Source: Rhodothermales bacterium (GTDB lineage: Bacteria; Bacteroidota; Rhodothermia; Rhodothermales; Bin80). From it: DNA of 64,000 nt. The stretch spans positions 98,886 to 162,885 of the forward strand of contig JAJECV010000006.1 of assembly GCA_022821875.1 (NCBI GenBank), read 5' to 3'. How positions within the stretch are numbered: the first letter of the stretch is position 1; the number at the start of each line of letters is the position of its first letter. Under the pieces are notes generated by a model. It had not been told where the DNA came from. It saw only the letters and a list, made by a program, of their open reading frames with translations, and searched no databases. The translations under genes and the position numbers were made by a program. Shown in pieces: positions 1 to 64,000 of the stretch.

Positions 1-97
1 CAAATATAATGATGAGACTCGTACTATCATGAAGAAATTGAAGATTAATGCGTTTATCTTTTGAAAATAGACGATTTGAGACATTAGATCTTCGCAG

Positions 98-1357
98 ATG
101 AATCTAACGTTAAGCGATCAGGCAGATTTGCACGGTGAGCGCGGGAAGGCCCGGCAGATGGCGATGCGTATCCTTGTGCGTATGCTGCCGGTCTTCGGGG
201 CCGAAAAATTTCTGGACATCACGGCCGCACATATTGACAGTTCGCTGTTTCAGGGGGATGCAACGCTTGAATATGCACAGCGGCTGTCGGAATGGGGTGC
301 AAAGGTTGTCGTTCCAACAACACTGAATGTGAGCGGAGTCGACGAGCATGGATGGAAACGCTGGAGTGTACCCGAGGACTGGGCCGAAAAAGCCCGAAGG
401 CAGATGGCGGCCTATCAGGCGATGGGCTGCAGGCCTACCTGGACCTGTGCCCCGTATCAGGAGAGTGAACGCCCGGTGTTTGGCCAGCAAATCGCCTGGG
501 GAGAATCCAGTGCGGTTGTATTTGTGAATTCAGTCCTGGGAGCAAGGACAGCGCGTTATCCGGATCTTCTGGATATATGTGCGGCGATCACAGGCCGCGT
601 TCCGGCAGCCGGACTCCATTTAGAGGAGAACCGTCGGGGACAGGTGCTATACCGCCTTAAAGGTGTCCCGCACACACTTCTTGAAGACGATAGCTTTTAC
701 GGGGTTCTGGGGCATTTAATCGGCACGGATGCTGGAAGGTTCATTCCGGTGATTGAAAGGCTGGAGGCGGTTCCAGGCGAAGATCACCTGAAAGCACTGG
801 GGGCGGCAATGGCCTCCGCGGGGGCCATTGCGCTGTATCATCTCATTGGCGTTACGCCCGAGGCACCTGCTATGGAGTCTGTATTTCGGGGAGCACCTCC
901 GCTTCGTACGGTAACCATCACGATGGAGATGCTGCGTGCTGCGCGTAAGGAACTGACTACAGCCGATAATGAGCAACTGGATATGATTGTTCTGGGGAGT
1001 CCTCATTTCTCGTTGAATGAGTTTGCTGCGCTGTCGAAACTTGTGCAGGGAAAATGCAGGCATGAGCGGGTTCAGTTTCTGATTACAGCGAGCCGCGCGG
1101 TTCGGGCACTTGCGGATCGGGCAGGGTATCTGGAGGCGATCCGGCGCTTTGGGGGGCGGGTGACGGTGGATACCTGTATTCTGACCAGTCCGATGCTCCC
1201 GTCCTCTATTCATGTATTGATGACGAACTCGGCAAAGTATGCCTATTACGCGCCTGGGTTGTTGGGAACCCGTGTAGTCTACGGATCAATGGAAGACTGC
1301 GTCGGTTCGGCGATATCGGGTGAAGTTACGATAGACTCGGCGCAATGGAGCATATAA
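98..1357 (+). CDS. Aconitase X catalytic (large) subunit, DUF521 family
   Basis: 419-aa ORF. The N-terminus (LTLSDQADLHGERGKARQMAMRILV...AAHIDSSLFQGDA...VVVPTTLNVSGVD) fits the DUF521/AcnX pattern. It overlaps the downstream DUF126 ORF by 13 nt, as in two-subunit AcnX operons. Confidence 0.75.
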   Translation: MNLTLSDQADLHGERGKARQMAMRILVRMLPVFGAEKFLDITAAHIDSSLFQGDATLEYAQRLSEWGAKVVVPTTLNVSGVDEHGWKRWSVPEDWAEKARRQMAAYQAMGCRPTWTCAPYQESERPVFGQQIAWGESSAVVFVNSVLGARTARYPDLLDICAAITGRVPAAGLHLEENRRGQVLYRLKGVPHTLLEDDSFYGVLGHLIGTDAGRFIPVIERLEAVPGEDHLKALGAAMASAGAIALYHLIGVTPEAPAMESVFRGAPPLRTVTITMEMLRAARKELTTADNEQLDMIVLGSPHFSLNEFAALSKLVQGKCRHERVQFLITASRAVRALADRAGYLEAIRRFGGRVTVDTCILTSPMLPSSIHVLMTNSAKYAYYAPGLLGTRVVYGSMEDCVGSAISGEVTIDSAQWSI

Positions 1358-1845
1358 TCCATGGTACAGTGCTGGTGGAGGGGGCGGCTTCCGGTCCGCT
1401 TCTGGTCAGTGATACACCGCTTAGTTTCTGGGGCGGCTACAGCCAGTTCACGGGCGAGGTCATTGATCGTCGGCATCCATTGTCGGGGGAAATTGCGACG
1501 GATTGCATTCTGGCCATTCCTGCATCCAGAGGCTCCAGCACTACCACGGCAGTGCTGCTGGAAGCAGTCCGCAGGGGCACTGCGCCCGCCGCCCTGATCA
1601 CAAATCAGATGGATACATTTTTGGTTCTTGCTTCAATCGTGGCAGATGAACTTTATCAAAAACCGATTCCGGTCTTCGCCCTGGATATCGAAGCGTTTGC
1701 ATTGCTGAGTAGCGGTCAGTATGCAGTACTGAATCCAGATGGAAACGTCATAGTCAGGGATCGGCAGGGCAGGGTTTCCGGGCCACAAGCACTTCCCGTT
1801 TCCCAGGTGGTCCAGGGCGGCGCATTACCGAGAACCCGCTCGTAA
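1345..1845 (+). CDS. Aconitase X swivel (small) subunit, DUF126 family
   Basis: 166-aa ORF with GAASGPLLVSDTPLSFWGGYSQFTGEVIDRRHPLSGEI...AIPASRGSSTTTAVLLEAVRRGTAPAALI, the typical DUF126 signature. Translationally coupled to the DUF521 ORF. Confidence 0.72.
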   Translation: MEHIIHGTVLVEGAASGPLLVSDTPLSFWGGYSQFTGEVIDRRHPLSGEIATDCILAIPASRGSSTTTAVLLEAVRRGTAPAALITNQMDTFLVLASIVADELYQKPIPVFALDIEAFALLSSGQYAVLNPDGNVIVRDRQGRVSGPQALPVSQVVQGGALPRTRS

Positions 1846-2467
1846 CCAGTGCTCGCCGGACACGGCCTGCGGCAGAATAGGTCGCAAGGCATCCGCCACC
1901 GCACAGGGTATCATGCAATTGCTGAATGAATTCCAATGTCCAAAGTATCGGGTTCGACTTCGGATCAAACGCGTCCAGATAGACACAGTCGTAGGCATTG
2001 GGAGACAGGTTCGCAGTCGTGGCCTCCCCGATATGCAGTTGAAGAATACTGCCCCCATCATGGGGTAAGTGATAGGTGCCGGAGGGGACTGCTCCATCAA
2101 AAGTTCCTCTCCACTGGATTAGATGCTGTGCAAGCGGCGGAGTCTCAATCAGTTCTCCGTAACTTAACCGGGACAGCAGGTCAGCATTTGGGATTTGCAA
2201 ATCCAGTCCGGTGTATGTGAGGGATACTTGATGACGCAGGGCAAGTGATGCAGTCAGGAGCCAATTTAATCCTGCACCGAAGCCGACCTCTAAAATGGAC
2301 ATTTCTTTTCTGGACTGGAACAGTTCCGATAGCTTCGCACCTTCAAGAAACACATGGCTGGCTTCTGTCAAAGCGCCGTGCATGGAGTGAAATGACTGCC
2401 GAAATGCATGGCTGTACAGGGTACGGCTTCCATCCCTTGTGGTACGGATTTCAAGGGAATCTTCCAT
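1754..2467 (-). CDS. tRNA mnm5s2U methyltransferase-like protein (MnmC methyltransferase domain, DUF752)
   Basis: 237-aa ORF with TRDGSRTLYS...FHSMHGALTEASHVF, a SAM-binding ILEVGFGAGLN motif, and DCVYLDAFDPKSNPILW. Confidence 0.7.
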   Translation of the reverse strand: MEDSLEIRTTRDGSRTLYSHAFRQSFHSMHGALTEASHVFLEGAKLSELFQSRKEMSILEVGFGAGLNWLLTASLALRHQVSLTYTGLDLQIPNADLLSRLSYGELIETPPLAQHLIQWRGTFDGAVPSGTYHLPHDGGSILQLHIGEATTANLSPNAYDCVYLDAFDPKSNPILWTLEFIQQLHDTLCGGGCLATYSAAGRVRRALVTSGFSVMRRPGPPGKREVLVARKPCPADP

Positions 2468-2952
2468 ATGAACGGATACACTCTGGAAAGATTAGGGGTA
2501 GAATCCCCCAATTTACTGCAAAGATCGGAAGGGGCAAACTGTGGGCTGCCGCCGCCATGCACGGCCGTTCTCCACGGGCGCTCAGGTGTGAGCATAATTA
2601 CGGGATTTAGATCGGTCGGATACCATGGGAGGGCAGCGTTTGATTCCATTGGCTTTGCAGGGCGCAGCACGGCCACACACATCATCCGTATTCAGGATTT
2701 GCACCGCACCGCACCGCACTGCTGTACGGAGCGTTCATGTTATGACTCCAGTGATCCCTGAAATGGATTCGTGGGGAGATGCGTGATGTTACTCCTCACG
2801 GACATGATGTTCTATCTGAAACTGGTTCCATGTTGTTCAGACGCATTTTCAGACAGGAGAAACAGCACTGAAAACAAAGGGATTGAAACTTTCCAGACAG
2901 GTGCGTGTATACACTGACTGAGACGTGCTTAATGCAGCGATCTCCTTCCGGG

Positions 2953-2983
2953 GCCCACGCAATAGCGTGGGCTTCCGTGTTTC
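2953..2983 (+). terminator. Unit-1 hairpin plus T-rich tail (terminator-like)
   Basis: gcccacgc-aata-gcgtgggc followed by ttccgtgtttc. Confidence 0.4.
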
Positions 2984-3273
2984 TGATAAGATCCTGATCA
3001 AGTCCAGAAGCTTCACCTACCCGGTGAACCCGGTCATTGCTCCGATAGATTGGGGTTTTTCTCTGTCCTATCCTGATACCCCTTACAATATTCAACCTGC
3101 AGATGCAGGTGTGCCATCAGTTTATTCAAGTGAGTATTTTTCGGTTTCCTCCTCGTAGTACGAATGCTTTTCTGCGCAGTTTAAGGTGGCGGATATGGGC
3201 TATTGAAGCTATTTGAATTTTAGTCCGTATACTATGGGTGAGGCGCGGTCCATGTGAGCGCCCTCTTTCCGAG

Positions 3274-3303
3274 GCCCACACTTGTTGTGGGCTTTCGTGT
3301 TTC
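3274..3303 (+). terminator. Unit-2 hairpin plus T-rich tail (terminator-like)
   Basis: gcccaca-cttgt-tgtgggc followed by tttcgtgtttc. The seventh stem pair is A:T where unit 1 has G:C. Confidence 0.4.
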
Positions 3304-3593
3304 GGGTATCCTCCTAGTTGAGTCCAAAAACTTCACCTACCCAATGAAACCGATCATTGCTGCGACAGACTGGGATTTTTCTCTGTCCTATCCTGATCCC
3401 CCTTACAGCATTCAAATTGTAGATACAGGTGTGCCATAAGTTCTTCAAGGAAGCTTTTTTTGGTTTCCGCCTCGTAGTACGAATGCTTTTCTGCGCAGCA
3501 GGGGAGGTGGATAGATGGGTGATTGAAACTATTTAAGTTATAATCCGTATATTACTCATGAGACGCGGTCCATGTGAGCGCCCTCGTTCCGAA

Positions 3594-3623
3594 GCCCACA
3601 CTTGTTGTGGGCTTTCGTGTTTC
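3594..3623 (+). terminator. Unit-3 hairpin plus T-rich tail, immediately upstream of the DUF3800 start
   Basis: Identical to the unit-2 hairpin. It sits 15 nt upstream of ATG 3638. Confidence 0.4.
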
Positions 3624-3637
3624 TACACCTTAGGTCA

Positions 3638-4390
3638 ATGCTTTTTGTTTACCTTGACGAATTTGGTCACATTGGTCCGTTTATAGATCGCAGGCATTCG
3701 CGACACAACGACAGCCCTGTATTCGGTTTGGCAGGATTCGCGATACCGGCAGATTCAGCACGACATTTTGGAACTTGGTTCTTTGAAAAGAAATACCAAA
3801 TGCTAGGGGCTGAGATCGAGTTGTCTGGTAAGCATCCGTGGGAATGGGAAAAGAAGGGAGTGAGTCTCTACCGTTCGAAGAGTCTGCATCGTTACTCATG
3901 GCTTCGTCATTTTACTTTACGATTGTTCTCTAAAATTCAGGGTTTAGATGGCTTCATATTCTACTATGGAATTGAGAAGACTGCCACACTTGATGAACAC
4001 AATCCAATTGGGATGTATCGGAATATCTTGCGACAATCAATAAAGCGAATAGACGATTTTTGCGAGAATTCGCACCCCGCCCCCGATAATTTTATAATGA
4101 TATTAGATGAAAATACTCAGCGTAAAAACTTAATTGCGCAAGCAGCGCAAAGTATGTACGGTAATGTTGATCAATGCAAACGCTTAATTGAACCGCCGTT
4201 TCATCTTGAAAGTCATCGTTATCAAAATTTACAAGTTGCAGATTGGATTGCCGGCCTTGTTGGGCGGCTGGGTGCACTCCAGGCCGATCCAAGGGCATTT
4301 TCAGAAAATGTTGTGTTCACCCGCTACTTTCAATCCCGACTAAAACAGGCCGCCCGGAAGTCGGGAATCAGGAAGGCATTGCACGGATAG
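3638..4390 (+). CDS. DUF3800 domain protein (function unknown)
   Basis: The ORF track opens at 3602, but the in-frame ATG at 3638 gives MLFVYLDEFGH, the family-typical N-terminus (hydrophobic-Y-x-D-E-x-G). The C-terminal LQVADWIAGLV matches the family Q-x-A-D motif. Confidence 0.75.
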   Translation: MLFVYLDEFGHIGPFIDRRHSRHNDSPVFGLAGFAIPADSARHFGTWFFEKKYQMLGAEIELSGKHPWEWEKKGVSLYRSKSLHRYSWLRHFTLRLFSKIQGLDGFIFYYGIEKTATLDEHNPIGMYRNILRQSIKRIDDFCENSHPAPDNFIMILDENTQRKNLIAQAAQSMYGNVDQCKRLIEPPFHLESHRYQNLQVADWIAGLVGRLGALQADPRAFSENVVFTRYFQSRLKQAARKSGIRKALHG

Positions 4391-4476
4391 TTCCCGTATC
4401 GCGGGCAGATCCAGGCCTGTACAGGGACATTCGAGCGGCATAGCAGTTAGAGTCTGCCAATCATTGATTGTGCACA

Positions 4477-5121
4477 ATGCTTAGTCCGGCGATTCAGGAT
4501 TACCTGAAAGTGATCTTTACGATCCAGGAAGAGAATGCCGTGGTCACCACCACAGATATCGCCCGTACCATGAATGTGTCCGCTGCATCCGTGACGGGAA
4601 TGATCAAACGCCTGGATCGGATGAAACTGGTCGTGCATGAATCGTACAAAGGTGTAAAACTCACCGGTGCCGGCGAAAAAATTGCGCTGGAAATCATCCG
4701 ACATCACCGACTGCTGGAAACCTACCTCCGGGAAATCATGGGCTACTCCTGGGAAAAAATGCATGCGGAAGCAGAACATCTGGAGCATCATATTTCTGAA
4801 GACTTCGAGGAGCGGATAGATGCACTTTTGGGGTACCCCACTCATGATCCCCACGGGCACCCAATTCCAACTCATGACCTCAAGATGGTCCGCACAAAGA
4901 CCATCGCACTCTCAGAGGCCCCCACGGGTGAACTGCTGTCCATTCACCATCTGTCCGATTCGGATGCGAATCTACTGGGACTACTGGAAAAAACGGGCCT
5001 GTTGCCCGGGTGTGAAGTTCGGATTATTGAACGCAACGACACCGGAATGAATGTGATAATTGGAAGGCGGGAAGAGTTTATTCAGGAAAAAGCAGCAGAC
5101 AGCGTGCATGTAATCATTTAA
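4477..5121 (+). CDS. DtxR/MntR-family metal-dependent transcriptional repressor with a C-terminal FeoA/SH3-like domain
   Basis: AIQDYLKVIF...TTDIARTMNVSAASVTGMIKRLDRMKLV (wHTH), HHRLLETYL, and EAEHLEHHIS...HDPHGHPIP metal ligands. ATG at 4477 chosen over the TTG at 4468. Confidence 0.8.
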   Translation: MLSPAIQDYLKVIFTIQEENAVVTTTDIARTMNVSAASVTGMIKRLDRMKLVVHESYKGVKLTGAGEKIALEIIRHHRLLETYLREIMGYSWEKMHAEAEHLEHHISEDFEERIDALLGYPTHDPHGHPIPTHDLKMVRTKTIALSEAPTGELLSIHHLSDSDANLLGLLEKTGLLPGCEVRIIERNDTGMNVIIGRREEFIQEKAADSVHVII

Positions 5122-6038
5122 AGAATTGTTTTCCCCAGAAGGGAGGCCAGAAGGCTGGCAGCCAGCTCCGCGGTCTGGTTGCCCCGGTCGATGATGGGGT
5201 TGATCTCAACGACCTCTGCCGAAGCAAGGCGGCCGTCCTCTGCGATCAGTTCCATCAGCAGATGCGCCTCCCGCGGACGGAGACCTCCCTCGACCGGCGT
5301 GCCAACCCCCGGTGCAAAATAGGGGTCTACACTGTCTACGTCAAAGCTGACATGCAGATGATCGCAGTGCTCAAGCTGTCTGAGCGCAGATTTTACAACC
5401 TCTGCAATGCCACGCTCATCAATGTCCCGCATCGTGTACAGGCCCAGGCGGGATTCCTGTAAAATGCGACGCTCGGCAACATCCAGATCACGCAGGGCAA
5501 TCATCGCAATATCTTCGGAGCGCAGTTTCGGGCCGGAACGCCCCACGCTGGTTAACCGGTCAGATCCAATTCCGCAGAGTACGGCCATCGGCATCCCGTG
5601 GACATTGCCGCTAGGAGAAGACTCGGGGGTGTTAAAATCTGCGTGTGCATCAATCCAGAGGATCCCCTTCGGGGCATCATGTGTGGCTCCGCCAATGCTT
5701 CCAATCGCAATGGAATGATCGCCTCCCATCACCAACGGGAAGCCGCCCTGGGCGAGCGTTTTGCGAACCTCCTCGTATAACAGGCTGCAGGTATCCCGAA
5801 TGGGTTCCGTAAAATCGTTCCCGTCCGTCAGCGAGGCCCGGAGTGCAGTTGGAATATTTCCATGGTCAGAGACCTGATGCCCTAATTGGCGCAGACGATC
5901 TGCAAGTCCGGCATAGCGAAGGGCACTGGGGCCGACATCCACCCCACGTAAATTCTGGCCCAGATCCATGGGGACTCCGATCAGACGGATGTTACGAAGT
6001 TGTTGATTCATGGGGCTAAATCCCTTTGTTATAGTCAA
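5118..6038 (-). CDS. rocF: Arginase (ureohydrolase family)
   Basis: [32 protein letters not shown] and SFDVDSVDP manganese-binding motifs. TTG start; an internal ATG (MNQQL) is also possible. Confidence 0.8.
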
Positions 6039-6183
6039 AACGAAGCAGATTCGTTAATTTTGGGGCTTATATACCTGAGTGCCCATACTTAGGGAACTTT
6101 TTCCAGTCAGGTGGATAAAACGAATACAATCGGGAAGGATAGTGCCTCCCCGATTGCCTACACAAGATCATCCGCTTGATGCT

Positions 6184-7485
6184 ATGCCCGTTAAAGATTG
6201 TAAGACAAAGCCCTCCGTCGGTTCAGGGGAACGGCAACATGTAACGATCCGCTTTCGTCTGCGAGGCGACAAGAAGACCTGCCGGTTCCTGAATGGACTG
6301 GCGGGTGTCAACCGGTATCTCTGGAATGCGGCGCTGGCAAAAGCCAAAGAGGATTACACGGAAACCGGAAAATCCCAGACCTCTCAGTTTGATTTCTACA
6401 CGTGGTATAAAGTACACAAGGATACGGTCGCACCATGGCTAAGAGATTATCCCGTAAACGCGACTCGCACCGGACTGAAGGATCTGGCGGATGCTTACAA
6501 GCAGTTCTTCAAGAAAAAGCGGGGGTTCCCTAGGTTCAAGAAAAGGGGCAAGGCGAAAAAAAGCTTCAGCGTAGATGTGTCAGGGGGGAAGATATTTTCA
6601 ACGAATGGATATGTTCGGCTAAAGCGGGGCATGCATATGAAGATGCTGCGATTTTATCGAGTGAACCGCTACACAAACTCGGTGCCCAAGACGGCCCGCA
6701 TCTTTGAAGAAAATGGAAACTGGTATATGACAGTCGTCTATGAAGTGGACGCTACCCTGCAAGATGCGGACGGCATTGGCATTGGGGTCGACCGTAATTG
6801 CGGACAGGTTGATGACAGTGCGGGAAGGATCTTCTATCTGACCGACACATCTGATATTGAAAAGCGCATTAAGAAGCTTCAACGCCGACTAGCGAAAAAA
6901 CAGAAAGGAATTCATTCCTGGAGGAGACGAAAGAAAACCATTGCACGCCATGAACGCAAGATCAAGAACATCCGAAGGAATGACTTGCGTCCTATTGCCT
7001 TATCGCTCACCGAAATCTCTGAGCTTGTAATCCTGGAAGACCTGAAAACCAAGGGTATGACCGCAAGCGCGAAAGGAACGGTCGAGAATCCGGGCAGGAA
7101 GGTGAGGCAGAAAACGGGACTGAACCGCTTGATACTGGGAACAGGATGGGCGATACTGGAGCAGTTCCTGCGAGAGCGAGACATGGTGATCAAGGTGCCC
7201 CCGTATTCTACATCACAGACATGTAGCAAGTGTTCCTGTGTGAACGCAAAGAACCGGCATAGGCAGTCCGAGTTTCTATGTCTGACGTGCGGGTACCAAG
7301 CGAATGCGGACTCAAATGCGTCCGTAAATATCCGGGCATCGGGGGATGGCATGCTGGCGCGAATTGTGCCGAACGGGTTGTGGAGCCTATGGTTGACCTG
7401 TCCTTGCGGAGCGCAAGCCTGCAAGGACAGGCAACGGGCAACGAAACACCAAAAAGACCATGAGAGCTGTTGCTCATGGACATAA
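6184..7485 (+). CDS. tnpB: TnpB (IS605 OrfB) RNA-guided endonuclease
   Basis: RuvC-I GIGVDRN, RuvC-II LVILEDLK, zinc ribbon CSKCSC...CLTCG, RuvC-III ANADSNASVNI. The start is uncertain (GTG 6079 or ATG 6184). Confidence 0.85.
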   Translation: MPVKDCKTKPSVGSGERQHVTIRFRLRGDKKTCRFLNGLAGVNRYLWNAALAKAKEDYTETGKSQTSQFDFYTWYKVHKDTVAPWLRDYPVNATRTGLKDLADAYKQFFKKKRGFPRFKKRGKAKKSFSVDVSGGKIFSTNGYVRLKRGMHMKMLRFYRVNRYTNSVPKTARIFEENGNWYMTVVYEVDATLQDADGIGIGVDRNCGQVDDSAGRIFYLTDTSDIEKRIKKLQRRLAKKQKGIHSWRRRKKTIARHERKIKNIRRNDLRPIALSLTEISELVILEDLKTKGMTASAKGTVENPGRKVRQKTGLNRLILGTGWAILEQFLRERDMVIKVPPYSTSQTCSKCSCVNAKNRHRQSEFLCLTCGYQANADSNASVNIRASGDGMLARIVPNGLWSLWLTCPCGAQACKDRQRATKHQKDHESCCSWT

Positions 7486-7553
7486 TTCCCAAGGCTGTAA
7501 ACGAATCCTATACCTTGTTGTAATGTATAAATTAAAAAATCGAAGGGGTTCCC
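7330..7553 (+). ncRNA. Expected omega/reRNA scaffold overlapping the tnpB 3' end (position inferred, not demonstrated)
   Basis: In characterised TnpB elements the guide RNA scaffold overlaps the 3' end of tnpB and ends at the IS right end. Here there are stems ccttgc...gcaagg (about 7401-7425) and ccatgag...ctcatgg (7458-7479), and the last ~55 codons of the ORF look non-protein-like. Confidence 0.3.
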
Positions 7554-8426
7554 GTGAAGATCATTCGTACAGTTCAAGAAATGCAGGTATACGCGGATAT
7601 GCAGCGTATGCATGGCCGTAAATTAGCATTGGTCCCAACCATGGGCAGCCTGCATAAGGGGCACCTGTCTCTTGTAAAACGTGCGCAGGCGGAAGCAGAT
7701 CATGTTACGGTGTCTATCTTTGTCAATCCGACCCAGTTTGGGCCTAGTGAAGACTTTGAAGCCTATCCGCGCGATTTTCAGAGAGATTGTGCGTTACTGG
7801 AGGAGTTAGGCGGGGTCAGTGCGGTCTTCGCTCCGAGTGAGGCAACGCTCTATCCTTCGGGATCCGACCAGCAGCGTGTATGGATCACTTGTCCGGAAAT
7901 GTCCAGCCAACTGTGCGGCAAATATAGATCGGGGCATTTCAGGGGAGTCCTGACGGTGGTCATGAAACTGTTCGCGGCGTGCAATCCCCATATCGGGGTA
8001 TTCGGTCTTAAGGATATTCAGCAGTTTGTTCTGTTGAAGAAGATGATTGAGGATTTGTCGCTGAACATAAAAATTATTGGAGGCGAGACAGTTCGTGAAG
8101 CGAATGGTCTGGCGTATTCTTCCCGTAATGAGTACCTCACGGCGGAGGAGCGTCATCAGGCAGGGATAATTTCGGAGGCGATCTACTCGGCAGTCCAGAT
8201 GATTGAAGCAGGGGAGAAAAGTCTTGAAACGGTAACCGGCAAAATACATGAGACGATTGGCAGCGTGCCGCAGGCAAAATTACAGTATGCAGAGATTGTC
8301 ACTGCCGGTACACTCCAGCCGGTTGAACAATTCATGCCGGGCATGCAGGTGATTATTGCGCTTGCGGTATATTTCCGGCAGATTCGTCTCATTGATAATG
8401 CTTTTGCTCTTGTTCCGGCGCAGTAG
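7554..8426 (+). CDS. panC: Pantoate--beta-alanine ligase
   Basis: LALVPTMGSLHKGHLSLV (HxGH), with family-typical length and layout. GTG start. Confidence 0.88.
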   Translation: MKIIRTVQEMQVYADMQRMHGRKLALVPTMGSLHKGHLSLVKRAQAEADHVTVSIFVNPTQFGPSEDFEAYPRDFQRDCALLEELGGVSAVFAPSEATLYPSGSDQQRVWITCPEMSSQLCGKYRSGHFRGVLTVVMKLFAACNPHIGVFGLKDIQQFVLLKKMIEDLSLNIKIIGGETVREANGLAYSSRNEYLTAEERHQAGIISEAIYSAVQMIEAGEKSLETVTGKIHETIGSVPQAKLQYAEIVTAGTLQPVEQFMPGMQVIIALAVYFRQIRLIDNAFALVPAQ

Positions 8427-9441
8427 GTTTGCGATCTATGCATGCCTTGGCTGTCTGATTGCGGCCTATCATCCGGCCTATGGCCAGAAAGATACCATGT
8501 ATCCAATTCTGGAGGATGGTCTGTTTGGATTTATCAATAGCAGCGGTGAGGTCATTATTGAACCGAAATATGACGGAGCGAAAACATCTTCCGAAGGGCT
8601 TGCTGCGGTGCGACTTGGTTACTCGTGGGGATTCGTTGATCTACAGGATTCCGTACGTATTGCGCCGCAATTCTCGTCTGTTTTCCCGTTTTCGGACGGT
8701 ATTGCCCGTGTACAGTCTGGGCAGTACTGGACTTTTATTGACAGGAACGGAGAGCGGATTACCGATGAGTATTTCATGTCTGCGTTGGATTTCAGCAGCG
8801 GTTTAGCGCCGGTACGTGTGCGACCGGGCACGGTTGCCGGACTTGAGCCTAAGTGGGGGTTCATTGACCGGGAGGGCCAGATGGTTGTACCGGACCGATT
8901 TGTTCGTGCGCTCCCGTTCTCGGATGGAATGGCCGCCGCTGAGGTCACCCGAAAGGTGATTGTGGTCAGCATTAACACGCGTTGGGGCTTACTTGCCCCG
9001 GACGGTTCATGGATTGTTGAGCCGGAATTTCACTCCATGCGAAACCCATCGGAAGGTCTTGCCCTTGTCCGCAAGGGCCGGCAGCGCGGGTTTATTGATG
9101 CCACCGGGGCCTTTGTGCTGGAACTGGACTATGAACAGGTTTTTTCGTTCAAAGAAAACCGGGCGCGGGTGAATGAAGAGGGTTTATGGGGATTTATTAA
9201 CCGGAAGGGCGAGGTTGTGGTTGCGCCCGGTTACCAGAGAGCGGATGATTTTTCAAATGGTCGTGCACTGGTGTTAACGGGGGACGGATATGGATTTCTG
9301 GATTCAACGGGAACCATGGTGATTCCCCCTCAATACGAGAAGGCCTCTTCCTTTGATCGGGGGCTTGCCTGGGTCACTCTGGACGGGAAGTCAGGATACA
9401 TTGATACGACCGGGATTTTCGTGTGGAGGGAGGACGAGTAG
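8398..9441 (+). CDS. WG-repeat (KWG) containing secreted protein
   Basis: Repeated WGF(I/V)D/N...G...(I/V)...P.(Y/F) units (WGFVD, WTFIDRNGERI, WGFIDREGQMVVPDRF, WGFINRKGEVVVAPGY). N-terminal hydrophobic signal. ATG at 8398 preferred to 8356. Confidence 0.75.
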   Translation: MLLLLFRRSRFAIYACLGCLIAAYHPAYGQKDTMYPILEDGLFGFINSSGEVIIEPKYDGAKTSSEGLAAVRLGYSWGFVDLQDSVRIAPQFSSVFPFSDGIARVQSGQYWTFIDRNGERITDEYFMSALDFSSGLAPVRVRPGTVAGLEPKWGFIDREGQMVVPDRFVRALPFSDGMAAAEVTRKVIVVSINTRWGLLAPDGSWIVEPEFHSMRNPSEGLALVRKGRQRGFIDATGAFVLELDYEQVFSFKENRARVNEEGLWGFINRKGEVVVAPGYQRADDFSNGRALVLTGDGYGFLDSTGTMVIPPQYEKASSFDRGLAWVTLDGKSGYIDTTGIFVWREDE

Positions 9442-9483
9442 GCTCAATCAGAACAGAATATCTTTTCTCTGGCTCACTCAACA

Positions 9484-9516
9484 AAGGCTGGAGCATAACC
9501 CCCGGTGACACAAAAG
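9484..9516. repeat. REP-like hairpin element, copy 1
   Basis: aaggctggagcataacccccggtgacacaaaag. Shares the core GG(A/G)GCATAA-CCCGG(T/C)GACAC with copies at 16508, 16566 and 16677. Confidence 0.6.
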
Positions 9517-9593
9517 ATCAGGTAAGGGAGTGAGCATTGGGCTGTCTTGTTCCCCTCACAGTCTCGGAAACGTATCGTTGTAACCGGTCCGTC

Positions 9594-10640
9594 TCACCGT
9601 TCGTTACGATTCTGCATGACAGTGTCCACAAACTCCAATACCGCTGAGCATGTTTTTTCCCATTCTTTACTATTCTTGAAGGACAGCGAGTGGCCGCCGT
9701 GCGGCCACTCGCTGAGATCGACTGACTCACCAAGTCGGCCAAGCGCATCGTCTCCGCCCAACTGCTCGGCTTGCGGCAGGATGCTCACGCTATAGATGCC
9801 TTCCCCGAGGTAACCGGCCTGTACGCCGAAATAGCCTTTCCAACTCTTTGAACCATTGGGCCCCGGATCCATAAACCGGAAGCTGATCCCTGTTTTGCCT
9901 ATCTGTTCCCATGGGCCCTGCTGTGGTAGACGCTCTCGAATGTCGTTGCGTATACGATCAAAGAACTGTTCGTAGCTGTGCTCTTTCAAGTAGTGTCGCA
10001 AGGCTTGGCGTTGCTCAGCCGCAGTGACGGAACGAGGACGTATCTGGTTTTCGCCATCTGGACTTACCTCTATTTGTCGAGCCAACAAGGTCTCGCCACC
10101 CCGACGGAACCCATGAAAGGTGATGACCGAGAGTTCAACTGCCCCTGCTGACACGAATTGCGCCATTCGTTCGGTGGCTTCATCCATGCCAAAACCGATC
10201 AAGGTCATCCGCGGCGGTAACAAGCGGGACAGATCATCATCTTCGAACGTGTCGGCGTACCATTGTTCGAAGTTCTCAATTCGCGGAATACCAGCTTCCC
10301 CCGAGCGATTCGAGATGTGTTTGGCAACTTGTGCCGGGGTCATGGAATTCAGTGCCGAAGCATAATCCAGGATCTGCGTCACGGCATCCCGTGCGAGGTT
10401 GCCGCGCTTTAATTCGTAGACTACCAGACGTCCGTCGCCGTCAACCGCAAGCAAATCCAACCATCCTCCAGCGGTTGGTGTCTGTCGCCCAACCAACTGT
10501 AGCCCAGGCTCAAGCATTTCTGGATTGGAAACCAGAACGTTCTCAAACTCCCATTCGGTAGGCATCTGTGAGATCTTTGGAACGAATTCGATTCTGTTTG
10601 ATCCGTCTACAGCCCACAACTTGAGTTCCCGAATCATCAC
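9594..10640 (-). CDS. NucS/DUF91-like PD-(D/E)xK nuclease-domain protein with a ~200-aa C-terminal extension
   Basis: EWEFENVLVSNPEMLEPGLQLVGRQ...GGWLDLLAVDGDGRLVVYELKRG is the DUF91/NucS C-domain pattern (D...E-x-K). Confidence 0.6.
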   Translation of the reverse strand: MMIRELKLWAVDGSNRIEFVPKISQMPTEWEFENVLVSNPEMLEPGLQLVGRQTPTAGGWLDLLAVDGDGRLVVYELKRGNLARDAVTQILDYASALNSMTPAQVAKHISNRSGEAGIPRIENFEQWYADTFEDDDLSRLLPPRMTLIGFGMDEATERMAQFVSAGAVELSVITFHGFRRGGETLLARQIEVSPDGENQIRPRSVTAAEQRQALRHYLKEHSYEQFFDRIRNDIRERLPQQGPWEQIGKTGISFRFMDPGPNGSKSWKGYFGVQAGYLGEGIYSVSILPQAEQLGGDDALGRLGESVDLSEWPHGGHSLSFKNSKEWEKTCSAVLEFVDTVMQNRNER

Positions 10641-10992
10641 TTGGTAAATTGCTGATAAAGTACTCGTTTCGGTGTCGTGTCTCCAATAATATCAATCATA
10701 CCCATACTGACTCTCTTTGCCATCGGTTTAAGGATCAAGTGCCACAATATACTTCACTCGTCTGAAAAGATCAGTTGCACCTCCATCAAACTGTACAACC
10801 ATAGTGTCAACACACAATTTTTAGAGCCACTAATTCAGTGATCACATAGCCTCGGAGGGGGTTTTGAAATTCATTGCTTAATCTAAGCCGCCAACGTTGC
10901 CAGGTTGAAAATCGCCTGATCATGGGTCCATCGGGAGTGGAACCTTTAAAAAGGTACTATGGTATAAAAATTTATAAAGTTAGGTATCTTTT

Positions 10993-12273
10993 ATGCAAAA
11001 CTTCCATCGAACACATGTCGAACGATTGATAGAATTTATTTCAGGTACCTCCGACATGCGGCTTATCGCCATTATTGGTCCTCGTCAGGTTGGCAAAACG
11101 ACCATTGCGCTTCAGGCCCGACAGAAGCTGGTTGAAGCAGGGTTTACATGTCAGTACATTGCCATCGACAATCCACATCTAAATCAGTCGGACTGGCCTG
11201 GAGATGCAGGCATCTCTGATACCACGCTGATTGAGAAATTTGCGAATCCCAAGACTCTTGTGAACATATGGGAGAGTGCCCGCAAGGCTTCGCTAAAGTC
11301 TCCCCGGGGGCATATTTTGTTTCTGGATGAAGTTCAACTCATTCCACAGTGGTCAAATTATGTGAAGGGGCTGTGGGACAGAGACCGTATGGACGGCTAT
11401 CCCCTCCGTGTGGTAATCCTGGGATCAGCAGTCTGGCAGATGCTTATTGGCCGTAACGAGAGTCTCACAGGTCATTTCCGCGAATTACCCGTCAGTCACT
11501 GGTCATTTAAAGAAATGACCAAGGTATTCGGTCTGACGGCGGAGCAATTTATGTTTTATGGCGGTTATCCTGCCTCCCTGCCCGACGAATCGGAAACATC
11601 GCCGTTTGATTATTGGCGTGACTATATTGCAAAAACCATTGTGGACTCGGTGATTGGTCGGGACATATTGGGTTTGAAACAGATCAAGAAACCTGCCTTG
11701 ATGCGCCAATTAATTGACATCGCCCCCCGCTACTCTGGCCGAATCATGGCATACAATAAGTTCTTGGGGCTACTTCAAGATAAGGGCAATGCAACGACGG
11801 TTAAACATTACCTGAACCTGCTTTCTAATGCAGGCCTGATTACTACGTTGTCGAGATACACTCCAATGCCACATCTGGGCATCGCCTCACGCCCCAAGTT
11901 TAATGTTCTGAACACGGCACTGATGACGGCACTGTCCGGTTATTCGTTTGAGGAGATACAAATTGACCGGTCTTTTTGGGGCCGTGTTGTAGAGAGTGCA
12001 GTGGGGGCCCATCTATGTAACACGCGGAATACGGCTACCGACATTCATTATTGGCGTGACAAGAATGGCGATTATGAGGTTGATTTTGTCATCTCACGCG
12101 GCCCCCATCTTGTCGGCGTGGAGGTTAAGAGCGGCAAGCAGCAGACACACCGTGGATTAGAGGCATTCAAGGATCGTTTTCCGCATGCCAAAACAATGAT
12201 CGTGGGTCCAGGTGGCTTTCCGTTCCATGAGTTTTTGTCGTTGAATACCGACGAGTGGATTGAATATCTGTGA
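10993..12273 (+). CDS. AAA+ ATPase with DUF4143 C-terminal domain (COG1373-like)
   Basis: Walker A GPRQVGKTT, Walker B ILFLDEVQ, and a C-terminal DIHYWRDKNGDYEVDFVI...VGVEVKSG nuclease-like fold typical of DUF4143. Confidence 0.75.
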   Translation: MQNFHRTHVERLIEFISGTSDMRLIAIIGPRQVGKTTIALQARQKLVEAGFTCQYIAIDNPHLNQSDWPGDAGISDTTLIEKFANPKTLVNIWESARKASLKSPRGHILFLDEVQLIPQWSNYVKGLWDRDRMDGYPLRVVILGSAVWQMLIGRNESLTGHFRELPVSHWSFKEMTKVFGLTAEQFMFYGGYPASLPDESETSPFDYWRDYIAKTIVDSVIGRDILGLKQIKKPALMRQLIDIAPRYSGRIMAYNKFLGLLQDKGNATTVKHYLNLLSNAGLITTLSRYTPMPHLGIASRPKFNVLNTALMTALSGYSFEEIQIDRSFWGRVVESAVGAHLCNTRNTATDIHYWRDKNGDYEVDFVISRGPHLVGVEVKSGKQQTHRGLEAFKDRFPHAKTMIVGPGGFPFHEFLSLNTDEWIEYL

Positions 12274-15200
12274 ATCCAACCATGCAGCGTATCTCTCGTA
12301 CGGTCACACTCATTGAACCCCAGAATGATCCGCGTTTTGGGAAAGCTGGACTGTCATTGCAGGACTTTGATTGTGATCATGGGTATGTTCTTCTGGGGGA
12401 GCCGGGAATGGGCAAGAGCACAGAGTTTGAATCTGCAATTGATGGATTTGATGGTAGACATTGTATTTCGGCCCGAAGATTTATCCGGGCCGATTTTGAT
12501 CGTCACCCGGAATGGCGAACCAAAACAATTTTCATTGACGGGCTTGATGAAATGCGTGTTGGTGGGGGAGACCCAAGAGCAGTGCTGGACGAGATCATTC
12601 GTGGTCTGGAAGCATTGGGAACCCCCAAATTCCGGCTGTCCTGCCGCTCTGCCAACTGGTTGGGGGCTGGTGACCGGAATGAGCTCGGTTCGCTTTTAGA
12701 CCCAGACAAAATTCCAGTACTCCAATTGGACCCGCTGAACTATGAGGACATTCGGGAGATCGTTTCTCAACGGGGGCAGGATGCAAACACGTTCATTCCG
12801 CAAGCCCATGAGTACGGTATGGATGCCTTACTCGGGAATCCGCAACTGCTTGACTTCCTGATCACATCCGTCAAGGCAAAGGGCTGGCCTGACAGCCAGT
12901 TGAAAATGCTTGAAAACGCCTGTCGGGAGCTCGTCCGAGAAAAAAACATTGAGCATCTTGATGCCCAATCATCCAGTTCACTGCAACCCCGGGAAGCAAT
13001 CTTAACTGCAGCCGGAAAGCTTTGTGCGTGCATGCTGATCGCAAACAGGACTGGTTGGGCGGGCAGTGATACGGATGACTCCGAGATTCTATCTATCCGT
13101 GATTTGGAAGGCGACCAAGGTTTCCCCATCCAGGCAGCATTTGATTCAGGGATCTTTGAAGGTTCGCCCAGTTTCAAAGTTCCGATCCATCGACTTATCG
13201 CCGAATTCCTTGGTGCACGCTATTTGCACAAAAAAATCCAGAGAGGCCTAAGCGTCCGGCGTGCTCTCTCCCTTCTCATGGAACACAATGGAATTCTTTT
13301 GCCCGATCTAAGGGGACTGGCTGCCTGGCTCGCTGCATTCAATGAGCAGGCAAGAGCAATTCTGATACAGATCGCTCCAATGACGGTGGCTTTCCATGGA
13401 GATGCCAGCGGTTTCAGTCCTATTGAGCGAAATAAATTACTCGCGAAACTGGAACAACAAATCCATTTGAACTCCGACTGGCCTTCCGCTGCTGCCCTTC
13501 GTGCTTTAACCGGCAAAGAAGGCATACCAATTATCCAGGATTTAACGAATTCGCCTGAACGTTCACAAAACAGGCAAACGCTGGTTTATTTGCTCCTTCG
13601 GGGATGCTCACAATTGTATCTTGATACGAGCATGTCAGACTGGGCGACCGATCACCAAAGCCTGCTGAATATTGTTCGTGATCACAGTTGGCAATCAAGT
13701 GTTCGTTGCGAGGCACTCGGAGCTTTGAGCCGGATATCTCATCAGATTCCGCAGTGTAGCAATCTATTGAGAGATCTCCTTGAGGATGTGCAGGAAAAAC
13801 GTATATCGGACGAAGAACACGATCTGCGGGGCACATTACTTCATCTTATCTATCCTGACGGGCTACATCCTGAGGAGATATGGGATTACCTCGTGGCGGG
13901 GCCGGTGACTGCTTATTTGGGCGGTTATCGAAACTTTTTTTCAAGCCTCGTTGAGCGATCAAATGAGGGTCAGATCAGAGAATTACTCGACTCTCTTTGC
14001 AATCGCGCTCCCGAAGCCATTCCAAAATTAGAGGATCAAAAACTTGCAGATGTTATTTTCCGGATTCTTGCAAGGGGGTTGGAATTATTTGGAGATGAGT
14101 TGAGCATATCCGAGTTGTACCGATGGTTTACACTGGTTGAATTCTACCATAATTCGTTACAACTTTCCTCAGTTCACACTTCAAACTCAAGTTTTAGCCA
14201 GCACGATGAAGCGGACAGTACAATCCGTAATTGGCTGAATCAGCATAAGCGTATCCAGTACAGTCTTATTGAACATGGTCTATCCATTGAAGAAGCGAGC
14301 ATTGGGAGCAAAGTTCTTATTGAAACTATAGGATGCAAATTCGTGGGCAGGAATGCACCAGAAGGATTTCGATTGTGGTGTCTTGAGCGTGCGGTACAGC
14401 TCTGGGTCTCAAATCAAACTGTGGCAAGAGAACTCGCATCATGGTCCGTCTCTAATCTGATGCAAGTGGGCGGGGAGCCGCCCCTCTCGGATAAGGAGGT
14501 CAGTTCCGTAGTGTCTGGTACGCCTGGGTTGGTCCAGTGGAATGATCAACGCCTGAAGGAAAGGGCGAAGTCTGAACTTGAGTTCAGTGAGATCAGGAAG
14601 AAACAGAAGGAAATCCGAAGTGTCCATCAAAAAGAAAAGCAGGAAAAACTTAAAACCCTTCGCCAACAACAGACCATGTTGGCAAAGGGGCAGTGCATGC
14701 CTGTAATTCTTGATGAACTTGCCCATGTTTACTTTGATAACCCTGACACAAATGAAAGTAATCCAGAGACTTGCCTGCAGTCATATTTTGAAGGTGATGA
14801 GAAGCTCGTAGAGGCAACGCTGGATGGGTTTCGCAGCCTGCTGGGCCGGGATGATCTCCCGGATCTTGGTCAAATTGCCCAGCTCTATGAAGATGGCAAG
14901 CGATCCTATTTTGCACTCCCTTTTCTTGCAGGAATGGAAGAGGCATACAAGGCGAATAAGAATCTGAGCCATCTCTCCGAAACGGGGATTCGGCGGGCAC
15001 TGGGATTTTATCTGACTACAGAATCTCCTCGTCAGCACTACTATCATTTAATCAATTATATGGGCGGTGACAGCACATCTCCCGCATGGTATAAGCAGGC
15101 ATTAGAGCACTATCCAGAGGCTGTGGCTGATTCATTGGTTTATGTGCACAACGCAACGGTCCGCTCCAAAAATCCGCCGAATTCCGAAATGTACAAGATG

Positions 15201-16508
15201 GTCGATGATTCAGCCTATGATCATGTGGCAAAACTTGCGGTGCCCCGAATGTTTACGGTATTTCCTTCCCGATGCAGTGCCCGTAAACTGGAATCTCTAA
15301 GTTTGGTCCTTTGGAGTGCGATTCGGAACAACGGAATGTCTAAAAAGGAATTGCGGAGTATTATTTCAAAGCGACTCAATCGCAAACGGATGGACGTAGG
15401 TCAGCAGGCCCAATGGCTGGGTGCAGGATTGTTTGCGGACAGGAAGATCTATATTCCAATGCTGATCGACTTTCTCTCTGCCGGAGAGGAAATTCGCATG
15501 CACCATGTTATTCATTTTCTCGTTCCTACGAACTGTAAACTGCTTACTCCGCAAAACATCAATGAATGGACTTCTGACGAGATTCGCCAACTTATCCAAA
15601 CATTCGGCAGACGAATGGATCCACCTATTTCTCAAGAACGTGCAGGTATTGTTAGGGGCGAGCAGAGAATCAGAATGGGATTTCAGTTTCTCCTCACACA
15701 CTGGCTCGGAGAACTAAAAAAGCGCATCTGTGATGAGGCAAGGAAGAATCTGGACATATTGGCATCCGATTCTGATCTATCGATATGGGAGCGAGAGATT
15801 GTACTCGCTCAGGAAGAACAAGCTAGACATCGTCGAGCGGCAAAGCATTCGGATCTAAGCTTAGAGAAAATTCAGAAAACCCTGAATTGTGGCTTCCCGG
15901 CAAATGCTGCCGATCTTGTCAGTCTAACGCTTGATGCCCTTGAAAAGTTAGCAGGCGATATACGTAATGGTCCAGCCAGTGCATGGCATCAATACTGGGA
16001 CTGGGATCGGAAGCCTCGTAGGCCCTCACAACCAAAACCCGAAAACGATTGCAGAGATGTATTACTTTCCGGCTTGGCAACGATACTTGAAGGGTATCGG
16101 GTTGATGTACAGCCGGAGGGGCGGTACGCAGATGAACGAAGGGCGGATATCCGAATATCGTACGGCTCCAATCTAGCGGTCCCGATTGAAATCAAGAGAA
16201 ATTTAAGCATAGATTTGTGGCGCGGCATCTCTGAGCAACTTGTACCAAAATACACACGAGATCCAAAGTCTCATGGCTATGGAATTTATCTGGTGTTCTG
16301 GTTTGGAGCAGACTACATGAAGGTTGGGGCCCCAGATGGAGGCATCCCCGAAGAAGCAATAGAACTAAAGGATTCACTGGAAAAGCGGCTTGATCCAGAA
16401 CTCCGCAAAAGAATTCATGTCGCGATCATTGATGTGGCTCCGTCTGGCAGATTTGCGGAGAGTCAGTCATCAAAGGATTGCCAGTCTCAGACAAAACTGG
16501 GGGTATAG
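12270..16508 (+). CDS. 1412-aa STAND-like P-loop NTPase with a long helical region and a C-terminal PD-(D/E)xK-like module
   Basis: Walker A GEPGMGKST (12396-12422) and Walker B IFIDGLDE. C-terminal RADIRISYGSNLAVPIEIKRN (about 16140-16200). The GTG start overlaps the stop of the upstream ATPase (GTGA); an alternative ATG is at 12282. Confidence 0.65.
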   Translation: MNPTMQRISRTVTLIEPQNDPRFGKAGLSLQDFDCDHGYVLLGEPGMGKSTEFESAIDGFDGRHCISARRFIRADFDRHPEWRTKTIFIDGLDEMRVGGGDPRAVLDEIIRGLEALGTPKFRLSCRSANWLGAGDRNELGSLLDPDKIPVLQLDPLNYEDIREIVSQRGQDANTFIPQAHEYGMDALLGNPQLLDFLITSVKAKGWPDSQLKMLENACRELVREKNIEHLDAQSSSSLQPREAILTAAGKLCACMLIANRTGWAGSDTDDSEILSIRDLEGDQGFPIQAAFDSGIFEGSPSFKVPIHRLIAEFLGARYLHKKIQRGLSVRRALSLLMEHNGILLPDLRGLAAWLAAFNEQARAILIQIAPMTVAFHGDASGFSPIERNKLLAKLEQQIHLNSDWPSAAALRALTGKEGIPIIQDLTNSPERSQNRQTLVYLLLRGCSQLYLDTSMSDWATDHQSLLNIVRDHSWQSSVRCEALGALSRISHQIPQCSNLLRDLLEDVQEKRISDEEHDLRGTLLHLIYPDGLHPEEIWDYLVAGPVTAYLGGYRNFFSSLVERSNEGQIRELLDSLCNRAPEAIPKLEDQKLADVIFRILARGLELFGDELSISELYRWFTLVEFYHNSLQLSSVHTSNSSFSQHDEADSTIRNWLNQHKRIQYSLIEHGLSIEEASIGSKVLIETIGCKFVGRNAPEGFRLWCLERAVQLWVSNQTVARELASWSVSNLMQVGGEPPLSDKEVSSVVSGTPGLVQWNDQRLKERAKSELEFSEIRKKQKEIRSVHQKEKQEKLKTLRQQQTMLAKGQCMPVILDELAHVYFDNPDTNESNPETCLQSYFEGDEKLVEATLDGFRSLLGRDDLPDLGQIAQLYEDGKRSYFALPFLAGMEEAYKANKNLSHLSETGIRRALGFYLTTESPRQHYYHLINYMGGDSTSPAWYKQALEHYPEAVADSLVYVHNATVRSKNPPNSEMYKMVDDSAYDHVAKLAVPRMFTVFPSRCSARKLESLSLVLWSAIRNNGMSKKELRSIISKRLNRKRMDVGQQAQWLGAGLFADRKIYIPMLIDFLSAGEEIRMHHVIHFLVPTNCKLLTPQNINEWTSDEIRQLIQTFGRRMDPPISQERAGIVRGEQRIRMGFQFLLTHWLGELKKRICDEARKNLDILASDSDLSIWEREIVLAQEEQARHRRAAKHSDLSLEKIQKTLNCGFPANAADLVSLTLDALEKLAGDIRNGPASAWHQYWDWDRKPRRPSQPKPENDCRDVLLSGLATILEGYRVDVQPEGRYADERRADIRISYGSNLAVPIEIKRNLSIDLWRGISEQLVPKYTRDPKSHGYGIYLVFWFGADYMKVGAPDGGIPEEAIELKDSLEKRLDPELRKRIHVAIIDVAPSGRFAESQSSKDCQSQTKLGV

Positions 16509-16526
16509 GCCCCGGCGACACTAAGC
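16508..16526. repeat. REP-like element, truncated copy 2
   Basis: ggccccggcgacactaagc. Overlaps the stop codon of the 1412-aa gene. Confidence 0.5.
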
Positions 16527-16565
16527 ATTGACTAAAGCAATCCAAAAGGGATAAACACGCTCAAC

Positions 16566-16607
16566 GAAGGCCGGGGCATAAACACCCCAGCGGCGTTTAT
16601 TCTAAGG
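16566..16607. repeat. REP-like hairpin element, copy 3
   Basis: gaaggccggggcataaacaccccagcggcgtttattctaagg, with stem GGGG-cataaaca-CCCC. Confidence 0.55.
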
Positions 16608-16676
16608 TGTAGCCAATCGGTTCAATGTCTTGGTGAGTCTGGTGTGTATTCAGGTGAATGATGGCGTTCGCTCACC

Positions 16677-16711
16677 GAAAGCCAGGGCATAAATCCCGGC
16701 GACACTTAGGG
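16677..16711. repeat. REP-like hairpin element, copy 4
   Basis: gaaagccagggcataaatcccggcgacacttaggg, with stem GCC(A)GGG-cataaat-CCCGGC. Confidence 0.6.
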
Positions 16712-16774
16712 AAAAATAGTTGCATATGTCAAAAAAATGCTCGATGTCTGATATCAGAATAACAGGATCAGAAT

Positions 16775-17677
16775 TCACAGTCTTTCGCTGCCAAATGCCC
16801 TTGTAGTATCATTATCCCCCCTTCTTTCGAACTGAACACTCCGCCAGCCCTCATGAATTCCCAGCAGGTCCCATGATGGCTTATCTTTGGGATCCCAGAT
16901 ATCCATGAGTGCGTCTATGGCGTTATAGTCAAGGGGCTGGCTCCATGCTGGCCAATAAAACTGAAGGTCTTTTTGGTTTGATGTATTTTTCCGCCATCCC
17001 CGCTGTCGTTTTCCAGTTTTTGTTTTTCGCCGATCTGATTGTTGGTCGACCCCGTTTCCGCGAACCGGGAACATGGAAAGACCAAAAAATACAAGTATTT
17101 CTAAAACGGGATCGGTCCAGATAGCAGCGGCATCCGACGATGACCCAAGTCGAGTTTGATCAAAGCCTAAGCCATTTTTCTTAACTCGAGTAGCATAGCC
17201 CATCAGTGACTCTTGTACTCTCGTTTCGGAGATGCACAAATCTTTCTGGAGAGAAATTAATCTGCCGTGCAAGGTTATTCCCCTTGGAACGGGTGGATCA
17301 AAGGGAGCATGTTCAATCTTGCCAGTCCTATCAATACATAAATCGGTCATTGTTGACGATAATGTCCACGAGTGAGGATGTGAGCGGGCCATTTGCGCCC
17401 TCTGCCTGAACACTTCTGCCGGAACATTTCGCTTCATCTGCTCAATATCCCTCCAGTGCTGAGCTATCGGCAGGTCATCCAGCACCGCTTTGTCTGGCCA
17501 TGACTCAACAAGGGCATCAACTGGATGGGTTATATCTGTCGTTAATACAGCTGTTGGTTCCGAATCTGCTGTCCAGTGCAGGCGAATTCTAGTATCCAGA
17601 AAGGTAGTTCCAACTGCTGCAAGCCAGGCATTAATCCATTTAGCAGGCAATCCTGGGCAGATAATTTCCTGAAGCAT
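16775..17677 (-). CDS. Short Cas8u-like large-subunit candidate (Csb3-like), last gene of the cas operon
   Basis: 300-aa ORF starting 6 nt after the cas3 stop. In the csb1-csb2-cas3-csb3 variant of type I-U this position holds Csb3. There is a basic patch (RRKTKTGKRQRGWRK) and a C-terminal FYWPAWSQPL. The call rests mainly on synteny. Confidence 0.45.
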   Translation of the reverse strand: MLQEIICPGLPAKWINAWLAAVGTTFLDTRIRLHWTADSEPTAVLTTDITHPVDALVESWPDKAVLDDLPIAQHWRDIEQMKRNVPAEVFRQRAQMARSHPHSWTLSSTMTDLCIDRTGKIEHAPFDPPVPRGITLHGRLISLQKDLCISETRVQESLMGYATRVKKNGLGFDQTRLGSSSDAAAIWTDPVLEILVFFGLSMFPVRGNGVDQQSDRRKTKTGKRQRGWRKNTSNQKDLQFYWPAWSQPLDYNAIDALMDIWDPKDKPSWDLLGIHEGWRSVQFERRGDNDTTRAFGSERL

Positions 17678-17683
17678 TATTAA

Positions 17684-20503
17684 TTAATCTGTGTTTGAAG
17701 GTATATTTATTCCAGCAGAGACTGTATGGTCTGAAAGTCTCAATATGGCTTCAAGTAAAGCCAATCCCCACGGCCCGAAATGTTCATTGAGTTTCTGGAA
17801 GCGGGAAGGCTGTTCCCAGTCCACGATTCTGAGGTCAGCCGGAGTAATCACAATCTCACCTGTAATGGATCGACCAATCGTGAGTGATGTGTTATCTGCA
17901 ACCGGTTTGATAATCGGCCGACCTTTTCCATGGTGGCTAATTATCAGATGCATTAGAAGTTTTCTTTTGATTGGATCCCCCCACTGTGGGTTCTTGTCGA
18001 GCCAGACACGGACCAAGTGCGCCGATAAGGCTTCGTGGCGGCCGTGTCTTGGCCATCCAGAAGCAATGCGCCTTGATTCGCGCTTATGGTAGGGGGTATC
18101 CGACTTGGCCAAGCAAGTATTTTGATTATTCCAGTCAGGGTCAAGCCAACGCTGAAACCGCGCATCGGCTTTACCAATATCGTGCAGTTTACCGGCAAAT
18201 CTCACAACCTCGGTCAATTCCCCTGATATTCCAATACGATCACAGATTGATTGAGTCAAACGAGACACGGCTTCACCATGCGGCTCCAGTTTAACTGCAG
18301 AGTATGCAAGAGACCGCTCATCGTAATCATCATTTGGCTTTTCAGGCGGTGACTTCATCACTTTTAGACGAGACACCTCTTTGTAGGGAGTTAGAACTCC
18401 CGTTTTTACATCCAATGAATTGACAAATTCACCCCATTCTTCAGGGGCCCAGCCATGCGGGACTGACTCGGTGATCTTACGTAAAATTTTGGTCATTGCA
18501 TCGATCTGTTCCTGGGGGGCAATCTCAATGGCATCATGAGGGGATTTTCCCAGCACAGTATCCAGTAGATCCTGTAGTAACGTACCCACTGTAATCCCTA
18601 TACGCCCAAATGCTTCCGCATTAAGGGGCAGTCCGTGGCCATTTAGAGATACATCCAGAACCGGATCGGTTGCTGCGTGATTCCAACCGAATTCATCCAT
18701 GAGCCCACAATCTGAACGCAACACTATTTGATCTCTTGGCCGGAGCAATCCTAGCTCAATCTCTTCGACGGTTATCCCGTCAAAGCTTAAACGAGATACC
18801 TTTTCGCTGCCCCAACTCTTTTTCCAGGCATTGCGAAACTCGCCAATGGGGACATCAATTGATTCACGGTCACTAGCGCGGGGCCATAACCGGTTCCTGT
18901 CTTTTGGTACATGGGCTCGCCAAATTACAGATACGAATTTTTGTGTACCGCTGATACCGCTAAAATATGGTTCAACAGGGGCTTCTCCTTCTACCGGATA
19001 AGAAGTCTTTATCCATTCCCACAGAATCCCAGGCAAGAGTTCAGGTGCGCTGCTGTTAAGACCATCACAAGGTGAACCCAAGATAGTATGCACATGCGCA
19101 GGGGATAAATTAATCGATTTTGAAGCATTATTTTTACGGTGGAGATCCAGTCTGCCAAGCAGGATCTGAGGTTCCTTCCCATAGACCGGCCAGACATCAT
19201 TTTTGCGGCTATCTGTCGGTGTATGTACATATACGGCGTGAGCCTCTTCAAATCTTCCAAAGCGATTTAGCCGGCCGAGCCGTTGTGTAAGTGCGCGAAC
19301 TCCGCATTGTTCTGTAACCAGATATTCCGCATCAATATCTGCCCCAACCTCCAGTGTCTGCGTAGCGACGACAATAAGGTGCTGAGTACGCTTAAAGTTT
19401 TTATCATCTGATGAATGCATTCCCTCAAGAATGCGTTGTCGCATTTGCTCTGCTTCCCGTTCTCGGATTCGCCCTGTTAGGAGTAACACCTCGGCATCTT
19501 TCATCAACTTCGTAACATGCCCATACGTCATCCTCGCAATTCTGGGAGTGTTACAAAAAACGATGCAGGTTGCCGGGGGAGCATGTCGCAGTAGTTTAAA
19601 TGTAGCTTCCGCTATGAAATTTTTACTTTTCTGTGCTTTCTGGACAACTCTTATTTCAAGCAGCTTTGTAGCATTCAAGCGTTTTTTTATCTCTGGATGT
19701 TTCGCGTCTTCCTCATTGAGCAGGAATCTATCCTTTCTGGCTGGATCACAGGTAGCAGTCAATTGAACCAGTGTAGCCCGTAGACGAGCTTCATTCAGAA
19801 TAGGATGTATGTCTGGTGTGCAGGCAGCAATTGCTGAGTGTAACGTCCTTAAATGCGGGGTTAAGTGAGCCTCGTCCAGCAAGATTAGACTATCGGTTCC
19901 TGCCATTGCGGCATCAATTGATCGCATTCCTGAACTGGATCCATAGCCCCGGAATAATAACCGGGAACCATACATAGGAAGCGTTGTCAGAAGAATAGCC
20001 GGCTGAGCAGGACTGCTAGGCCGGTGAGACGCAATGCCTCCTCGAAGTCGGATCACCTCAAGCGGATCGGCACTGCCATACCCGGCGATATGTCGTAACC
20101 GATCTGCTACGATCTTGACAATTTGCTTCTCCTGTGGTTTAAGTTCAAATTTCTTGTGATCAGGATTACGAAGCATATGCCCTATTTTACAGGCGTGGGC
20201 AAACGTTGAATCTACAAGCAATCTCCGGTTGACCACCCACCAGATGCGTGTTGGTGCAATTCGTTGGGCTGGTTCACATTCAGCTTGTGATGCCAACCAC
20301 CACACTGCGATATCTAAACAGGTCGTTTTGCCGAGACCGGTAGGTATACCAACTTCAGAGTACCACCTACCCGTGGACGCAATCTGGTTGGCTAAGCGGG
20401 ATTGCCATGGGAAGGGGGTTCGCCCGTTAATCGCTTTATAGAATTCGTCGAAAGTTGGCATCGCCATGTACATATCTCTCAATTTTAGAGATTTATGTAA
20501 CAA
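17684..20503 (-). CDS. cas3: Type I-U/I-G style Cas3 helicase with a C-terminal HD nuclease
   Basis: N-terminal PFPWQSRL...PTGLGKTT (motif I) and LILLDEAHL (DEAH). C-terminal HD motifs KLHDIGKAD, HEALSAHLV and ISHHGKGRP. An HD domain at the C-terminus is the I-U/I-G arrangement. Confidence 0.85.
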   Translation of the reverse strand: MLHKSLKLRDMYMAMPTFDEFYKAINGRTPFPWQSRLANQIASTGRWYSEVGIPTGLGKTTCLDIAVWWLASQAECEPAQRIAPTRIWWVVNRRLLVDSTFAHACKIGHMLRNPDHKKFELKPQEKQIVKIVADRLRHIAGYGSADPLEVIRLRGGIASHRPSSPAQPAILLTTLPMYGSRLLFRGYGSSSGMRSIDAAMAGTDSLILLDEAHLTPHLRTLHSAIAACTPDIHPILNEARLRATLVQLTATCDPARKDRFLLNEEDAKHPEIKKRLNATKLLEIRVVQKAQKSKNFIAEATFKLLRHAPPATCIVFCNTPRIARMTYGHVTKLMKDAEVLLLTGRIREREAEQMRQRILEGMHSSDDKNFKRTQHLIVVATQTLEVGADIDAEYLVTEQCGVRALTQRLGRLNRFGRFEEAHAVYVHTPTDSRKNDVWPVYGKEPQILLGRLDLHRKNNASKSINLSPAHVHTILGSPCDGLNSSAPELLPGILWEWIKTSYPVEGEAPVEPYFSGISGTQKFVSVIWRAHVPKDRNRLWPRASDRESIDVPIGEFRNAWKKSWGSEKVSRLSFDGITVEEIELGLLRPRDQIVLRSDCGLMDEFGWNHAATDPVLDVSLNGHGLPLNAEAFGRIGITVGTLLQDLLDTVLGKSPHDAIEIAPQEQIDAMTKILRKITESVPHGWAPEEWGEFVNSLDVKTGVLTPYKEVSRLKVMKSPPEKPNDDYDERSLAYSAVKLEPHGEAVSRLTQSICDRIGISGELTEVVRFAGKLHDIGKADARFQRWLDPDWNNQNTCLAKSDTPYHKRESRRIASGWPRHGRHEALSAHLVRVWLDKNPQWGDPIKRKLLMHLIISHHGKGRPIIKPVADNTSLTIGRSITGEIVITPADLRIVDWEQPSRFQKLNEHFGPWGLALLEAILRLSDHTVSAGINIPSNTD

Positions 20504-20512
20504 CCTCAGTCC

Positions 20513-21955
20513 TTATTTTGACGGGATGCAAAGCCCGAATCCACGTTGCCGACCGGATCCGATTAGAACCGGGCCATGAACTGGCTGGGCGAACCGTATC
20601 CAGATATGAGAATAGGGCAAGGCAGGTTTGTTAGGTCGGTTTATTTCAACGGGGGCTAAGTCAACTGCACCTGAAATCAATGGCGTGCGAGAGGATCGGA
20701 AGTCAATCGGTTCGGGCAGTCCTGCATGACGGCACCATCTGGCTATTTCACCTAAGTCGATAGTTCTGCGGCGCTCGTGGATGGCAGGGAATGCGGTTAC
20801 CCATTCCTTGGATAATTTGAGCCATCTCCATGAATTTGCAGCAATTGGACGGTCATCACGGGTGTGAGGCTCAGGATGAGGCACAACGGATACATTGAGC
20901 ATTGTTCCAGTAATTCGCCTTACAGCAAGTGCTGCGTTACGAGATCGTTCACATTCTATTGGGCAGCTTTTGGGAGGCATCCATAATGCTATGCCATGAA
21001 TTCGTCCTTTTGATGTTGGATAACCCACATCTGGAAGAGCCAGATATCGTGCAATCTCATAACCTTTGTCAAGAAATCCATGGCCATGCAGAACCTGGGG
21101 TGGTTCATCATAGAGCCTCTGGTACTGGCTAAGAACAGACTGTTTGAAAAGATGCGTAACCGCGGAAATTCTACGACCAGAAATAGCCGCGCCAAGGCGC
21201 ATCCAGGCGACTACCTTCCCTTGGTCAGGAGTTTTGGACGATATCGGTGAACGATACCGGAATCCATCCCCAAGTGCAGGAAATTGGGATCGGCTCACTG
21301 AAGCACCTTCCTTGCACCAGATATCGTACATCCGGTCCAGAATTTTCAAATCACCAGGTTTTGTAATATTGATTACGGTATCTCCCGCTCTGTCGGGAAC
21401 AAAAACATTGGTTTTATCATCAATCGCCGGTTCTTCGAGTGAGAGTCGTAGTCTGACCGGTGAATCAGAGGCACCAAGATACCCTACTCTTGAGGCGCGC
21501 CGTCGCAGTGCGTTGAGGATTGATGTATCCGGCTGCTTAACATCCCATAGGTAAATAATACAGGGATTGCGCGGAGAAACCCGTACACCTGGACGAACAA
21601 GTGCACTGCCACGATTAATGTATTCCTGTTGGTGCTTCATTTCTTTCGACACTCCAGTGTGGCGGTAGCGCACGACATACCTTGGCGCTATAATCTGGTG
21701 AGACGGTCTTGAGTCTGCATAGATAACCGGTGGTGGTAACTGTTCAAGCCAATGTAACTCTGAACCATCCGTTGCCCAGCAGTTTTTTCGTGATCCGTCT
21801 GCAGCAACCAGAGCAGAGAAGAGACGCAGCGGAGATGGAGGCCACTCGCCCTGTGATAGCCTGCCTGTATTCGCCGTGCCGTTCGGATCACCGCGAAAGG
21901 TTGAGTGCAACAACTCCACGGATATTGCCAGCATTAGTCGGTGACCTGCGGCCAA
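20513..21955 (-). CDS. csb2: Csb2 (Cas5u-Cas6u fusion, GSU0054 family)
   Basis: The N-terminus (LLHSTFRGDP...GEWPPSPLRLFSALVAA) is the Csb2 hallmark. 480 aa. Overlaps csb1 by 22 nt. Confidence 0.75.
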   Translation of the reverse strand: MAAGHRLMLAISVELLHSTFRGDPNGTANTGRLSQGEWPPSPLRLFSALVAADGSRKNCWATDGSELHWLEQLPPPVIYADSRPSHQIIAPRYVVRYRHTGVSKEMKHQQEYINRGSALVRPGVRVSPRNPCIIYLWDVKQPDTSILNALRRRASRVGYLGASDSPVRLRLSLEEPAIDDKTNVFVPDRAGDTVINITKPGDLKILDRMYDIWCKEGASVSRSQFPALGDGFRYRSPISSKTPDQGKVVAWMRLGAAISGRRISAVTHLFKQSVLSQYQRLYDEPPQVLHGHGFLDKGYEIARYLALPDVGYPTSKGRIHGIALWMPPKSCPIECERSRNAALAVRRITGTMLNVSVVPHPEPHTRDDRPIAANSWRWLKLSKEWVTAFPAIHERRRTIDLGEIARWCRHAGLPEPIDFRSSRTPLISGAVDLAPVEINRPNKPALPYSHIWIRFAQPVHGPVLIGSGRQRGFGLCIPSK

Positions 21956-23133
21956 GTTGCGAGAATTGCACTTTCGAGATTTTTTTTCGGCTTAAGTATC
22001 TTCGGTTTCTGATCCCAGCCGTCAAGGGTCACATCAACTGATTTAGCGTAATCTTTCGCAGACTCAAGTAAATCAAGCGTGTATTCAATACTTCCCAAGC
22101 TAATTTCAGAATCAATATCGCTTCCTAACCAAGTTGTTCTCGTACTCCGGGGGCGTAGATCCGCTCCCGAGCGCAACGAGAATCCATGACCAAAGGCAAG
22201 TTGGTGTGCATGCAGGCCGAGCGCAACCAGCAGGGCGCGACAGGCAGCATTCCTATCAGATGAAAACTGATCATCAATACGAATTCTGCGCAACTGTGCG
22301 AATGATATGGTGGCCCGCTGAGAAATTCGTGTGAACGAAATAGCGGCCAAACTTGCATCATCACCCGTGAATGGTACCTGACCATGTCCCATTTCAGACA
22401 ATTTATCCGGCTTTCCTCCCTCAATTTCTCTGGTCTTTCCAATTTCCCACCGTGTTCGGTCATTGGGATTGGAGGTGATAACATCATCAGTATTCAAGTT
22501 TAAGGGATCACCTTTGAGACCGGACATTCGCGTTTCGGTCGTAGCCGGTTGCCAGCCGATGATCTCCGAAACCCAGGCACGTGCATGTTTGCTGTTGGAT
22601 TTTTTCTTCCCCAGGTGTGACTGCCAAAATCCGTATAAGAGTGACTGTGGAAACCATGCGATCAGAGGTGCACAATTCTGAGCCGTAGCTTCAAAGATGG
22701 ATATGCCAAGATCTGTTTTGATGAAATCTGTTCCGTTCAGCACAGAATCTCTGAGATAGGCATCCGCATTACGGTGTGGGAACTGGAAGCTTGAGAGGCT
22801 TCTTGGTAAGTGGGATGGCAGGTGTGTAATATCAGAGAAGTCAAGAACAAATTCCGGCAAACCTGTTGATTCTCGGTGAAGACGAAGTGCTTCTTCTAAA
22901 CGGTTCGCCTGAGATGGGACGTTATCAATAACAATAACCTCTGTCGCTTCTTTATCCTCGGAAGATGCCCACCGACGATCATGCTGGTATTCCTCGCCTT
23001 CGTAAATTGCTGGCTTGACAAGTGCCCCCTGCCCCCCTAGAGGCATCAGCTCAGAGTCAATCTGGATACCGCTATCAAATGCATCGTCTCTGCAGCCCTG
23101 AAGTACTTTTTCAAATCTGATAGGATCGGCCAT
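21934..23133 (-). CDS. csb1: Csb1 (Cas7u, GSU0053 family)
   Basis: VIDNVPSQANRLEEAL and FPHRNADAYLRDS blocks typical of Cas7u. 399 aa. First gene of a four-gene operon. Confidence 0.75.
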   Translation of the reverse strand: MADPIRFEKVLQGCRDDAFDSGIQIDSELMPLGGQGALVKPAIYEGEEYQHDRRWASSEDKEATEVIVIDNVPSQANRLEEALRLHRESTGLPEFVLDFSDITHLPSHLPRSLSSFQFPHRNADAYLRDSVLNGTDFIKTDLGISIFEATAQNCAPLIAWFPQSLLYGFWQSHLGKKKSNSKHARAWVSEIIGWQPATTETRMSGLKGDPLNLNTDDVITSNPNDRTRWEIGKTREIEGGKPDKLSEMGHGQVPFTGDDASLAAISFTRISQRATISFAQLRRIRIDDQFSSDRNAACRALLVALGLHAHQLAFGHGFSLRSGADLRPRSTRTTWLGSDIDSEISLGSIEYTLDLLESAKDYAKSVDVTLDGWDQKPKILKPKKNLESAILATWPQVTD

Positions 23134-23309
23134 GTTCTTGATTATGTTTAGTTTTGAAGCCGGACACTTTTGCGTTTTTACCAGTTAATTGTTCCCGAAG
23201 AGCATCTTGCAAAACTCCCAATCTTGAAGGTTTTTATCCACCTGAGTGTATCCAGGAGCACTTTTTAGCCTGGATTATTAGTTTTGCAAAAGCCTCCGAA
23301 TACACACAA

Positions 23310-24443
23310 TTATGATTTGTTTTGAATATGTTTATCCAAGTCAGTTTCCCTCAAATTGGCAAGCTGCCCGCAGGCGGCAGCAATGTCGGCTCCCCGGCTT
23401 CGCCGGACAGTCACCGTGACCCCGCGTGCGGATAAGTGCGCCATAAACGCATTCAGTCGCACCTCGCTCGTGCGCTCAAAACTGATTCCAGGCACACGGT
23501 TGTACATGATCAGGTTTACCTTTGCCCGGACCCGGTGACAGAGCCGGGCCAAAGCATGCGCATCTTTGTCCGAATCATTGAATCCCCGAAATAGACAGTA
23601 TTCAAAGGTGAGCCGCCGCCCGGTGGCCGTGGTATGGTGCTTCATGGCAGATTCCAGCGCAGCAAGGTCAGTGGCTTCGCTGCGGTTGACCGGCATGATG
23701 CCGGATCGCTTGGACTCAAAGGGGGCATGCAGCGAAACCGCCAGCCCGATTTTGGGCGCATCCCTGGCCAGATCACGAATCCGGCGTGCAAGTCCAACCG
23801 TAGAAACCGTAATTCGCCGGGGAGAAAGCCCAATTGTGTCCGGGTGCGTAAGAATCTCCAGACTGGAAAGAACCGCCTGATAATTCAACAGCGGCTCCCC
23901 CATGCCCATGAACACCACATTTGAGATGTCCCGCCCAAAACGCTCACGGGCGACCTCACGCATGCAACTCACCTGATCCACGATCTGACCGCAGGTCAGG
24001 TTTTCCTGAAATCCCATCTTGCCCGTGGCACAAAAGGTGCAGCCCATTGCGCAACCCACCTGACTCGATACGCATACAGTGAGCCGCTGCGCTTTCCCCT
24101 GAGAATCCAATTTTGGGATTAAGACCGTTTCAATGCTCCGCCCGGAAGGTAACTGCATTAGGGTTTTGACGGTCTGATCCTTTGCCGTGAGGAGTGTCTG
24201 GACCTGTAATCGCCCCATACATGCCCTTTCTGTGAGGATCTCCCGCAGTGATGCCGGGAGATTGGTCATGGATGCAAATGAATACACCGGTGTTTCAGCA
24301 TACATCCAGCGCAGGATCTGATGCGCACGCCATTTCGGCTCTCCGAGTTCAGCGATCCACGCTTCAAGTTCGGAACGGGAGAGGGCCCGCAGGTCCACAG
24401 AAGATCGCATATTAGTCTCTTTTAAATCCAAAATGTTTGACAA
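23310..24443 (-). CDS. rlmN: 23S rRNA/tRNA (adenine-C2)-methyltransferase, radical SAM
   Basis: CAMGCTFCATG (CxxxCxxC), GMGEPLLNY, and C-terminal AAACGQL. Confidence 0.88.
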   Translation of the reverse strand: MSNILDLKETNMRSSVDLRALSRSELEAWIAELGEPKWRAHQILRWMYAETPVYSFASMTNLPASLREILTERACMGRLQVQTLLTAKDQTVKTLMQLPSGRSIETVLIPKLDSQGKAQRLTVCVSSQVGCAMGCTFCATGKMGFQENLTCGQIVDQVSCMREVARERFGRDISNVVFMGMGEPLLNYQAVLSSLEILTHPDTIGLSPRRITVSTVGLARRIRDLARDAPKIGLAVSLHAPFESKRSGIMPVNRSEATDLAALESAMKHHTTATGRRLTFEYCLFRGFNDSDKDAHALARLCHRVRAKVNLIMYNRVPGISFERTSEVRLNAFMAHLSARGVTVTVRRSRGADIAAACGQLANLRETDLDKHIQNKS

Positions 24444-24492
24444 TCACAGGATTGAACGTTACCTTAATTATGAACCTTAAATCTCTGCGATC

Positions 24493-24909
24493 ATGAAACG
24501 AACATCAATTCTACTGCTTTTCAGCACCTTGCTGGCCATGCCGGCGGTTTTTGCACAGGCTCCTGCCAACCATTTAGAAGGTAGTTGGCGGCTTGTATCC
24601 CAGCGTTCCGTGTACCCGGATACGGTCATCATTACGGTCAATATTCCGCCGTCCATGAAAATTCTGAATTCCACGCATTTTTCCTGGGGGTATCAGTCAG
24701 ACAACGGCATAGATGTTCTGGCCGGAGGCGGCAGGTATACGTTGGAAGATGACACGCTGTATACGGAGTATCTGGAGTACCATACCAGTGAAGCACTGGT
24801 GGGAGTTGCCCTGCGTTTTTCGGCCCGTATTGTTGGTGATCTGTGGTACCATGTCGGCGAATTTCCAAGCGGGTTCCGCCTAGAGGAAGTTTGGCGTCGG
24901 ATAGAGTAA
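24493..24909 (+). CDS. Small secreted lipocalin-like protein (hypothetical)
   Basis: Signal peptide MKRTSILLLFSTLLAMPAVFAQA followed by LEGSWRLVSQ. 138 aa. Confidence 0.5.
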   Translation: MKRTSILLLFSTLLAMPAVFAQAPANHLEGSWRLVSQRSVYPDTVIITVNIPPSMKILNSTHFSWGYQSDNGIDVLAGGGRYTLEDDTLYTEYLEYHTSEALVGVALRFSARIVGDLWYHVGEFPSGFRLEEVWRRIE

Positions 24910-24910
24910 T

Positions 24911-25837
24911 TTACAGCAGCCAGTGGTCGGCGGTAACCGCGGCGACCAAAAGTGGGACATAAATAATACTGGCCAGGAGTACCCGGCGGGCCTGTACTGC
25001 GGTCTGCTTTTGGCAAAAACCAATGGATGGCCAGATAAAGGCAATTCCCGCCGGGATGATAATGGTCAGGTAGATCCATCCGGTATAGTTCAGGAGGGTT
25101 AACAGGAGACTGGCCCCCAGTAACAGGATACTGTAGGCTAGAATCCGATGTGCGGTCGCTTTTGCCTCTGGATTTTTGGCGGGAAGCATTGCGTGACCTC
25201 CGCGTGCATAATCCTTCCTATACATCCAGGCAAGAGCAAAAAAATGGGGGATCTGCCAGATCGCAAACATTGCAAACAGTATCCAGCCGGCGGTGCCGAC
25301 CGTTCCCGTGGCGGCAGTATAGCCTCCCAAAGCAGGCAGTGCCCCCGGAATCGTTCCAATCAGGGTGTTGTAGGTGGTACGACGTTTCAGTGGCGTATAG
25401 GCAAACAGATACAGCACAATGGTCAATGCTGCCAGAAACAGGGTCATCAAATTTACCCACCAAAGCAAAGCAAGTCCGGTCATCACCAGTATAATTCCAA
25501 AAACGAGTGCAATTCCCGGATTGATTCGGCCAGAGGGCAGGGGCCGCTGCGCCGTGCGGCGCATCAGGGAATCGTTATGGCGCTCAACATAATGATTCAG
25601 TACGCCGCCGCCAGCACTTGCAAACGCGGTTCCAACCAGAGTCAACATCAGTGAGGATGAATTCAGGCCTCCTGATGTCCCCAAAATAAATCCAGCCAGA
25701 GAAGCAAGCACGACCTGGAAGGTGATTTCCGGCTTGACCAACTCCCAGTAGTCCTGGAATGCCGTAATCGGGCCGGTCCCTGGTCGAAGGAGACGGAGTT
25801 CTGCGGTTTCGTCAGAAAGAAAAGAATTATTGTTCAC
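24911..25837 (-). CDS. ctaB: Protoheme IX farnesyltransferase (heme O synthase, UbiA family)
   Basis: Polytopic membrane protein with GGVLNHYVERHNDSLMRRT (UbiA Asp-rich motif region). Overlaps the ctaA stop by 11 nt. Confidence 0.82.
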   Translation of the reverse strand: MNNNSFLSDETAELRLLRPGTGPITAFQDYWELVKPEITFQVVLASLAGFILGTSGGLNSSSLMLTLVGTAFASAGGGVLNHYVERHNDSLMRRTAQRPLPSGRINPGIALVFGIILVMTGLALLWWVNLMTLFLAALTIVLYLFAYTPLKRRTTYNTLIGTIPGALPALGGYTAATGTVGTAGWILFAMFAIWQIPHFFALAWMYRKDYARGGHAMLPAKNPEAKATAHRILAYSILLLGASLLLTLLNYTGWIYLTIIIPAGIAFIWPSIGFCQKQTAVQARRVLLASIIYVPLLVAAVTADHWLL

Positions 25838-26792
25838 CCTGCAACCTCAAGGTTCCAAGCATCACGCAAGCGCAACTGCCCATTAAAATTGTCCCGACTA
25901 CCAGATGCGAAGACGAGAGTATGATCTGGATCAAACTCCGGGTTCCCTGTCCAGAATCAAAAAGAAGTACCGTCAGAGTCATTATTCCCAGAACCATTTG
26001 TACCCCCAGGGCAATCAGCATCCACCAGGCTCCGCTGTTCAGGATTGGTTTGTCATGAAAATGTTCACGGATATATCCGCAGGTCACAATAATCAAAGAT
26101 AATGCAGCAACGCTTCCCGAAGCATGAATGAGCACAAAAGTCATGTCCACGCCGGCGCCGGGATGACGCAGCAGGGCCCCCAGCAGGATCTGCACATATA
26201 CGGCGGTCACCGTCACAATGGTCAGCGTACGCAGGTGTTTGATTTCCGGTGAGTGCTCAATGGTGTGTGCCTGCCATCTCTTTGAATTAATCAGTGTGAG
26301 CGCCGCTGCGGTGCAGAAGAAGAGTTGTGCGCCCATTGCATGGACGACTGCCAGATCCATGGATGTCCAGATTACACGGAGTCCTCCAAGGGTTCCCTGT
26401 GCAATGACAAGGCCAACCGCAGACACAGCTGCAATCCGAACCCACCGCCGCGGGTCTGCAATCAGTGTCCACAGGGCCAGTCCAACGATCCAAAGCCCTA
26501 CTAGTGCCCCCAGTAACCGATGCCCGTGCTCGGCCAGAACAGGGCCAACCTGCCACCACTGTGTATCTGGATCGGCAGGATTGCTGTATCCGGTGGCAAG
26601 CGGGTCATAAGACCCGAACGAGGTGGGCCAGTCAGGGACGGCAAGGCCCGCCTCAATACTCGTCACCACGCCGCCCCAACTGACGAGAATGAGGCAAAGA
26701 ACCAGTCCACCTGCTGCATAATGATACCGCAGGCGGGAAGGTAATGTATGAGAATGTAGAACCATGATCAGGAAAAATCCAACCCTAAGCAA
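25827..26792 (-). CDS. ctaA: Heme A synthase (COX15/CtaA)
   Basis: Eight-helix-like membrane protein with a conserved EHGHRLLG His pair and a second HA.G block. Adjacent to ctaB. Confidence 0.75.
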   Translation of the reverse strand: MLRVGFFLIMVLHSHTLPSRLRYHYAAGGLVLCLILVSWGGVVTSIEAGLAVPDWPTSFGSYDPLATGYSNPADPDTQWWQVGPVLAEHGHRLLGALVGLWIVGLALWTLIADPRRWVRIAAVSAVGLVIAQGTLGGLRVIWTSMDLAVVHAMGAQLFFCTAAALTLINSKRWQAHTIEHSPEIKHLRTLTIVTVTAVYVQILLGALLRHPGAGVDMTFVLIHASGSVAALSLIIVTCGYIREHFHDKPILNSGAWWMLIALGVQMVLGIMTLTVLLFDSGQGTRSLIQIILSSSHLVVGTILMGSCACVMLGTLRLQGEQ

Positions 26793-26842
26793 CCCAAATG
26801 CCTGTTATTCTGTTCCACTGCGCAGAACTCTGTAAGGCTGAT

Positions 26843-28213
26843 ATGAGAACACTTATTGAATCAATTTCGGGAATCAGGGGAATCTATGGCGCAGGTCTGG
26901 ATGCACTGGTGCTAGTACGCTACAGTCTGGCGTTTGGTACATTTTGTTTGAATCAGCCGAATCGGCTGCCGAAGCGCATAGTCGTTGGCCGGGATGCCCG
27001 CACTTCGGGCGAGGTATGTTCTCAAATTGTCATTGCAGCTCTTCGCAGTCTGGGAATAGAGGTGATTGATATTGGCTTGGCCCCCACGCCAACTGTAGCG
27101 ATGGCCGTCCTGTTTGAAGAGGCACGCGGGGGGATCATACTCAGTGCGTCCCATAACCCTGAAGAATGGAATGCACTGAAACTGCTCAACCAGAAGAGTG
27201 AGTTTTTGTCGCCAGAAGAGGGGAAGGCCGTGATAAAGATGGCCCGGCAGCCGGAAGCACCGGTACATTCCGAGGCCCAACCGGGGCTCCTGCATGCCAA
27301 TAACTATATTCCAGAGCATATTGATGCAATCCTGGATCTGCCATATTGTCAGCCGGCTGCAATTCAGGCCATGGAGTACACCGTTTTGGTGGATGGAATA
27401 AATTCGGTCGGAGCATTAGCCTTGCCCCCGCTCCTGACTCGTCTCGGGGTCAAGGATGTCTGTCTGATCAATGGTGAGGTTACGGGCCGGTTTGCGCATC
27501 CGGCAGAGCCGCTGCCGGAGCATTTGCGGGGAACGATGGCGCATGTTCAGGAAATGAATGCTGATCTGGGGCTGGTGGTTGATCCAGATGCAGACCGACT
27601 GGCTTTAATTGATGATCAGGGGAACTATGTAAGTGAAGAATTGACGCAGGTCATTGCGGCAGACTTCCTCTGGAAGCGGCGCAGCGGCCCCTATGCGACC
27701 AATCTGTCTTCGTCCCGTGCGATTGATGATGTCGCCGCACGCTATGGAATGTCCGTGTACCGGTCAGCGGTAGGAGAGATTCATGTTGTGAAGACGATGC
27801 AGCAGTACGGGGCCATCCTTGGAGGCGAAGGCAATGGGGGCGTGATTCTGCCTGATCTTCATTATGGGCGGGATGCCTTGGCAGGGGCCATGATGGTGCT
27901 GCAGCATCTGGCGGAGTTGAGGGTGCCACTCTCGGAGTATCGACGCTCCCTGCCCGGGTATGTGATTTCAAAAAACAAGATCACGGTGGATGATCCGGAG
28001 GCGGTGCTTCGGCGGTTTGCCGCGCGGCACGCGCACGAGGATTTGTCCACCGTAGATGGGGTGAAGATAAATTTCTCAAATGGCTGGGTCCATGTACGAA
28101 AGTCGAATACGGAGCCGATTGTGCGTATCTATGCGGAGGGATCCAGCGGGCAGGAGGCCGGAGAACTTGCCCGGTGGTGTATGGACGATATCGGATCGGA
28201 TAAAAAAAGTTAG
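26843..28213 (+). CDS. glmM: Phosphoglucosamine mutase-like phosphohexomutase
   Basis: The start MRTLIESISGIRG (ATG 26843) fits the family. Active-site SASHNPEEWNALK, DPDADRL and GGEGNGG loops. Confidence 0.78.
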   Translation: MRTLIESISGIRGIYGAGLDALVLVRYSLAFGTFCLNQPNRLPKRIVVGRDARTSGEVCSQIVIAALRSLGIEVIDIGLAPTPTVAMAVLFEEARGGIILSASHNPEEWNALKLLNQKSEFLSPEEGKAVIKMARQPEAPVHSEAQPGLLHANNYIPEHIDAILDLPYCQPAAIQAMEYTVLVDGINSVGALALPPLLTRLGVKDVCLINGEVTGRFAHPAEPLPEHLRGTMAHVQEMNADLGLVVDPDADRLALIDDQGNYVSEELTQVIAADFLWKRRSGPYATNLSSSRAIDDVAARYGMSVYRSAVGEIHVVKTMQQYGAILGGEGNGGVILPDLHYGRDALAGAMMVLQHLAELRVPLSEYRRSLPGYVISKNKITVDDPEAVLRRFAARHAHEDLSTVDGVKINFSNGWVHVRKSNTEPIVRIYAEGSSGQEAGELARWCMDDIGSDKKS

Positions 28214-28240
28214 GGGGCGAAGCCTGATGGCCCCGCCCCC
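28213..28240. terminator. Bidirectional hairpin terminator between convergent glmM-like and groEL
   Basis: gggggcg-aagcctgatggccc-cgccccc. On the minus strand it is followed by a T-run (reverse complement of aaaaaaagttag), so it is best placed to terminate groESL. Confidence 0.65.
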
Positions 28241-28264
28241 TTGCAAGCTGTGTGCGAATTCAGG

Positions 28265-29932
<1,668 letters not shown>

Positions 29933-29956
29933 TTAAGATTGATTTAGAAGGATTGG

Positions 29957-30241
29957 TTACTGGATAATACCAAGGATATCGGTCTCCCGCATGATCATAT
30001 ATTCCTGATCATCAAGGGTGACCTCGGTCCCGGAATATTTTCCATACAAAACGACATCGCCGGCTTTGACGGTCATGTCAATTTTGGTGCCGTTTTCAAC
30101 ACGACCCGGCCCAACGGAAAGGACGACTCCCCGCTGTGGCTTTTCCTTGGCCGTATCCGGAATGTAGAGGCCGCTTGCAGTCTGCTCCTGAGCATCCTGC
30201 GCCTGTACGACTACACGATCACTAAGTGGTTGAATTTTCAT
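29957..30241 (-). CDS. groS: Co-chaperonin GroES
   Basis: MKIQPLSDRVVV...GLYIPDTAKEKPQRG...GDVVLYGKYSGTEV. 94 aa, directly upstream of groEL. Confidence 0.95.
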   Translation of the reverse strand: MKIQPLSDRVVVQAQDAQEQTASGLYIPDTAKEKPQRGVVLSVGPGRVENGTKIDMTVKAGDVVLYGKYSGTEVTLDDQEYMIMRETDILGIIQ

Positions 30242-30291
30242 GAGTGTTAAGGGTTAAGTGGTTGATTAGAAAGTAAACGTTTTTGGTTTTG

Positions 30292-30318
30292 TTAGCACTC
30301 TCTTTGTGCGAGTGCTAA
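30292..30318 (-). promoter_or_regulatory. CIRCE operator (HrcA binding site) upstream of groES
   Basis: ttagcactc-tctttgtgc-gagtgctaa is a perfect match to TTAGCACTC-N9-GAGTGCTAA, 51 nt upstream of the groES start. Confidence 0.9.
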
Positions 30319-30493
30319 CAAGAATGCAGCAAATTCATTTTCGCAACGTTGTACAGGATGCTCCGATGAGATGCAACATGCATTCGGATGGGGAGACACT
30401 GCAAACTGTATGCCACACTGAACTATGTCAAAAATAGCAGCATATAAATGCCAAGCTGTCCAGACGGTCGTTCAAGATAGGACAAATTGACGT

Positions 30494-30949
30494 ATGACCA
30501 TTCGTGTAAGCGGGCCTGCCTGGATCGGATCGCTTGTGCTGATGGCGATTTTGCCGGTGCTGGTCAGTCTGCCTCCCTGGCTGAGTGAGCCGATGCAATT
30601 TGCATTGATGCAGATGTTTGATCCGTTTTGTCACCAGATCAGTGAACGTTCTCCTCATCTCCATGGTGTTCAGCTGGCGGTATGCCATCGATGTTACGGG
30701 ATCCTGATTGGCTTGGTTACGGGGCCTGTTGCTGCGCTGATCTGCAGATCATGGAGGGGGAGGAATGCACGTGCATTCATGATTGCCTCTCTGATCCCTC
30801 TGGCATTAGACTGGGGACTGGGGGTTTTGCATGTCTGGCATAACACACCGGGAAGCCGTTTCCTCACGGGAGCCCTTTTTGGTATCATGGCCGGGATTCT
30901 GGTAGCACGGGCGCTGGCATGGCGTGAGATCTCCCATACAGTTCGATGA
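30494..30949 (+). CDS. DUF2085 family membrane protein
   Basis: FCHQISERSPHLHGVQLAVCHRCYGILIG cysteine/histidine motif followed by several TM helices. Confidence 0.7.
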   Translation: MTIRVSGPAWIGSLVLMAILPVLVSLPPWLSEPMQFALMQMFDPFCHQISERSPHLHGVQLAVCHRCYGILIGLVTGPVAALICRSWRGRNARAFMIASLIPLALDWGLGVLHVWHNTPGSRFLTGALFGIMAGILVARALAWREISHTVR

Positions 30950-31144
30950 ATGCCGCTTCGTGGTGCATCTGAAACTCCATGATTTTCGCAAAGGAGAGAA
31001 AATGGTTAAGGTTAGATGCCCCGTTAATGGAAGATGCCGTGATCTGTTCTGATTAAATGGTGGTTTCCCCGGGCATTATTGGGACTTCTTCCCCCAATTA
31101 TGCTGCAGATTGCTTATTATTGGACAGAACAAACACAATTTTCT

Positions 31145-31663
31145 ATGCCTTCAAAAACGCAATCTATTCTGATTGGCGGCTTGGTCGCCGCCGTTATCGG
31201 GACGATCATTCAGGTGATCAGTCATGTTTCCGGTGTCTCTGATCCGGCAAATCCCCAACAGATCATGGGCATGATCTTCGGCTTCATCGGATGTATGGTG
31301 ATGTTAACCAGCGGACTGGTTGCTGTCTGGCACTATACGACCGAAAACGAATTAACACTGACGGGGGGCGAGGGGGTTGGAATCGGCTCACTTGCAGGAA
31401 TCGTATATGCCGCGGTGGGACTGGCTCTGGCGTGGTTGTTAATCCTGTTGAACATACTCCCGTCTCCTCAGGACACGATGGAGATGATACGCGAATCGGG
31501 TGCATTTGACGCGCCTGGTGCGGAGCAGGGAATGGCCTTCGCTGAAATCATGGTAACCTGGGGCGGGCCGGTAATTGCAATCGTCGGGGGAGTTCTGATG
31601 GGGCTGATCGGGGGTGCAATTGGTGCCGCCCTGTTTAAGCACGGTAAAGAGGAGACAGGGTAG
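31145..31663 (+). CDS. Multi-pass membrane protein (hypothetical)
   Basis: Four or five hydrophobic segments and a Gly-rich final helix. The start is uncertain (TTG 31079, ATG 31100 or ATG 31145). Confidence 0.5.
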   Translation: MPSKTQSILIGGLVAAVIGTIIQVISHVSGVSDPANPQQIMGMIFGFIGCMVMLTSGLVAVWHYTTENELTLTGGEGVGIGSLAGIVYAAVGLALAWLLILLNILPSPQDTMEMIRESGAFDAPGAEQGMAFAEIMVTWGGPVIAIVGGVLMGLIGGAIGAALFKHGKEETG

Positions 31664-32219
31664 AGGGCGAGTAGGGGAATTTTGATCGTGATCACATGGG
31701 ATCACGGGAAACCTGCCTGATCACCGAATACTTTGCGGGATGTGCCGGGTACAGGAGACAGATTTCTGTACCGTCTGGGATTGCCTTGCTGCCCCTTGGA
31801 TACAAGAGAAAGATGTGCCCCCTTGTGCAGGCTTTATTCCGCTTCTTGTACGAAGAGAAGCCGGGAGTTTCGTTTCAGGTCGTGTACGGACCATATTGGG
31901 GGCCAAATAACTGAGTGATTGGATTAGAGACAATTGCAGTGATGTACGCGTATACCGAGTACGGAGGAAGCAGAAAGTCGGCCATAGTCTTGATGGCAGA
32001 GAGTTTTCTGGATTCCTTCCGCTAGTTCCAGAAGACAGAAGTGTGTTTTGATGTGTTCATTTAGGATTTTTTCCATGCACGGAGCATGCATTCGTTATCG
32101 TGCAGCGTTTCCCCTCAGGGGACCAGGCAGTGGGGATTCTATCCGCAGTCATGTTAGAATGCTTAACACAGGAACCTTGATGTCTTATGTTCATAGGGAA
32201 CCTTTGAAATGATCAGTTC

Positions 32220-32720
32220 ATGACAGGAATTCTGCTGAAAGAACCAGATCAAAAGGAGGCATTGTCCCGGATATATATGCAAGCACTGGCGGCAAGGGCT
32301 GGTTACTTGACTTCGGTGCCTGTGCCGGACAGGGACAGTGTTGACCTTCGGATTCACGCAGGAGGTGCGCGTCGCCCCGCTCTTGATGTGCAATTGAAAG
32401 CGACAACAACATTCCCAGAGAGCCAAGATGACTTTTTAAGATTCCGGTTGTCAATCAAGAACTACCGTGATCTTCGTCTTGATACACAAACACCCCGGTT
32501 GCTCGTAGTACTAGAATTACCGAAAGACAGGTCGCAGTGGATGACGGTAACTGGTGAAGAACTTGTGCTTCGTCGTCGGGCCTATTGGCTCAGGTTAAAG
32601 CAGGAGAATGAAGAGGTTGTTCATCAGAAGACGGTTACAGTTTACATCCCAAAAGATAATCTATTGGGTGTCGAGTCTCTTCAAAATCTAATGAAAAAAT
32701 CCAGAACGGGGGAACTCTAA
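32220..32720 (+). CDS. DUF4365 (PD-(D/E)xK-like nuclease fold) protein
   Basis: EALSRIYMQALAARAGY...DRDSVDLRI...ALDVQLKATT matches the DUF4365 D...D...Q-x-K pattern. 166 aa. Confidence 0.65.
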   Translation: MTGILLKEPDQKEALSRIYMQALAARAGYLTSVPVPDRDSVDLRIHAGGARRPALDVQLKATTTFPESQDDFLRFRLSIKNYRDLRLDTQTPRLLVVLELPKDRSQWMTVTGEELVLRRRAYWLRLKQENEEVVHQKTVTVYIPKDNLLGVESLQNLMKKSRTGEL

Positions 32721-33838
32721 TGCGAGTTAGTATTCATGACCGAGATGCTTTACTAGCGGTGTCACCAACGGCCCTTTCGGCTTACGCGCGCATCATCGGC
32801 TGGAAACGGCATGATACATATCGTGCACATTCGGATATTTATATTGGCGAAGATCTGCCGGAGATTATTATTCCGCGAACAGAGCGTTTGGGGGACTATG
32901 CGAGTGTGGTAGCAGAATTGATTGAGATGTTTGCTCAGGTTGGTCATCAGGACGAGACTGTTGTATATCGTTCGCTCGTAACCGTGGATCGGGACATCGT
33001 TCGCATGCGAATTGGGGAAAAACAGGATGGTACAGTAAAGTTGAGCAGAGGTATGGACCTCATTGAAGGTGCACACGATATGATTCTGGCAGCGGCATGC
33101 TCAATCAGTGCCCCAAAGGCAGTCTATCGCGCCGGAGCGAATCGCAGCGCAACAGATCTGTTGGATGGTATTCGTTTGGGGCAGACAGATCAGGGAAGTT
33201 TTGTGGTAACGCTGTTAACTCCAGTTGTACCCCCGCCAGTACCTTTATTATTTCCAGATCATTCCGATCAGGATGTACCCATTGAACGTCGACTGATGGT
33301 GCGTCTTCTAGAAGCTTTGATTGCGGTCCGTCTGGCAACAGAGCGGGCAGTATCAGGAGACGGGAGAGCCTTCAGAGAGGCAGTGGAAAGGGGGGTGAGT
33401 GCAAATCTATGTGAGGCGTTAGTCCGAATGATCGGTTCTCTCTCAACTCTGGATATAGGGATATCCTGGGCTCAGAGTCGGCCGATAACCGTGCCGCAGA
33501 ATACCGTATGCTTTGGCGGCAATGATGCACCGATATTACGGGAGGCAGCACGTTCGTTTCGGCAGCATGAGCCGAGACCTGATGTTCGGTTACATGGATA
33601 TGTACGGCTACTGACTCGGGGAGAGAGCGAGGAGCATGGGATGATCCGTTTAAAAACACTCATAGAGAATAAGCAGCAATCCGTGAAAGCGTTTTTGGGA
33701 CGCAGTGATTATGAAAAAGCGGTTCAGGCACACAGGGATAAGGCACTGGTCATTCTTTCCGGTGACCTTGAATGTGTGGGGCAGCGGTGGCAGTTATTGA
33801 ACCCGAACTTAGATGGAGTACTGTACGACACGGATTAG
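32720..33838 (+). CDS. Hypothetical 372-aa partner of the DUF4365 gene
   Basis: Its start overlaps the upstream stop (TAATG), implying translational coupling. I recognise no motif in it. Confidence 0.55.
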   Translation: MRVSIHDRDALLAVSPTALSAYARIIGWKRHDTYRAHSDIYIGEDLPEIIIPRTERLGDYASVVAELIEMFAQVGHQDETVVYRSLVTVDRDIVRMRIGEKQDGTVKLSRGMDLIEGAHDMILAAACSISAPKAVYRAGANRSATDLLDGIRLGQTDQGSFVVTLLTPVVPPPVPLLFPDHSDQDVPIERRLMVRLLEALIAVRLATERAVSGDGRAFREAVERGVSANLCEALVRMIGSLSTLDIGISWAQSRPITVPQNTVCFGGNDAPILREAARSFRQHEPRPDVRLHGYVRLLTRGESEEHGMIRLKTLIENKQQSVKAFLGRSDYEKAVQAHRDKALVILSGDLECVGQRWQLLNPNLDGVLYDTD

Positions 33839-33908
33839 GACAGGCTGCTGAGTACTTGCAGGCGGCCGATAGTTCAGATCCACGGTCCGTATTTGTGATC
33901 ACAGGTGC

Positions 33909-34394
33909 TCAGCGGTACAGGCGAGGCCGCGGGAATCGACGGGCTCCCCTAGGCCGGCCCAGGATCTCGCTCAGAATGATGGCGGTCTGGGCGGATTTCG
34001 GGTCTCTCAGATTACGGATGATCGTGGCAGGTGCGTTTGCTGAAGATCGTCTGGGGGGATCAGCCAACTCTCGTGGCTTGGGCTTCACGGCAGGTTGCGC
34101 AGCCGGTGCAATAAAATCAGGATTCGCGAATCGGGGAGATTCCGGGGGAAGGCCCGCAGGTGCAGGCGTGGTCGGGATATACGCATCAGACCAGTCCGCA
34201 GGTGCAGGCGGTACAGGTGCTGGAGCGACCTCGGTTTGATCCTCCGATGAAGTTTGCAGATCTCGCAGTGCATCGTCAAGCGACCAGGGTTCCTCCTGCT
34301 GCGTCGTTTGCTGCCTTTTCTTGGCAACCCTCCCCAATGCTGTAAACACAAGGTAGAGAATGCCTAGGATGATATAAAGGAGTGTTTCGTTCAT
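33909..34394 (-). CDS. Membrane-anchored proline-rich protein (hypothetical)
   Basis: N-terminal TM helix LLYIILGILYLVFTAL, then a Pro/Ala-rich tail. ATGA overlap with the mutY stop. Confidence 0.5.
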   Translation of the reverse strand: MNETLLYIILGILYLVFTALGRVAKKRQQTTQQEEPWSLDDALRDLQTSSEDQTEVAPAPVPPAPADWSDAYIPTTPAPAGLPPESPRFANPDFIAPAAQPAVKPKPRELADPPRRSSANAPATIIRNLRDPKSAQTAIILSEILGRPRGARRFPRPRLYR

Positions 34395-35473
34395 GATGTG
34401 TCGGCTGCCGGGGCTGCCAGAAGGTTCAGTATATGCCGATTGGCTTTTGGGAAGGCAAACTGGTTCAGTTGATCCGGGGCAGCCCAGGTCGTCACTAACC
34501 CTGCGGTTGATTCCGGCTTACCGTCAATCAATGTGCACTCATAGGCACGTAGCGTAATCCTGAAATGAGAGTATGCGTGTTTCACCGTACCAATCAAATT
34601 TCCTACCGTCACCTGTACTCCAAGTTCCTCTTGCAGTTCACGTGCACAGGTCGCAGGACCCGACTCATCCGGTTTTGCTTTCCCGCCGGGAAGTTCCCAC
34701 AGTCCGCCCAGAAGGCCTTCAGGTGCACGCTGCTGAATAAAGATATGTCCTGCAGCATTGCGAAGCACGGCGACGGCGACATCATAATGGGGAATAGAGA
34801 CCTTCTTCTTTGGTGCCGGGTAAAATTCGGGGGCCCCCTCCGCCCAGGCCATACAATAGTTCTGGACCGGACATCGTGTACACCGCGGGCGTTTCGGGGT
34901 ACATATCTGCGAACCCAGTTCCATCATTGCCTGATTATAATCCCCGGGCCGCCCGGTATGAAGCAATTTATCTGCGAGTTCCTGGACGGAACTGGCCGGG
35001 TTTCCCGTGTGCGTAAACAGGCGGGAGATCACACGACGGACATTTCCATCTACGGCGGCAACCGGCTCATGGAATGCAATGGATGCGATGGCTCTGCTGG
35101 TGTAGGGACCGATCCCGGGCAATGAACGCAAGTCTTCGCAGTTGGATGGAAGCCGGCCCGAAGCAACAATTGTCCGGGCGGCTGCGTGTAGATTGCGTGC
35201 GCGCGCATAGTATCCCAGTCCCTCCCAAATACAGAGGATGTCATCTAGGCTGGCGGCGGCCAGCGCCTCAAGCGTTGGGAATGTATTGAGGAATCGTTCG
35301 TAATAGGACTGGACATATTCCACGCGTGTCTGCTGAAGCATGATCTCTGAAAGCCAGATCTCATACAGACCCGTCTTCCCGCGCCATGGAAGATCACGCT
35401 GGTGGGTATCATACCAGTGCAGGAGTGCTTTCGAGAATGCTCCTGACGTATTTTCATGTATGTGTGTATTCAG
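34391..35473 (-). CDS. mutY: A/G-specific adenine DNA glycosylase
   Basis: HhH-GPD and 4Fe-4S loop (CTPKRPRCTRCPVQNYC) plus a NUDIX-like C-terminus (GGLWELPGGK). The frame stays open upstream of the tracked ATG (35341) and encodes LLHWYDTHQRDLPWR, so the true start is upstream. CTG at 35473 is a guess. Confidence 0.8.
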   Translation of the reverse strand: MNTHIHENTSGAFSKALLHWYDTHQRDLPWRGKTGLYEIWLSEIMLQQTRVEYVQSYYERFLNTFPTLEALAAASLDDILCIWEGLGYYARARNLHAAARTIVASGRLPSNCEDLRSLPGIGPYTSRAIASIAFHEPVAAVDGNVRRVISRLFTHTGNPASSVQELADKLLHTGRPGDYNQAMMELGSQICTPKRPRCTRCPVQNYCMAWAEGAPEFYPAPKKKVSIPHYDVAVAVLRNAAGHIFIQQRAPEGLLGGLWELPGGKAKPDESGPATCARELQEELGVQVTVGNLIGTVKHAYSHFRITLRAYECTLIDGKPESTAGLVTTWAAPDQLNQFAFPKANRHILNLLAAPAADTS

Positions 35474-35486
35474 AACTGTAAAGGGA

Positions 35487-37199
35487 TTGATTTACGGGAT
35501 ACTACGACCTATACGGCGTCGCTGTTCGGATGGAATCCATCTGAGCATAGGAATATTTTGCTGTTGTATGTCTATCATGGCAATTCCAGTTAGTGCGCAA
35601 TGGCAACTTATCGCCGATGGAGCTCCTTGGGACTGGGAGCCGGGCGGTGTAGCGGACAGTACGCTGGCGCTCGAACAGCGCGTGATGCGCATGTTCCATC
35701 AGGAAGGATATTTATATGCTTCGGTTGATTCGCAGGCTGCAGATACACAAACACTTTATGTTTCCCCCGGTCACCGGGCTCAGGTGGGAATAATCCAGTT
35801 GCTAGGGAGCAGCAGGGAGGATTCTGCCCAGATCATGTTACCGCTACATGAGGGAGATTGGCTCACAGCCCGTTCACTGGAGAGGGCAGCAGAGGTCATT
35901 CTGGACTATTATTCAGACGAGGGGTATGTGTTGGCAGAAGTGGAGATAGAAGCACTCATTCCCCGTGACAGCATACGTCATGATGTGATCATCCGTGTGC
36001 GAGAAGGGAATCCTGCCCATCTGGAGGGGGTTGTCCTGCAGGGGGCCAGACGCACGCGACAAACCTATATCTACCACGCCGCCGGATTCGTACCGGGGCA
36101 GGTTCTGAAAAATTTTGATCCAGAAGAGATGCAGCGTAAGCTCGAAGCGACCGGCATATTCAGCCGGGTAGATCTCCCGATGCTGTACAAAGGGACAGAC
36201 AGCAGTGTCGTCATTCACGTACCGGTGAAAGAAAGTCCGCCTGGAGCGTTTGACCTGGCACTGGGGTACGAGCGCACAGAAGGGGGCACGGGGGCGCTGG
36301 TTGGCAGCGGAAGCCTGACACTGCGGAATCTCTTCGGTCAAGCCCGAACTCTGGAACTGACACTGAACCGGGCTCCAGGGCAGTTAGGGTACGTTTTGGT
36401 GCGTGCGGAATCCCCCTTGGTGTTTGGACTGCCACTGAGCTTCGCCGTCTCATTTGAAGGGCTTCAGCAGGATTCCACGTACGGTAAGCGGGATTACGGG
36501 GCCCAATTCGGATACTGGGTGGATCCGTCCATGCGGATCTTTACCAGCGTAACACGCGAAATCACACGTCCTGGACTGGCAGGAGCTGCAACCATCAGCG
36601 GCAGACCGCGAATTCCCGTAGCGAATGCACTGTTTGTGGGAGGAGGAGTGCAGATTCAACAGGTGGATCATGCTTTGAGTCCTACCCGCGGATACCGGCT
36701 CAGCATGCATGCGGAACATGGGCAGAAAGATGTAGAGCATATGGCGGATGCTGCATATGAACAGGGCAGGCTTCGCCAGTCCCGCCTGACGGCGCAGGGG
36801 CGGGTTTATCTTCCTCTGGGCAGGCGCAGCCTTGTTGTCACAGGCGGCGAACTCAGGCTGGTGCGCAGCCGCCAACTTGACGAGAGTGATCTGTTTCGGA
36901 TTGGCGGGGCACAAAGCCTTCGAGGGTATGATGAGCAGCGCTTCCGGGTGCCGTTTGCCGTACGGGCTCTGTTGGAATTCCGGTATTTGCTGGATCCTGT
37001 GACGTACGGGTTTGTTTTTTCCGACCTGGGTTATCTTGACCGTGATTCAGGTTCCCAGTTTGTGGGTGCGTGGTATCCAGGGTTTGGGGCGGGTTTCCAG
37101 CTCAATACTGCCGCAGGGATTATTAACTTTACGCTGGCATTCGCACCGGAGGATGTCTCTGCGGTGCGGGCGCATATTGGATTAAGCCTTGGACTTTAA
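35487..37199 (+). CDS. BamA/TamA-family outer membrane protein (surface antigen D15 domain)
   Basis: C-terminal FRIGGAQSLRGYDEQRF...FVFSDLGY...GFGAGFQL pattern of the Bac_surface_Ag barrel. Signal-like RRRCSDGIHLSIGIFCCCMSIMAIPVSA. The start is TTG 35487 or ATG 35568. Confidence 0.65.
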   Translation: MIYGILRPIRRRCSDGIHLSIGIFCCCMSIMAIPVSAQWQLIADGAPWDWEPGGVADSTLALEQRVMRMFHQEGYLYASVDSQAADTQTLYVSPGHRAQVGIIQLLGSSREDSAQIMLPLHEGDWLTARSLERAAEVILDYYSDEGYVLAEVEIEALIPRDSIRHDVIIRVREGNPAHLEGVVLQGARRTRQTYIYHAAGFVPGQVLKNFDPEEMQRKLEATGIFSRVDLPMLYKGTDSSVVIHVPVKESPPGAFDLALGYERTEGGTGALVGSGSLTLRNLFGQARTLELTLNRAPGQLGYVLVRAESPLVFGLPLSFAVSFEGLQQDSTYGKRDYGAQFGYWVDPSMRIFTSVTREITRPGLAGAATISGRPRIPVANALFVGGGVQIQQVDHALSPTRGYRLSMHAEHGQKDVEHMADAAYEQGRLRQSRLTAQGRVYLPLGRRSLVVTGGELRLVRSRQLDESDLFRIGGAQSLRGYDEQRFRVPFAVRALLEFRYLLDPVTYGFVFSDLGYLDRDSGSQFVGAWYPGFGAGFQLNTAAGIINFTLAFAPEDVSAVRAHIGLSLGL

Positions 37200-37909
37200 T
37201 GATCAACCAGTTCTTTTTTGCTCCCCCCGAAGCGTTCTCGCCAACCGGGTATGTGACCCTTCCGCCAGATGAAGCAAAGCATGCGGTCAAAGTACTTCGA
37301 CTGCGCCCCGGTGCGGTGGTGACGGTGGTGGATGGGCAGGGATTCGGTGTGCGTGTACAGATTGAGCAGGCAGATCGGCATGGAGTCCGTGGCCGGATCC
37401 TCTCGGAGCATGATAATCTGGGCGAACCTGTTCATGCGTTGACGGTGGGACTCGCTTTGTTGAAACAGCAGAGGCGGTATGCCCTGTTTCTGGAAAAAGC
37501 AGTTGAGTTGGGGGTTACCGGAATTGTGCCGCTATTGACCGAGCGTACGGAGTCCGGAAATTGGCGTGAAGACCGGGCCCGGCAGGTGATGATGTCTGCA
37601 CTCAAGCAGTGCAATCGGAGCAGACTGCCCACGCTGCATCCTCCAACCCCTTTGGAGCAACTCCTGGAACCGGGGACGCTCATGGCAGATCTCCATACAG
37701 AGACCCCTCTGCCGGCGGCAATCAGTGAGGGAGCAGGTCCGGTCAGGATTCTGGTTGGGCCGGAAGGAGGATTCACAGAACATGAGCGCCGGATTGCCAG
37801 TGATTGCGGTGTGCTGCGGGTTCGGCTGGGGCCGCGCCGCCTTCGTGCTGAGACGGCTGCAATCTGCTGTGCGGCCGCGGTAATGTTTGCGAGAGGCAGT
37901 GGAACTTAG
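37199..37909 (+). CDS. rsmE: 16S rRNA (uracil1498-N3)-methyltransferase
   Basis: Typical N-terminus (FFAPPEAF...LPPDEAKHAVKVLRLRPG) and C-terminal VGPEGGFTEHE knot motif. Confidence 0.85.
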   Translation: MINQFFFAPPEAFSPTGYVTLPPDEAKHAVKVLRLRPGAVVTVVDGQGFGVRVQIEQADRHGVRGRILSEHDNLGEPVHALTVGLALLKQQRRYALFLEKAVELGVTGIVPLLTERTESGNWREDRARQVMMSALKQCNRSRLPTLHPPTPLEQLLEPGTLMADLHTETPLPAAISEGAGPVRILVGPEGGFTEHERRIASDCGVLRVRLGPRRLRAETAAICCAAAVMFARGSGT

Positions 37910-37951
37910 GGGAGAGCGGGAAGTAGCAGAGGGATCAGACAAATTTCTCTC

Positions 37952-38314
37952 ATGTTCACCTTATTGATTATTATCATTGCGCTCATCGGAGTCATCATGA
38001 CCGGTTTGATTCTGCTTCAGGCAGGCAAGGGCGGGGGATTGGCCGGTATTGCCTCAGGAGGCGCAACGACGCAGATTCTGGGTGCCCGACAGGCACCGGA
38101 TGTCCTTGAACGGGGTACATGGATTCTGGCTACCGCCTTTATTGTGCTGTGCATCTTGACGAATTTTGCCATTGACGACGGCGTATCAGAACGGAGTATT
38201 CTCCAGCAGTCACAGCAGTCCACCCAGCAGCCGGTTCCTGCACCCGAGGAATTACCTCCGCCACCTCTGGAAGAGTCCATACCTGTGCCACCTCCAACAC
38301 AGAGCGAAGAATAG
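37952..38314 (+). CDS. secG: Preprotein translocase subunit SecG
   Basis: MFTLLIIIIALIGVIMTGLILLQAGKGGGLAG plus a second TM helix. Confidence 0.85.
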   Translation: MFTLLIIIIALIGVIMTGLILLQAGKGGGLAGIASGGATTQILGARQAPDVLERGTWILATAFIVLCILTNFAIDDGVSERSILQQSQQSTQQPVPAPEELPPPPLEESIPVPPPTQSEE

Positions 38315-38320
38315 AAGATC

Positions 38321-38349
38321 GGGGTGACCTCCCGCAGGGAGGCCACCCC
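38321..38349. terminator. Hairpin between convergent secG and rnpB
   Basis: ggggtgacctccc-gca-gggaggccacccc (12-13 bp stem with one mismatch). Confidence 0.6.
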
Positions 38350-38357
38350 TTGGTGGT

Positions 38358-38756
38358 ACGTGCTGACCTGTAAGCCGAATTCTGTCTCTCCGGCACCGCA
38401 ACCACCGTGCGGCGAAGCCGGAAGGATCATCATCTATCTGGGACCGGTGTCACCACGGGCCTCTAGCAACCTACCCGCACCGCAGTTTGGCGGGCCGCCT
38501 TATCGCTTGCGCGTGCGATGCTGTTTGGTTTTGCTCCGCGTAGGGTTTACCTAGCCACCATGGTCACCCATGATGCTGGTGGGCTCTTACCCGCACCATT
38601 TCACCCATCACCTGGCCTGTAAGGGCCATCGGCTGGCCTGCTTTCTGTTGCACTTGCCGTCATCGCTAAGCGATGCCTTCCCGTTAGGAAGTACGGTGCC
38701 CTATGGAGTTCGGACTTTCCTCCCTGCCTTTCGACGGGGCGATGATCCAGCCAACA
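38358..38756 (-). ncRNA. rnpB: RNase P RNA, bacterial type A (ends +/- 10 nt)
   Basis: The minus strand reads ...GGCAGGGAGGAAAGTCCGAACTCCATAGGGCA..., GGGTGAAATGGTGCGGGTAAGAGCCCACC, and GACAGAATTCGGCTTAC. These are the universally conserved P4/J11-12/P4' segments in the correct order. Confidence 0.9.
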
Positions 38757-38773
38757 TGTTATCCGCCCTGATA

Positions 38774-39529
38774 CTAGATGACCAGGTCACTGGTTGCTTC
38801 TTCGTAGAACTCGCTGTCTACAATAATGCGACCGGTCTGCTCACAGGGGATAATACGGTTGCGCTGGCGGATCTCCATCTGGCGCTGTGGAGGAACGGCA
38901 AAGCCGCCGGCGGCACCGCGTCGAAGTTGAACCACCGCACGCCCATCCCGGTAACGGTTCCGCAGCCGCTGATAGGCGCGCAGGTACCGCTCGTCCACCA
39001 GGGATTCGGCTTCCTTTCGGAGTCCGTCCAGGGTTTCCTTTTTCTTCTCTGTCGTGAGGAGTACTTCCTCTAACTGGGTACGCCTGTCAGCCAGTATGGC
39101 TTCCAGTTCTGTGAGACGCTGCTGCGCATCTTCAATCTGATTTGCATTCGCCTCTATGGCTCCCTCGGTGCCTGCAATGAGTTCTTTCGCCTCATGGATC
39201 CGTTCGTTCTGCGCTTCAATCTCTTTGGTCAGCGCATCATATTCCCGGTTATTGCGGACCTGGAGCTGCTGCTCTTCGTACTTCTTGATCAATGATTCGG
39301 CTTCTTCGATATCAAATTCACTTCGTCGCCGTGACTGTTCGATATCTTCCTGCTCCTGCCGGATTTTGTTCGTACGGGTCTGTAATCCTGCAGACTCATC
39401 TTCAAGGTCTCTGATTTCCTCAGGCAGGTCTCCCTGTTCTTTCACGACCTGGTAAATCAGTGTGTCAATGTGCTGAAGGCGGATAAGCGCACGTAATTGG
39501 CTGTTAATCTTGGTTTCTTTGGTACTCAT
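38774..39529 (-). CDS. COG1579/DUF164 coiled-coil protein with a degenerate C-terminal zinc ribbon
   Basis: The N-terminus (LRALIRLQHIDTLIYQV...GDLPEEI) and long coiled coil fit the family. The usual CxxC...CxxC is reduced to a single Cys (IIPCEQTGRII). Confidence 0.7.
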   Translation of the reverse strand: MSTKETKINSQLRALIRLQHIDTLIYQVVKEQGDLPEEIRDLEDESAGLQTRTNKIRQEQEDIEQSRRRSEFDIEEAESLIKKYEEQQLQVRNNREYDALTKEIEAQNERIHEAKELIAGTEGAIEANANQIEDAQQRLTELEAILADRRTQLEEVLLTTEKKKETLDGLRKEAESLVDERYLRAYQRLRNRYRDGRAVVQLRRGAAGGFAVPPQRQMEIRQRNRIIPCEQTGRIIVDSEFYEEATSDLVI

Positions 39530-39585
39530 GAATCATGTCGTGTGAAAACGATAGCAAAATCTAACGAGAATGGATGGCGTGAGGT

Positions 39586-40404
39586 TCAGTGGATGGAGTA
39601 ATTGATGGGACTAGTCGGTTGATTTGCACAATAAAAGGTGATTGAGGGGAACCGTTTTTCCAGCCAGACGCGGAGAAGCTGCTCGGTGTGCTTCTCGGTT
39701 TCATAGTGCCCGGCATCTATGAGTGCCATCCGGCAGTGCCCATCCGGGCCAAGGGTTTCAAAGAAGCGGTGATAACTCAGGTCGGCGGTCACATAGGCCT
39801 GTGCACGCGCGTCCAGGGCATTGGGGATCAGGCTTCCTCCCGCGCCACCGCATACGGCCACCATGCTGACTGGTGTTTCTTCGGAACCGGTATAACGCAG
39901 TACAGGGGTCTGTAGTCTTGTGTGCACCCGGTCCAGAAAGGTTCGCAAAGGTTCCGGCTCCGGCAAATTGCCAATTGCTCCCATTCCGAACGTTCCGTCC
40001 TGACCGGGGTTCAGGAATCTTCGGTGTCGCAGGCCAAGGATTTCTGCCAGTGCAAGGGAGACCCCACCATGAGCGGCATCCAGATTTGTATGGATGCTGT
40101 AAAGGGTGATGTTTTCGCGGGCGAGGCGCAGGATCAACTGCCCGATAAGGTCCTCCTCTATAATGCGGGAAGGACTGCGAAACAGTAATGGATGATGGGT
40201 CAGGATTAGCGAACAGTCCTTTTGAACGGCCTCTTCTACAACATTAGGGGTGAGATCAAGGGCAATCAGCACCCGGTGCACAATTCTGGATGCAGAACCA
40301 ACCTGCAACCCTATATTGTCGTACGATTCAGCGAAAGCGGGATCCGCCCACGACTCAAGTGCCTGGGCAAGATCATGCGCACGGAAAGTTCTTTTTGGCA
40401 TCAA
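39586..40404 (-). CDS. Nif3-like dinuclear metal centre protein
   Basis: ESYDNIGLQVG, LILTHHPLLF and IHTNLDAAHGGVS motifs. Confidence 0.82.
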   Translation of the reverse strand: MMPKRTFRAHDLAQALESWADPAFAESYDNIGLQVGSASRIVHRVLIALDLTPNVVEEAVQKDCSLILTHHPLLFRSPSRIIEEDLIGQLILRLARENITLYSIHTNLDAAHGGVSLALAEILGLRHRRFLNPGQDGTFGMGAIGNLPEPEPLRTFLDRVHTRLQTPVLRYTGSEETPVSMVAVCGGAGGSLIPNALDARAQAYVTADLSYHRFFETLGPDGHCRMALIDAGHYETEKHTEQLLRVWLEKRFPSITFYCANQPTSPINYSIH

Positions 40405-40412
40405 AGAATAAA

Positions 40413-40898
40413 ATGAGTAAAAGTGTAAAAAAGATTGCGGTCAGCTGTGACGAATATGGACATCTGGTTGAAGTGCTTCTTGCCCTGCTTCGAGAGCGGG
40501 GATATGAGCCGATTTACTTTGGCCCGCAGGCTGGAGACGATCCGCAGGACTGGCCGCTTGTTACCAAATTGGCGATTGACGAGGTATTGCAGCAGAATGT
40601 GGAGGAGGCCATTGTGATGTGCTGGACAGGAACGGGCTGCTCCATTGTAGCGAACAAAATTCCGGGGATTCGTGCCGCATTGTGTCTGGACGCAAAGACC
40701 GCCGAAGGGGCCAAAGTATGGAATCATGCAAATGTGCTGGCATTAAGTCAGCGGGTTACCAGTGAAGAAGTATTAAAGGAAATACTGGACGTATGGTTCG
40801 CTACACCGTTCAGCACAGACGAATGGAATGTGATGCAGATCCGCCGCGTCAATGCACTGGACGATCATCGGGGTGCAGGGACCGCAGAAAATCAGTGA
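40413..40898 (+). CDS. rpiB: Ribose-5-phosphate isomerase B (RpiB/LacA/LacB family)
   Basis: KIAVSCDEYG...CWTGTGCSIVANKIPGIRAAL...WNHANVLAL. ATG at 40413 chosen because the tracked start overlaps the Nif3 gene. Confidence 0.8.
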   Translation: MSKSVKKIAVSCDEYGHLVEVLLALLRERGYEPIYFGPQAGDDPQDWPLVTKLAIDEVLQQNVEEAIVMCWTGTGCSIVANKIPGIRAALCLDAKTAEGAKVWNHANVLALSQRVTSEEVLKEILDVWFATPFSTDEWNVMQIRRVNALDDHRGAGTAENQ

Positions 40899-41138
40899 TT
40901 CCAGATTGCGGAATACATTCAAATCTGTTTTGATGCGTATAAAGCGGTTTGCCAAGGAGTATTTCATGCAAAGGATCGGTGTTTTTCAGAGCAGAGAGGA
41001 GGATTCACCGGTCAGGTATGAATTTCTGTGCCCGGTGCAGGCAGACAAAACAAAGCAGTGACATGCAGGAAAACAGAGCGTTTAATCTTCGTTCAGTCAC
41101 ATTATCCCAGCAAATCTATATATCACATCAACGCGTTC

Positions 41139-42308
41139 ATGTTCAAAGTTAAGATTCTCAATGCGATTTCGCCGAAGGGCCTGGAAAGGCTGTCTAGTCA
41201 CGGCTACCTCATCGGTGAGGACATCCCGGATCCGGATGCAATCCTTCTAAGAAGCTACAAACTGCACGGTGTGTCTCTCCCGGATTCTGTTCTGGCGGTT
41301 GCCAGATGTGGTGCAGGAGTCAATAATATCCCGATTGAGGACTGTTCGGATCAGGGGATTGCGGTCTTCAATACGCCGGGAGCGAATGCAAACAGCGTGA
41401 AGGAATTGGTCATCTGTGCGATGCTGCTCTCCTCCCGCCGGATCATTGACGGCATCAACTGGGCCCGGACGCTGGAGGGGGAAGATGTTGCGGCGGTTGT
41501 TGAGAAGGGAAAGAAAAATTTTAAGGGCCCCGAGATCATGGGGAAGACGCTTGGCATCATCGGTCTTGGGGCAATCGGGGTGGCGGTTGCCAACGCCGCT
41601 AGTGCGCTTGGGATGCGCACACTAGGGTACGATCCGTTTATTTCGGTTTCGAATGCCTGGGGGCTCAGCCGCGAGGTCGCACGTGCTACGGGGCTGGACG
41701 AGATCGTGGAAACGGCGGACTATATCACGGTGCACGCGCCGCTGAATGACGAGACTGTCAACCTGATCAATGAAGAGCATTTTGCACGGATGAAGCCGGG
41801 GGTGCGGCTGTTGAATTTTGCCCGCGGCCCCATTGTGAATGAAACGGCGGTATTGCAGGCGCTGAACAGCGGGATCTGTTCCTGCTATGTGACAGACTTT
41901 GTGGATGCGGAATTGGCGCAGCACCCGAAAGTACTCCCGGTCCCCCATTTGGGCGCTTCCACGCCTGAGGCCGAGGATAATTGTGCGGTGATGGCGGCAG
42001 AGCAGTTGCGTGATTATCTTGAGCGCGGGGATGTTCAGAATTCGGTGAATTTTCCAGGTGTCCGGCTCCCGCTTCGCCCGGAGAGACATCGGATTCAGAT
42101 TGTCAACCGGAACGAGCCGCGTATGCTGAGCCAGTTTGCCCATATTCTGGCCGGCACAGGCCACAATATTGATAACCTGGTCAATAAGGGACGGGGGGCG
42201 CTGGCCTACAATGTGATTGATGTCAGCGGTGCAATCTCGGAGTCTGTGCTGGAAAGCCTGAGAGCCATTGACGGGGTCATTCGGGTGCGCACGATTCTTC
42301 CTCTGTAG
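41139..42308 (+). CDS. serA: D-3-phosphoglycerate dehydrogenase with a C-terminal ACT domain
   Basis: MFKVKILNAISPKGLE start, NAD-binding GIIGLGAIGVAVA, catalytic region and ACT-like tail. ATG at 41139. Confidence 0.8.
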   Translation: MFKVKILNAISPKGLERLSSHGYLIGEDIPDPDAILLRSYKLHGVSLPDSVLAVARCGAGVNNIPIEDCSDQGIAVFNTPGANANSVKELVICAMLLSSRRIIDGINWARTLEGEDVAAVVEKGKKNFKGPEIMGKTLGIIGLGAIGVAVANAASALGMRTLGYDPFISVSNAWGLSREVARATGLDEIVETADYITVHAPLNDETVNLINEEHFARMKPGVRLLNFARGPIVNETAVLQALNSGICSCYVTDFVDAELAQHPKVLPVPHLGASTPEAEDNCAVMAAEQLRDYLERGDVQNSVNFPGVRLPLRPERHRIQIVNRNEPRMLSQFAHILAGTGHNIDNLVNKGRGALAYNVIDVSGAISESVLESLRAIDGVIRVRTILPL

Positions 42309-42309
42309 A

Positions 42310-42900
42310 ATGTCTTTCCCGGATCTTGGGCCGAACGTTGCGCGCAAAGCGAAGCCAGGGATGATGCGGTGTGCCCGCTGGGTACTCGCAAGGCTGGGCT
42401 GGCGGGTTGAGGGGACTGTGCCCAATCACCCAAAATTCGTGGTGATCGGGGCCTACCATACGTCCAACTGGGATTTTTTTGTTGCGATGGCCGTTATGTT
42501 TGCTCTGGACATGGAGGGATCCTGGATTGCAAAGCATACGATCTTTCGATGGCCGTTTGGCTCGATCCTTCGTGCCTGTGGTGGCAATCCGGTCAATCGT
42601 GAGCAGCACCACGGGATGGTCCAGAGAGTCATTGAACTGTTTCAGGAGCGCGAAAAATTTATTTTTGCGGTCACGCCTGAAGGTACGCGGAGCCGGGTAG
42701 AGCAGTGGAAGACAGGGTTCTATCACATTGCAAAGGGAGCACAGGTGGTGATCGTCCCCGCCTATTTTGATTATCCCGGCCGCACGGTGGGATTTGGCCC
42801 CCCGCATACACCTACCGGCGATATGGAGGGTGATATTGCCGCATTAAAAAAATTTTACGAGCCCTACCGCAAAACGGCGGCCCGTCCAGACCGGGCTTAG
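42310..42900 (+). CDS. Lysophospholipid (1-acyl-sn-glycerol-3-phosphate) acyltransferase family protein
   Basis: H-x4-D motif HTSNWDFF and TPEGTRS motif. ATG at 42310, just after the serA stop. Confidence 0.75.
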   Translation: MSFPDLGPNVARKAKPGMMRCARWVLARLGWRVEGTVPNHPKFVVIGAYHTSNWDFFVAMAVMFALDMEGSWIAKHTIFRWPFGSILRACGGNPVNREQHHGMVQRVIELFQEREKFIFAVTPEGTRSRVEQWKTGFYHIAKGAQVVIVPAYFDYPGRTVGFGPPHTPTGDMEGDIAALKKFYEPYRKTAARPDRA

Positions 42901-43309
42901 CCGTTCGTGAGGATAGGTTGAATTCATCGCCCGTATTCATTGATGGTGTACATCATTGTAGAGATCCGCACAGATTTGATCTGCATCCACAAATGAGGCG
43001 GTAGACTGACAAAATGTAAAAAATAGAGGAGAATCCCCATTCTTCGGGCAGTTATGAAGTTTCTGAATTCTAAAATACTTTATCTTATCTATGCTATTCA
43101 AGTCCCTTGAGCATCATGGATCAGGGATCCTTCTGGATAGAATTTTTTCCTCCAAAATGCAAATTTTGCAAAAATCCTTGAACTTTTGTTTATTCCGTCA
43201 GTTGGGGGTTAAAGCGGGCAGTCCTCCATACTTTCATGGGAGCGTATTCCAGAGGGATATTGCCACGGACGGGAAAATTTGCCGTACGGGAGTTGAATTA
43301 TGATGCGAG

Positions 43310-43513
43310 ATGCAGATGACTAGGAATAGATCTATTGTATTGGCTTTGGTTTTCGGCAGTTTACTATGCCTGACAGGGTGTGATAGTTCCTTTACGCCGG
43401 AGGTGGATTTGCCTTTATCGCCAGAAGCAGTCGCTGAGCGTGTGCGCGTGGTACAAGAATTTTATCAGACTGCATTTGGAACAGGAGCAGAACACTCCTT
43501 TGAAGTTGCGTGA
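43310..43513 (+). pseudogene. Lipoprotein signal peptide plus ~45 aa, out of frame with the following large ORF (frameshifted N-terminus, or a separate 67-aa lipoprotein)
   Basis: MQMTRNRSIVLALVFGSLLCLTGC lipobox. The frame ends at TGA 43511 while the protein-like sequence continues in another frame from about 43515. Confidence 0.45.
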
Positions 43514-43529
43514 GGGAATCTTCAAAACC

Positions 43530-45101
43530 ATGGACGACAGCAGTCATGTATCTGGGGAATTGGACGATAGCACAATTGTAGCTGCATTGGCCGAGATGGT
43601 GCGCCGGTATCCACCGGACTGGGAGAATGCAGAGACATGGGATAACGGAAATGGGGGCTATTTTTTGGCCACGCTGCTGGGTAGAGGGGTTCAGGATCTC
43701 CGCCCTGGGGATACAAAGGTTTCGGTGGTTCGGACGCTGGTTGCGGATGTGACCTTGGATGGGGATGTTGTTCCGGGTTCCATGCATTTAATTGAGTTTG
43801 CCGGTCGTGATCTAGACGCAACTCAATTCAAGGATTATGTCGATCAGTGGCAGGCGGGTGATTTTGGGGATACTCCATTACTGGTGGCCGAATATACGAT
43901 TGGGTATGCATCCACGGGTGCTTTTTTCTATCAGCCGGGCAGAGCACCGATCAGGACAAAAATGGTTCTGCGGCGGTACGATGGCATGGGGAAGGATGGG
44001 AGTCCAGACATGATATGTTATGAATCTATCGTATACGAGTGGATGTGCGGTGAGGCACTCGGCCCAATATACGGTTCGGATTGTGAATGGGTCGGTTTTC
44101 CGAAGCATACCTGTGTTTATGTTAATTCTGGAGGCGGTGGTGCAGGCAGCGGCGGTGGAGGAAGTACGGATAGCCCTGGAGGTGAAGGCGGCGGAGGAGG
44201 AAGTGGAGGAGGAAGTAATGAGGACAGCAAGGATCCTGTTGATGATGAAGACGAGGAGTTAAAGTATACGCTGTCTTGTCCAGAGAGTGTTGTACGGGGA
44301 GCTGTGGCGAATTGTCGGATTATTTTTGAGGACAATGCAGATGGTTCGAAGGAATTGGCCTTTAAGTGGATATCTAGTCTGGGCGCAAAGAATACCGGGG
44401 TGTCGTGGGAAGGGACGGAAACCGATGATGTAACAATATCGGTTTCTATTTCTAACTGGAGCGATAAGGCGGAAATCAGCGTTACAAACAGAACTTGGAA
44501 GTCCCCACCCTCGCTGGATGCTGAACCAGATTACAGGGTGTTACCCCCCGGGATAGCAGGTAAGTACAGCGTAACACAAACTCTTGCACCGGGTGCAGGA
44601 ACGGGGCCGTGGAGCGGTCGCTACTATGTGCGGAGCGCACCAACCTTTAGCGGTGAACTTTATATCTCCATAGACTATGCCCCGAAATCTAAAGTGTCTA
44701 CTGTTCCAGCATATCCATTTAGCTACGAAAGTCTTTCTTCTACGGGAAAGGCAGCCTGTCCAAGAGGACGATACATTACCGATAATAGGATCAGTTACCG
44801 GGATCTGAATAACAAATGTGGTACTTCAATTGGATGGACAAATGTGCACGAACAGGCTCTTCGTCATGAGCGAGAACATCAGGCAGGTGCAAACCGTTGT
44901 TTACGGAGTACGACCACATCCAATTTCTTCGCTAAGCTGGAGCAGTTTACAGGGAGCGCATCAGAGGCTAACACTCAGTTTAAGGGGGATACCGGCATGT
45001 GGAGGGAATACCTGCGGAAGTTTGATAAATCTAAGGAGTATGCAAGTCCAACGACATCTTTCGTTCCTTTCTTCCATTATGTCGGGGAAAATTGGATATG
45101 A
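43530..45101 (+). CDS. Large hypothetical protein with a Gly-rich linker and a C-terminal HExxH-containing module
   Basis: First ATG of the long frame after the overlap (MDDSSHV). GGGGAGSGGGGSTDSPGGEGGGGGSGGGS linker. C-terminal ALRHEREHQAGANRC. Its last 222 nt are duplicated at 47160. Confidence 0.6.
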   Translation: MDDSSHVSGELDDSTIVAALAEMVRRYPPDWENAETWDNGNGGYFLATLLGRGVQDLRPGDTKVSVVRTLVADVTLDGDVVPGSMHLIEFAGRDLDATQFKDYVDQWQAGDFGDTPLLVAEYTIGYASTGAFFYQPGRAPIRTKMVLRRYDGMGKDGSPDMICYESIVYEWMCGEALGPIYGSDCEWVGFPKHTCVYVNSGGGGAGSGGGGSTDSPGGEGGGGGSGGGSNEDSKDPVDDEDEELKYTLSCPESVVRGAVANCRIIFEDNADGSKELAFKWISSLGAKNTGVSWEGTETDDVTISVSISNWSDKAEISVTNRTWKSPPSLDAEPDYRVLPPGIAGKYSVTQTLAPGAGTGPWSGRYYVRSAPTFSGELYISIDYAPKSKVSTVPAYPFSYESLSSTGKAACPRGRYITDNRISYRDLNNKCGTSIGWTNVHEQALRHEREHQAGANRCLRSTTTSNFFAKLEQFTGSASEANTQFKGDTGMWREYLRKFDKSKEYASPTTSFVPFFHYVGENWI

Positions 45102-45114
45102 GGATGGTAAGCTG

Positions 45115-45597
45115 ATGGCAGAAACACCTAAGAAGTCAGACTACAAGAAGCTTGAAGGTTATGGCATGGTATACGACATTTATGTACACAAGAAGAGGAA
45201 TGGCAAACCAAAGTATGTTGCTATTGCTATACGTGATGAAGACTGGATCTTTAACCCAGACAAGGTCACAACCATTAAAGGTTTCCAGGTAGCAATGTCT
45301 GATGACAGATCACTTATTGACTTGAAAATTCAACTTGATGAGCACAACCTGGGCATATATGGCCCACCATACATTACTGGGTATGGTTTAGGTGGCTATC
45401 CGCCTGAGGAGACTTACCGTGGTGTAAGGATTGGCAAATTTACAGAAAGGGACAATGCTGAGTTCCTTCCACGGTACACTGCTGGACTTGAGTTGGATGG
45501 TGAATTTGTATGGGTCGACCGGATGACTATTGCAGAGGTGAAAAAGGGACTTGACGAATTGCTTGACGAGCACAAATCAAGTTCAACAAAAGAATAA
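45115..45597 (+). CDS. Hypothetical 160-aa protein, tandem paralog 1
   Basis: MAETPKKSDYKKLEGYG.... The C-terminal half is nearly identical at nucleotide level to paralog 2. No signal peptide. Confidence 0.6.
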   Translation: MAETPKKSDYKKLEGYGMVYDIYVHKKRNGKPKYVAIAIRDEDWIFNPDKVTTIKGFQVAMSDDRSLIDLKIQLDEHNLGIYGPPYITGYGLGGYPPEETYRGVRIGKFTERDNAEFLPRYTAGLELDGEFVWVDRMTIAEVKKGLDELLDEHKSSSTKE

Positions 45598-45607
45598 CAT
45601 CAGTACA

Positions 45608-46069
45608 ATGGCAGAAAAATACAGAAAATCAGACTACAAGAAACTTGAAGCTTATGATACACATGACATTTATGTGCATAAGAAAAAAGGGGGCACACCA
45701 AAGTTTGTTGCAGTTACTGCCCGGGGCCCAGCATGGGATTATATACAGGAAAACAATCTGCCCAACAAGAATTTTAGGGTGAACATAATCAATGACAATT
45801 CAATTATTGACTTGAAAATTAATATTAATGAATACATGATGGGCATATATGGCCCACCATACATTACTGGGTATGGTTTAGGTGGCTATCCGCCTGAGGA
45901 GACTTACCGTGGTGTAAGGATTGGCAAATTTACAGAAAGGGACAATGCTGAGTTCCTTCCACGGTATACTGCTGGGCTAAGGTTGGATGGTGAATTTGTA
46001 TGGGTCGACCGGATGACCATTGCAGAGGTGAAAAAGGGGCTTGACGAATTGCTTGATAAGCGTGATTGA
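45608..46069 (+). CDS. Hypothetical 153-aa protein, tandem paralog 2
   Basis: MAEKYRKSDYKKLEAYD.... Shares GIYGPPYITGYGLGGYPPEETYRGVRIGKFTERDNAEFLPRYTAG with paralog 1. Confidence 0.6.
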   Translation: MAEKYRKSDYKKLEAYDTHDIYVHKKKGGTPKFVAVTARGPAWDYIQENNLPNKNFRVNIINDNSIIDLKININEYMMGIYGPPYITGYGLGGYPPEETYRGVRIGKFTERDNAEFLPRYTAGLRLDGEFVWVDRMTIAEVKKGLDELLDKRD

Positions 46070-46090
46070 GACTGTGTGTGGTCAAAGATG

Positions 46091-46221
46091 GCTGGTAGGA
46101 AAAGGTGAGTAGCTGGTAGGAAAAGGTGAGTAGCTGGTAGGAAAAGGAAAGTAGCTGGTAGGAAACTGGAAGTAGCTGGTAGGAAACTGGAAGTAGCTGG
46201 TAGGAAAAGGAAAGTAGCTGG
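46091..46221. repeat. 21-bp tandem repeat, 6 full units plus 5 nt
   Basis: Units begin at 46091, 46112, 46133, 46154, 46175 and 46196. There are three variants in the order A A B C C B (gctggtaggaaaaggtgagta / ...aaaaggaaagta / ...aaactggaagta). Confidence 0.95.
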
Positions 46222-46223
46222 AT

Positions 46224-46296
46224 CGCATACGCAAGGGCGGCGTGCATAGCGGTGTACCCGGTTGCTAAACAGGAATAACCCATTCAGATTAGATCC
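46224..46296 (+). repeat. Conserved 73-nt leader upstream of the 244-aa gene (copy A)
   Basis: cgcatacgcaagggcggcgtgcatagcggtgtacccggttgctaaacaggaataacccattcagattagatc recurs at 47388-47460 with one mismatch. Confidence 0.85.
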
Positions 46297-47031
46297 ATGA
46301 AGCCCCAATTTCTTACGAACCTGAGGCGCATAGTTAGTCTTTTTTGCGTCATCCTATTTGCTGTGTTTTCTGGTAGAATTTCGAATGCCCAGCATACACC
46401 CTTATCTGATTATTCTGAACAAGGTATGATCTTTGAAAACGGTGCATGGAGAGTTCCGACGGCATTTGAGGCGAAGCAGATGCTGATGAACTTGCCGAAT
46501 GATGATCGTCTGGAACAACCAATCGAATTTCAGAACGTGAGCAATATATTATATGCCGTGGTTCAGCAAGGGCTTGAACCACAACCCAGAATTGATCTAG
46601 ATGCGTTTGTGGGTGACATGATTCGGATATGGATAACGGAGACGGGTTGGTGGAGGCGCTATGCAGCAAGTTCCGCTGTTCAGGCAGCTAATATCGGTAA
46701 GTATCATGACGGCACTCCGTACCTTGGGGCAGTAAACGAACTCATCCGAATCTACGAGTCAATAGATGATTATCCTACGCTAAACGCAAATTATGTCTTG
46801 TCCCTACTCTCGAGAGGCGAGGGGATCCATTATGTTCGGAACATTTTCAATACCACTCCAAAGCCGCCGGTCTGCTCAAGGACTAGTATTCTGCCATCGG
46901 ATAATCCGTGTCCGAATATTTCCCCCTGGTGTGATGCAGGGAGAGTCCTGATTGGGCAGTCAGGAGGGCCTGAAGAGGAAGAATGGAAAGCACTCTGCGA
47001 ATCAGACTGGATAAGTACAATCATTGAGTAA
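46297..47031 (+). CDS. Secreted hypothetical 244-aa protein
   Basis: Signal-like LRRIVSLFCVILFAVFSGRISNAQ. Cys-containing C-terminus. A decayed paralog lies at 47461. Confidence 0.6.
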   Translation: MKPQFLTNLRRIVSLFCVILFAVFSGRISNAQHTPLSDYSEQGMIFENGAWRVPTAFEAKQMLMNLPNDDRLEQPIEFQNVSNILYAVVQQGLEPQPRIDLDAFVGDMIRIWITETGWWRRYAASSAVQAANIGKYHDGTPYLGAVNELIRIYESIDDYPTLNANYVLSLLSRGEGIHYVRNIFNTTPKPPVCSRTSILPSDNPCPNISPWCDAGRVLIGQSGGPEEEEWKALCESDWISTIIE

Positions 47032-47159
47032 TAAATTTTACATTAAACTTGCAGAGAATCACTTATTCTGTTTAGATGTAGTAAACTGCCCCCTTGTGTC
47101 GGATCCCTTTTTTCGGGCAAACACGGTCTGTGAGGAAATAGATTCTTCGCTACTACGAA

Positions 47160-47381
47160 GAACATCAGTCAGGTGCAAACCGTTGTTTACGGAGCACGAC
47201 CACAGCCAACTTCTTGGCTGAACTGGAGCAGTTTACAGGGAGCGCATCAGAGGCTAACACTCAGTTTAAGGGGGATACCGGCATGTGGGAGGAGTACTGG
47301 CGGAAGTTTGATAAATCTATGGAGCATGCACGTCCGACGACATCTTTCGTTCCTTTCTTCCATTATGTCGGGGAAAATTGG
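47160..47381 (+). pseudogene. Orphan 3' fragment duplicating the last 222 nt of the 573-aa ORF
   Basis: Colinear with 44874-45095 (gaacatcag.caggtgcaaaccgttgtttacggag... to ...gtcggggaaaattgg). It starts inside the HExxH codons and has no upstream coding context. Confidence 0.7.
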
Positions 47382-47387
47382 GTATAC

Positions 47388-47460
47388 CGCATACGCAAGG
47401 GCGGCGTGCATAGCGGTGTACCCGGTTGCTAAACAGGAATAACCCATTCAGATTAGATCA
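47388..47460 (+). repeat. Conserved 73-nt leader (copy B)
   Basis: See 46224-46296. Here it is fused directly to the orphan 3' fragment. Confidence 0.85.
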
Positions 47461-48188
47461 ATGAAGACTAAAATTCTTTTTAACTTGAGGCACACCATAA
47501 TTCTTTTTTGCGTCATCCTGTCTACTGTACTTTGTGGTAGAATTTCGACTGCTCAACATACACACTTACCTGATTATTCTGAACAAGGTATGATCTTTGA
47601 AAACGGTACATGGAGAGCGCCCACGGCGTTTGAGGCGAAGCAAATGCTCATGAACTTGCCGAATGATGATCGTCTGGAACAACCAATCGAATTTCAGAAT
47701 GTGAGCAATATATTGTACGCTGTGGTTCAGCAAGGTCTTGAGCCATAACCCAGAATTGATCTAGATACGTTTGTGAGTGACATGATCCAGATATGGATAA
47801 CGGAGACGTTGTGGAGGTGCTATGCTGCATGCTCTGCTGTTCAGGCAGCTAATATCGGTAAGTATCATGACTGAACTCCGTACCTTGGGGCAGCAAACGA
47901 ACTAATCCAAATCTACGAGTCAATAGATGAGTATCCTACACTAGGTGCAAATCGTGTCTTCTCCCTACTCTCAAGAGGTGAGGGAATCCATTGTGTTCGG
48001 AATATTTTCAATTCCACTCCAAAGCCACCGGTCTGCTCAATGACTAGTATTCGGCCATCGGATAATCCGTGTCGAATATTTCCCTCTGGTGTGATGCAGG
48101 GGAATTTCTGATTGGGAAACCCGGCGGGCCTGAGGAAGAAGAATGGAATTCATGTTGCGAATGGCCCCTAAAGAGCACAACTCACTAA
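47461..48188 (+). pseudogene. Decayed paralog of the 244-aa secreted protein gene
   Basis: Colinear with 46297-47031 but carries an in-frame TAA at 47746, a TGA in the aligned 'catgactgaactcc' stretch, and indels (for example 'gtgtcgaatatttccc' against 'gtgtccgaatatttcccc'). Confidence 0.8.
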
Positions 48189-48494
48189 TAGGTAAACAAA
48201 ATTCCAGCCAACATTATAGGAGATTATTTCTTTTCAAATGCACCGAACGGTGATTTTCCTCTGATTTGGATCCATTCATCCGATCCAGATGGATTTAGAT
48301 TGCGATTTTTCGCGGTGGGATTGTACTTATGTGTCAGGGTCGGGAGAGATGATTTTTTGGGTAATTACTCTTTCAGAATAGGTGCAAGAACTTGAATCGT
48401 CCAAAAAACGCCTTGTTGTACATGCAGAATTGGATCTTTACGGCCAGATGTGCATTGACCGAAGTTGGACCATTTTTCATCTAATCTTCCCCCA

Positions 48495-51338
48495 ATGAGT
48501 GCCATGATCATACGTTCGAATTCCTTCAAAACTGCACTGGCCGGTTGTCTGCTCTGCGTAGCGGTCATCGTTTCCGCTGTATGCACAAAGGCCCAGCCAA
48601 CGCTGGAGCAACCCATTCCCGTTGACAGTGCTGTTACCATTGGCCAACTGGAGAATGGGATGATGTACTATTTGCGGGAAAACCATGAACCGGAATCCCG
48701 CCTTGAACTTCGTCTGGTCGTAAATGCTGGCAGTGTGCTGGAGGATGAAGATCAACTGGGACTGGCCCATTTTGTGGAGCATATGCTTTTTAACGGTACG
48801 CGCCGTTTCCCAAAACAGACGCTCATGGCCTTTCTGCAGCGGATCGGTATGCAGATTGGCCCGGACATCAATGCCTATACAAGCTTCGACGAAACAGTTT
48901 ACCAACTTCAGGTTCCTACGGACAGCATGGAGGTGGTACGAAAGGCATTCCAGGTGCTGGAAGACTGGGCAGCTTATGCAACGCTGAGCGGCGAAGAAAT
49001 AGATAGAGAACGCGGTGTTGTGATTGAAGAGTGGCGCAGCAGGCGGGGCGCAGCGGGGCGCATGCTGGATGAGGCACTCCCGGTTATCCTGGGAGAGTCC
49101 CGCTACGCGGAGCGGATGCCGATCGGAGATACGCTGGTCATCAAACAGAGTCCCCACGAAACTGTGCGCCGCTTTTATAAAATCTGGTATCGCCCTGATC
49201 TGATGGCGGTGGTCGTTGTCGGATCACTGGATGTGCCAACCATGAAGTCCTTGGTTGAAGAGCATTTTGCCACCATTGAACCCGTCGAAAATCCAGTGCC
49301 ACGCCCCACCTTTGAGGTGCCGGCGATGGAGACGCGCTACAAGGTTGTAAGTGATCCGGAATATGATTTCTTTCCAGTAGTCTCGGTGGGCTATCGGCAG
49401 CCGGTGGTTCCGATGAAAACCCTTGCCGATTACCGAAGGTCCATGGTGGGCGCTCTTGCACGGGGAATGCTCTCAAGACGGTTTTCTGAAATTGCCCAGG
49501 ATGGTACCCGCGCCCCGTTTGTCGCCGCAGGAGCGGGTGAGGGGGAAGTTGTTCGAGGTATGCCCCAATTCAGTTTAACTGCATATGCAAACGAAGACAG
49601 TCTGGTTGCTGCACTTCGCACCCTCATTCTTGAAGTCGAGCGGGTTAAGCAACATCCCTTTACGCCCGGCGAGTTTTCACGATTTAAGGAATCATTCCTG
49701 CGCTCGCAGGAAGAAGCGTACAACGAGCGCGAGAATACGCCTTCGGCTCAACTTGTAGCATCCTATGTCAGCCATTTTCTGCAAGACACGCCGATTCCAG
49801 GGGTCATCAATCAGTACCGGCTTGCCGAGCAGCTTCTACCGACCATCACGCTGGAAGAAGTCAGTGCTTATTTGCCGAAAGCGTTGGGTAGCCGGGATCG
49901 GGCAGTCACGGTGAATCTGACGGAAAAGCCATCCCTTGAGTGGATTACCGAAGATGTGCTCACCAGTACGTTTGAAGAGTACGATGGCACCGTTGTAGAT
50001 CCCTACATTGATGCCACATCAGATGTCCCTCTGTTTGATCAGACACTGGAGGCGGCAGCGGTGGTGAGTGAACGCTCCATTCCCGAACTTGAAGTTTCAG
50101 AAATCACGTTGGCGAATGGTATTCGTGTGGTCATGAAGCCGACAGATTTTCGTGCGGACGAGGTGCGGTTTACCTCCTTCAGCGAAGGGGGTACATCTCT
50201 GTACAGTGACGAAGAGTACAATACCGCATCGTTTGCAGCATCAACGGTAAATAGCAGTGGAGTCGGTGCATTTAATCAGACGGAGTTGCAGAAAAAACTG
50301 TCAGGAAAACGGGCCTATGTATCTGCATCCATCAGTTCTCTGTTTGAAGGATTCAGCGGAGAGGCATCCCCGGAAGACCTGGAACTGCTGTTTCAGTTAA
50401 TCCATCTGCGTGCGACACAGGCCCGTCTGGATACATCCGCATTCCTGTCCAGGATCAACCTGAATCGCACCTTCCTTGCAAATCGGGAGAATTCGCCTGA
50501 TGCGGCATTCAGCGACACACTTCGTACAACACTGTACATGAATCATCCACGCTATAGACCGACGAAACCGGAAGATCTTGACCAAATAGATATGGGACGT
50601 GCCCTGCAGATTTATCAGGATCGGTATGCCGACATGGATGATTTTGTGTTCATCTTTGTGGGTGCCTTCAATGTTGACACCTTGACGGCATTTGCACAGA
50701 CCTATCTCGGCACACTGCCCGCTACGGATCGAGAGGAAACATGGCAGGATGTAAATGTACAGAATCCTGAGGGTACAGTTGTCAAAACTGTTTATAAGGG
50801 CGAGGAGCCGCAGAGTCGCGTCAGTATTACATTCAATGGGCCCCACGAAGATTCTCGGCAGGCACGCCATCACATGGAATCTCTGGAGATGCTTCTGGAT
50901 ATTCTTCTGTTTGAAGAATTGCGAGAGGAGCGCGGCGGGGTCTATGGAGCAGGTGTGAGTGCAGTGCAATTGCGCCGTCCGAAAGAGGGGTACCGGTTTT
51001 CAATTAGCTTCGGCTGCGACCCGGAACGTGCAGAAGAATTGACGAATGCTGTATTTGAGACGATCAAAGAAATCAAACAAAACGGTGTATCAGAGGATTA
51101 TGTAGCACGCGTACAGGAACAGCAGCGTCAGGCGCGTGTCATCAGTCTTGAAGAGAATGGATTTTGGGTCAGTGCACTGCGCAGTTCCTACTATTCCGAC
51201 AGTATTTCGGAACCATTGGATATTCTGCGCTACGATGAACTTGTGGACAGTCTGACGGCAGCAGATTTACAGCAGGCGGCCATAACATGGCTGACAGATC
51301 GTTATGTACAGGTAACGCTCTTTCCGGAACAGCCCTGA
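48495..51338 (+). CDS. M16-family (pitrilysin/insulinase-like) zinc peptidase, two-domain fused form
   Basis: HxxEH motif HFVEHMLFNGT, downstream E residues, signal peptide AGCLLCVAVIVSAVCTKAQ. ATG at 48495. Confidence 0.82.
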   Translation: MSAMIIRSNSFKTALAGCLLCVAVIVSAVCTKAQPTLEQPIPVDSAVTIGQLENGMMYYLRENHEPESRLELRLVVNAGSVLEDEDQLGLAHFVEHMLFNGTRRFPKQTLMAFLQRIGMQIGPDINAYTSFDETVYQLQVPTDSMEVVRKAFQVLEDWAAYATLSGEEIDRERGVVIEEWRSRRGAAGRMLDEALPVILGESRYAERMPIGDTLVIKQSPHETVRRFYKIWYRPDLMAVVVVGSLDVPTMKSLVEEHFATIEPVENPVPRPTFEVPAMETRYKVVSDPEYDFFPVVSVGYRQPVVPMKTLADYRRSMVGALARGMLSRRFSEIAQDGTRAPFVAAGAGEGEVVRGMPQFSLTAYANEDSLVAALRTLILEVERVKQHPFTPGEFSRFKESFLRSQEEAYNERENTPSAQLVASYVSHFLQDTPIPGVINQYRLAEQLLPTITLEEVSAYLPKALGSRDRAVTVNLTEKPSLEWITEDVLTSTFEEYDGTVVDPYIDATSDVPLFDQTLEAAAVVSERSIPELEVSEITLANGIRVVMKPTDFRADEVRFTSFSEGGTSLYSDEEYNTASFAASTVNSSGVGAFNQTELQKKLSGKRAYVSASISSLFEGFSGEASPEDLELLFQLIHLRATQARLDTSAFLSRINLNRTFLANRENSPDAAFSDTLRTTLYMNHPRYRPTKPEDLDQIDMGRALQIYQDRYADMDDFVFIFVGAFNVDTLTAFAQTYLGTLPATDREETWQDVNVQNPEGTVVKTVYKGEEPQSRVSITFNGPHEDSRQARHHMESLEMLLDILLFEELREERGGVYGAGVSAVQLRRPKEGYRFSISFGCDPERAEELTNAVFETIKEIKQNGVSEDYVARVQEQQRQARVISLEENGFWVSALRSSYYSDSISEPLDILRYDELVDSLTAADLQQAAITWLTDRYVQVTLFPEQP

Positions 51339-51436
51339 TTCGCACGCCGCAGGATCTTATAGTTGAGGTGCCCGTTACGGCGGTGCCGTAGACACAGTTA
51401 AACAGTTTCAGGAGCGTACGCGACAGGTACTCAGAC

Positions 51437-51778
51437 ATGAAGGAAAAGAAAAGAATGTTTGTATGGGGCTATCCTGGCATCAGAGAGGATGCCCCCTTTG
51501 TCACCAGTATTCATCAGACTGAAGAGGGAGAAATCTACCTGACCGAAGATTTCTTCAACAAAGAGGGAGAATTGTTCAGTAACTTGCTATTCACGCAGGA
51601 TATCTCTGAATCCACCTATGAAGACTGCGTGGAGACCTTTACCGAGATCATTAAGGCAACCACAAAGACCTGCCATGAGATCACAGAGTTTCGTTACGTT
51701 GAACCGAAGCCAGGTACGAGTGAGGCGAGACGTCAAGCGGAACTGATTCGGATGTACCATACCAAGGCACAAGCGTAA
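51437..51778 (+). CDS. Hypothetical 113-aa acidic protein
   Basis: ORF only. Its last ~115 nt are duplicated at 53169. Confidence 0.4.
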   Translation: MKEKKRMFVWGYPGIREDAPFVTSIHQTEEGEIYLTEDFFNKEGELFSNLLFTQDISESTYEDCVETFTEIIKATTKTCHEITEFRYVEPKPGTSEARRQAELIRMYHTKAQA

Positions 51779-52410
51779 TGCAGGCTAAGCGAACTCCGCA
51801 TGCCGCGCTATTTTGGATGCGCATCGGTGCTTTTTGTCTGTCTGGTGACATTTTCAGAATTTGTCCTGCTGCATATACCATCCATGATCGCATCAGAGAC
51901 TTCAGATTCCTCGGCAGGGGGTAAAGTCTCCGAATTCCTGTATCCTGTCCAAGATGGCTGCGCCTCTGAAATCTTGATGAAGCAGTACGAAGGAGATCAC
52001 TCATTATCTCTGAAGATGACAGGAATTGAACAGGATGAGATTTTCCTCTGCCGGTAGAGTTACGTTTTTCAACGGCTGTTTTCGTTCCTTTGGGCCGATC
52101 TTTTCGCTTCGGCGTGTACTTTGCAGATGCCATCATTTACCTTTGCCATGCGCATTGTATTACTCGGTTTTTGTTTTTGTGTCTAGCTTCACTGCCTAGA
52201 TTGAGCGGGATCCCATTGTGGCCGGTGATTTACTCCAGATTCAGCAACTTGGCAGCATCACTGCCGCTCCCGATGGGTGCTCTGTTGCTTATACAGTTCG
52301 TTCCATCGTTCCATCGTTCCAGATATGGACGATGACTATCAATACCAATCCGAAATCTGGATGGCCGTCGCAGACCGGTCAGAGGTTCCAAAACAGATGA
52401 CTTATGGTAG
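51664..52410 (+). repeat. Segmental duplication, copy 1 (3' end of the 113-aa gene, spacer, decayed 5' end of the S9 peptidase gene)
   Basis: Colinear with 53169-53907 (offset about 1500 nt), with scattered substitutions and small indels. Confidence 0.85.
52148..52410 (+). pseudogene. 5' fragment of the S9 peptidase gene (decayed duplicate)
   Basis: atgcgcattgtattactcgg... equals the start of the intact gene at 53652, but an in-frame TAG follows (MRIVLLGFCFCV*) and a second TAG comes soon after. Confidence 0.75.
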
Positions 52411-52599
52411 AGAGCCCCTCCCAGACTAGTGGCGGCTGGTTGCTGAAATTCTACGGATATCATCACCTGGAACCTAGCCTGCATTCCAAAGTACCAGCCA
52501 AAATCAGATGTATTGACATTCGAAAAATCGTCCAATTTGGAGATTTTTCGAGATGTTTTGGTGTTACCTTTTAGAAAACCTTTTAACCCGAGTACTGAA

Positions 52600-53073
52600 A
52601 TGAACTATCTTTTTGCTGTAGGAAATTCACTTTTCGTGGCGGCTATAATCACATTATCTGCTTGTCAGAGTCCATCCCAAGTAGATAACCAGTCGGATGA
52701 AATTGGGGAATTGGAGGAGATCGTTTCACTGACAAAACGCTACATAACGGATAATGCCATCTTAGTCATGGGTGGCGATGCATTATTAATAGAAGATGCA
52801 AGTGTTACCGGGAAAACATCTAGCGGCATTCCCTATGCCCAACTCACAGGGGAGGACATAGTAGCGTTTTTGGCTTTTGGCATGATAGGGATGTCAGCAT
52901 CAAAAACAACAGATGAACCCTATTCATGTTCGGTTGATGAGGATGCTGGTGTGCGCACTCTGATACGTTTTGGCAGGTGTGTAAAAGATTTAATGGATAG
53001 AGGAATATGTGTTTACGGATACAAAGCGGATGGAGCCTACCATGTATATCCAGGTGAGTGCAAAATGAATTGA
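52600..53073 (+). CDS. Small lipoprotein (hypothetical) lying between the two duplication copies
   Basis: MNYLFAVGNSLFVAAIITLSAC lipobox. 157 aa from ATG 52600. Confidence 0.55.
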   Translation: MNYLFAVGNSLFVAAIITLSACQSPSQVDNQSDEIGELEEIVSLTKRYITDNAILVMGGDALLIEDASVTGKTSSGIPYAQLTGEDIVAFLAFGMIGMSASKTTDEPYSCSVDEDAGVRTLIRFGRCVKDLMDRGICVYGYKADGAYHVYPGECKMN

Positions 53074-53168
53074 GGTTCTTTCAAAACCAGTGGTTCAGGC
53101 TAAAAAGTGTTTCTGGATACTATCAGGCCAACCAAAATATTCAAGATTGGGAGTTTTGCATAGGCTCT

Positions 53169-53907
53169 AAAGACCTGCCATGAGATCACAGAGTTTCGTC
53201 GCGTTGAACCGAAGCCAGGTACGAGTGAGGCGAGATGTCAAGCGGAACTGATTCGGATGTCCCATACCAAGGACGAAACGTAATACAGGCTAAGTGAACT
53301 GCACAGGCCGCTATTTTGGATGTGCATCGGTGCTTTTTGTCCGTCCGGTGACGTTTTCAGAATTTGTCCTGCTGCATATACCATCTGTGATGGCATCAGA
53401 GACTTCAGGTTCCTCTGCACGGGGCAAAGTATCCGAATTCCTGTATCCTGATCCAAGGTGGCTGCACCTCTGAAATTTCGATGAAGCAGTGTAACGGAGA
53501 TCATTGATCATTTCTGAAGATGACAGAAAGTGAACAGGATAAGATCTTACTCCGCCGGTAGAGTTATGTACCGTGACGGCTGTTTTCGTTCCTTTGGCCG
53601 ATCTTTTTGCTTCGGCGTATATTTCGCAGATTACCATCATTTACCTTTGCCATGCGCATTGTATTACTCGGGCTTTGTTTTTGTGTATCCAGCGTCACCG
53701 CTCAGATTGAGCGGGAGCCTATTGTCGCCAGTGATCTACTTAGGATTCAGCAACTTGGCAGCGTGACGGCGGCCCCCAATGGACGCTATGTTGCCTATAC
53801 AGTTCGTTCCATCATTCCGGACGGAGACAATGATTATCAATATCGGTCCGAAATCTGGATGGCCGTCGCAGACCGGTCAGAACCCCCGAAACAGATGACT
53901 TACGGGG
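53169..53907 (+). repeat. Segmental duplication, copy 2 (leads into the intact S9 peptidase gene)
   Basis: See 51664-52410. Confidence 0.85.
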
Positions 53908-55895
53908 GAGCAAGTTCACCTGTATGGCATCCAGACAGCGAACGGATCACGTTTCTGCGCAACATAGAAGGAACGTCCCAGGTTTTCGAGATCTCCATTT
54001 ATGGCGGAGAAGCCCGACAGTTGTTCAGTTTTGAACACGGAGTGAGCAATCCGCAGTGGTCGCCCGACGGGCAGAAATTACTCTTTGCTGCAACGCTCAG
54101 CAGGGACGAAGTCACGGAAATCACCGGGATTGTGCCAGAATGGTCCCAAGAGCGCCCCGATAGATCCTCCTGGGAAGAGCATGTTGCGGAAGCGGATCCA
54201 GATGGAGAACTGGCAAATATACGAGCATGGCTGGATAAGAACCGTCTTGATGCGAACCCGCGTTTATTGAATCGCCTGAATTTTCAGGGCGAGTTGGATT
54301 TATCCCCGGAGTATCGTTCAAGACATTATTTCGTTGCGAGTATGTCCGGTGATGAACCGGACATCAAGATGGTTACAACGGGGCACTACAGTTTTGGAAG
54401 TGCCACATGGCTTCTGGATAATCGCCAGATTGTTGTGAGCGGTTACCCGGAGACGGCAGACCATCCTGACCGTGAGCAGGACCGAGATCTATTTCTGGTT
54501 GATATAGAATCTTCGCGCAAACGGTTACTGCTTGATATTGGGGGCTATCGTTTGAGTTCGCCGATTGTATCCACCAGTGGCCGGTTTATCACGTTTCAGG
54601 CAAGCAGCCTCTCCGATCCCGGATATGCACAGTCTGAACTTGGGTATTTTGCGATTGATGGGTTGAGTCCCCCCGAGATGCTTACGCTGGACTTTGATCG
54701 AAGCATCCGGAGCGTGAAGTGGTCGCATGATGACTGGTTTGTATATTTTACGGCTCCATCCGAGGGGGGTGTCCCCCTGTACCGCGTGTCGGTGAATGAT
54801 GGGCGACCCGCACTTCCGACTCCAGATCCAGTCTCCGATTCCCTCCTTGTTGACAGTTTGTCTCAGCGTGCAAGGTCGTTTTTCTATCGCGGCGAATTAC
54901 TCCATCGCGGACTTCCGGTTACACGGTTGACGGAAAATAATCGTGGGATTGGAAGCTATGACCTAACGACCGCCATGGCGTATATGGCAACGACACAGGT
55001 GCTCAATCCATCCGAGTTGTATGTCTCTTCCATGGATTTTGAATCCCCGATGGCACTTACAGAACATAATGCAGGGTGGCTTCAGAATAAGGCACTGAGT
55101 TTTCCGGCCGGGTACCGCCTGCAAAGGGATACGATGAATGTACAGTATTGGGTCATGCCCCCGACCTTTCAGGCACCGGGACGGACGTACCCGCTTCTGG
55201 TTGCCATTCACGGAGGACCGGCATCCATGTGGGGGCCGGGAGAGTTTACGATGTGGCATGAGTTTCAGTTTTTGGCAGCACAGGGCTACGGTCTGGTTTA
55301 CTCGAATCCTCGAGGTTCCGGCGGGTATGGGCATGCATTCAAACATGCAAATTATCAGGACTGGGGCGTAGGTCCGGGTGGGGATGTATTGGCAGTGGCA
55401 TCGGAGGTGACAAGAAGAACCCGATGGGTGGATGCAGATCGTCAGGTGGTCACCGGCGGCTCCTATGCCGGGTATCTCACGGCCTGGATTGTATCGCAGG
55501 ATCAGCGATTCAAGGCCGCAGTTGCACAGCGTGGGGTCTATGATCTGGGCACGTTTTTCGGCGAGGGAAATGCCTGGAGGCTGGTACCGAATCATTTTGG
55601 CGGGTACCCATGGGAGGCAGGTGCACTTCTGCAAGCGAATTCGCCGATTACGTTTGTTGATCAAATCCGTACCCCGCTCCTGATCATGCATGCAGACAAT
55701 GATCTTCGGACCGGCGTGATCCAAAGTGAAGTCCTCTATAAAAGTTTAAAAGTGCTGGAGCGTCCAGTGGAATATGTGCGGTATCCAAATGCCGGACATA
55801 ATCTCTCCCGTACCGGCAACCCGAAACAGCGTATGGACAGGCTTCTGCGGATTTGGGAGTTCATGGAACGCTATATAGGGAGTGATTCGCAGTAG
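53652..55895 (+). CDS. S9-family serine peptidase (prolyl oligopeptidase / acylaminoacyl peptidase-like) with an N-terminal beta-propeller
   Basis: Signal peptide MRIVLLGLCFCVSSVTAQ, WSPDG-type propeller repeats, nucleophile elbow TGGSYAGY, and later HADNDLR and AGHNL. ATG at 53652. Confidence 0.82.
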   Translation: MRIVLLGLCFCVSSVTAQIEREPIVASDLLRIQQLGSVTAAPNGRYVAYTVRSIIPDGDNDYQYRSEIWMAVADRSEPPKQMTYGGASSPVWHPDSERITFLRNIEGTSQVFEISIYGGEARQLFSFEHGVSNPQWSPDGQKLLFAATLSRDEVTEITGIVPEWSQERPDRSSWEEHVAEADPDGELANIRAWLDKNRLDANPRLLNRLNFQGELDLSPEYRSRHYFVASMSGDEPDIKMVTTGHYSFGSATWLLDNRQIVVSGYPETADHPDREQDRDLFLVDIESSRKRLLLDIGGYRLSSPIVSTSGRFITFQASSLSDPGYAQSELGYFAIDGLSPPEMLTLDFDRSIRSVKWSHDDWFVYFTAPSEGGVPLYRVSVNDGRPALPTPDPVSDSLLVDSLSQRARSFFYRGELLHRGLPVTRLTENNRGIGSYDLTTAMAYMATTQVLNPSELYVSSMDFESPMALTEHNAGWLQNKALSFPAGYRLQRDTMNVQYWVMPPTFQAPGRTYPLLVAIHGGPASMWGPGEFTMWHEFQFLAAQGYGLVYSNPRGSGGYGHAFKHANYQDWGVGPGGDVLAVASEVTRRTRWVDADRQVVTGGSYAGYLTAWIVSQDQRFKAAVAQRGVYDLGTFFGEGNAWRLVPNHFGGYPWEAGALLQANSPITFVDQIRTPLLIMHADNDLRTGVIQSEVLYKSLKVLERPVEYVRYPNAGHNLSRTGNPKQRMDRLLRIWEFMERYIGSDSQ

Positions 55896-56658
55896 GGTGT
55901 TTGAGGCCGAAAGACAACGGTTTGTTAAAGCGCTGCGGTCACTGGACCTGCAGACGACAGTTGTGCTCACACTCTGTGCGCTGCTCATGATCCTCACCTT
56001 CAAATTTGGAAGTCGGGATTTCTTTTTAGAGTACATTGTCTCCAATGGGAGCAGGTTACAGTCGTGGGGATGGTGGTTTGCAATTCAGGGAGTGACGGGG
56101 TTTTTGATCCCGGTTCTGGTTCTGATCCTTGGGTTCCGCAAAAAACCTGCCATGATTGGGCTAGGACTGGGAGACTGGAAACTAGCACTGACTGTCTTTG
56201 CTGCCTATATGCCCATCGTTCTCATTGGAACCTGGATACTCTCGGATGGAAGAACTTTTCAGGTGGAGTATCCACATTACCGAGGGGCAGTGGACGCATG
56301 GTCTATTTTTGCAATCTATCATGCCGCCTTTCTCTTATACTGGATCGGCTGGGAGTACCTTTGGAGAGGGTTTATGCTGTTTGGAACAGCGCATACGTTT
56401 GGCGTACATGCCATCTTTGTTCAGGCACTGCCCTTTGCCCTACTGCATGTACATAAACCGGCCGCTGAACTATTTCTCTCACTATTGGGGGGGATTGTTC
56501 TGGGCGCACTGGTTTGGCGCTGCCGCTCTTTCTGGGTTGCCGTGCCGATTCATGCTATGCAGATGCTTGCGCTGGATTTCTGGTGTGCGCTCCGCATTCG
56601 CACGGGGGCGAGTGGATTCGGGCTTGAGGCATTACGTGCGGCGCTGTCCGGGGTGTGA
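55882..56658 (+). CDS. CPBP-family intramembrane glutamic endopeptidase (CAAX protease-like)
   Basis: WEYLWRGF (EExxxR-type motif 1) and PFALLHV (motif with His), with multiple TM helices. The GTG start overlaps the peptidase stop. Confidence 0.65.
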   Translation: MIRSRVFEAERQRFVKALRSLDLQTTVVLTLCALLMILTFKFGSRDFFLEYIVSNGSRLQSWGWWFAIQGVTGFLIPVLVLILGFRKKPAMIGLGLGDWKLALTVFAAYMPIVLIGTWILSDGRTFQVEYPHYRGAVDAWSIFAIYHAAFLLYWIGWEYLWRGFMLFGTAHTFGVHAIFVQALPFALLHVHKPAAELFLSLLGGIVLGALVWRCRSFWVAVPIHAMQMLALDFWCALRIRTGASGFGLEALRAALSGV

Positions 56659-56811
56659 TATCAGGGGAGTTTGCAGTATAGGAGTGAAGTTCACGCATCG
56701 AATCAGAAAACGCACCCCCGTACATTGAACAGACACATTTTTGGTCCGATGAATTCCGCCAAGTTCACGGTCGCCGGACAGGTAGCCATGTCCGATCTGT
56801 AACCGGATGCT

Positions 56812-57828
56812 CTATTCCAGCGAAAGTCCGGCTTGATCCAGAAGCAGACCATTGCGGAGATCCTCCTCACGCAGAAATGATTCCAGCGGGCTTCCGGTAA
56901 GGTATCGCACCTGGAATCCGGTTTGCCGGATCGACTCCTGGAATTGCGGACGCCTGGATAGATTCCAGACGGCGGTACGTAGAAGTTCCAGTCGTGCATC
57001 GGGCACTTGTTTTGGAGTTGCAAGCGCAAACCAGCGGCCCACAGATTCGTAATCAATCCCGGATTCCTTGAGTGTTGGGATCGCAGGTGCAGCCGGAAGA
57101 CGTTTGCCGGACATGGTTGCCAGAACTTTTACTTGTCCTGCTTGGTGGAGTGAGTCAACAGCAGAGAATGGGGCGATGACTATATCAGTGCTGTCGGCCA
57201 GCAAATACTGCAATGCAGATACCGGTCCCGGTCTGGGTTGCCAGAGCAGGGCCGATTCCTCAAGTCCTGCGGCATCAAGAAATCCGACCCGGCTTAGATC
57301 CCATAGACCGCCAAAGCGGGAGCCGCTTGCCGTCCAGTTTTCTGGATACGCCCTGAGATCTGTAACGAGGTCGTGGATTGTATTCCAGGGGGCATCCTGA
57401 CGAACGGTGATCACAGGGGGATTTACAGCGATCAGCGCAATCGGAGAATACCTGCTGGCATCAACATACGTGAGCCCCGTCCAGTGCATGATTGAGATAT
57501 CTTCTGTGAGTACTCCCAGGGTATAGCCGTCCGCCTTGGACTGTACCAGAGAGGCATGGCCAATGAGTCCATTATTGCCGGCCTGATTGATGATAGCGAC
57601 AGGCTGGTTCAACTCCTTCTCAAGAGCACGGGCTAACGTACGCGACGCAAGATCCCCGTCCGTCCCCGCTTCCCAGGGTATGATATAACTCAGGGGCTGG
57701 TTTGGATATGCCTGTTCGATGCCAGAGGTCTGACAGGCACACAGGGCAATAAGCAGGAGGAGGCAGAGACCGCCTATTCGGTGATCATCCACCACTCCAC
57801 GGTGGCGCAATTCCGTTGGAGCGGGCAT
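56812..57828 (-). CDS. Tripartite tricarboxylate transporter substrate-binding protein (TctC/Bug family)
   Basis: YPNQPLSYIIPWEAGTDGDLASRTLARALEKELNQPVAIINQAGNNGLIG...ADGYTLGV family pattern. Lipobox-like LLIALCAC. The start is uncertain (TTG 57834, ATG 57828, GTG 57795). Confidence 0.72.
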   Translation of the reverse strand: MPAPTELRHRGVVDDHRIGGLCLLLLIALCACQTSGIEQAYPNQPLSYIIPWEAGTDGDLASRTLARALEKELNQPVAIINQAGNNGLIGHASLVQSKADGYTLGVLTEDISIMHWTGLTYVDASRYSPIALIAVNPPVITVRQDAPWNTIHDLVTDLRAYPENWTASGSRFGGLWDLSRVGFLDAAGLEESALLWQPRPGPVSALQYLLADSTDIVIAPFSAVDSLHQAGQVKVLATMSGKRLPAAPAIPTLKESGIDYESVGRWFALATPKQVPDARLELLRTAVWNLSRRPQFQESIRQTGFQVRYLTGSPLESFLREEDLRNGLLLDQAGLSLE

Positions 57829-58300
57829 AGGCAATCAACTGTCCCAGGTGCTCGTGGGTGTGTCCAGTAATGATTCCCAGAACTCCGTAATGGCTCATGG
57901 TCATACCGAAGACTTCCGCCGCACTAGTCAGATCGGCATCTGCCAAAGAATCCAGGAGTTCGCTTACATGGGCCTGCGAAGCTGCCAATCGTGCGATTGC
58001 ACCTTCCTTGGTCTCCGTATCGGATGCCTCGTAATCTGACTCGTGTCCCAGCATCGCTGCAATTCCAAAATTGGCATCGGATACGTGATTGAGTACGGAA
58101 ACGACCGAACGGACCCCTTCGGCAGGACTCCAGTCCATGTGATCATCAGGAATGGCCTCGGCCAGACTGTTGAGTTTCTCGGAAGCCTGGGAGAAATCCA
58201 TGGAGACAGCTTCCAGATAGGCACTGTTGTCGTGCTCCTGAGCAGTTGCCGGCAGAACTAGAGCGGCGGCAAGAAGAAAAAACGTGATATGTCGTAACAT
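57785..58300 (-). CDS. DinB-family (DinB_2) four-helix-bundle protein, secreted
   Basis: Signal peptide plus MDWSPAEGVRSV...LNHV...GHTHEHLGQLIAYAR His triad pattern. Confidence 0.65.
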   Translation of the reverse strand: MLRHITFFLLAAALVLPATAQEHDNSAYLEAVSMDFSQASEKLNSLAEAIPDDHMDWSPAEGVRSVVSVLNHVSDANFGIAAMLGHESDYEASDTETKEGAIARLAASQAHVSELLDSLADADLTSAAEVFGMTMSHYGVLGIITGHTHEHLGQLIAYARSNGIAPPWSGG

Positions 58301-58349
58301 GAGAATGTAAAATTAGGTGGACTGCCTAATATAATAAAAATTTTGTTAT

Positions 58350-59924
58350 TCATTGCAATTCACGAAGGCGTTGCTCCGTTACCATGTCGGCTACGTCATC
58401 CAGGAGTGCTTTCGCATCGTAGATGATCCCGTCCTTGATCGTGTAATCCACTCCTCCTGTGAATTCAGTTTCGCCGGTTTCATCGTTGAGTTTCATTGCA
58501 CCTGTGCCATAGAGCACCTTGAAATTTGCCAGCGGATTCTCACTCACGATCAGAAGGTCTGCCCGCATACCTGAGCGGATTACGCCGTATTCAATGGGTT
58601 TCTGAAGTGGCTTATGAATTTCCATTGCTCCGTGCATGGTCGCTGCACGGACCACTTCCAGGGGATGAAATCCCGCCTCTTGGAGCATTTCCAGTTCAAG
58701 GATTGTACCGAACCCGTAGAGTTGATAGATGTAACCGCTGTCACTGCCAACGGTCACTTTCCCGCCGCGATTCTTGTATTCGTTCAGGAACTGCATCCAG
58801 ACCTGATAAAATTTTTTCCAGGCAATCTCGTCATGGGTTGTCCAGTCAAAGAAGTAAGATCCATGATCGGTGCGGCTGGGGCTGAAAAACTCATCAAGGC
58901 TTCCCAGCAGGTATTTATCAAACCAATCTGCATTCCGGGCGCGCATCACATCACGGCCGGCCGAATAAATGGTCATGGTGGGATTGATATAGTAGTCAAG
59001 TTCCAGGAACTCATCCATCACCGCATTCCAGCGTTCTCCCCGGGGGGTAACCAGGGACCATTGTCGTGCAACCTGTCCAAACCGCATCTGCTCGTCATTA
59101 TAGTCCATGCCCACCGGCCAGGGCTGAACATCATGCCGGTCATAGAGGGCTTCAAAGAGCCCGTAGAAATGAGTCATGCTTCCGAGCCCGAGCCGGGCGG
59201 CATCCAGCGCATTCATCTGTACAATTCCCATTTGTCCGAGATGTGCAGTAGAGCCAAGATTACATCTGGCTGCCTCCTCCAGCAGTGCAGCCATAATCTC
59301 CGGCCGGTAGGCCCCAAGTTTCAGGCCATCGACACCGGATTCTGCGGCGAACTGCACCCAGGCGCGTGCAGTTTCCGGTGTTGTGACCGGTCCCTGATCC
59401 CATCCGCTGCCCGGTCGGTGATAACTGACCATATGGGGAGCCGTGATCTCGTTTCTGGCGCTCCGTTCCCTTTCCTGCAAGGACCAGTCAAATCCACCGA
59501 AGGCGACCCCGCGCACCGTTGTGATTCCATGTGCAAGCCAGAGCTTGTAGATATACTCTGCTTCGGGAGTCTTGGGGGTTCCCCCTGTGTGTGCGTGCAG
59601 GTCCACAATGCCGGGCATGATGTATTTGCCATGCGCCTCCATCTCACGGGTTGCTCCACCGGGCCGCCTCTCGGGATTAATGGCGACTCCGGGTACCCCG
59701 ACACTGTGGACCCCCACAATCCGGTTGCCTTCAATCACAATATCCATCGGGGTGCGGGGTGGCGCTCCCGTCCCGTCAATGACGGTGGCTCCGCGAATAA
59801 TTAGTCGTTCAAACGGCCCTTCCCCTTCGGTTCGGTCTGGCGCAGGTGCAACCTGTGCAGCGGCAAACCGGGAGGCCTGAATCAGTAGAAACAGGAGTAC
59901 AGAGAGAATGAATGAATAACGCAT
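58350..59924 (-). CDS. Amidohydrolase-family metal-dependent hydrolase, secreted
   Basis: The start at MRYSFILSVLLFLLIQA (ATG 59924) gives a signal peptide. HxH motif GIVDLHAHTGG. Confidence 0.72.
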   Translation of the reverse strand: MRYSFILSVLLFLLIQASRFAAAQVAPAPDRTEGEGPFERLIIRGATVIDGTGAPPRTPMDIVIEGNRIVGVHSVGVPGVAINPERRPGGATREMEAHGKYIMPGIVDLHAHTGGTPKTPEAEYIYKLWLAHGITTVRGVAFGGFDWSLQERERSARNEITAPHMVSYHRPGSGWDQGPVTTPETARAWVQFAAESGVDGLKLGAYRPEIMAALLEEAARCNLGSTAHLGQMGIVQMNALDAARLGLGSMTHFYGLFEALYDRHDVQPWPVGMDYNDEQMRFGQVARQWSLVTPRGERWNAVMDEFLELDYYINPTMTIYSAGRDVMRARNADWFDKYLLGSLDEFFSPSRTDHGSYFFDWTTHDEIAWKKFYQVWMQFLNEYKNRGGKVTVGSDSGYIYQLYGFGTILELEMLQEAGFHPLEVVRAATMHGAMEIHKPLQKPIEYGVIRSGMRADLLIVSENPLANFKVLYGTGAMKLNDETGETEFTGGVDYTIKDGIIYDAKALLDDVADMVTEQRLRELQ

Positions 59925-59928
59925 GGGA

Positions 59929-60699
59929 TCAGATCTGTGAAAATGGAAGTGCTCGAAGGATAAAGTCGGTAATATTGGAAACCGTATCTGCATAGGCCGG
60001 GTTGTCCCGCAGTCTGATCCACTCTGGATCCACGATAAACCGGTCCCATGCAGCATCCCGATCAGACATGCTTTCAAAGCCCAGCATGTAGGTAAGATTG
60101 GGCATTTGTGGTCCAAAAATTGTCTCGCCAAAAAATACGGGAGCTAACCCTGTCTTATGGAAAATTGCAATCTCACCACCTTCGTTGAACATGTCAATCT
60201 TTTTTTGCCCTGCAGTCACGCTGTGACTTTCGTAGATGCGCAGTTCAAAGATCCGGTCAGTCCCGTTTACGGGGGTTGCAACTTGAGGCATGTCCAGAAA
60301 AGCGTGCATGAGTTGACGCTCCTGACGAATATAGGACGGATCCTCCAGTGAGGCATTCAGGAAGGAGTTCCCGGAACGTAGAAATTCCGTGTCGTCCAGA
60401 AGCAGGGTACTTCCACGCAGCGCTGTTTCGATACTTTGATGAGGCACCAGAATATAGAGAGAAGGATGATTTGGGCCGTATAAGGGGGTGAAGACCCCAA
60501 TGGGGCCAATCCCTAATCGGCCATACGCGGGCAATGCCGCATCTTCATAAAAATCAGCGACACGCGACTTTCGAGGGCCGACGTTCGTATGATACGTGAT
60601 CATCTCAAAGTATTGACGCTGATAGGGGTCGGTGTGCGGAACTGCAAAGGGTGCAGTTGCGGCGAATGGGATGGAAGACATAAATGAACGACGATGCAT
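59929..60699 (-). CDS. NIPSNAP-family protein with a twin-arginine-like signal
   Basis: [19 protein letters not shown] signal. Two NIPSNAP-like halves (YFEMITYHT..., IFELRIYES...). Confidence 0.6.
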   Translation of the reverse strand: MHRRSFMSSIPFAATAPFAVPHTDPYQRQYFEMITYHTNVGPRKSRVADFYEDAALPAYGRLGIGPIGVFTPLYGPNHPSLYILVPHQSIETALRGSTLLLDDTEFLRSGNSFLNASLEDPSYIRQERQLMHAFLDMPQVATPVNGTDRIFELRIYESHSVTAGQKKIDMFNEGGEIAIFHKTGLAPVFFGETIFGPQMPNLTYMLGFESMSDRDAAWDRFIVDPEWIRLRDNPAYADTVSNITDFILRALPFSQI

Positions 60700-62016
60700 A
60701 ACAGTAGGGGGTTTTACGAACCTAAAAATAGGGATTCCGAATTGATTGATGCAGCAAAAACGATTTTTTGCGCAGCGGTGGAGCGTGTGAGTGCACCCCG
60801 ATTGATGGAGTCGGTCGGAGATTTACAGCTTACCGGGGCGTGCCGTGTTGTAGGAGCGGGGAAGGCAGCAATGGCAATGGCGGCGGCTCTGGAGCAGAGA
60901 TTCCCCGATTATTCACTGGAGGGGCAGGTGGTGGTACCGCATGGTTATATGGACTCGTTCCCGAAAGATTTGTCGCCTCCCAGAACGATCCGCGTAACGG
61001 AAGCAGGACATCCGGTCCCGGATGAGGGGAGCCAGAAGGCTGCCGCAGATGCGCTCCGAACGGCTCAGGCCTGCGGGGAGGGGGATACGCTCATCGTTCT
61101 TTTAAGTGGTGGTGCCTCGGCATTGTGGAGTCTCCCGTCTTTTGGCCTCACGCTGCAGGATTTGCAGACGGTGAATCAATCACTGTTGCACAGTGGTGCA
61201 AAGATCCATGAGATCAATGCAGTCCGCAAACATCTGTCGGCAATCAAGGGAGGGCAGCTTGCCAAGGCAGCATGGCCTGCACGTATCATTACGCTAGCCA
61301 TATCGGATGTCATTGGGAACCATAGATCGATCATTGGAAGCGGCCCGACTGTTGCAGATCCGACAACCTGGGAGAATGCAATAGCGGTTGTCCAACATTT
61401 TGATCTACAGATTCCCGCTGCAGTACAGGAGCATCTGAATCTTGGACTTGATGGAGGGCAGCCTGATACTCCTAAGCCGGGATCCAAATTGTTGGAGATG
61501 TCGGAGTACCAGTTGTTGGCATCAAATGAGGATGCACTGCGAGCAGCGCAGTTTGCAGCAAAGGGTATGGGGTATCATGTAACCATTGTGGATTCCGGTA
61601 TCTGCGGTGAAGCGCGGGATATTGGCGTGCTCAAGGCCCGGGAGACTTTGAGATTAGATCCATGGGACTGCATCCTCTGGGGAGGCGAAACGACGGTTAC
61701 GGTGCAGGGCAGCGGCAAAGGTGGTCGTAATCAGGAATTGACACTTGCCGCAGCGTGTGAGTTCAAGGATAAACCGATTCAGGCAGTACTGCTCTCCGGC
61801 GGCACCGACGGGATTGATGGGCCAACGGATGCGGCGGGGGGATGGGTTACTCCTGATACTGTGGCAAAAGCACGCTCTGCCGGTGTGGATCCTTATGAGG
61901 CATTAGAGCAGAATGACGCGTATCATTGTCTGAAAGCGGTGGATCAACTTCTGGTCACCGGCCCAACGCACACGAACGTAATGGATATAGGTGTTATACT
62001 GCGAGCCCATGAGTAA
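60694..62016 (+). CDS. Glycerate 2-kinase / hydroxypyruvate reductase-like protein (DUF4147 + MOFRL)
   Basis: [12 protein letters not shown] and [20 protein letters not shown] motifs. The start is uncertain (ATG 60694 or TTG 60742). Confidence 0.75.
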
Positions 62017-64000
62017 CCGTCTTGCTTCCGAAAAAAGCCCTTACCTGCTTCAGCATAAAGATAACCCCGTGGATTGGTGGTCCTGGGGGGAGGAAGCCTT
62101 CGAGAGAGCCCGGGAATCCAATCGTCCGATCTTTTTATCCATTGGGTATGCGACCTGTCACTGGTGCCATGTAATGGAGCGGGAGTCGTTTGAGGATGTG
62201 GAGGTAGCCCGCTTGCTCAATGAGACTTTTGTCAATATCAAGGTTGATCGTGAGGAGCGCCCTGATATTGATGCCATCTACATGAATGCATGTCAGATTG
62301 CTACAGGGCGTGGCGGTTGGCCGTTGACGGTCATCATGACTCCCGCCATGCGCCCTTTTCTTGTGGGGACCTATTTCCCGAAGACTGCACGCTATGGTCA
62401 GGATGGGATGTTGCAGATCATCCCCAGGGTTGCAGAGGCATGGCAAAAAAATCGTCATCATACCGAGGAGACCGCAGATGAGTTTGTACGGGCGCTGGAA
62501 ACGTCATCGGAATTGGATTTATCGGGAGCGGAACTCTCCGAAGACACACTCCATCAGGCATATCGGCATTTTGAGCAGCAGTATGATTCAATGAAAGGCG
62601 GGTTTGGGGCTGCCCCCAAATTTCCATCTCCAGTGCGGCTTCGATTTCTACTCCGCTACTGGCACCGAACGCAAACTCCCAAAGCGCTCGAAATGGTGGA
62701 GCATACTCTCCTGCAAATGCGGTGTGGAGGGATCTATGACCAGTTGGGGGGCGGCTTTCATCGCTACAGCACGGATAAGGAGTGGAGGGTGCCTCATTTT
62801 GAGAAGATGCTCTATGATCAGGCACTGTTGATTCTTACCTACCTGGAAGCCTATCAGGTGACCGATGAGTTTGAATATCTTCGAACGATTTATGATACAG
62901 TTCAGTACGTGAATCGTGAGTTAAAGCATCGTGACGGCGCATATTTCACGGGAGAGGATGCAGATTCTGAAGGTGTTGAGGGGAAATACTATATATGGGA
63001 GGAGGGAGAAATCCGCAGTTTGCTGCGGGAAGATGAAGGATACTATGAGTTTGCGGATGTATTCCATCTGTGTGATACAGGCAACTATCTGGACGAATCG
63101 ACGCAGAGGCGGACGGGAAAGAATATTCTCTATCGTTTTCCCGCGTTTCCTCTTGCAGACAGTGCATTTTTGGAGGATGCCTGTGAGAGGTTGCTTAGGC
63201 ATCGGTCAAAAAAGCGGGTTCGCCCCCTTCTGGATGACAAGGTGCTGACCGATTGGAATGGGCTCATGATTACAGCAATTGCCCGGGCTGGAATCGTACT
63301 GGAAGGCAGGGAGTACATTCAGCAGGCAGAAAACTGTGTGCGCTTTATTGAGAAAAATCTGATGCCGGTATCGGGCAGACTCCTCCACCGGTGGCGGGGT
63401 GGAGAGGCGGCGATTGAAGGGATGCTGGATGACTATGCGTATATGATTATGGGATTACTGACCCTGTATGAAGCCACCGGCAGGGAGCATTATTTAACGC
63501 TCGCCCGGCAGTTCACCCAGACGGTTCTGAATGATTTCAGATCGGAGAGGGGGGATTTTTTCATGGTCAGGCGTGACGGGGAGCCGCTTCTGTTCCGGCC
63601 CAGACAGTCCTTTGACAACGCAATCCCCTCCGGCAATGCCGTGATGGTGATGAACCTGTTTCGTCTGGCCCGTATTACGGGGGATCCCGATCTGGAAGCG
63701 GTCGGGCATCAATGCATGGGGGTATATTCGGCGGGGCTTTCAAAGTATCCGGATGGATTCAGCATGATGCTGTCAGCGCTTGATTACGGAATGGGGCCGA
63801 GCACAGAGATTATTGTTTCCGGGGATCAGGGCAAGCCCGAAACCAGAGCAGCATTATCCGCACTTAGGAGTGTATATGCTCCCCATGCGGTGATCCTTTC
63901 GCGTCCGGGTTTTGGCGGTACAGGCGAGTTTGCGATCCATGTGTGCCATGGATCTACATGTGAACTCTCCACGCGGGATACGAAAGCGGTCATCGCCCGT
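62009..64000 (+). CDS. Thioredoxin-domain protein of the YyaL/DUF255 family (3' partial, runs off the window)
   Basis: Not in the ORF track because no stop is reached. ATG 62009 gives [31 protein letters not shown]...[20 protein letters not shown]...[12 protein letters not shown], and the frame stays open to 64000. Confidence 0.82.

What the first reader, a model, noticed from the sequence alone, without database searches (positions are those of the whole stretch)
2878..3640. Tandem ~320-nt structured repeats running directly into a DUF3800 gene: a candidate RNA-protein (type III TA-like) system
Seen: no credible CDS lies between 2467 and 3638. A head-to-tail array fills the space from 2878 to 3623, with a 321/320-nt period and unit anchors at 2953, 3274 and 3594. 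The units are roughly three-quarters identical by eye. Perfectly conserved blocks alternate with diverged stretches, for example a 29-nt block cctcgtagtacgaatgcttttctgcgcag at 3151 and 3470, ttctctgtcctatcctgat, and cgcggtccatgtgagcgccctc. That is the conservation pattern of a functional RNA, not of a recent duplication. The last truncated unit ends 15 nt before the DUF3800 ATG, on the same strand. Established: type III toxin-antitoxin/abortive-infection loci (ToxIN-like) consist of tandem RNA repeats, a terminator, then a single toxin gene. Separately, comparative genomics has reported several orphan structured-RNA motifs upstream of DUF3800 genes (the DUF3800 RNA motifs), whose function is unknown. 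Inference: this may be a repeat-RNA plus DUF3800 effector module. The unit is about ten times longer than known toxI-type repeats, and DUF3800 is not a recognised type III toxin, so it would be new.
Basis: partly seen in the sequence, partly recalled or inferred. Interest (0 to 1): 0.85.

Follow-up and report, generated by a model that had tools for sequence, protein, structure and literature searches.

The report
Amplified leader RNA of DUF3800 nuclease
The 320-base repeats are real, but the functional part is a 65-base two-hairpin RNA at the end of each unit, apparently undescribed, that sits in front of one family of DUF3800 (RNase H-like) genes in many bacterial phyla, plasmids and a phage, and has been copied three times here.

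Summary
Window 2985-3304 and 3305-3624 are head-to-tail 320-nt units, about 84% identical. A partial third copy ends at 2984. The array runs to 13 nt before the DUF3800 ATG at 3638.

The conserved, structured element is not the 320-nt unit. It is a 65-nt module at each unit's 3' end (2920-2984, 3240-3304, 3560-3624). The module is hairpin 1, the linker UUCCGAGG, a GC-rich hairpin 2, and the tail CUUUCGUGUUUC. A promoter-like site precedes each copy.

The same module lies directly upstream of DUF3800 genes in all 79 genome loci tested, from more than 10 phyla. It also precedes 68 of 81 metagenome hits, plasmid copies, and the copy in Aeromonas phage phiO18P, where it occupies the P2 old/tin hotspot position. 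Covariation is strong. No Rfam 15 family matches it.

The roughly 205-nt spacers evolve at about the neutral rate and show no consistent folding signal. Copy number varies from 1 to 3 among close relatives through unequal crossing-over.

The gene-distal copy is 100% conserved while its flanks diverge. This points to a function for the RNA itself.

The most likely reading is a promoter-RNA-terminator-nuclease module that works like a type III toxin-antitoxin system. It is not a member of the known type III families. Toxicity and RNA-protein binding are untested.

The parts
2883..2913 (+). Promoter-like site of leader copy 0 (TTGAAA 2883-2888, 19-nt spacer, TATACA 2908-2913, 6 nt to G2920)
   Evidence: It occupies the same position as the clear TTGAC-N17-TAnnnT promoters that end 6-7 nt before the leader in all non-Rhodothermales loci. 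The function is inferred. The 19-nt spacer is atypical.
2920..2984 (+). Leader RNA copy 0. It is gene-distal and 'orphan': hairpin 1 (remodelled by compensatory changes), linker, hairpin 2, U-rich tail.
   Evidence: Covariance-model score 65 bits, E=1e-15. Fold -31.3 kcal/mol, z=-4.2. It is 65/65 identical in window, L003, L012 and L013, although third codon positions of flanking genes differ by 9-15% and the next 100 nt differ by 20-27%.
2985..3202 (+). Spacer of unit A, with no assigned function
   Evidence: Fold z=+0.41. It is 81% identical to spacer B and 82-84% to L003 spacers. Homology to the L005 spacer is only weak and collinear, z=4.8. It is not similar to the DUF3800 CDS.
3203..3233 (+). 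Promoter-like site of leader copy A (TTGAAG 3203-3208, TATACT 3228-3233)
   Evidence: positional homology. Inferred.
3240..3304 (+). Leader RNA copy A
   Evidence: Covariance-model score 69.9 bits, E=5e-17. The fold is hairpin 1 plus hairpin 2, z=-3.5.
3305..3522 (+). Spacer of unit B, with no assigned function
   Evidence: Fold z=-2.0. It is 90.7% identical to the orthologous L003 spacer, which is about the neutral rate given DtxR third positions at 8.9% divergence.
3523..3553 (+). Promoter-like site of leader copy B, the promoter of the DUF3800 mRNA (TTGAAA 3523-3528, TATATT 3548-3553)
   Evidence: There is no room for another promoter between 3624 and 3638.
3560..3624 (+). Leader RNA copy B. 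It is the 5' leader of the DUF3800 mRNA. Hairpin 2 (3591-3615) plus the tail is terminator-like.
   Evidence: Covariance-model score 67.8 bits. Terminator-like site found by scan. z=-3.9. Differences from the L003 and L012 orthologues lie at unpaired positions or preserve pairing.
3638..4390 (+). DUF3800 gene (250 aa), an RNase H2-like nuclease candidate. The family-invariant acidic residues are present: D7, E8, D157, E191, D202 (QxxD).
   Evidence: Pfam PF12686 E=3e-17. Invariant columns listed. AlphaFold2 model of low confidence (pLDDT 57, pTM 0.59). Best PDB matches are RNase HII 1eke (E=2e-4), RNase H3 and RNase H2. This agrees with PMC7736814 and PMC10910872.

Best explanation
The array is three tandem copies of one small cassette. 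Each copy has a promoter, a 65-nt two-hairpin RNA and a terminator-like end, followed by about 205 nt of spacer. The last copy also serves as the 5' leader of the DUF3800 mRNA.

Shown: the 65-nt RNA is a conserved structured motif. It travels with this subfamily of DUF3800 (RNase H2-like) genes as a self-contained module of about 1 kb, through many phyla, plasmids and a P2-like phage.

Shown: the 320-nt period is a by-product of unequal crossing-over that amplified the RNA gene in one Rhodothermales lineage. A Spirochaetia MAG did the same independently. The spacers are not functional RNA.

Inferred mechanism:
- Transcription starts at the first G of hairpin 1.
- Most transcripts stop at hairpin 2 and its U-rich tail, giving a free RNA of about 60-65 nt.
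- A minority read through into a gene with a weak start codon, so the RNA is far in excess of the protein.
- The RNA is the dedicated ligand of the nuclease. The protein would recognise the near-invariant linker UUCCGAGG and the tail CUUUCGUGU, presented by the two hairpins.
- The RNA holds the nuclease in check, either by sequestering it or as its autoregulatory substrate.
- The check lasts until RNA supply falls, for example when a phage shuts off host transcription. [quoted passage not shown]
- Extra copies raise the RNA dose.

The confidence given (0.5) is for the whole statement. The 'what it is' part alone I hold at about 0.85, and the inferred RNA-restrains-nuclease mechanism at about 0.4.
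For: Structure:
- The MAFFT alignment of 66 leaders is 92% paired. 14 of 20 pairs show compensatory changes. 0 of 500 shuffles reach the observed values. Slid controls give 35-57% paired.
- A more diverse, model-fitted set of 83 leaders has 297 double-change cells against 93 in shuffles.
- G-U outnumbers A-C by 51 to 8 once two fixed positions are excluded. The structure is therefore on the sense strand, as RNA.

Linkage to DUF3800:
- A full-length leader lies directly upstream of the gene in every genome locus from Rhodothermales, Alpha- and Gammaproteobacteria, Acidobacteriota, Gemmatimonadota, Binatia, Dehalococcoidia, Nitrospinota, Spirochaetia and others.
- 68 of 81 metagenome leaders have DUF3800 a median of 14 nt downstream, with protein identity down to 34%.
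- Leaders are also present on a Sulfitobacter plasmid (73 bits), in phage phiO18P (51 bits), on a Pseudomonas plasmid (37 bits), and weakly on a Providencia plasmid (23 bits, E=2e-4, near the detection limit).
- No neighbouring gene recurs, and nothing is conserved after the stop codon.

Expression layout:
- TTGAC-N17-TAnnnT ends 6-7 nt before the leader's G1 (also in phiO18P).
- The hairpin 2 tail is 8-25 nt from the start codon, so the gene can only be expressed by read-through.
- Start codons are GTG 26, TTG 11, ATG 20.

The RNA has its own function:
- Orphan copy 0 is 65/65 identical across four relatives, while neutral sites differ by 9-15% and its flanks by 8-27%. Both of its hairpins were rebuilt by compensatory changes.
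- An independent promoter-plus-leader duplication exists in L053.
- DUF3800 is disrupted in L005-L008, L012 and L014 while the leaders stay intact. This is the decay order expected of a toxin-antitoxin pair.

Amplification:
- The L013 unit is an exact chimera of L003 units 1 and 2. Copy number ranges from 1 to 3 among close relatives.

Genomic context:
- In phiO18P the cassette lies between the replication gene and the portal gene. This is the P2 old/tin defence hotspot (PMC9122126).
- Orphan leaders lie next to AbiEii/AbiEi, Abi_2 and a NaeI restriction-modification/Vsr island.
- DUF3800 is linked in the literature to retrons, Cas12a2/a3 and mobile elements (PMC7736814, PMC10910872, PMC13594972).
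Against: - There are no expression data, and no evidence that DUF3800 is toxic or binds or cleaves the leader.
- PADLOC and NCBIfam do not recognise the protein.
- Most loci have a single leader, always in cis between promoter and start codon. A purely cis-acting role would explain that too.
- The U-tract (UUUCGUGUUUC) is interrupted, so termination efficiency is unknown.
- The Rhodothermales promoter assignment has a 19-nt spacer.
- The perfect identity of copy 0 could in principle reflect recent recombination rather than selection.
- One leader is followed by a HEPN-like ORF instead of DUF3800. That fits a generic regulatory cassette as well as a dedicated ligand.
- The protein model is of low confidence.
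Confidence: 0.5

Rival explanations
1. The leader is purely cis-acting. It would be an attenuator, an mRNA-stabilising 5' hairpin or a translational control element of the DUF3800 mRNA, possibly an autoregulatory target like the rnc, rne and pnp leaders. On this view the upstream copies are neutral leftovers of tandem duplication with no function.
For: - The leader always lies between promoter and start codon, on the same strand.
- It is single-copy in more than 95% of loci.
- A possible alternative helix between the 5' strand and the tail is 94% paired, which could make a switch.
- Ribonuclease genes commonly have autoregulatory structured leaders (established knowledge).
Against: - Orphan copy 0 lies about 650 nt and two terminator-like hairpins upstream of the gene. 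It is nonetheless 100% conserved, with compensated hairpins and its own promoter, while its flanks diverge.
- Duplication recurred independently in another phylum.
- Leaders persist where the gene is broken.
- Orphan leaders exist next to other defence genes.
- The alternative helix is supported almost only by invariant or G-U pairs.
Confidence: 0.27
2. One reading: the whole unit of about 320 nt is a large structured RNA, and the array is a repeat-RNA antitoxin that DUF3800 processes into unit-length RNAs.
For: - The tandem array is real and abuts the gene.
- Some spacer blocks of 22-29 nt are identical in all six units of the closest relatives.
- Spacer B folds slightly better than shuffles, z=-2.0.
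Against: - Only the 3' 65-110 nt of the unit is detectable in the sister clade, where the protein is 74-79% identical.
- Spacers evolve at about the neutral rate.
- Spacer A has z=+0.41.
- Each unit ends in a terminator-like hairpin and carries its own promoter.
- About 150 other loci have no repeat at all.
- Run-length clustering is marginal.
Confidence: 0.03
3. The element acts at the DNA level. The two inverted repeats would be operators or recombination or attachment sites of a small mobile cassette, not an RNA.
For: - Both hairpins are palindromes in DNA.
- The cassette is clearly mobile between phyla and replicons.
- Compensatory changes alone cannot distinguish a palindrome from an RNA helix.
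Against: - There is strand asymmetry. G-U outnumbers A-C by 51 to 8, and pair 46-70 is G-U in 57 of 66 sequences.
- The element starts at the predicted transcription start and is only ever found in one orientation relative to the gene.
- The conserved single-stranded linker and tail are not palindromic.
- There are no conserved cassette ends or flanking repeats.
Confidence: 0.05
4. The RNA is a positive cofactor, a scaffold or guide-like partner needed for DUF3800 nuclease activity, rather than an inhibitor.
For: - The RNA and protein are linked with the same tightness as under the inhibitor model.
- The RNase H-like fold is shared with RNA-guided nucleases.
- The apical part of hairpin 1 is hypervariable in length and sequence.
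- Earlier DUF3800 motifs occur on either side and either strand of the gene (PMC5737381).
Against: - There is no variable single-stranded segment that could act as a guide.
- The weak-start, terminator-first design points to keeping the protein scarce relative to the RNA.
- Genes decay while RNAs persist.
Confidence: 0.1

Closest known systems
DUF3800-associated RNA motifs (DUF3800-I to -XI; Weinberg et al. 2017, PMC5737381)
   Same: It is a conserved structured RNA specifically linked to DUF3800 genes. It is present in several phyla and ends in a Rho-independent-terminator-like hairpin. Its function is unknown.
   Different: No Rfam 15 family matches it, including the deposited DUF3800 motifs, even at E<=5-10. 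It always sits as the 5' leader with its own promoter, whereas DUF3800-I is 'only rarely in potential 5' UTRs' and occurs on either side and strand. It occurs in tandem, independently transcribed copies in two lineages. I could not inspect the 2017 supplementary alignments, so identity with a motif not deposited in Rfam is not excluded.
Type III toxin-antitoxin / abortive-infection loci (ToxIN, CptIN, TenpIN; PMC3401426)
   Same: The gene order is the same: constitutive promoter, non-coding RNA, palindromic terminator, single nuclease gene. The design would give RNA in excess over protein. The genomic context is mobile elements and defence regions. In this window the RNA is tandemly repeated.
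   Different: The RNA unit is 65 nt in a 320-nt period, against 31-62-nt contiguous repeats. Each copy has its own promoter and terminator, so no processed precursor is expected. Repetition is absent in most members. The protein is RNase H2-like, not ToxN-fold. Toxicity, processing and complex formation are untested.
Autoregulatory 5' leaders of ribonuclease genes (rnc, rne, pnp)
   Same: It is a structured 5' UTR in front of a nuclease gene. A conserved leader that could be bound or cut by its own product would keep a dangerous enzyme scarce.
   Different: Those leaders are not duplicated as stand-alone promoter-RNA-terminator units, are not maintained as orphans, and do not travel between phyla with the gene.
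Tandem riboswitches and attenuators
   Same: Complete leader-plus-terminator units are repeated head to tail upstream of one gene.
   Different: Here each unit carries its own promoter, and about 205 nt of non-conserved spacer separates the units. The motif is two simple hairpins with no junction or pocket typical of aptamers, and no antiterminator pairing was found.

Membership tests
Type III toxin-antitoxin (criteria of Blower et al. 2012, PMC3401426) | [quoted passage not shown] | tested here: met
   A hairpin (3591-3615) plus U-rich tail lies 13 nt before the ATG at 3638. The same holds in all homologous loci. Termination itself was not measured.
Type III toxin-antitoxin (criteria of Blower et al. 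2012, PMC3401426) | The terminator is preceded by a tandem array of short nucleotide repeats (31-62 nt, 1.9-5.6 copies) transcribed as one precursor from one promoter | tested here: not met
   The period is 320 nt. Each unit has its own promoter-like site and terminator-like hairpin. More than 95% of family loci have one copy only.
Type III toxin-antitoxin (criteria of Blower et al. 2012, PMC3401426) | The toxin has the ToxN/CptN/TenpN endoribonuclease fold | tested here: not met
   The protein matches Pfam DUF3800. The best structural matches are RNase HII, H3 and H2 (from a low-confidence model). This is consistent with PMC7736814.
Type III toxin-antitoxin (criteria of Blower et al. 2012, PMC3401426) | The protein is toxic, the RNA neutralises it by direct binding, and the toxin processes the RNA | not testable with these tools
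   This needs expression, rescue and binding experiments.
DUF3800-associated RNA motifs (PMC5737381) | A conserved RNA secondary structure supported by covariation | tested here: met
   92% paired, 14 of 20 pairs with compensatory change, 0 of 500 shuffles reaching the observed values. Strand asymmetry is shown.
DUF3800-associated RNA motifs (PMC5737381) | [quoted passage not shown] | tested here: met
   79 of 79 genome loci. 68 of 81 metagenome leaders, 3 of the remainder at contig ends. Plasmids and a phage.
DUF3800-associated RNA motifs (PMC5737381) | Identity with one of the described motifs I-XI | tested here: inconclusive
   There is no match to any Rfam 15 model in the window or in 28 related loci, including searches at E up to 1-10. 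The 2017 supplementary alignments are not held, so a motif not deposited in Rfam cannot be excluded.
Intrinsic (Rho-independent) terminator | A GC-rich stem-loop directly followed by a U-tract on the transcribed strand | tested here: met
   The stem is 8-10 bp and GC-rich, with a 4-5-nt loop, followed by UUUCGUGUUUC. The scan flags 2 of the 3 copies. The U-tract is interrupted, so efficiency is unknown.
Riboswitch / ligand-sensing attenuator | An aptamer with a conserved junction or pocket, and mutually exclusive terminator and antiterminator pairings | tested here: not met
   Only two simple hairpins are present. No antiterminator was found. The only alternative helix (5' strand with the tail) does not compete with hairpin 2 and rests on invariant or G-U pairs.

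The most novel reading that the evidence does not exclude
The 65-nt leader and its DUF3800 RNase H2-like gene form a widespread, horizontally mobile two-component RNA-protein addiction or anti-phage module. [quoted passage not shown] Dosage would be tuned by amplifying stand-alone promoter-RNA-terminator genes. If true, this would give a function to the orphan DUF3800 RNA motifs in general.
Probability: 0.3. Interest if true: 0.85.

Novelty: new member of a known kind. Interest (0 to 1): 0.6.

Why it matters
Eleven RNA motifs have been known since 2017 to accompany DUF3800 genes, and no function has been assigned to any of them.

This motif is small, extremely conserved and always in a defined transcriptional position. 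It is present in culturable carriers: Aeromonas phage phiO18P, plasmids of Sulfitobacter and Pseudomonas with a weaker match in Providencia, and the genomes of Leisingera and Fulvimarina. It also comes with a natural experiment, namely stand-alone copies under purifying selection and genes that decay while the RNA persists.

That turns 'what do DUF3800 RNAs do?' into a directly testable question. The tests are toxicity and rescue assays, RNA binding and cleavage assays, and phage challenge.

If the RNA restrains an RNase H-like nuclease, it defines a new RNA-antitoxin class and a new candidate defence gene in the P2 old/tin hotspot.

It is also a caution for annotation. The striking 320-nt periodicity is a recombination by-product, not the functional unit.

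Tried and rejected
- **Rfam.** Searches at gathering and E-value thresholds on the window and 28 related loci found nothing relevant. The only hit in the array region was CRISPR-DR10 at 2853-2889 with E=8.4. It is a chance match to GATTGAAAC inside the -35-like site.
- **Spacers as decayed copies of the DUF3800 5' coding region.** By eye this looked plausible. Local alignment is not significant in the window (z=-0.3 and -0.6). It is significant only for the first ~40 nt after the leader in L004 (z=7.2) and weakly in L005 (z=3.2). tblastn and an nhmmer profile find nothing. The origin of the spacers is left open.
- **Coding potential of ORFs 2925-3158 and 3254-3439.** Rejected. There is no third-position excess, and one ORF was called by a pipeline in only one assembly, without any Pfam hit.
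- **The whole unit or the spacer as structured RNA.** Fold z-scores are +0.41 and -2.0.
- **Alternative long-range helix (5' strand with the tail).** It is 94% paired but uninformative.
- **First metagenome scan.** A Rhodothermales-specific pattern found nothing. A general pattern was then used.
- **E. coli genomes.** No homologue of the phiO18P cassette by blastn.
- **PDB by sequence, PADLOC and NCBIfam.** No hits for the protein.
- **Protein model.** The AlphaFold2 model built from 23 sequences is of low confidence (pLDDT 57). Its RNase H2 matches are used only as agreement with the literature.
- **Bulk Pfam scan of 138 neighbouring ORFs.** All-against-all clustering had already shown no recurrent neighbour.
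- **2017 supplementary files.** The Weinberg et al. supplement is not held.
Full report
**1. Observation**

The intergenic region between a divergently transcribed SAM-methyltransferase gene (1754-2467, minus strand, PF05430) and a DUF3800 gene (3638-4390, PF12686, E=3e-17) holds a head-to-tail repeat.

Tandem Repeats Finder reports 3001-3623, period 320, 1.9 copies and 83% matches. The repeat finder and blastn give units 2985-3304 (A) and 3305-3624 (B) at about 84% identity, plus a third, partial and more diverged copy ending at 2984.

They are unique to this locus within the 64-kb window.

Nothing in the array looks coding. A/B differences fall 12/13/8 over codon positions, and there is no protein similarity to DUF3800.

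**2. Anatomy of a unit**

Each unit ends in the same module of about 65 nt (2920-2984, 3240-3304, 3560-3624). The module is:
- hairpin 1 (GAGRCGC... / ...GCYCUC, with a bulged C);
- the linker UUCCGAGG;
- a GC-rich hairpin 2;
- the tail CUUUCGUGUUUC.

The three modules fold far better than shuffles, with z from -3.5 to -4.2. The spacers of about 255 nt between them do not fold consistently better than shuffles, with z=+0.41 and -2.0.

Hairpin 2 plus the tail is terminator-like.

**3. Orthologous loci**

The exact protein occurs on a metagenome contig (L001). Syntenic loci were found for relatives at 88%, 79% and 74% identity (L003, L005-L008, L004). All share the same gene order: methyltransferase, array, DUF3800, DtxR-family repressor, arginase.

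In the 74-79% clade blastn still finds two copies of the 3' 65 nt, about 320 nt apart. The rest of the unit is not recognisable by blastn. Pairwise alignment finds only weak, collinear similarity (z=4.8).

**4. The module is a widespread leader of DUF3800 genes**

A genome scan with a DUF3800 alignment returned 80 loci, out of 351 relatives found. The window's own lineage is Rhodothermales. The other loci come from Alpha- and Gammaproteobacteria, Acidobacteriota, Gemmatimonadota, Binatia, Dehalococcoidia, Nitrospinota, Spirochaetia, Thermodesulfobacteriota and others. Many MAG names are those of sponge-microbiome studies.

Every locus has the module directly upstream of the gene.

In all non-Rhodothermales loci a TTGAC-N17-TAnnnT promoter ends 6-7 nt before the module's first G. 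The transcript therefore begins with hairpin 1. The tail lies 8-25 nt from the start codon.

Start codons are mostly weak: GTG 26, TTG 11, ATG 20.

In Rhodothermales the equivalent position reads TTGAAA or TGnGAA, then N19, then CGTATAYW, then N6, then G. This assignment is inferred.

**5. Structure**

On a MAFFT alignment of 66 distinct leaders the two hairpins are 92% paired. Fourteen of 20 pairs show compensatory changes. None of 500 shuffles reaches the observed values. Slid controls give 35-57% paired.

A more diverse, model-fitted set of 83 leaders gives 297 double-change cells against 93 expected.

G-U pairs outnumber A-C by 51 to 8 outside two fixed positions. This places the structure on the sense strand, as RNA, and argues against a DNA palindrome.

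A covariance model (R1) finds only the three copies in the window (65-70 bits).

**6. Wider distribution**

A DNA-pattern scan of metagenomes gave 103 stretches. In the 80 fetched loci, 68 of 81 leaders have DUF3800 a median of 14 nt downstream, with 34-67% identity to the window protein. Three more leaders are at contig ends.

About ten leaders are orphans or precede something else:
- one precedes a HEPN-like ORF beside a Dcm/NaeI/Vsr island;
- others abut AbiEii/AbiEi or Abi_2 genes.

The protein also occurs on 21 plasmids and in Aeromonas phage phiO18P. The leader is present there too:
- Sulfitobacter plasmid, 73 bits;
- phiO18P, 51 bits, with a textbook sigma-70 promoter;
- Pseudomonas plasmid, 37 bits;
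- Providencia plasmid, 23 bits (E=2e-4, weak).

In phiO18P, a P2-like phage, the cassette lies between the replication gene and the portal gene. That is the old/tin position described as a defence hotspot (PMC9122126).

No neighbouring gene recurs across genome loci, and nothing is conserved after the stop codon. The mobile unit is therefore promoter, leader and gene, about 1 kb in all.

**7. What the 320-nt period is**

Tandem leaders exist only in one Rhodothermales clade and, independently, in a Spirochaetia MAG:
- window and L003, 3 copies;
- L004, L005, L008, L012 and L013, 2 copies;
- L053 (Spirochaetia), 2 copies 238 nt apart.

The single unit of L013 is an exact chimera of L003 unit 1 (5' part) and unit 2 (3' part). 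The L012 unit is an A/B mosaic. Copy number therefore changes by unequal crossing-over.

Between the window and L003 the identities are:
- DtxR gene, 96.6% identical, with differences 0/3/19 by codon position;
- orthologous spacer B, 90.7%, about the neutral rate;
- DUF3800 CDS, 90.6%, with many non-synonymous changes (24/14/33).

Within the window the leader has 4/65 A/B mismatches, against 40/205 in the spacer. The 'conserved blocks' pattern is only marginally non-random (P=0.098 and 0.006).

I could not show that the spacer derives from the 5' end of the gene.

**8. The upstream copies are not junk**

Copy 0 lies about 650 nt and two terminator-like hairpins upstream of the gene. It is 65/65 identical in window, L003, L012 and L013. 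Over the same comparisons:
- third codon positions of flanking genes differ by 9-15%;
- its own promoter region differs by 8%;
- the following 100 nt differ by 20-27%.

Relative to copies A and B, both of its hairpins were rebuilt by compensatory substitutions. It is the most stable of the three, at -31.3 kcal/mol.

DUF3800 is truncated or interrupted in L005-L008, L012 and L014, while their leaders score 62-77 bits.

**9. The protein**

The family-invariant acidic residues (D7, E8, D157, E191, D202) are present.

The AlphaFold2 model is of low confidence (pLDDT 57). Its best PDB matches are RNase HII (1eke, E=2e-4), RNase H3 and RNase H2. The literature reports the same for DUF3800 (PMC7736814, PMC10910872). 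PHROGs has the family with unknown function.

**10. Interpretation**

Shown:
- The array is an amplified set of promoter / 65-nt structured RNA / terminator-like cassettes.
- The RNA is a conserved partner element of one DUF3800 subfamily.
- It is not in Rfam 15.

Inferred:
- Most transcripts end after hairpin 2 as a small RNA, and a few read through into a poorly translated nuclease gene.
- The RNA is the specific ligand that restrains or autoregulates the nuclease.
- Extra copies raise its dose.

This is how type III toxin-antitoxin loci are built (PMC3401426). The locus fails two defining membership features: short contiguous repeats transcribed from one promoter, and a ToxN-fold toxin. Toxicity and binding are untested.

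The main rival is a purely cis-acting leader with neutral duplicate copies. The conservation of copy 0, the independent duplication in another phylum, and the persistence of leaders beside broken genes all weaken that rival.

**11. Novelty**

DUF3800 genes are already known to be accompanied by eleven unrelated RNA motifs of unknown function, several of them followed by terminators (PMC5737381). This looks like a further member.

It differs in two ways. It has a fixed position as a 5' leader, and it occurs as tandem stand-alone copies.

I could not inspect the 2017 supplementary alignments. Identity with a motif not deposited in Rfam therefore remains possible. I put that at roughly 15-20%, which is my own estimate.

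Noticed in passing
window 6079-7485 (+): A TnpB / IS605-OrfB-type gene (Pfam OrfB_IS605 and Cas12f1-like_TNB; PADLOC Cas12f E=5e-48) sits between the arginase gene and the next gene. It is absent from the orthologous loci L003 and L004. The window and the 98.9%-identical contig L001 diverge at 7490, directly after its 3' end. It therefore marks a rearrangement or an assembly breakpoint.
   Followed up: partly
window 38355-38758 (-): Bacterial RNase P RNA class A (Rfam RF00010, 244 bits). It is the only Rfam match at gathering score in the window.
   Followed up: no
window 3638-4390 vs L003 1226-1978: The DUF3800 CDS is 90.6% identical between close relatives, with differences 24/14/33 by codon position. 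The adjacent DtxR-family gene is 96.6% identical with 0/3/19. DUF3800 therefore evolves fast, with many amino-acid changes, through relaxed or diversifying selection or allele exchange.
   Followed up: partly
L110 12778-13394 (-) and neighbours 10355-12729: A full leader (71 bits) is followed by a 162-aa HEPN-like ORF rather than DUF3800 (Pfam HEPN E=0.003, below the cut-off). It lies beside a C5-methylase, a NaeI-type restriction enzyme and Vsr. The leader may have been re-used with a different RNase-type effector in a defence island.
   Followed up: partly
L147 4350-4420 (also L134, L149, L150); L152 4827-4883 (also L121): Orphan leaders with no DUF3800 downstream lie next to AbiEii/AbiEi (a type IV TA / abortive-infection pair) or near an Abi_2 gene.
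   Followed up: partly
L197 (Aeromonas phage phiO18P, NC_009542) 4860-5816: The leader (4910-4979) with a sigma-70 promoter (TTGCAA-N17-TATATT) precedes DUF3800 gene phiO18_18, which starts at TTG. It lies between the replication gene and the portal gene, which is the P2 old/tin defence-hotspot position. This is a culturable system for experiments.
   Followed up: yes
L053 2175-2239 and 2413-2480 (Spirochaetia MAG): An independent tandem duplication of promoter plus leader, 238 nt apart, upstream of a DUF3800 gene in an unrelated phylum.
   Followed up: partly
L007 ~740-1980 (and probably L014): An insertion of about 1.3 kb carries two ORFs (81 and 231 aa) with no Pfam match. It replaces the upstream leader unit and spacer in a Rhodothermales relative, and only the gene-proximal leader remains.
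   Followed up: no
Alignment A3, columns 1-7 with 74-80 (window 3560-3566 with 3617-3623): The 5' strand of hairpin 1 (GAGRCGC) can also pair with the conserved tail (GYGUUUC) in 94% of sequences, and ViennaRNA prefers this fold for copy B. The support comes almost only from invariant or G-U pairs. A conformational switch, or pairing of the 5' and 3' ends of the small RNA, is possible but unproven.
   Followed up: partly
L011 and L013 (same MAG, JAJEFL01), L011 position 1-30: One MAG holds two versions of the locus (98% and 87% protein identity to the window), and one contig breaks inside the leader. The repeat array probably fragments assemblies and mixes strains in bins.
   Followed up: no
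Loci L014-L090 (record titles): Proteins 50-60% identical, with near-identical leaders, occur in MAGs of at least 10 phyla. Many isolate names are typical of sponge-microbiome studies. This suggests intense horizontal transfer of the cassette within shared habitats.
   Followed up: no

What the first reader, a model, noticed from the sequence alone, without database searches (positions are those of the whole stretch)
2953..3623. Compensatory base changes in two hairpins of the repeat unit, one of them terminator-like
Seen, hairpin A (start of each unit): unit 1 is gcccacgc-aata-gcgtgggc and units 2/3 are gcccaca-cttgt-tgtgggc. The seventh stem pair is G2959:C2966 in unit 1 and A3280:T3286 in unit 2, a double compensatory change. 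The loop is completely different but the stem is kept. Each hairpin is followed by ttYcgtgtttc, so it resembles an intrinsic terminator. Seen, hairpin B: cctgca-ga-tgcagg (3096-3109) against attgta-ga-tacagg (3416-3429). Pair C3100:G3105 becomes T3420:A3425, again compensatory. Inference: selection acts on the secondary structure. A partial terminator at every unit boundary would set the RNA-to-protein ratio, as in ToxIN.
Basis: seen in the sequence. Interest (0 to 1): 0.7.

Follow-up and report, generated by a model that had tools for sequence, protein, structure and literature searches.

The report
Conserved leader RNA before DUF3800 gene
The terminator-like hairpin is real: it is the 3' stem-loop of a roughly 64-base structured RNA, absent from Rfam 15, that sits between a promoter and the start of an RNase H-like (DUF3800) gene in bacteria of more than ten phyla and is present here in three tandem copies, whereas the second hairpin is not convincing.

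Summary
Hairpin A is confirmed at the stated coordinates. It is helix P2 of a ~64-nt module: P1 hairpin with a bulged C, linker UUCCGAG, P2, and tail UUUCGYGUUUC.

The module lies ~22-25 nt upstream of the start codon of one DUF3800 subfamily in every upstream-intact locus among the best 80 genome loci, and in 90 of 123 pattern-selected metagenome or viral sites. A sigma-70-type promoter ends 6-7 nt before P1. Across 82 distinct copies P2 is 99% paired, with compensatory changes at 6-7 pairs. P1 also covaries.

Rfam 15 has no match for the module.

The window carries three modules, each with promoter-like boxes. They are separated by a 215-nt "body" found only in this Rhodothermales clade. All three modules are conserved far better than the bodies.

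Hairpin B is not supported. It has only three haplotypes, one pair is broken, and the hairpin does not fold in unit 2.

The ToxIN analogy holds for layout (promoter, RNA, terminator, effector gene) but not for the repeat array. Most relatives have one module.

The closest working analogue is RCd22-AbiF. Terminator and antitoxin roles remain inferences.

The parts
2883..2913 (+). Promoter-like boxes of module 1: TTGAAA (2883-2888), a 19-nt spacer, then TATACA (2908-2913), ending 6 nt before P1.
   Evidence: Positional homology with the TTGACN-N17/18-TAnnnT promoter found upstream of the module in nearly all loci. Read from the sequence. Function is inferred.
2920..2983 (+). Module copy 1: P1 2920-2944, linker CTTCCGGG 2945-2952, hairpin A (P2) 2953-2972, tail TTCCGTGTTTC 2973-2983.
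   Evidence: Covariance model R1, built without this clade, scores it 53.0 bits, E 1.5e-11, full length. It is 64/64 identical in L001 and L004 while the flanking body differs by 14-17%. It carries the compensatory A31:U55 to G:C change in the extended P2.
2984..3199 (+). Body 1, a clade-specific spacer between modules. It includes hairpin B at 3095-3110.
   Evidence: Homologues occur only in L001, L004 and L005. It has no DUF3800 coding homology, no covariation and no match in plasmid or phage collections.
3203..3233 (+). Promoter-like boxes of module 2: TTGAAG (3203-3208), a 19-nt spacer, then TATACT (3228-3233).
   Evidence: Same geometry as modules 1 and 3. Function is inferred.
3240..3303 (+). 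Module copy 2: P1 3240-3265, linker TTTCCGAG 3266-3273, hairpin A 3274-3292, tail 3293-3303.
   Evidence: R1 scores it 64.4 bits, E 1.9e-14. It is 96.9% identical to L001.
3304..3519 (+). Body 2, including the degenerate hairpin B region at 3415-3430.
3523..3553 (+). Promoter-like boxes of module 3: TTGAAA (3523-3528), a 19-nt spacer, then TATATT (3548-3553).
3560..3623 (+). Module copy 3, the actual leader of the gene: P1 3560-3585, linker GTTCCGAA 3586-3593, hairpin A 3594-3612, tail TTTCGTGTTTC 3613-3623.
   Evidence: R1 scores it 59.1 bits, E 4.4e-13. It occupies the same position relative to the start codon as in the other loci.
3638..4390 (+). DUF3800 gene, 250 aa. It has the N-terminal YLDEFGH motif and the C-terminal Q..D motif (RYQNLQVAD).
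   Evidence: Pfam PF12686, E 3.9e-17. The AlphaFold2 model has pLDDT 79 and pTM 0.83, and its best PDB match is RNase HII 1eke with probability 1.0.

Best explanation
Hairpin A is helix P2 of a conserved ~64-nt RNA module that begins at the transcription start of its own sigma-70-type promoter. The module consists of:
- P1, 5'-GAGR-C-GC..GC-YCUC, with a bulged C and a variable tip.
- An almost invariant linker, UUCCGAG.
- P2, a G+C-rich 8-bp stem that can extend through CCGAG/UUUCG.
- A U-rich tail, UUUCGYGUUUC.
The Shine-Dalgarno sequence and start codon of a DUF3800 (RNase H-like) gene follow directly.

Shown: the module is a structured RNA under purifying selection, read on the + strand, and fixed in position before this gene subfamily across many phyla.

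Inferred: P2 plus the tail acts as an intrinsic, probably leaky, terminator. Most transcripts would then end as a ~65-nt RNA, and only read-through would make DUF3800 mRNA. This keeps a potentially harmful nuclease low.

More speculative: the short RNA also acts in trans on the protein, like a type III antitoxin (ToxI, or RCd22 of AbiF).

The window lineage has amplified promoter plus module to three tandem copies. All three are kept intact, which would raise the RNA dose relative to the single gene.
For: - Module distribution: found upstream of the gene in essentially all 80 genome loci fetched by protein similarity, and in 90 of 123 sites fetched by an RNA-only pattern.
- Covariation: P2 is 99% paired with 6-7 compensatory pairs; P1 is 88.7% paired with 5 compensatory pairs; 0 of 500 shuffles reach this.
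- Promoter: canonical TTGAC-N17/18-TAnnnT ends 6-7 nt before P1.
- Geometry: the stem ends 22-25 nt before the start codon in 103 of 135 cases.
- Terminator-like features: P2 averages -16.2 kcal/mol and the tail has 6.2 U in 10 nt. The consensus scan flags copies 1 and 3 as terminator-like.
- Module conservation: the three window modules differ from L001 at 4 of 192 positions, against 58 of 436 in the bodies (Fisher p = 2e-6). Module 1 is 64/64 identical to L004 while the body differs at 31 of 218 positions (p = 4e-4).
- Gene context: no conserved partner gene is present, so RNA plus gene form a self-contained cassette.
- Precedent: RCd22-AbiF has the same layout, with a promoter, a ~100-nt ncRNA, a terminator, an RBS and a toxin gene. 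There the ncRNA acts in cis by termination and in trans by binding (PMC12373285).
Against: - No transcript ends or termination data exist.
- The tail is not a clean U-run. Its C, G and G are invariant, which suggests a sequence-specific role. In the better extended register UUUCG is base-paired, leaving only UGUUUC as a U-tract.
- Toxicity of this DUF3800 protein is unknown, and it is absent from PADLOC 2.0.
- The same RNA module also sits beside unrelated genes. These are Abi_2 and AbiEii (convergent), a weak-HEPN ORF, and YhcG. It also occurs as an orphan. This argues against a protein-specific antitoxin.
- Gene conversion between copies could inflate module conservation. Module 1, however, is distinct from modules 2 and 3 and is still invariant.
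Confidence: 0.6

Rival explanations
1. ToxIN-type type III toxin-antitoxin array. The 320-nt units would be repeats of one antitoxin transcript. The DUF3800 nuclease would cut them into units that bind and neutralise it, with hairpin A as a partial terminator at each unit boundary.
For: Tandem direct repeats lie directly upstream of a nuclease-like gene, with a terminator-like hairpin before it. Copy number varies between relatives.
Against: - Most of the 80 related loci have a single module and no repeats.
- The body of the unit is confined to four loci and shows no covariation.
- Each unit has its own promoter-like boxes.
- The units are 320 nt, against the 34-45 nt known for type III antitoxins (my knowledge of the ToxI, CptI and TenpI families).
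- The protein is RNase H-like, not ToxN/AbiQ-like.
Confidence: 0.08
2. Purely cis-acting conditional leader, of the riboswitch or attenuator type. The 5' strand GAGRCGC would switch between P1 and a helix with the tail GYGUUUC, or the CCUCUUUCC linker would mask the SD. Expression of DUF3800 would respond to a signal, and the RNA would have no trans role.
For: - The alternative 5'-end:tail helix is 93% paired, against 36-68% for slid controls.
- In L014 and L017, A2 to G is compensated in both candidate partner strands.
- RNAfold pairs the linker with the CGGAGG SD in L027, and the 5' end with the tail in window copy 3.
- The invariant linker and tail nucleotides suggest a specific ligand or factor.
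Against: - A third of sequences break pair 3 of the alternative helix, and its strands are purine-rich and U-rich, which inflates pairing.
- The window's own SD region has no complementarity to the linker.
- Module copies that have no downstream gene or a convergent gene, and the extra upstream copies kept intact here, are hard to explain by a cis-only role.
Confidence: 0.2
3. Neutral tandem duplication. Only copy 3 would be functional. Copies 1 and 2 and the bodies would be decaying relics, and the 'compensatory' differences would simply reflect two old alleles of a conserved terminator.
For: - Duplications of promoter plus module, with unrelated inserts, arose independently in L002, L046 and L144.
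- In L002 the duplicate runs 40 nt into the coding sequence (z = 5.9), as expected for plain tandem duplication.
- The upstream copy in L046 has a C.A mismatch in P2 and a damaged -35 box.
- P1 of window copy 1 is weakened.
Against: The upstream modules are much better conserved than the bodies between window, L001 and L004 (p = 2e-6 and 4e-4). Module 1 keeps all P2 pairs, including a compensatory change in the extension.
Confidence: 0.1
4. DNA-level element. The module would be a recombination or attachment site of a mobile cassette rather than an RNA.
For: - A module-insert-module arrangement occurs in four lineages.
- Two integrase genes lie directly upstream in L085, and IS elements flank the gene in L084.
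- The gene is patchily distributed across phyla.
Against: - A promoter sits at fixed spacing and orientation.
- There are 27 G.U/U.G cells in the P2 core, plus an invariant G.U. These pair only on the + strand transcript.
- Two independent helices covary.
- The duplications have different end points, which fits unequal crossing-over rather than site-specific cuts.
Confidence: 0.04

Closest known systems
DUF3800-associated RNA motifs (DUF3800-I to -XI; Weinberg et al. 2017, PMC5737381)
   Same: A conserved structured RNA next to DUF3800 genes. [quoted passage not shown]
   Different: No Rfam 15 model reaches its threshold on the window or on 29 related loci. The only hit is a 15.1-bit local match of the hairpin to DUF3800-VIII, whose cut-off is 40.2. 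Here the RNA is always directly upstream on the same strand as the DUF3800 gene, whereas DUF3800-I occurs in either orientation.
RCd22-AbiF of Clostridioides difficile (abiF motif RF03085; PMC12373285)
   Same: The layout matches: a sigma-A promoter, a short ncRNA ending in an intrinsic terminator, an RBS, and a toxic effector gene made by read-through. The RNA element is also present in more than one copy.
   Different: The RNA fold and the protein fold both differ (HEPN Abi_2 versus RNase H-like). The two abiF motifs of RCd22 lie within one ~100-nt RNA. Here each copy has its own promoter and terminator and is spaced 320 nt from the next. No RF03085 hit was found.
ToxIN/CptIN/TenpIN type III toxin-antitoxin systems
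   Same: An RNA gene precedes the effector gene, with a terminator-like hairpin between them. Tandem repetition is present in this window.
   Different: The repeats are not a family feature. The units are 320 nt, not ~35-45 nt. The effector is not ToxN-like. No processing or pseudoknot evidence exists.
Ordinary intrinsic (Rho-independent) terminators and attenuators in 5' leaders
   Same: A G+C-rich hairpin is followed by a U-rich tract between promoter and start codon.
   Different: The flanks (UUCCGAG, UUUCGYG) and the upstream helix are conserved at nearly 100% across phyla in which the protein is only 55-60% identical. That is far beyond what a generic terminator needs.

Membership tests
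Type III toxin-antitoxin (ToxIN-like) | The antitoxin is a tandem array of short (~34-45 nt) direct repeats, conserved as an array among relatives. | tested here: not met
   Units are 320 nt. Only the 64-nt module is conserved. Most of the 80 related loci have one module.
Type III toxin-antitoxin (ToxIN-like) | The toxin is a ToxN/AbiQ-family endoribonuclease (or CptN/TenpN). | tested here: not met
   Pfam finds only DUF3800. The fold search gives RNase HII.
Type III toxin-antitoxin (ToxIN-like) | A terminator lies between the RNA gene and the toxin gene, downstream of a shared promoter. | tested here: inconclusive
   A terminator-like hairpin and a promoter are present by sequence. No transcript data exist.
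Type III toxin-antitoxin (ToxIN-like) | The protein is toxic and is neutralised by direct binding of the RNA. | not testable with these tools
   This needs expression and binding assays.
DUF3800-associated RNA motifs (Weinberg 2017) | A conserved secondary structure supported by covariation. | tested here: met
DUF3800-associated RNA motifs (Weinberg 2017) | Genomic association with DUF3800 genes. | tested here: met
   The module is present in essentially all 80 protein-first loci. In 90 of 123 RNA-first sites the gene lies immediately downstream.
DUF3800-associated RNA motifs (Weinberg 2017) | Matches one of the published models (Rfam DUF3800-I, -VIII, -IX and the others). | tested here: not met
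   No hit at gathering score. The best is DUF3800-VIII at 15.1 bits against a 40.2 cut-off, covering the hairpin only. I could not check whether all eleven motifs are in Rfam 15.
Intrinsic terminator | A stable G+C-rich stem-loop immediately followed by a U-tract. | tested here: inconclusive
   The stem is met (-10.9 to -16.0 kcal/mol in the window, family mean -16.2). The tail UUUCGUGUUUC is U-rich but interrupted, and is partly paired in the extended register.
Intrinsic terminator | RNA 3' ends map to the U-tract. | not testable with these tools
   This needs Term-seq or 3' RACE.
abiF motif / RCd22-type ncRNA | Matches Rfam RF03085. | tested here: not met
   No hit even at E <= 10.

The most novel reading that the evidence does not exclude
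The module is a previously unrecognised, portable small-RNA cassette (promoter, two-helix RNA, terminator) that accompanies several unrelated abortive-infection or toxin effectors: DUF3800, Abi_2, AbiEii, a HEPN-like ORF and a PD-(D/E)XK YhcG protein. It would act as a generic RNA safety catch or infection sensor rather than a protein-specific antitoxin. One example would be a terminator whose read-through is triggered by phage-induced changes in transcription.
Probability: 0.15. Interest if true: 0.85.

Novelty: new member of a known kind. Interest (0 to 1): 0.6.

Why it matters
DUF3800 is a widespread RNase H-like domain with no demonstrated function. It turns up in retron type VII systems, in Cas12a2/a3 accessory proteins and in mobile islands, and it is known to be accompanied by many different enigmatic RNAs.

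This window leads to one more such RNA. It is small, and it is more conserved across phyla than its protein. Its architecture (promoter, two helices, terminator-like end, fixed distance to the start codon) makes cis and trans hypotheses directly testable in cultured carriers such as Leisingera sp. JC1, Ferranicluibacter rubi and Fulvimarina manganoxydans.

The module also occurs next to other Abi-type genes. This hints at a shared RNA logic among unrelated abortive-infection effectors.

Tried and rejected
1. Body as a decayed copy of the DUF3800 5' coding region. An eyeballed similarity did not survive testing. Smith-Waterman gave z = 0.4 and -0.9. A six-frame hmmsearch with the family profile found nothing. 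nhmmer with a 5'-CDS profile hit only L002. The idea holds only for L002 (40 nt, z = 5.9).

2. Pseudoknot between the P2 loop (CUCCGG) and the SD region (CCGGAG). Loci with other loops (L016, L040, L044, L077) keep the YGGAG SD without complementary change. Rejected.

3. Alternative helix between the 5' end and the tail. It is 93% paired, but composition-driven and broken at one pair in a third of sequences. Left as inconclusive.

4. Known RNA families. Six Rfam searches, including permissive ones, gave nothing relevant. A CRISPR-DR10 hit at 2853-2889 (E = 5.3) is chance.

5. BLASTN of window 2880-3640 against plasmid and phage collections gave no match.

6. A relaxed pattern scan of viral contigs gave 119 loci. 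Only three weak model hits (26-31 bits) appeared, beside endolysin or tail genes, and they look like generic terminators. True members therefore score above about 38 bits, and the motif is rare in IMG/VR.

7. Whole-unit folds. Units 1 and 2 give different MFE structures with modest z-scores of -2.3.

8. Minus-strand RNA. Rejected because of promoter orientation, the U-rich tail and the G.U pairs in P2. One caveat remains: one P1 position is A.C in 37 sequences.

Full report
**What is in the window**

Between a Methyltransf_30 gene (1754-2467, minus strand) and a DtxR/MntR-type repressor gene (4468-5121) lies a DUF3800 gene. Its most likely start is ATG 3638 and it ends at 4390 (Pfam PF12686, E 3.9e-17). 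About 1.17 kb of non-coding DNA precedes it.

Tandem Repeats Finder reports a 320-bp period, 1.9 copies, 83% matches. Alignment shows two full units plus a third copy of the unit's first ~100 nt, which abuts the gene.

The organism is a Rhodothermales bacterium. A MAG contig encodes a 98% identical protein.

**Check of the observation**

Hairpin A is exactly as described:
- GCCCACGC-AATA-GCGTGGGC at 2953-2972.
- GCCCACA-CTTGT-TGTGGGC at 3274-3292 and 3594-3612.
- Seventh pair G2959:C2966 in unit 1 against A3280:T3286 in unit 2.
- Each copy followed by TTYCGTGTTTC.

Hairpin B is also present in the sequence, but a 2-nt loop cannot form. The realistic form in unit 1 is a 6-bp stem with loop AGAT (3095-3110, -9.6 kcal/mol). 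In unit 2 one pair is compensated (C:G to U:A), one becomes U.G and one is broken (A.G). RNAfold no longer forms the hairpin there (-1.4 kcal/mol, no better than shuffles).

Across the six copies of this region available (window, L001, L004, L005) there are only three haplotypes. L005 is a unit-1/unit-2 chimera of L001, so the units recombine and the changes are not independent events. RNAalifold on the six units gives a covariation term of -0.07 kcal/mol. Hairpin B is therefore not supported as a selected structure.

**Hairpin A belongs to something larger**

I fetched relatives of the DUF3800 protein:
- 1122 homologues at E <= 1e-5.
- Two syntenic metagenome contigs.
- 80 loci from one genome per species.

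An nhmmer profile of the three window copies of the 67 nt around hairpin A hits every locus whose upstream region is intact. The hit ends about 20 nt before the start codon. The loci come from Rhodothermales, Alpha- and Gammaproteobacteria, Acidobacteriota, Gemmatimonadota, Binatia, Dehalococcoidia, Spirochaetia, Nitrospinota and others. Across these groups the protein is only 55-60% identical, while the core of the RNA element is nearly invariant.

The element has five parts:
- P1, 5'-GAGR-C-GC...GC-YCUC-3', with a bulged C and a tip that varies from a 7-nt loop to a 25-nt extension.
- Linker YUUCCGAG.
- P2, which is hairpin A: 8 bp, usually with a UCCG tetraloop.
- Tail UUUCGYGUUUC.
- Then the SD (commonly YGGAG) and the start codon.

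The stem ends 22-25 nt before the start codon in 103 of 135 cases.

**Covariation**

I used a MAFFT alignment of 82 distinct copies (A5). It was not fitted to any structure.
- P2 is 99.1% paired, with six pairs changed on both sides.
- P1 is 88.7% paired, with five such pairs.
- No shuffle of 500 reaches the observed values, and sliding the 3' partner by 1-3 columns drops pairing to 41-56%.

A second register extends P2 by C29:G57, G30:C56, A31:U55 and G32.U54 with a bulged U53. It is 99.2% paired and explains most invariant flank nucleotides. Its only variable Watson-Crick pair changes A:U to G:C precisely in window-type module 1 (CCGGG...UUCCG).

G.U pairs in the P2 core (27 cells) and the promoter orientation place the RNA on the + strand.

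A covariance model built from 70 copies, excluding the window clade, recovers the three window copies full-length. They score 64.4, 59.1 and 53.0 bits, and nothing else in the 64 kb scores.

**Promoter**

In nearly every locus a TTGAC(A/G)-N17/18-TAnnnT promoter ends 6-7 nt before the first G of P1. The module is therefore the very 5' end of the transcript.

In Rhodothermales the boxes are TTGAAA / TGTGAA / TGGGAG, then 19 nt, then TATAYW. All three window modules keep this geometry, at 2883-2913, 3203-3233 and 3523-3553. That these boxes work as promoters is inferred from positional homology. The simple sigma-70 scan did not flag them because of the 19-nt spacer.

**The rest of the repeat unit**

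The 215-nt body between modules has homologues only in L001, L004 and L005. It shows no similarity to the DUF3800 coding region at DNA or protein level, no covariation, and no match in plasmids or phages.

Extra upstream module copies with unrelated inserts also occur elsewhere:
- L002: ~250-nt insert. The duplicate runs 40 nt into the coding sequence (z = 5.9).
- L046: duplicated promoter plus module (z = 6.5).
- L144: a YhcG gene lies between two modules.

Tandem duplication of promoter plus module is therefore recurrent, with different end points.

In the window clade all copies are maintained. Against L001 the three modules differ at 4 of 192 positions, and the bodies at 58 of 436 (Fisher p = 2e-6). 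For comparison, third codon positions of the gene differ at 13%. Against the more distant L004, module 1 is 64/64 identical while its body differs at 31 of 218 positions (p = 4e-4).

**Is it known?**

Rfam 15 gives no hit at gathering thresholds in the window or in 29 related loci. Permissive scans give only a 15.1-bit local match of the hairpin to DUF3800-VIII, whose cut-off is 40.2.

Weinberg et al. 2017 described eleven unrelated RNA motifs associated with DUF3800 genes. Several end in Rho-independent terminators and none has a known function (PMC5737381). The present module fits that kind but matches none of the models I could test.

**The protein**

The protein has the N-terminal DE and C-terminal Q..D motifs. 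An AlphaFold2 model (pLDDT 79, pTM 0.83) matches RNase HII 1eke best (probability 1.0, TM 0.4-0.5). This agrees with published remarks that DUF3800 is RNase H-like (PMC7736814, PMC10910872). It has no hit in PADLOC 2.0 or NCBIfam. Neighbouring genes differ from genome to genome, sometimes including integrases or IS elements, so RNA plus gene form a self-contained cassette.

**RNA-first search**

I scanned for P2 with its flanks, without any reference to the gene. The scan returned 120 or more metagenome stretches and 2 viral contigs. In 90 of 123 sites the DUF3800 subfamily lies immediately downstream.

The remainder, all full-length model hits at 39-74 bits, fall into these groups:
- About 20 near-identical contigs, including a prophage, with a convergent Abi_2 gene whose stop codon is 25 nt beyond the hairpin.
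- A group with a convergent AbiEi/AbiEii operon.
- One locus where a 162-aa weak-HEPN ORF replaces DUF3800.
- The YhcG case.
- A few orphans.

Each of these groups is probably one or a few evolutionary events, and the pattern itself biased the sample. I therefore treat the association with other Abi-type genes as a lead, not a result. A relaxed pattern in viral contigs yielded only three weak hits beside lysis or tail genes, which look like ordinary terminators.

**Mechanism**

Shown: a promoter-proximal, two-helix RNA under strong purifying selection, at a fixed distance from the DUF3800 start codon.

Inferred: P2 plus the tail terminates most transcripts. The core stem averages -16.2 kcal/mol (-10.9 and -16.0 in the window) and the next 10 nt contain 6.2 U on average. 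This would give a ~65-nt RNA and low read-through into the nuclease gene.

The best-studied analogue is RCd22-AbiF. There a terminator-ended ncRNA upstream of the toxin gene reduces toxin expression 17-fold in cis and neutralises the toxin in trans by binding (PMC12373285). Three intact promoter-module copies before one gene in this window fit a dose-dependent trans role, but that step is speculative.

Points against a simple terminator:
- The C, G and G in the tail are invariant.
- UUUCG may be paired in the extended register.
- A possible alternative helix joins the 5' strand and the tail. It is 93% paired, and L014/L017 compensate in both partner strands, but it is composition-prone.

The occurrence next to unrelated effectors argues against a protein-specific antitoxin.

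**Verdict**

Structure is under selection and the hairpin is terminator-like before the DUF3800 gene. But the repeat is not a ToxI-like array.

The real feature is a conserved ~64-nt leader or small RNA, apparently undescribed, amplified to three copies in this lineage. I rate it a new member of a known kind: DUF3800-associated, terminator-ended RNA motifs, and type III-like RNA-effector cassettes. Interest is 0.6.

Noticed in passing
window 38355-38758 (-): Bacterial RNase P RNA class A, 243.9 bits, full length.
   Followed up: no
L086:7089-7148 (+) with Abi_2 gene at 7167-8102 (-); also L115 and about 20 near-identical metagenome contigs: The same RNA module (55 bits with model R1) lies tail-to-tail with an Abi_2 (AbiD/F-like) gene inside a prophage, next to a tape-measure gene. 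No abiF motif (RF03085) was detected there.
   Followed up: partly
L161, L194, L201, L205, L138, L174; L126; L144; L140, L149, L186, L185: Module copies lie beside a convergent AbiEi/AbiEii operon (39-42 bits) and upstream of a 162-aa weak-HEPN ORF that replaces DUF3800 (73.8 bits). Two copies flank a DUF1016/YhcG PD-(D/E)XK gene. Others are orphans with no adjacent effector.
   Followed up: partly
L014:2903-2979 and L017:2903-2979: A2 to G at the RNA 5' end is matched by U to C in both the P1 3' strand (CCCUC to CCCCC) and the tail (GUUUC to GUUCC). This hints that the 5' strand has two alternative partners.
   Followed up: partly
L005:2564-2990 versus L001:468-1215: L005 has one unit fewer than the otherwise near-identical L001, and its single unit is a chimera of L001 units 1 and 2. 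This means copy number changes by recombination, or the assembly collapsed the repeat.
   Followed up: partly
80 genome loci L003-L082: This DUF3800 subfamily stays 55-60% identical in protein across at least ten phyla, many of them sponge-associated MAGs, in unrelated gene neighbourhoods. This suggests frequent horizontal transfer of the promoter-RNA-gene cassette.
   Followed up: partly
window 2701-2719: Pentanucleotide repeat (GCACC) x 3.8 in the long non-coding stretch upstream of the first module.
   Followed up: no
window 2468-2880: About 410 nt of intergenic DNA lies upstream of module 1 with no module copy. ORF 2408-2761 (117 aa) was called as a gene on the L001 contig, but it has no Pfam hit and overlaps the methyltransferase start.
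   Followed up: partly
window 2853-2889 (+): Weak CRISPR-DR10 match (15.5 bits, E = 5.3) caused by GATTGAAAC, which is also the -35-like box of each unit. I judged it to be chance.
   Followed up: yes

What the first reader, a model, noticed from the sequence alone, without database searches (positions are those of the whole stretch)
16775..23133. Orphan type I-U/I-G-like Cas effector operon with no adaptation genes and no CRISPR array in 64 kb
Seen: four tightly packed minus-strand genes with gaps or overlaps of -22, 9 and 6 nt. They are Cas7u-like Csb1, the Cas5u-Cas6u-like fusion Csb2, Cas3 with an N-terminal DEAH helicase (GLGKTT, DEAH) and a C-terminal HD (HD, H, HH motifs intact), and a 300-aa ORF. 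Upstream is rlmN. Downstream is a 266-nt spacer and then the convergent giant NTPase gene. I read both flanks and the whole window and found no cas1, cas2, cas4 or direct-repeat/spacer array. Established: canonical I-U/I-G loci carry a cas4-cas1 fusion, cas2 and an adjacent array, and Csb2 supplies the Cas6 processing activity. Inference: intact motifs and tight operon packing argue against a decaying remnant. The module either uses a distant array in trans or has been exapted for a CRISPR-independent role, possibly together with the neighbouring NTPase genes.
Basis: partly seen in the sequence, partly recalled or inferred. Interest (0 to 1): 0.75.

Follow-up and report, generated by a model that had tools for sequence, protein, structure and literature searches.

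The report

Summary
The four minus-strand genes are real and pass HMM checks: Csb1/Cas7g, Csb2/Cas5-6g, Cas3g and a 300-aa Csb3-type small large-subunit protein. No cas1, cas2 or cas4 gene is present in the 64 kb.

The "266-nt spacer" is not empty. It holds the first 45 nt of cas4, a 28-nt junction filler and three degenerate CRISPR repeats with one normal 36-nt spacer. A fourth, solitary repeat lies at 9475-9511, beyond the neighbouring defence genes.

A near-conspecific Rhodothermales MAG (L002; housekeeping dS 0.05-0.08) has the same rlmN-csb1-csb2-cas3-csb3 synteny. There it continues into cas4, cas1, cas2, a leader, more than 30 repeats and the same convergent EruA-like NACHT gene. 61 of 80 related loci are complete in this way.

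The window therefore carries a recent ~4.3 kb deletion of a canonical locus. Recency explains the intact genes, and the adjacency to the NTPase gene is a by-product of the deletion.

Whether the effector still works, with a residual crRNA or an array elsewhere in the genome, could not be tested. At least four other lineages show similar independent truncations. Interest is low to moderate.

The parts
21934..23133 (-). csb1 / cas7g (399 aa), the Cascade backbone subunit
   Evidence: PF09617 116 bits; TIGR02570 64 bits (cut-off 38); PADLOC Cas7g. 92% aa identity to L002. One window-specific change at an otherwise invariant Gly, G47E.
20513..21955 (-). csb2 / cas5-cas6 fusion (480 aa), the type I-G signature gene and crRNA-processing subunit
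   Evidence: TIGR02165 179.9 bits (cut-off 45); PADLOC Cas56g 262 bits. 95% aa identity to L002.
17684..20503 (-). cas3g (939 aa), with an N-terminal DEAH helicase and a C-terminal HD nuclease
   Evidence: TIGR02621 591.5 bits (cut-off 400); PF22590; PF18019. GLGKT at 56, DEAH at 210. Window-specific G252C in the LTATGD motif, where 73 of 74 relatives have Gly.
16775..17677 (-). csb3-type protein (300 aa), probably the small Cas8g-like large subunit
   Evidence: NF049934 'type I-G, Cas3-extension family' 64.0 bits (cut-off 65), E 1.8e-17. Weak PADLOC Cas8g match to the C-terminus. A positional orthologue follows cas3 in 74 related loci. No PDB sequence relative.
16734..16778 (-). cas4 5' stub: the first 45 nt (15 codons), with the GTG start overlapping the csb3 stop. 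This is the left edge of the deletion.
   Evidence: Aligns to L002 16358-16402, the start of an intact Cas4 gene (TIGR00372 125 bits), and then diverges.
16706..16733 (-). 28-nt junction filler with no match in L002. It is probably the 3' part of a spacer.
   Evidence: No 12-mer is shared with L002. It does not carry the conserved leader-end motif ...ATTAG(G/C)(G/A)G seen upstream of first repeats.
16669..16705 (-). R1, a degenerate CRISPR repeat (33/37 matches to the L002 consensus) with a weakened hairpin
   Evidence: Fold -10.9 kcal/mol against -17.9 for the consensus.
16595..16668 (-). 74-nt inter-repeat segment, about twice spacer length. It is shared with the trailer end of the L002 array.
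   Evidence: Alignment; sequences.
16558..16594 (-). R2, a repeat with a degenerate 5' end. Its hairpin is intact, and its 3' 25 nt are identical to the consensus, including the predicted Csb2 cut site and the 8-nt handle GUUGAGCG.
   Evidence: 0 mismatches in the 3' 25 nt. Fold -17.3 kcal/mol. The processing rule comes from PMC9638904.
16522..16557 (-). S2, the only normal-length (36-nt) spacer left. It matches the trailer-most spacer of L002 at 35/36.
   Evidence: No viral match. No significant target within the locus.
16485..16521 (-). R3, the degenerate terminal repeat (23/37 by my count). It is identical to the terminal unit of L002 and overlaps the stop codon of the convergent EruA-like gene.
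   Evidence: Fold -8.6 kcal/mol, no better than shuffles.
9475..9511 (-). Solitary repeat-like unit (31/37) on the far side of the PDC-S11 / PDC-S01 / EruA-like gene block
12270..16508 (+).
   Evidence: NF058535 736 bits, below the cut-off of 1000. A 90%-identical orthologue lies directly beyond the array in L002.
10993..12273 (+). Context: PDC-S01 candidate defence ATPase (AAA_14 / DUF4143)
   Evidence: PADLOC PDLC04791 416 bits; Pfam domains as listed.
23310..24443 (-). Context: rlmN, the upstream housekeeping anchor shared with L002 and L003
   Evidence: TIGR00048 358 bits; synteny.

Best explanation
[quoted passage not shown] The lineage's normal layout is csb1-csb2-cas3-csb3-cas4-cas1-cas2-leader-array.

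In this Rhodothermales strain, one recent deletion of about 4.3 kb runs from codon 16 of cas4 into the trailer end of the array. It removed cas4, cas1, cas2, the leader and all regular repeat-spacer units.

What remains:
- a complete, apparently intact interference module: Cas7g backbone, Cas5-6g processing subunit, small Cas8g-like Csb3, and Cas3g helicase-nuclease;
- a vestigial trailer of three degenerate repeats.

Mechanistically this is still a crRNA-guided Cascade-Cas3 DNA-interference machine. It can no longer acquire spacers. At most it can load one or two old crRNAs, made by read-through from the cas operon. The best candidate is the 36-nt spacer S2, which lies behind the intact cut site of R2.

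Shown: gene identities, the remnants, the complete orthologous locus in a near-conspecific genome, and the lack of visible decay.

Inferred: the direction of change (a deletion here rather than a gain elsewhere), co-transcription of the remnant, and the present functional state. I judge that state to be idle or barely guided, and on the way to loss.
For: 1. L002 (Rhodothermales MAG) shares rlmN, ctaB, ctaA, glmM and groEL synteny at 96-98% nt identity, with dS 0.05-0.08. Its csb1-csb3 genes are 86-95% identical at the protein level.
2. In L002, csb3 is followed by Cas4 (TIGR00372 125 bits), Cas1 (TIGR00287 235 bits) and Cas2 (TIGR01573 54 bits), then a 170-nt leader, then 31 or more copies of a 37-nt repeat. 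Next come the same degenerate trailer units and the same convergent EruA-like gene.
3. The window aligns to L002 through csb3 and the first 45 nt of cas4. It then resumes at the trailer repeats.
4. 61 of 80 related genome loci have the full seven-gene-plus-array layout, so the complete state is ancestral.
5. The junction is reproduced base for base in a second assembly, L001 (Logan SRR16351678).
6. All four cas genes are open. Their dN/dS against L002 is 0.17-0.34, within the range of the flanking genes (0.01-0.41). They deviate from family-invariant positions no more than L002 does.
7. No terminator-like site separates csb3 from the remnant.
Against: - Only 64 kb, plus about 10 kb to the left and little on the right, of a genome of several Mb could be inspected. 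A second array or locus elsewhere cannot be excluded.
- L001 comes from sequencing run SRR16351678, which may be the same sample as the window. If so, it is a second assembler rather than a second sample.
- dN/dS against L002 mixes time before and after the deletion, so it cannot show whether selection on the effector continues.
- Similar truncations that keep intact effector genes recur in other lineages (L004/L005, L009, L044, L060). That could mean the state is tolerated or even favoured, rather than merely transient.
Confidence: 0.8

Rival explanations
1. Split locus. The effector is fully functional and draws crRNAs, and possibly new spacers, from a cognate I-G array and adaptation module elsewhere in the same genome.
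For: - The effector genes are intact.
- Some genomes of this family carry two loci: L018 and L025 in one MAG, and L045 and L046 in one chromosome.
- Use of crRNAs in trans is described for other CRISPR-Cas systems (PMC12669027).
Against: - No other repeat copies were found in the window or in the extra flanks that could be fetched.
- Only 2 of roughly 75 genomes in the sample showed a second locus.
- An exact-repeat scan of JGI metagenomes found nothing.
- The deletion is explained without any need for a second locus.
Confidence: 0.15
2. Functional mini-array. The three-repeat remnant is kept because it yields a fixed crRNA. That crRNA would be used for residual immunity, or for gene or cas autoregulation as with the repeat-like regulatory RNAs and CreTA-type modules.
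For: - R2 keeps its hairpin, cut site and 8-nt handle. S2 has the normal spacer length.
- No terminator lies between csb3 and the remnant.
- Mini-arrays with a degenerate distal repeat are common and often regulatory (10.1101/2023.03.03.530964).
- Comparable effector-plus-mini-array states arose independently in L004/L005, L009, L044 and L060.
Against: - The same trailer units sit at the end of a full array in L002, so they are simply the oldest part of the array.
- The best seed match of S2 near the csb1 promoter is 11/16, and 21% of shuffled seeds do as well.
- S2 has no viral match.
- Spacers are not shared with more distant relatives.
- R1 and R3 fold no better than shuffled sequence.
Confidence: 0.1
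3. Exaptation. The array-less Cascade-Cas3 module has taken on a CRISPR-independent role together with the neighbouring NACHT and AAA ATPase defence genes.
For: - The module sits immediately next to the EruA-like and PDC-S01 genes.
- The Cas genes are intact.
Against: - In L002 the EruA-like gene is already in the same place, with a full array between it and the cas genes, so the adjacency results from the deletion.
- No EruA homologue, and no PDC-S01 homologue beyond one weak 24%-identity hit in L022, appears in the other 78 related loci.
- The genes are convergent, not co-oriented.
- The family as a whole is a normal adaptive system.
Confidence: 0.03
4. Assembly artefact. The deletion is a misjoin or a collapse of the repetitive array in a metagenome assembly.
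For: - CRISPR arrays are often collapsed by short-read assemblers.
- Elsewhere the window's contig and an ENA scaffold (L083) disagree, at a multi-copy TnpB element.
Against: - The left breakpoint lies in unique cas4 sequence and the right one in a non-repeat 28-nt segment. About 1.9 kb of unique cas4, cas1 and cas2 sequence is missing, which repeat collapse cannot produce.
- A second assembly, L001, gives the identical junction.
Confidence: 0.03

Closest known systems
Type I-G CRISPR-Cas of Bifidobacterium animalis subsp. lactis Bl-04 (Csb1, Csb2, Csb3 Cascade plus Cas3)
   Same: The interference gene set is the same: csb1, csb2, cas3 and csb3. Csb3 is a small non-catalytic Cascade subunit rather than the large Cas8g1. 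The system is experimentally active in DNA interference (PMC12915315; also PMC9335239).
   Different: - Bl-04 has a cas4-cas1 fusion plus cas2 and a full array. This lineage has separate cas4 and cas1 genes placed after csb3.
- The window has lost those genes and all but three degenerate repeats.
Type I-G Cascade of Thioalkalivibrio sulfidiphilus (biochemistry and cryo-EM structure)
   Same: - Csb2 is a Cas5-Cas6 fusion whose C-terminal domain cuts the repeat 4 nt 3' of the hairpin base, leaving an 8-nt handle. [quoted passage not shown]
- The repeat here has exactly that geometry: a hairpin at positions 6-25 followed by a 12-nt tail.
   Different: - That system uses the large Cas8g1 (Csx17) and a different gene order.
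- Neither Csb1 nor Csb3 of the window finds a PDB chain by sequence.
Partial CRISPR-Cas loci and stand-alone mini-arrays
   Same: - An interference module without adaptation genes.
- A 2-3 repeat remnant with a degenerate distal repeat next to the cas genes. Truncation of an array is one proposed origin for such mini-arrays (10.1101/2023.03.03.530964; isolated cas loci are discussed in PMC5294841).
   Different: - No regulatory target was detected, and there is no conservation beyond the species level.
- Here the parental complete locus is directly visible in a near-conspecific genome.

Membership tests
Type I-G CRISPR-Cas (Csb3 variant) | Signature gene csb2 (Cas5-Cas6 fusion) | tested here: met
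   TIGR02165 179.9 bits against a cut-off of 45, full-length match 8-478. PADLOC Cas56g 262 bits.
Type I-G CRISPR-Cas (Csb3 variant) | Csb1 / Cas7g backbone subunit | tested here: met
   PF09617 116 bits (cut-off 25); TIGR02570 64.3 bits (cut-off 38).
Type I-G CRISPR-Cas (Csb3 variant) | Cas3g with an N-terminal helicase and a C-terminal HD nuclease | tested here: met
   TIGR02621 591.5 bits (cut-off 400). GLGKT at 56, DEAH at 210, HD domain 742-866.
Type I-G CRISPR-Cas (Csb3 variant) | Large subunit (Cas8g or Csb3) | tested here: inconclusive
   NF049934 scores 64.0 bits against a cut-off of 65, E 1.8e-17. PADLOC Cas8g matches only residues 233-283. A positional orthologue is present in 74 loci. 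No PDB relative. No structure was predicted.
Type I-G CRISPR-Cas (Csb3 variant) | Adjacent adaptation module (cas4, cas1, cas2) | tested here: not met
   Only a 45-nt cas4 stub remains in the window. The module is present in L002 and in 61 of 80 related loci.
Type I-G CRISPR-Cas (Csb3 variant) | Adjacent CRISPR array of cognate repeats | tested here: not met
   Only three degenerate repeats remain (33/37, 30/37 and 23/37), with one normal spacer. L002 has 31 or more regular repeats.
Type I-G CRISPR-Cas (Csb3 variant) | crRNA-guided DNA interference activity | not testable with these tools
   This needs expression and plasmid or phage interference assays.
Regulatory mini-array / CreTA-like cr-like RNA | Two or three repeat-like units with a degenerate distal repeat beside the cas genes | tested here: met
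   R1, R2 and R3 at 16485-16705.
Regulatory mini-array / CreTA-like cr-like RNA | Spacer seed partly complementary to a promoter in or near the locus | tested here: not met
   The best match of S2 upstream of csb1 is 11/16, reached by 21% of shuffled seeds. S1 does no better.
Regulatory mini-array / CreTA-like cr-like RNA | Mini-array position and spacer conserved among diverged relatives | tested here: not met
   S2 is shared only with near-conspecific L002, where it is the last unit of a full array. There were no cross-locus spacer matches apart from same-species or same-genome pairs.
Natively adaptation-less Cascade derivatives (type IV, CAST-type I-F3/I-B, III-G) | Family-wide absence of adaptation genes, together with a new conserved partner gene or loss of Cas3 | tested here: not met
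   61 of 80 family loci carry cas4, cas1, cas2 and an array. Cas3 is intact. EruA is seen only in the window, L001 and L002, and PDC-S01 only in the window and L001 apart from one weak hit in L022.

The most novel reading that the evidence does not exclude
The truncation is not just decay. In this horizontally mobile I-G lineage, at least five independent events (the window, L004/L005, L009, L044, L060) removed the adaptation genes but kept an intact Cascade-Cas3 operon, followed directly by 2-7 degenerate repeats. This could reflect selection for an adaptation-less effector with fixed guides, used for regulation, as an addiction module, or as autoimmunity-free standing immunity. The window would be the most reduced example.
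Probability: 0.1. Interest if true: 0.55.

Novelty: new member of a known kind. Interest (0 to 1): 0.22.

Why it matters
The case shows how an apparently orphan but pristine Cas effector operon can arise from a single recent deletion. A "no array" call made by eye can miss degenerate trailer repeats and a gene stub that give the history away. For annotation, the locus should be labelled a partial type I-G system, not a new CRISPR-independent system.

Two side observations may deserve a dedicated survey:
- One I-G lineage, with almost invariant repeats, is shared across many phyla of mostly sponge-type symbiont MAGs.
- That lineage repeatedly loses its adaptation module while keeping its effector genes.

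Tried and rejected
- **Standard array detection.** TRF, direct-repeat search and a k-mer chain search found nothing in the window. The cognate repeat at 3 or fewer mismatches also found nothing. The remnants appeared only after aligning against L002 and allowing up to 12 mismatches.
- **Leader origin of the 28-nt filler.** Rejected. It lacks the conserved leader-end motif and shares no 12-mer with L002.
- **Autoregulatory target for S1 or S2.** No significant seed match in the locus.
- **Viral protospacer for S2.** No match in viral contigs, with every sixth base left free.
- **Spacers from the related loci against the window.** 1638 spacers gave only chance-level matches of 14-23 nt.
- **Exact repeat in JGI metagenomes.** No match.
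- **Extending the view beyond the window.** About 10 kb to the left holds an MmeI-like restriction-modification gene, an SNF2 gene and SbcCD-like genes. The short right-hand contig adds a thioredoxin-domain gene. Neither side has repeats or cas genes.
- **Signs of decay.** Counts of deviations at family-invariant positions are no higher than in L002. Two window-specific Gly replacements are noted but prove nothing.
- **Shared ancestry of the L009 and L044 truncations.** Rejected. Their boundaries, spacers and flanks all differ.
- **Literature.** No paper in the open library links sponge symbionts with type I-G or I-U.
- **Not done.** I did not predict the structure of Csb3. It would not change the verdict, and the alignment rows I held were not admissible for that tool.


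Full report
**1. The observation**

The four minus-strand ORFs exist exactly as described: 21934-23133, 20513-21955, 17684-20503 and 16775-17677. They have a 22-nt overlap and gaps of 9 and 6 nt.

The HMM scans confirm the family calls:
- Csb1/Cas7g: PF09617 116 bits; TIGR02570 64 bits against a cut-off of 38.
- Csb2, the Cas5-Cas6 fusion that defines type I-G: TIGR02165 180 bits against a cut-off of 45.
- Cas3g: TIGR02621 591 bits against a cut-off of 400. GLGKT is at residue 56, DEAH at 210 and the HD domain at 742-866.
- The 300-aa ORF: NCBIfam NF049934, "type I-G CRISPR-associated protein, Cas3-extension family", E 1.8e-17 at 64.0 bits, one bit under the cut-off. It also has a weak PADLOC Cas8g match at its C-terminus.

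The order csb1-csb2-cas3-csb3 and this gene set match the Csb3 variant of type I-G, which is active in Bifidobacterium lactis (PMC12915315). Large-subunit size variants of type I-G are noted in PMC9638904.

The flanks are:
- rlmN upstream (TIGR00048 358 bits);
- a convergent 1412-aa EruA-like NACHT gene downstream (NF058535 736 bits, below its cut-off of 1000);
- then a PDC-S01 ATPase and a NucS-like PDC-S11 gene.

No cas1, cas2 or cas4 gene is present in the window. This rests on tblastn with the family's own Cas4, Cas1 and Cas2 and on HMM scans of the remaining large ORFs, which are housekeeping genes apart from a TnpB. Standard repeat finders report no array.

**2. What relatives show**

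Csb1 has more than 1500 homologues. A scan of one genome per species returned 80 loci, L002-L081.

In 61 of them the layout is csb1-csb2-cas3-csb3-cas4-cas1-cas2, followed about 170 nt later by a CRISPR array. Eleven loci are too short to judge. The rest are variants.

The closest relative, L002, is a Rhodothermales MAG. It shares the window's upstream genes (rlmN, ctaB, ctaA, glmM, groEL) at 96-98% nt identity, with dS 0.05-0.08, so it is essentially the same species.

In L002, csb3 is followed by:
- Cas4 (TIGR00372 125 bits), Cas1 (TIGR00287 235 bits) and Cas2 (TIGR01573 54 bits);
- a leader;
- 31 or more copies of the 37-nt repeat GTGTCGCCGGGGTTTATGCCCCGGCCTTCGTTGAGCG;
- three degenerate trailer units;
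- the 3' end of a 90%-identical EruA-like gene, also convergent.

In this lineage cas4 and cas1 are separate, overlapping genes.

**3. What the "266-nt spacer" really is**

Aligning the window to L002, and reading the sequence, gives these features on the minus strand:

| Window coordinates | Feature |
|---|---|
| 16778-16734 | First 45 nt of cas4; its GTG start overlaps the csb3 stop |
| 16733-16706 | 28 nt with no counterpart in L002 |
| 16705-16669 | R1, 33/37 matches to the consensus repeat |
| 16668-16595 | 74-nt inter-repeat segment |
| 16594-16558 | R2; 5' end degenerate, 3' 25 nt identical to the consensus |
| 16557-16522 | S2, a 36-nt spacer, 35/36 identical to L002's last spacer |
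| 16521-16485 | R3, degenerate terminal repeat, identical to L002's; overlaps the EruA-like stop codon |

The 28-nt filler lacks the conserved leader-end motif, so it is probably a spacer fragment.

A fourth repeat-like unit (31/37) lies alone at 9475-9511. It sits beyond the PDC-S11, PDC-S01 and EruA-like genes.

The window has three hits with 7 or fewer mismatches, all on the strand of the cas genes. In 200 shuffles there were none, and the best shuffle had 11 mismatches.

So the window carries the same locus as L002, minus about 4.3 kb. The missing stretch runs from codon 16 of cas4 to the trailer end of the array. A second assembly (L001, Logan SRR16351678) gives the same junction base for base. 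Because the breakpoints lie in unique sequence, collapse of the array during assembly is unlikely.

**4. State of what is left**

All four cas genes are open. Their dN/dS against L002 is 0.17-0.34, within the spread of the flanking genes at 0.01-0.41.

At positions that are at least 95% conserved across 74-80 family members, the window deviates 3, 4, 6 and 0 times in Csb1, Csb2, Cas3 and Csb3. L002 deviates 3, 5, 5 and 1 times. Most of these deviations are shared by the two genomes.

Two are unique to the window and hit otherwise invariant glycines: Csb1 G47E, and Cas3 G252C in the LTATGD helicase motif. This is too little to call decay. It is also too little to call continued selection, because the comparison mixes time before and after the deletion.

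The consensus repeat folds into an 8-bp hairpin at positions 6-25, followed by 12 nt. This matches the type I-G rule that Csb2 cuts 4 nt 3' of the hairpin and leaves an 8-nt handle (PMC9638904).
- R2 keeps the hairpin (-17.3 kcal/mol), the cut site and the handle.
- R1 (-10.9 kcal/mol) and R3 (-8.6 kcal/mol) fold no better than shuffled sequence.

No terminator-like or promoter-like site lies between csb3 and the remnant. Read-through from the cas operon could therefore yield at most one or two old crRNAs. That step is inference.

**5. Interpretation**

The best-supported reading is a recent deletion derivative of a canonical, adaptive type I-G locus. Intact motifs and tight packing are what one expects a short time after such a deletion. 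They do not argue for a new function.

The proposed partnership with the NTPase genes is not supported:
- In L002 the EruA-like gene already occupies the same position, with a full array between it and the cas genes.
- EruA and PDC-S01 homologues are essentially absent from the other 78 loci; the only trace is one weak 24%-identity PDC-S01 hit in L022.
- The genes are convergent.

Use of a cognate array elsewhere in the genome remains possible and could not be tested. Only the window, about 10 kb to its left and very little on its right could be inspected, and these held no repeats or cas genes. An exact-repeat scan of JGI metagenomes found nothing.

A regulatory or fixed-guide role for the remnant finds no support:
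- no significant seed match near the csb1 promoter or elsewhere in the locus;
- no viral protospacer;
- no spacer conservation beyond the species level.

**6. Comparison and novelty**

The locus works like, and by gene content belongs to, type I-G (Csb3 variant). It fails the adaptation-module and array criteria only because of the deletion. Partial loci and truncated mini-arrays are well known (10.1101/2023.03.03.530964; PMC5294841). This is therefore a new member of a known kind, and interest is low.

Two side observations are more interesting than the original claim.

First, this I-G lineage appears at 56-69% Csb1 identity in MAGs of many phyla. They include Rhodothermales, Vicinamibacterales, Gemmatimonadota, Chloroflexota, Actinomycetota, Spirochaetia, Alpha- and Gammaproteobacteria and Ca. 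Synechococcus spongiarum. Many of the names are typical of sponge symbionts, which is my reading of the record titles. The repeats are almost invariant apart from the hairpin loop.

Second, loss of the adaptation genes, with intact effector genes followed directly by 2-7 degenerate repeats, has happened independently in L004/L005, L009, L044 and L060. Whether that pattern is plain decay or a selected state is open. I put the selected-state reading at about 10%.

Noticed in passing
window 9475-9511 (-), with the block 9594-16508: A solitary CRISPR repeat (31/37) lies beyond the PDC-S11, PDC-S01 and EruA-like genes. The degenerate terminal repeat R3 overlaps the EruA-like stop codon. This suggests the three defence genes sit inside the old trailer of the array, or between two array remnants.
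   Followed up: partly
L002-L081: One type I-G (Csb3-variant) lineage, with separate cas4 and cas1 genes, occurs at 56-69% Csb1 identity in MAGs of many phyla. Many carry sponge-symbiont names. The repeats are nearly invariant apart from the hairpin loop, and the leader end is conserved. This points to extensive horizontal transfer. I found no open paper describing it.
   Followed up: partly
L004/L005 16340-17500; L009 16347-16712; L044 16322-16589; L060 7659-8581: These loci show independent losses of cas4, cas1 and, except in L004/L005, cas2. The effector genes stay full-length and are followed directly by 2-7 degenerate repeats. In L060 the repeat-spacer units are near-duplicates of each other (a 75-nt unit at 89% identity).
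   Followed up: partly
L016 ~9643, L020 ~9690, L042 ~6669: Repeat-like units lie upstream of csb1, about 300-350 nt upstream in L016 and L020. They could be stand-alone regulatory repeats. The window has no equivalent.
   Followed up: no
window 22993-22995 (Csb1 residue 47) and 19748-19750 (Cas3 residue 252): Two window-specific substitutions fall at otherwise invariant glycines: Csb1 G47E (79 of 80 relatives have Gly) and Cas3 G252C in the LTATGD helicase motif (73 of 74 have Gly). They may be the first signs of relaxed constraint, or they may be neutral.
   Followed up: partly
window 6079-7485; L083: An ENA scaffold (KELL22-1 scaffold_196) is 100% identical to window 98-6098 and about 95% identical across the TnpB gene. 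Beyond that it is unrelated and continues into ABC-transporter genes. This indicates a multi-copy TnpB element that marks a rearrangement or an assembly breakpoint.
   Followed up: partly
L083/L084 1-9900 (left of the window): Just outside the window lie an MmeI-like type II restriction-modification gene (1363 aa), an SNF2 helicase (1094 aa) and an SMC-like ATPase with a metallophosphoesterase. The wider region is therefore rich in defence genes.
   Followed up: no
L014 16925-19676; L049 15402-18641; L045/L046 cas1: There are insertions of about 2.7 kb between cas4 and cas1 (L014) and about 3.2 kb between cas3 and csb3 (L049). One chromosome carries two identical locus copies with a shortened Cas1 match (L045/L046). 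None of the insertions was annotated.
   Followed up: no
window 3001-3623 and 46091-46221: A 320-nt unit is repeated 1.9 times (83% matches) upstream of a DUF3800 gene. A 21-nt unit is repeated 6.2 times at 46091-46221.
   Followed up: no
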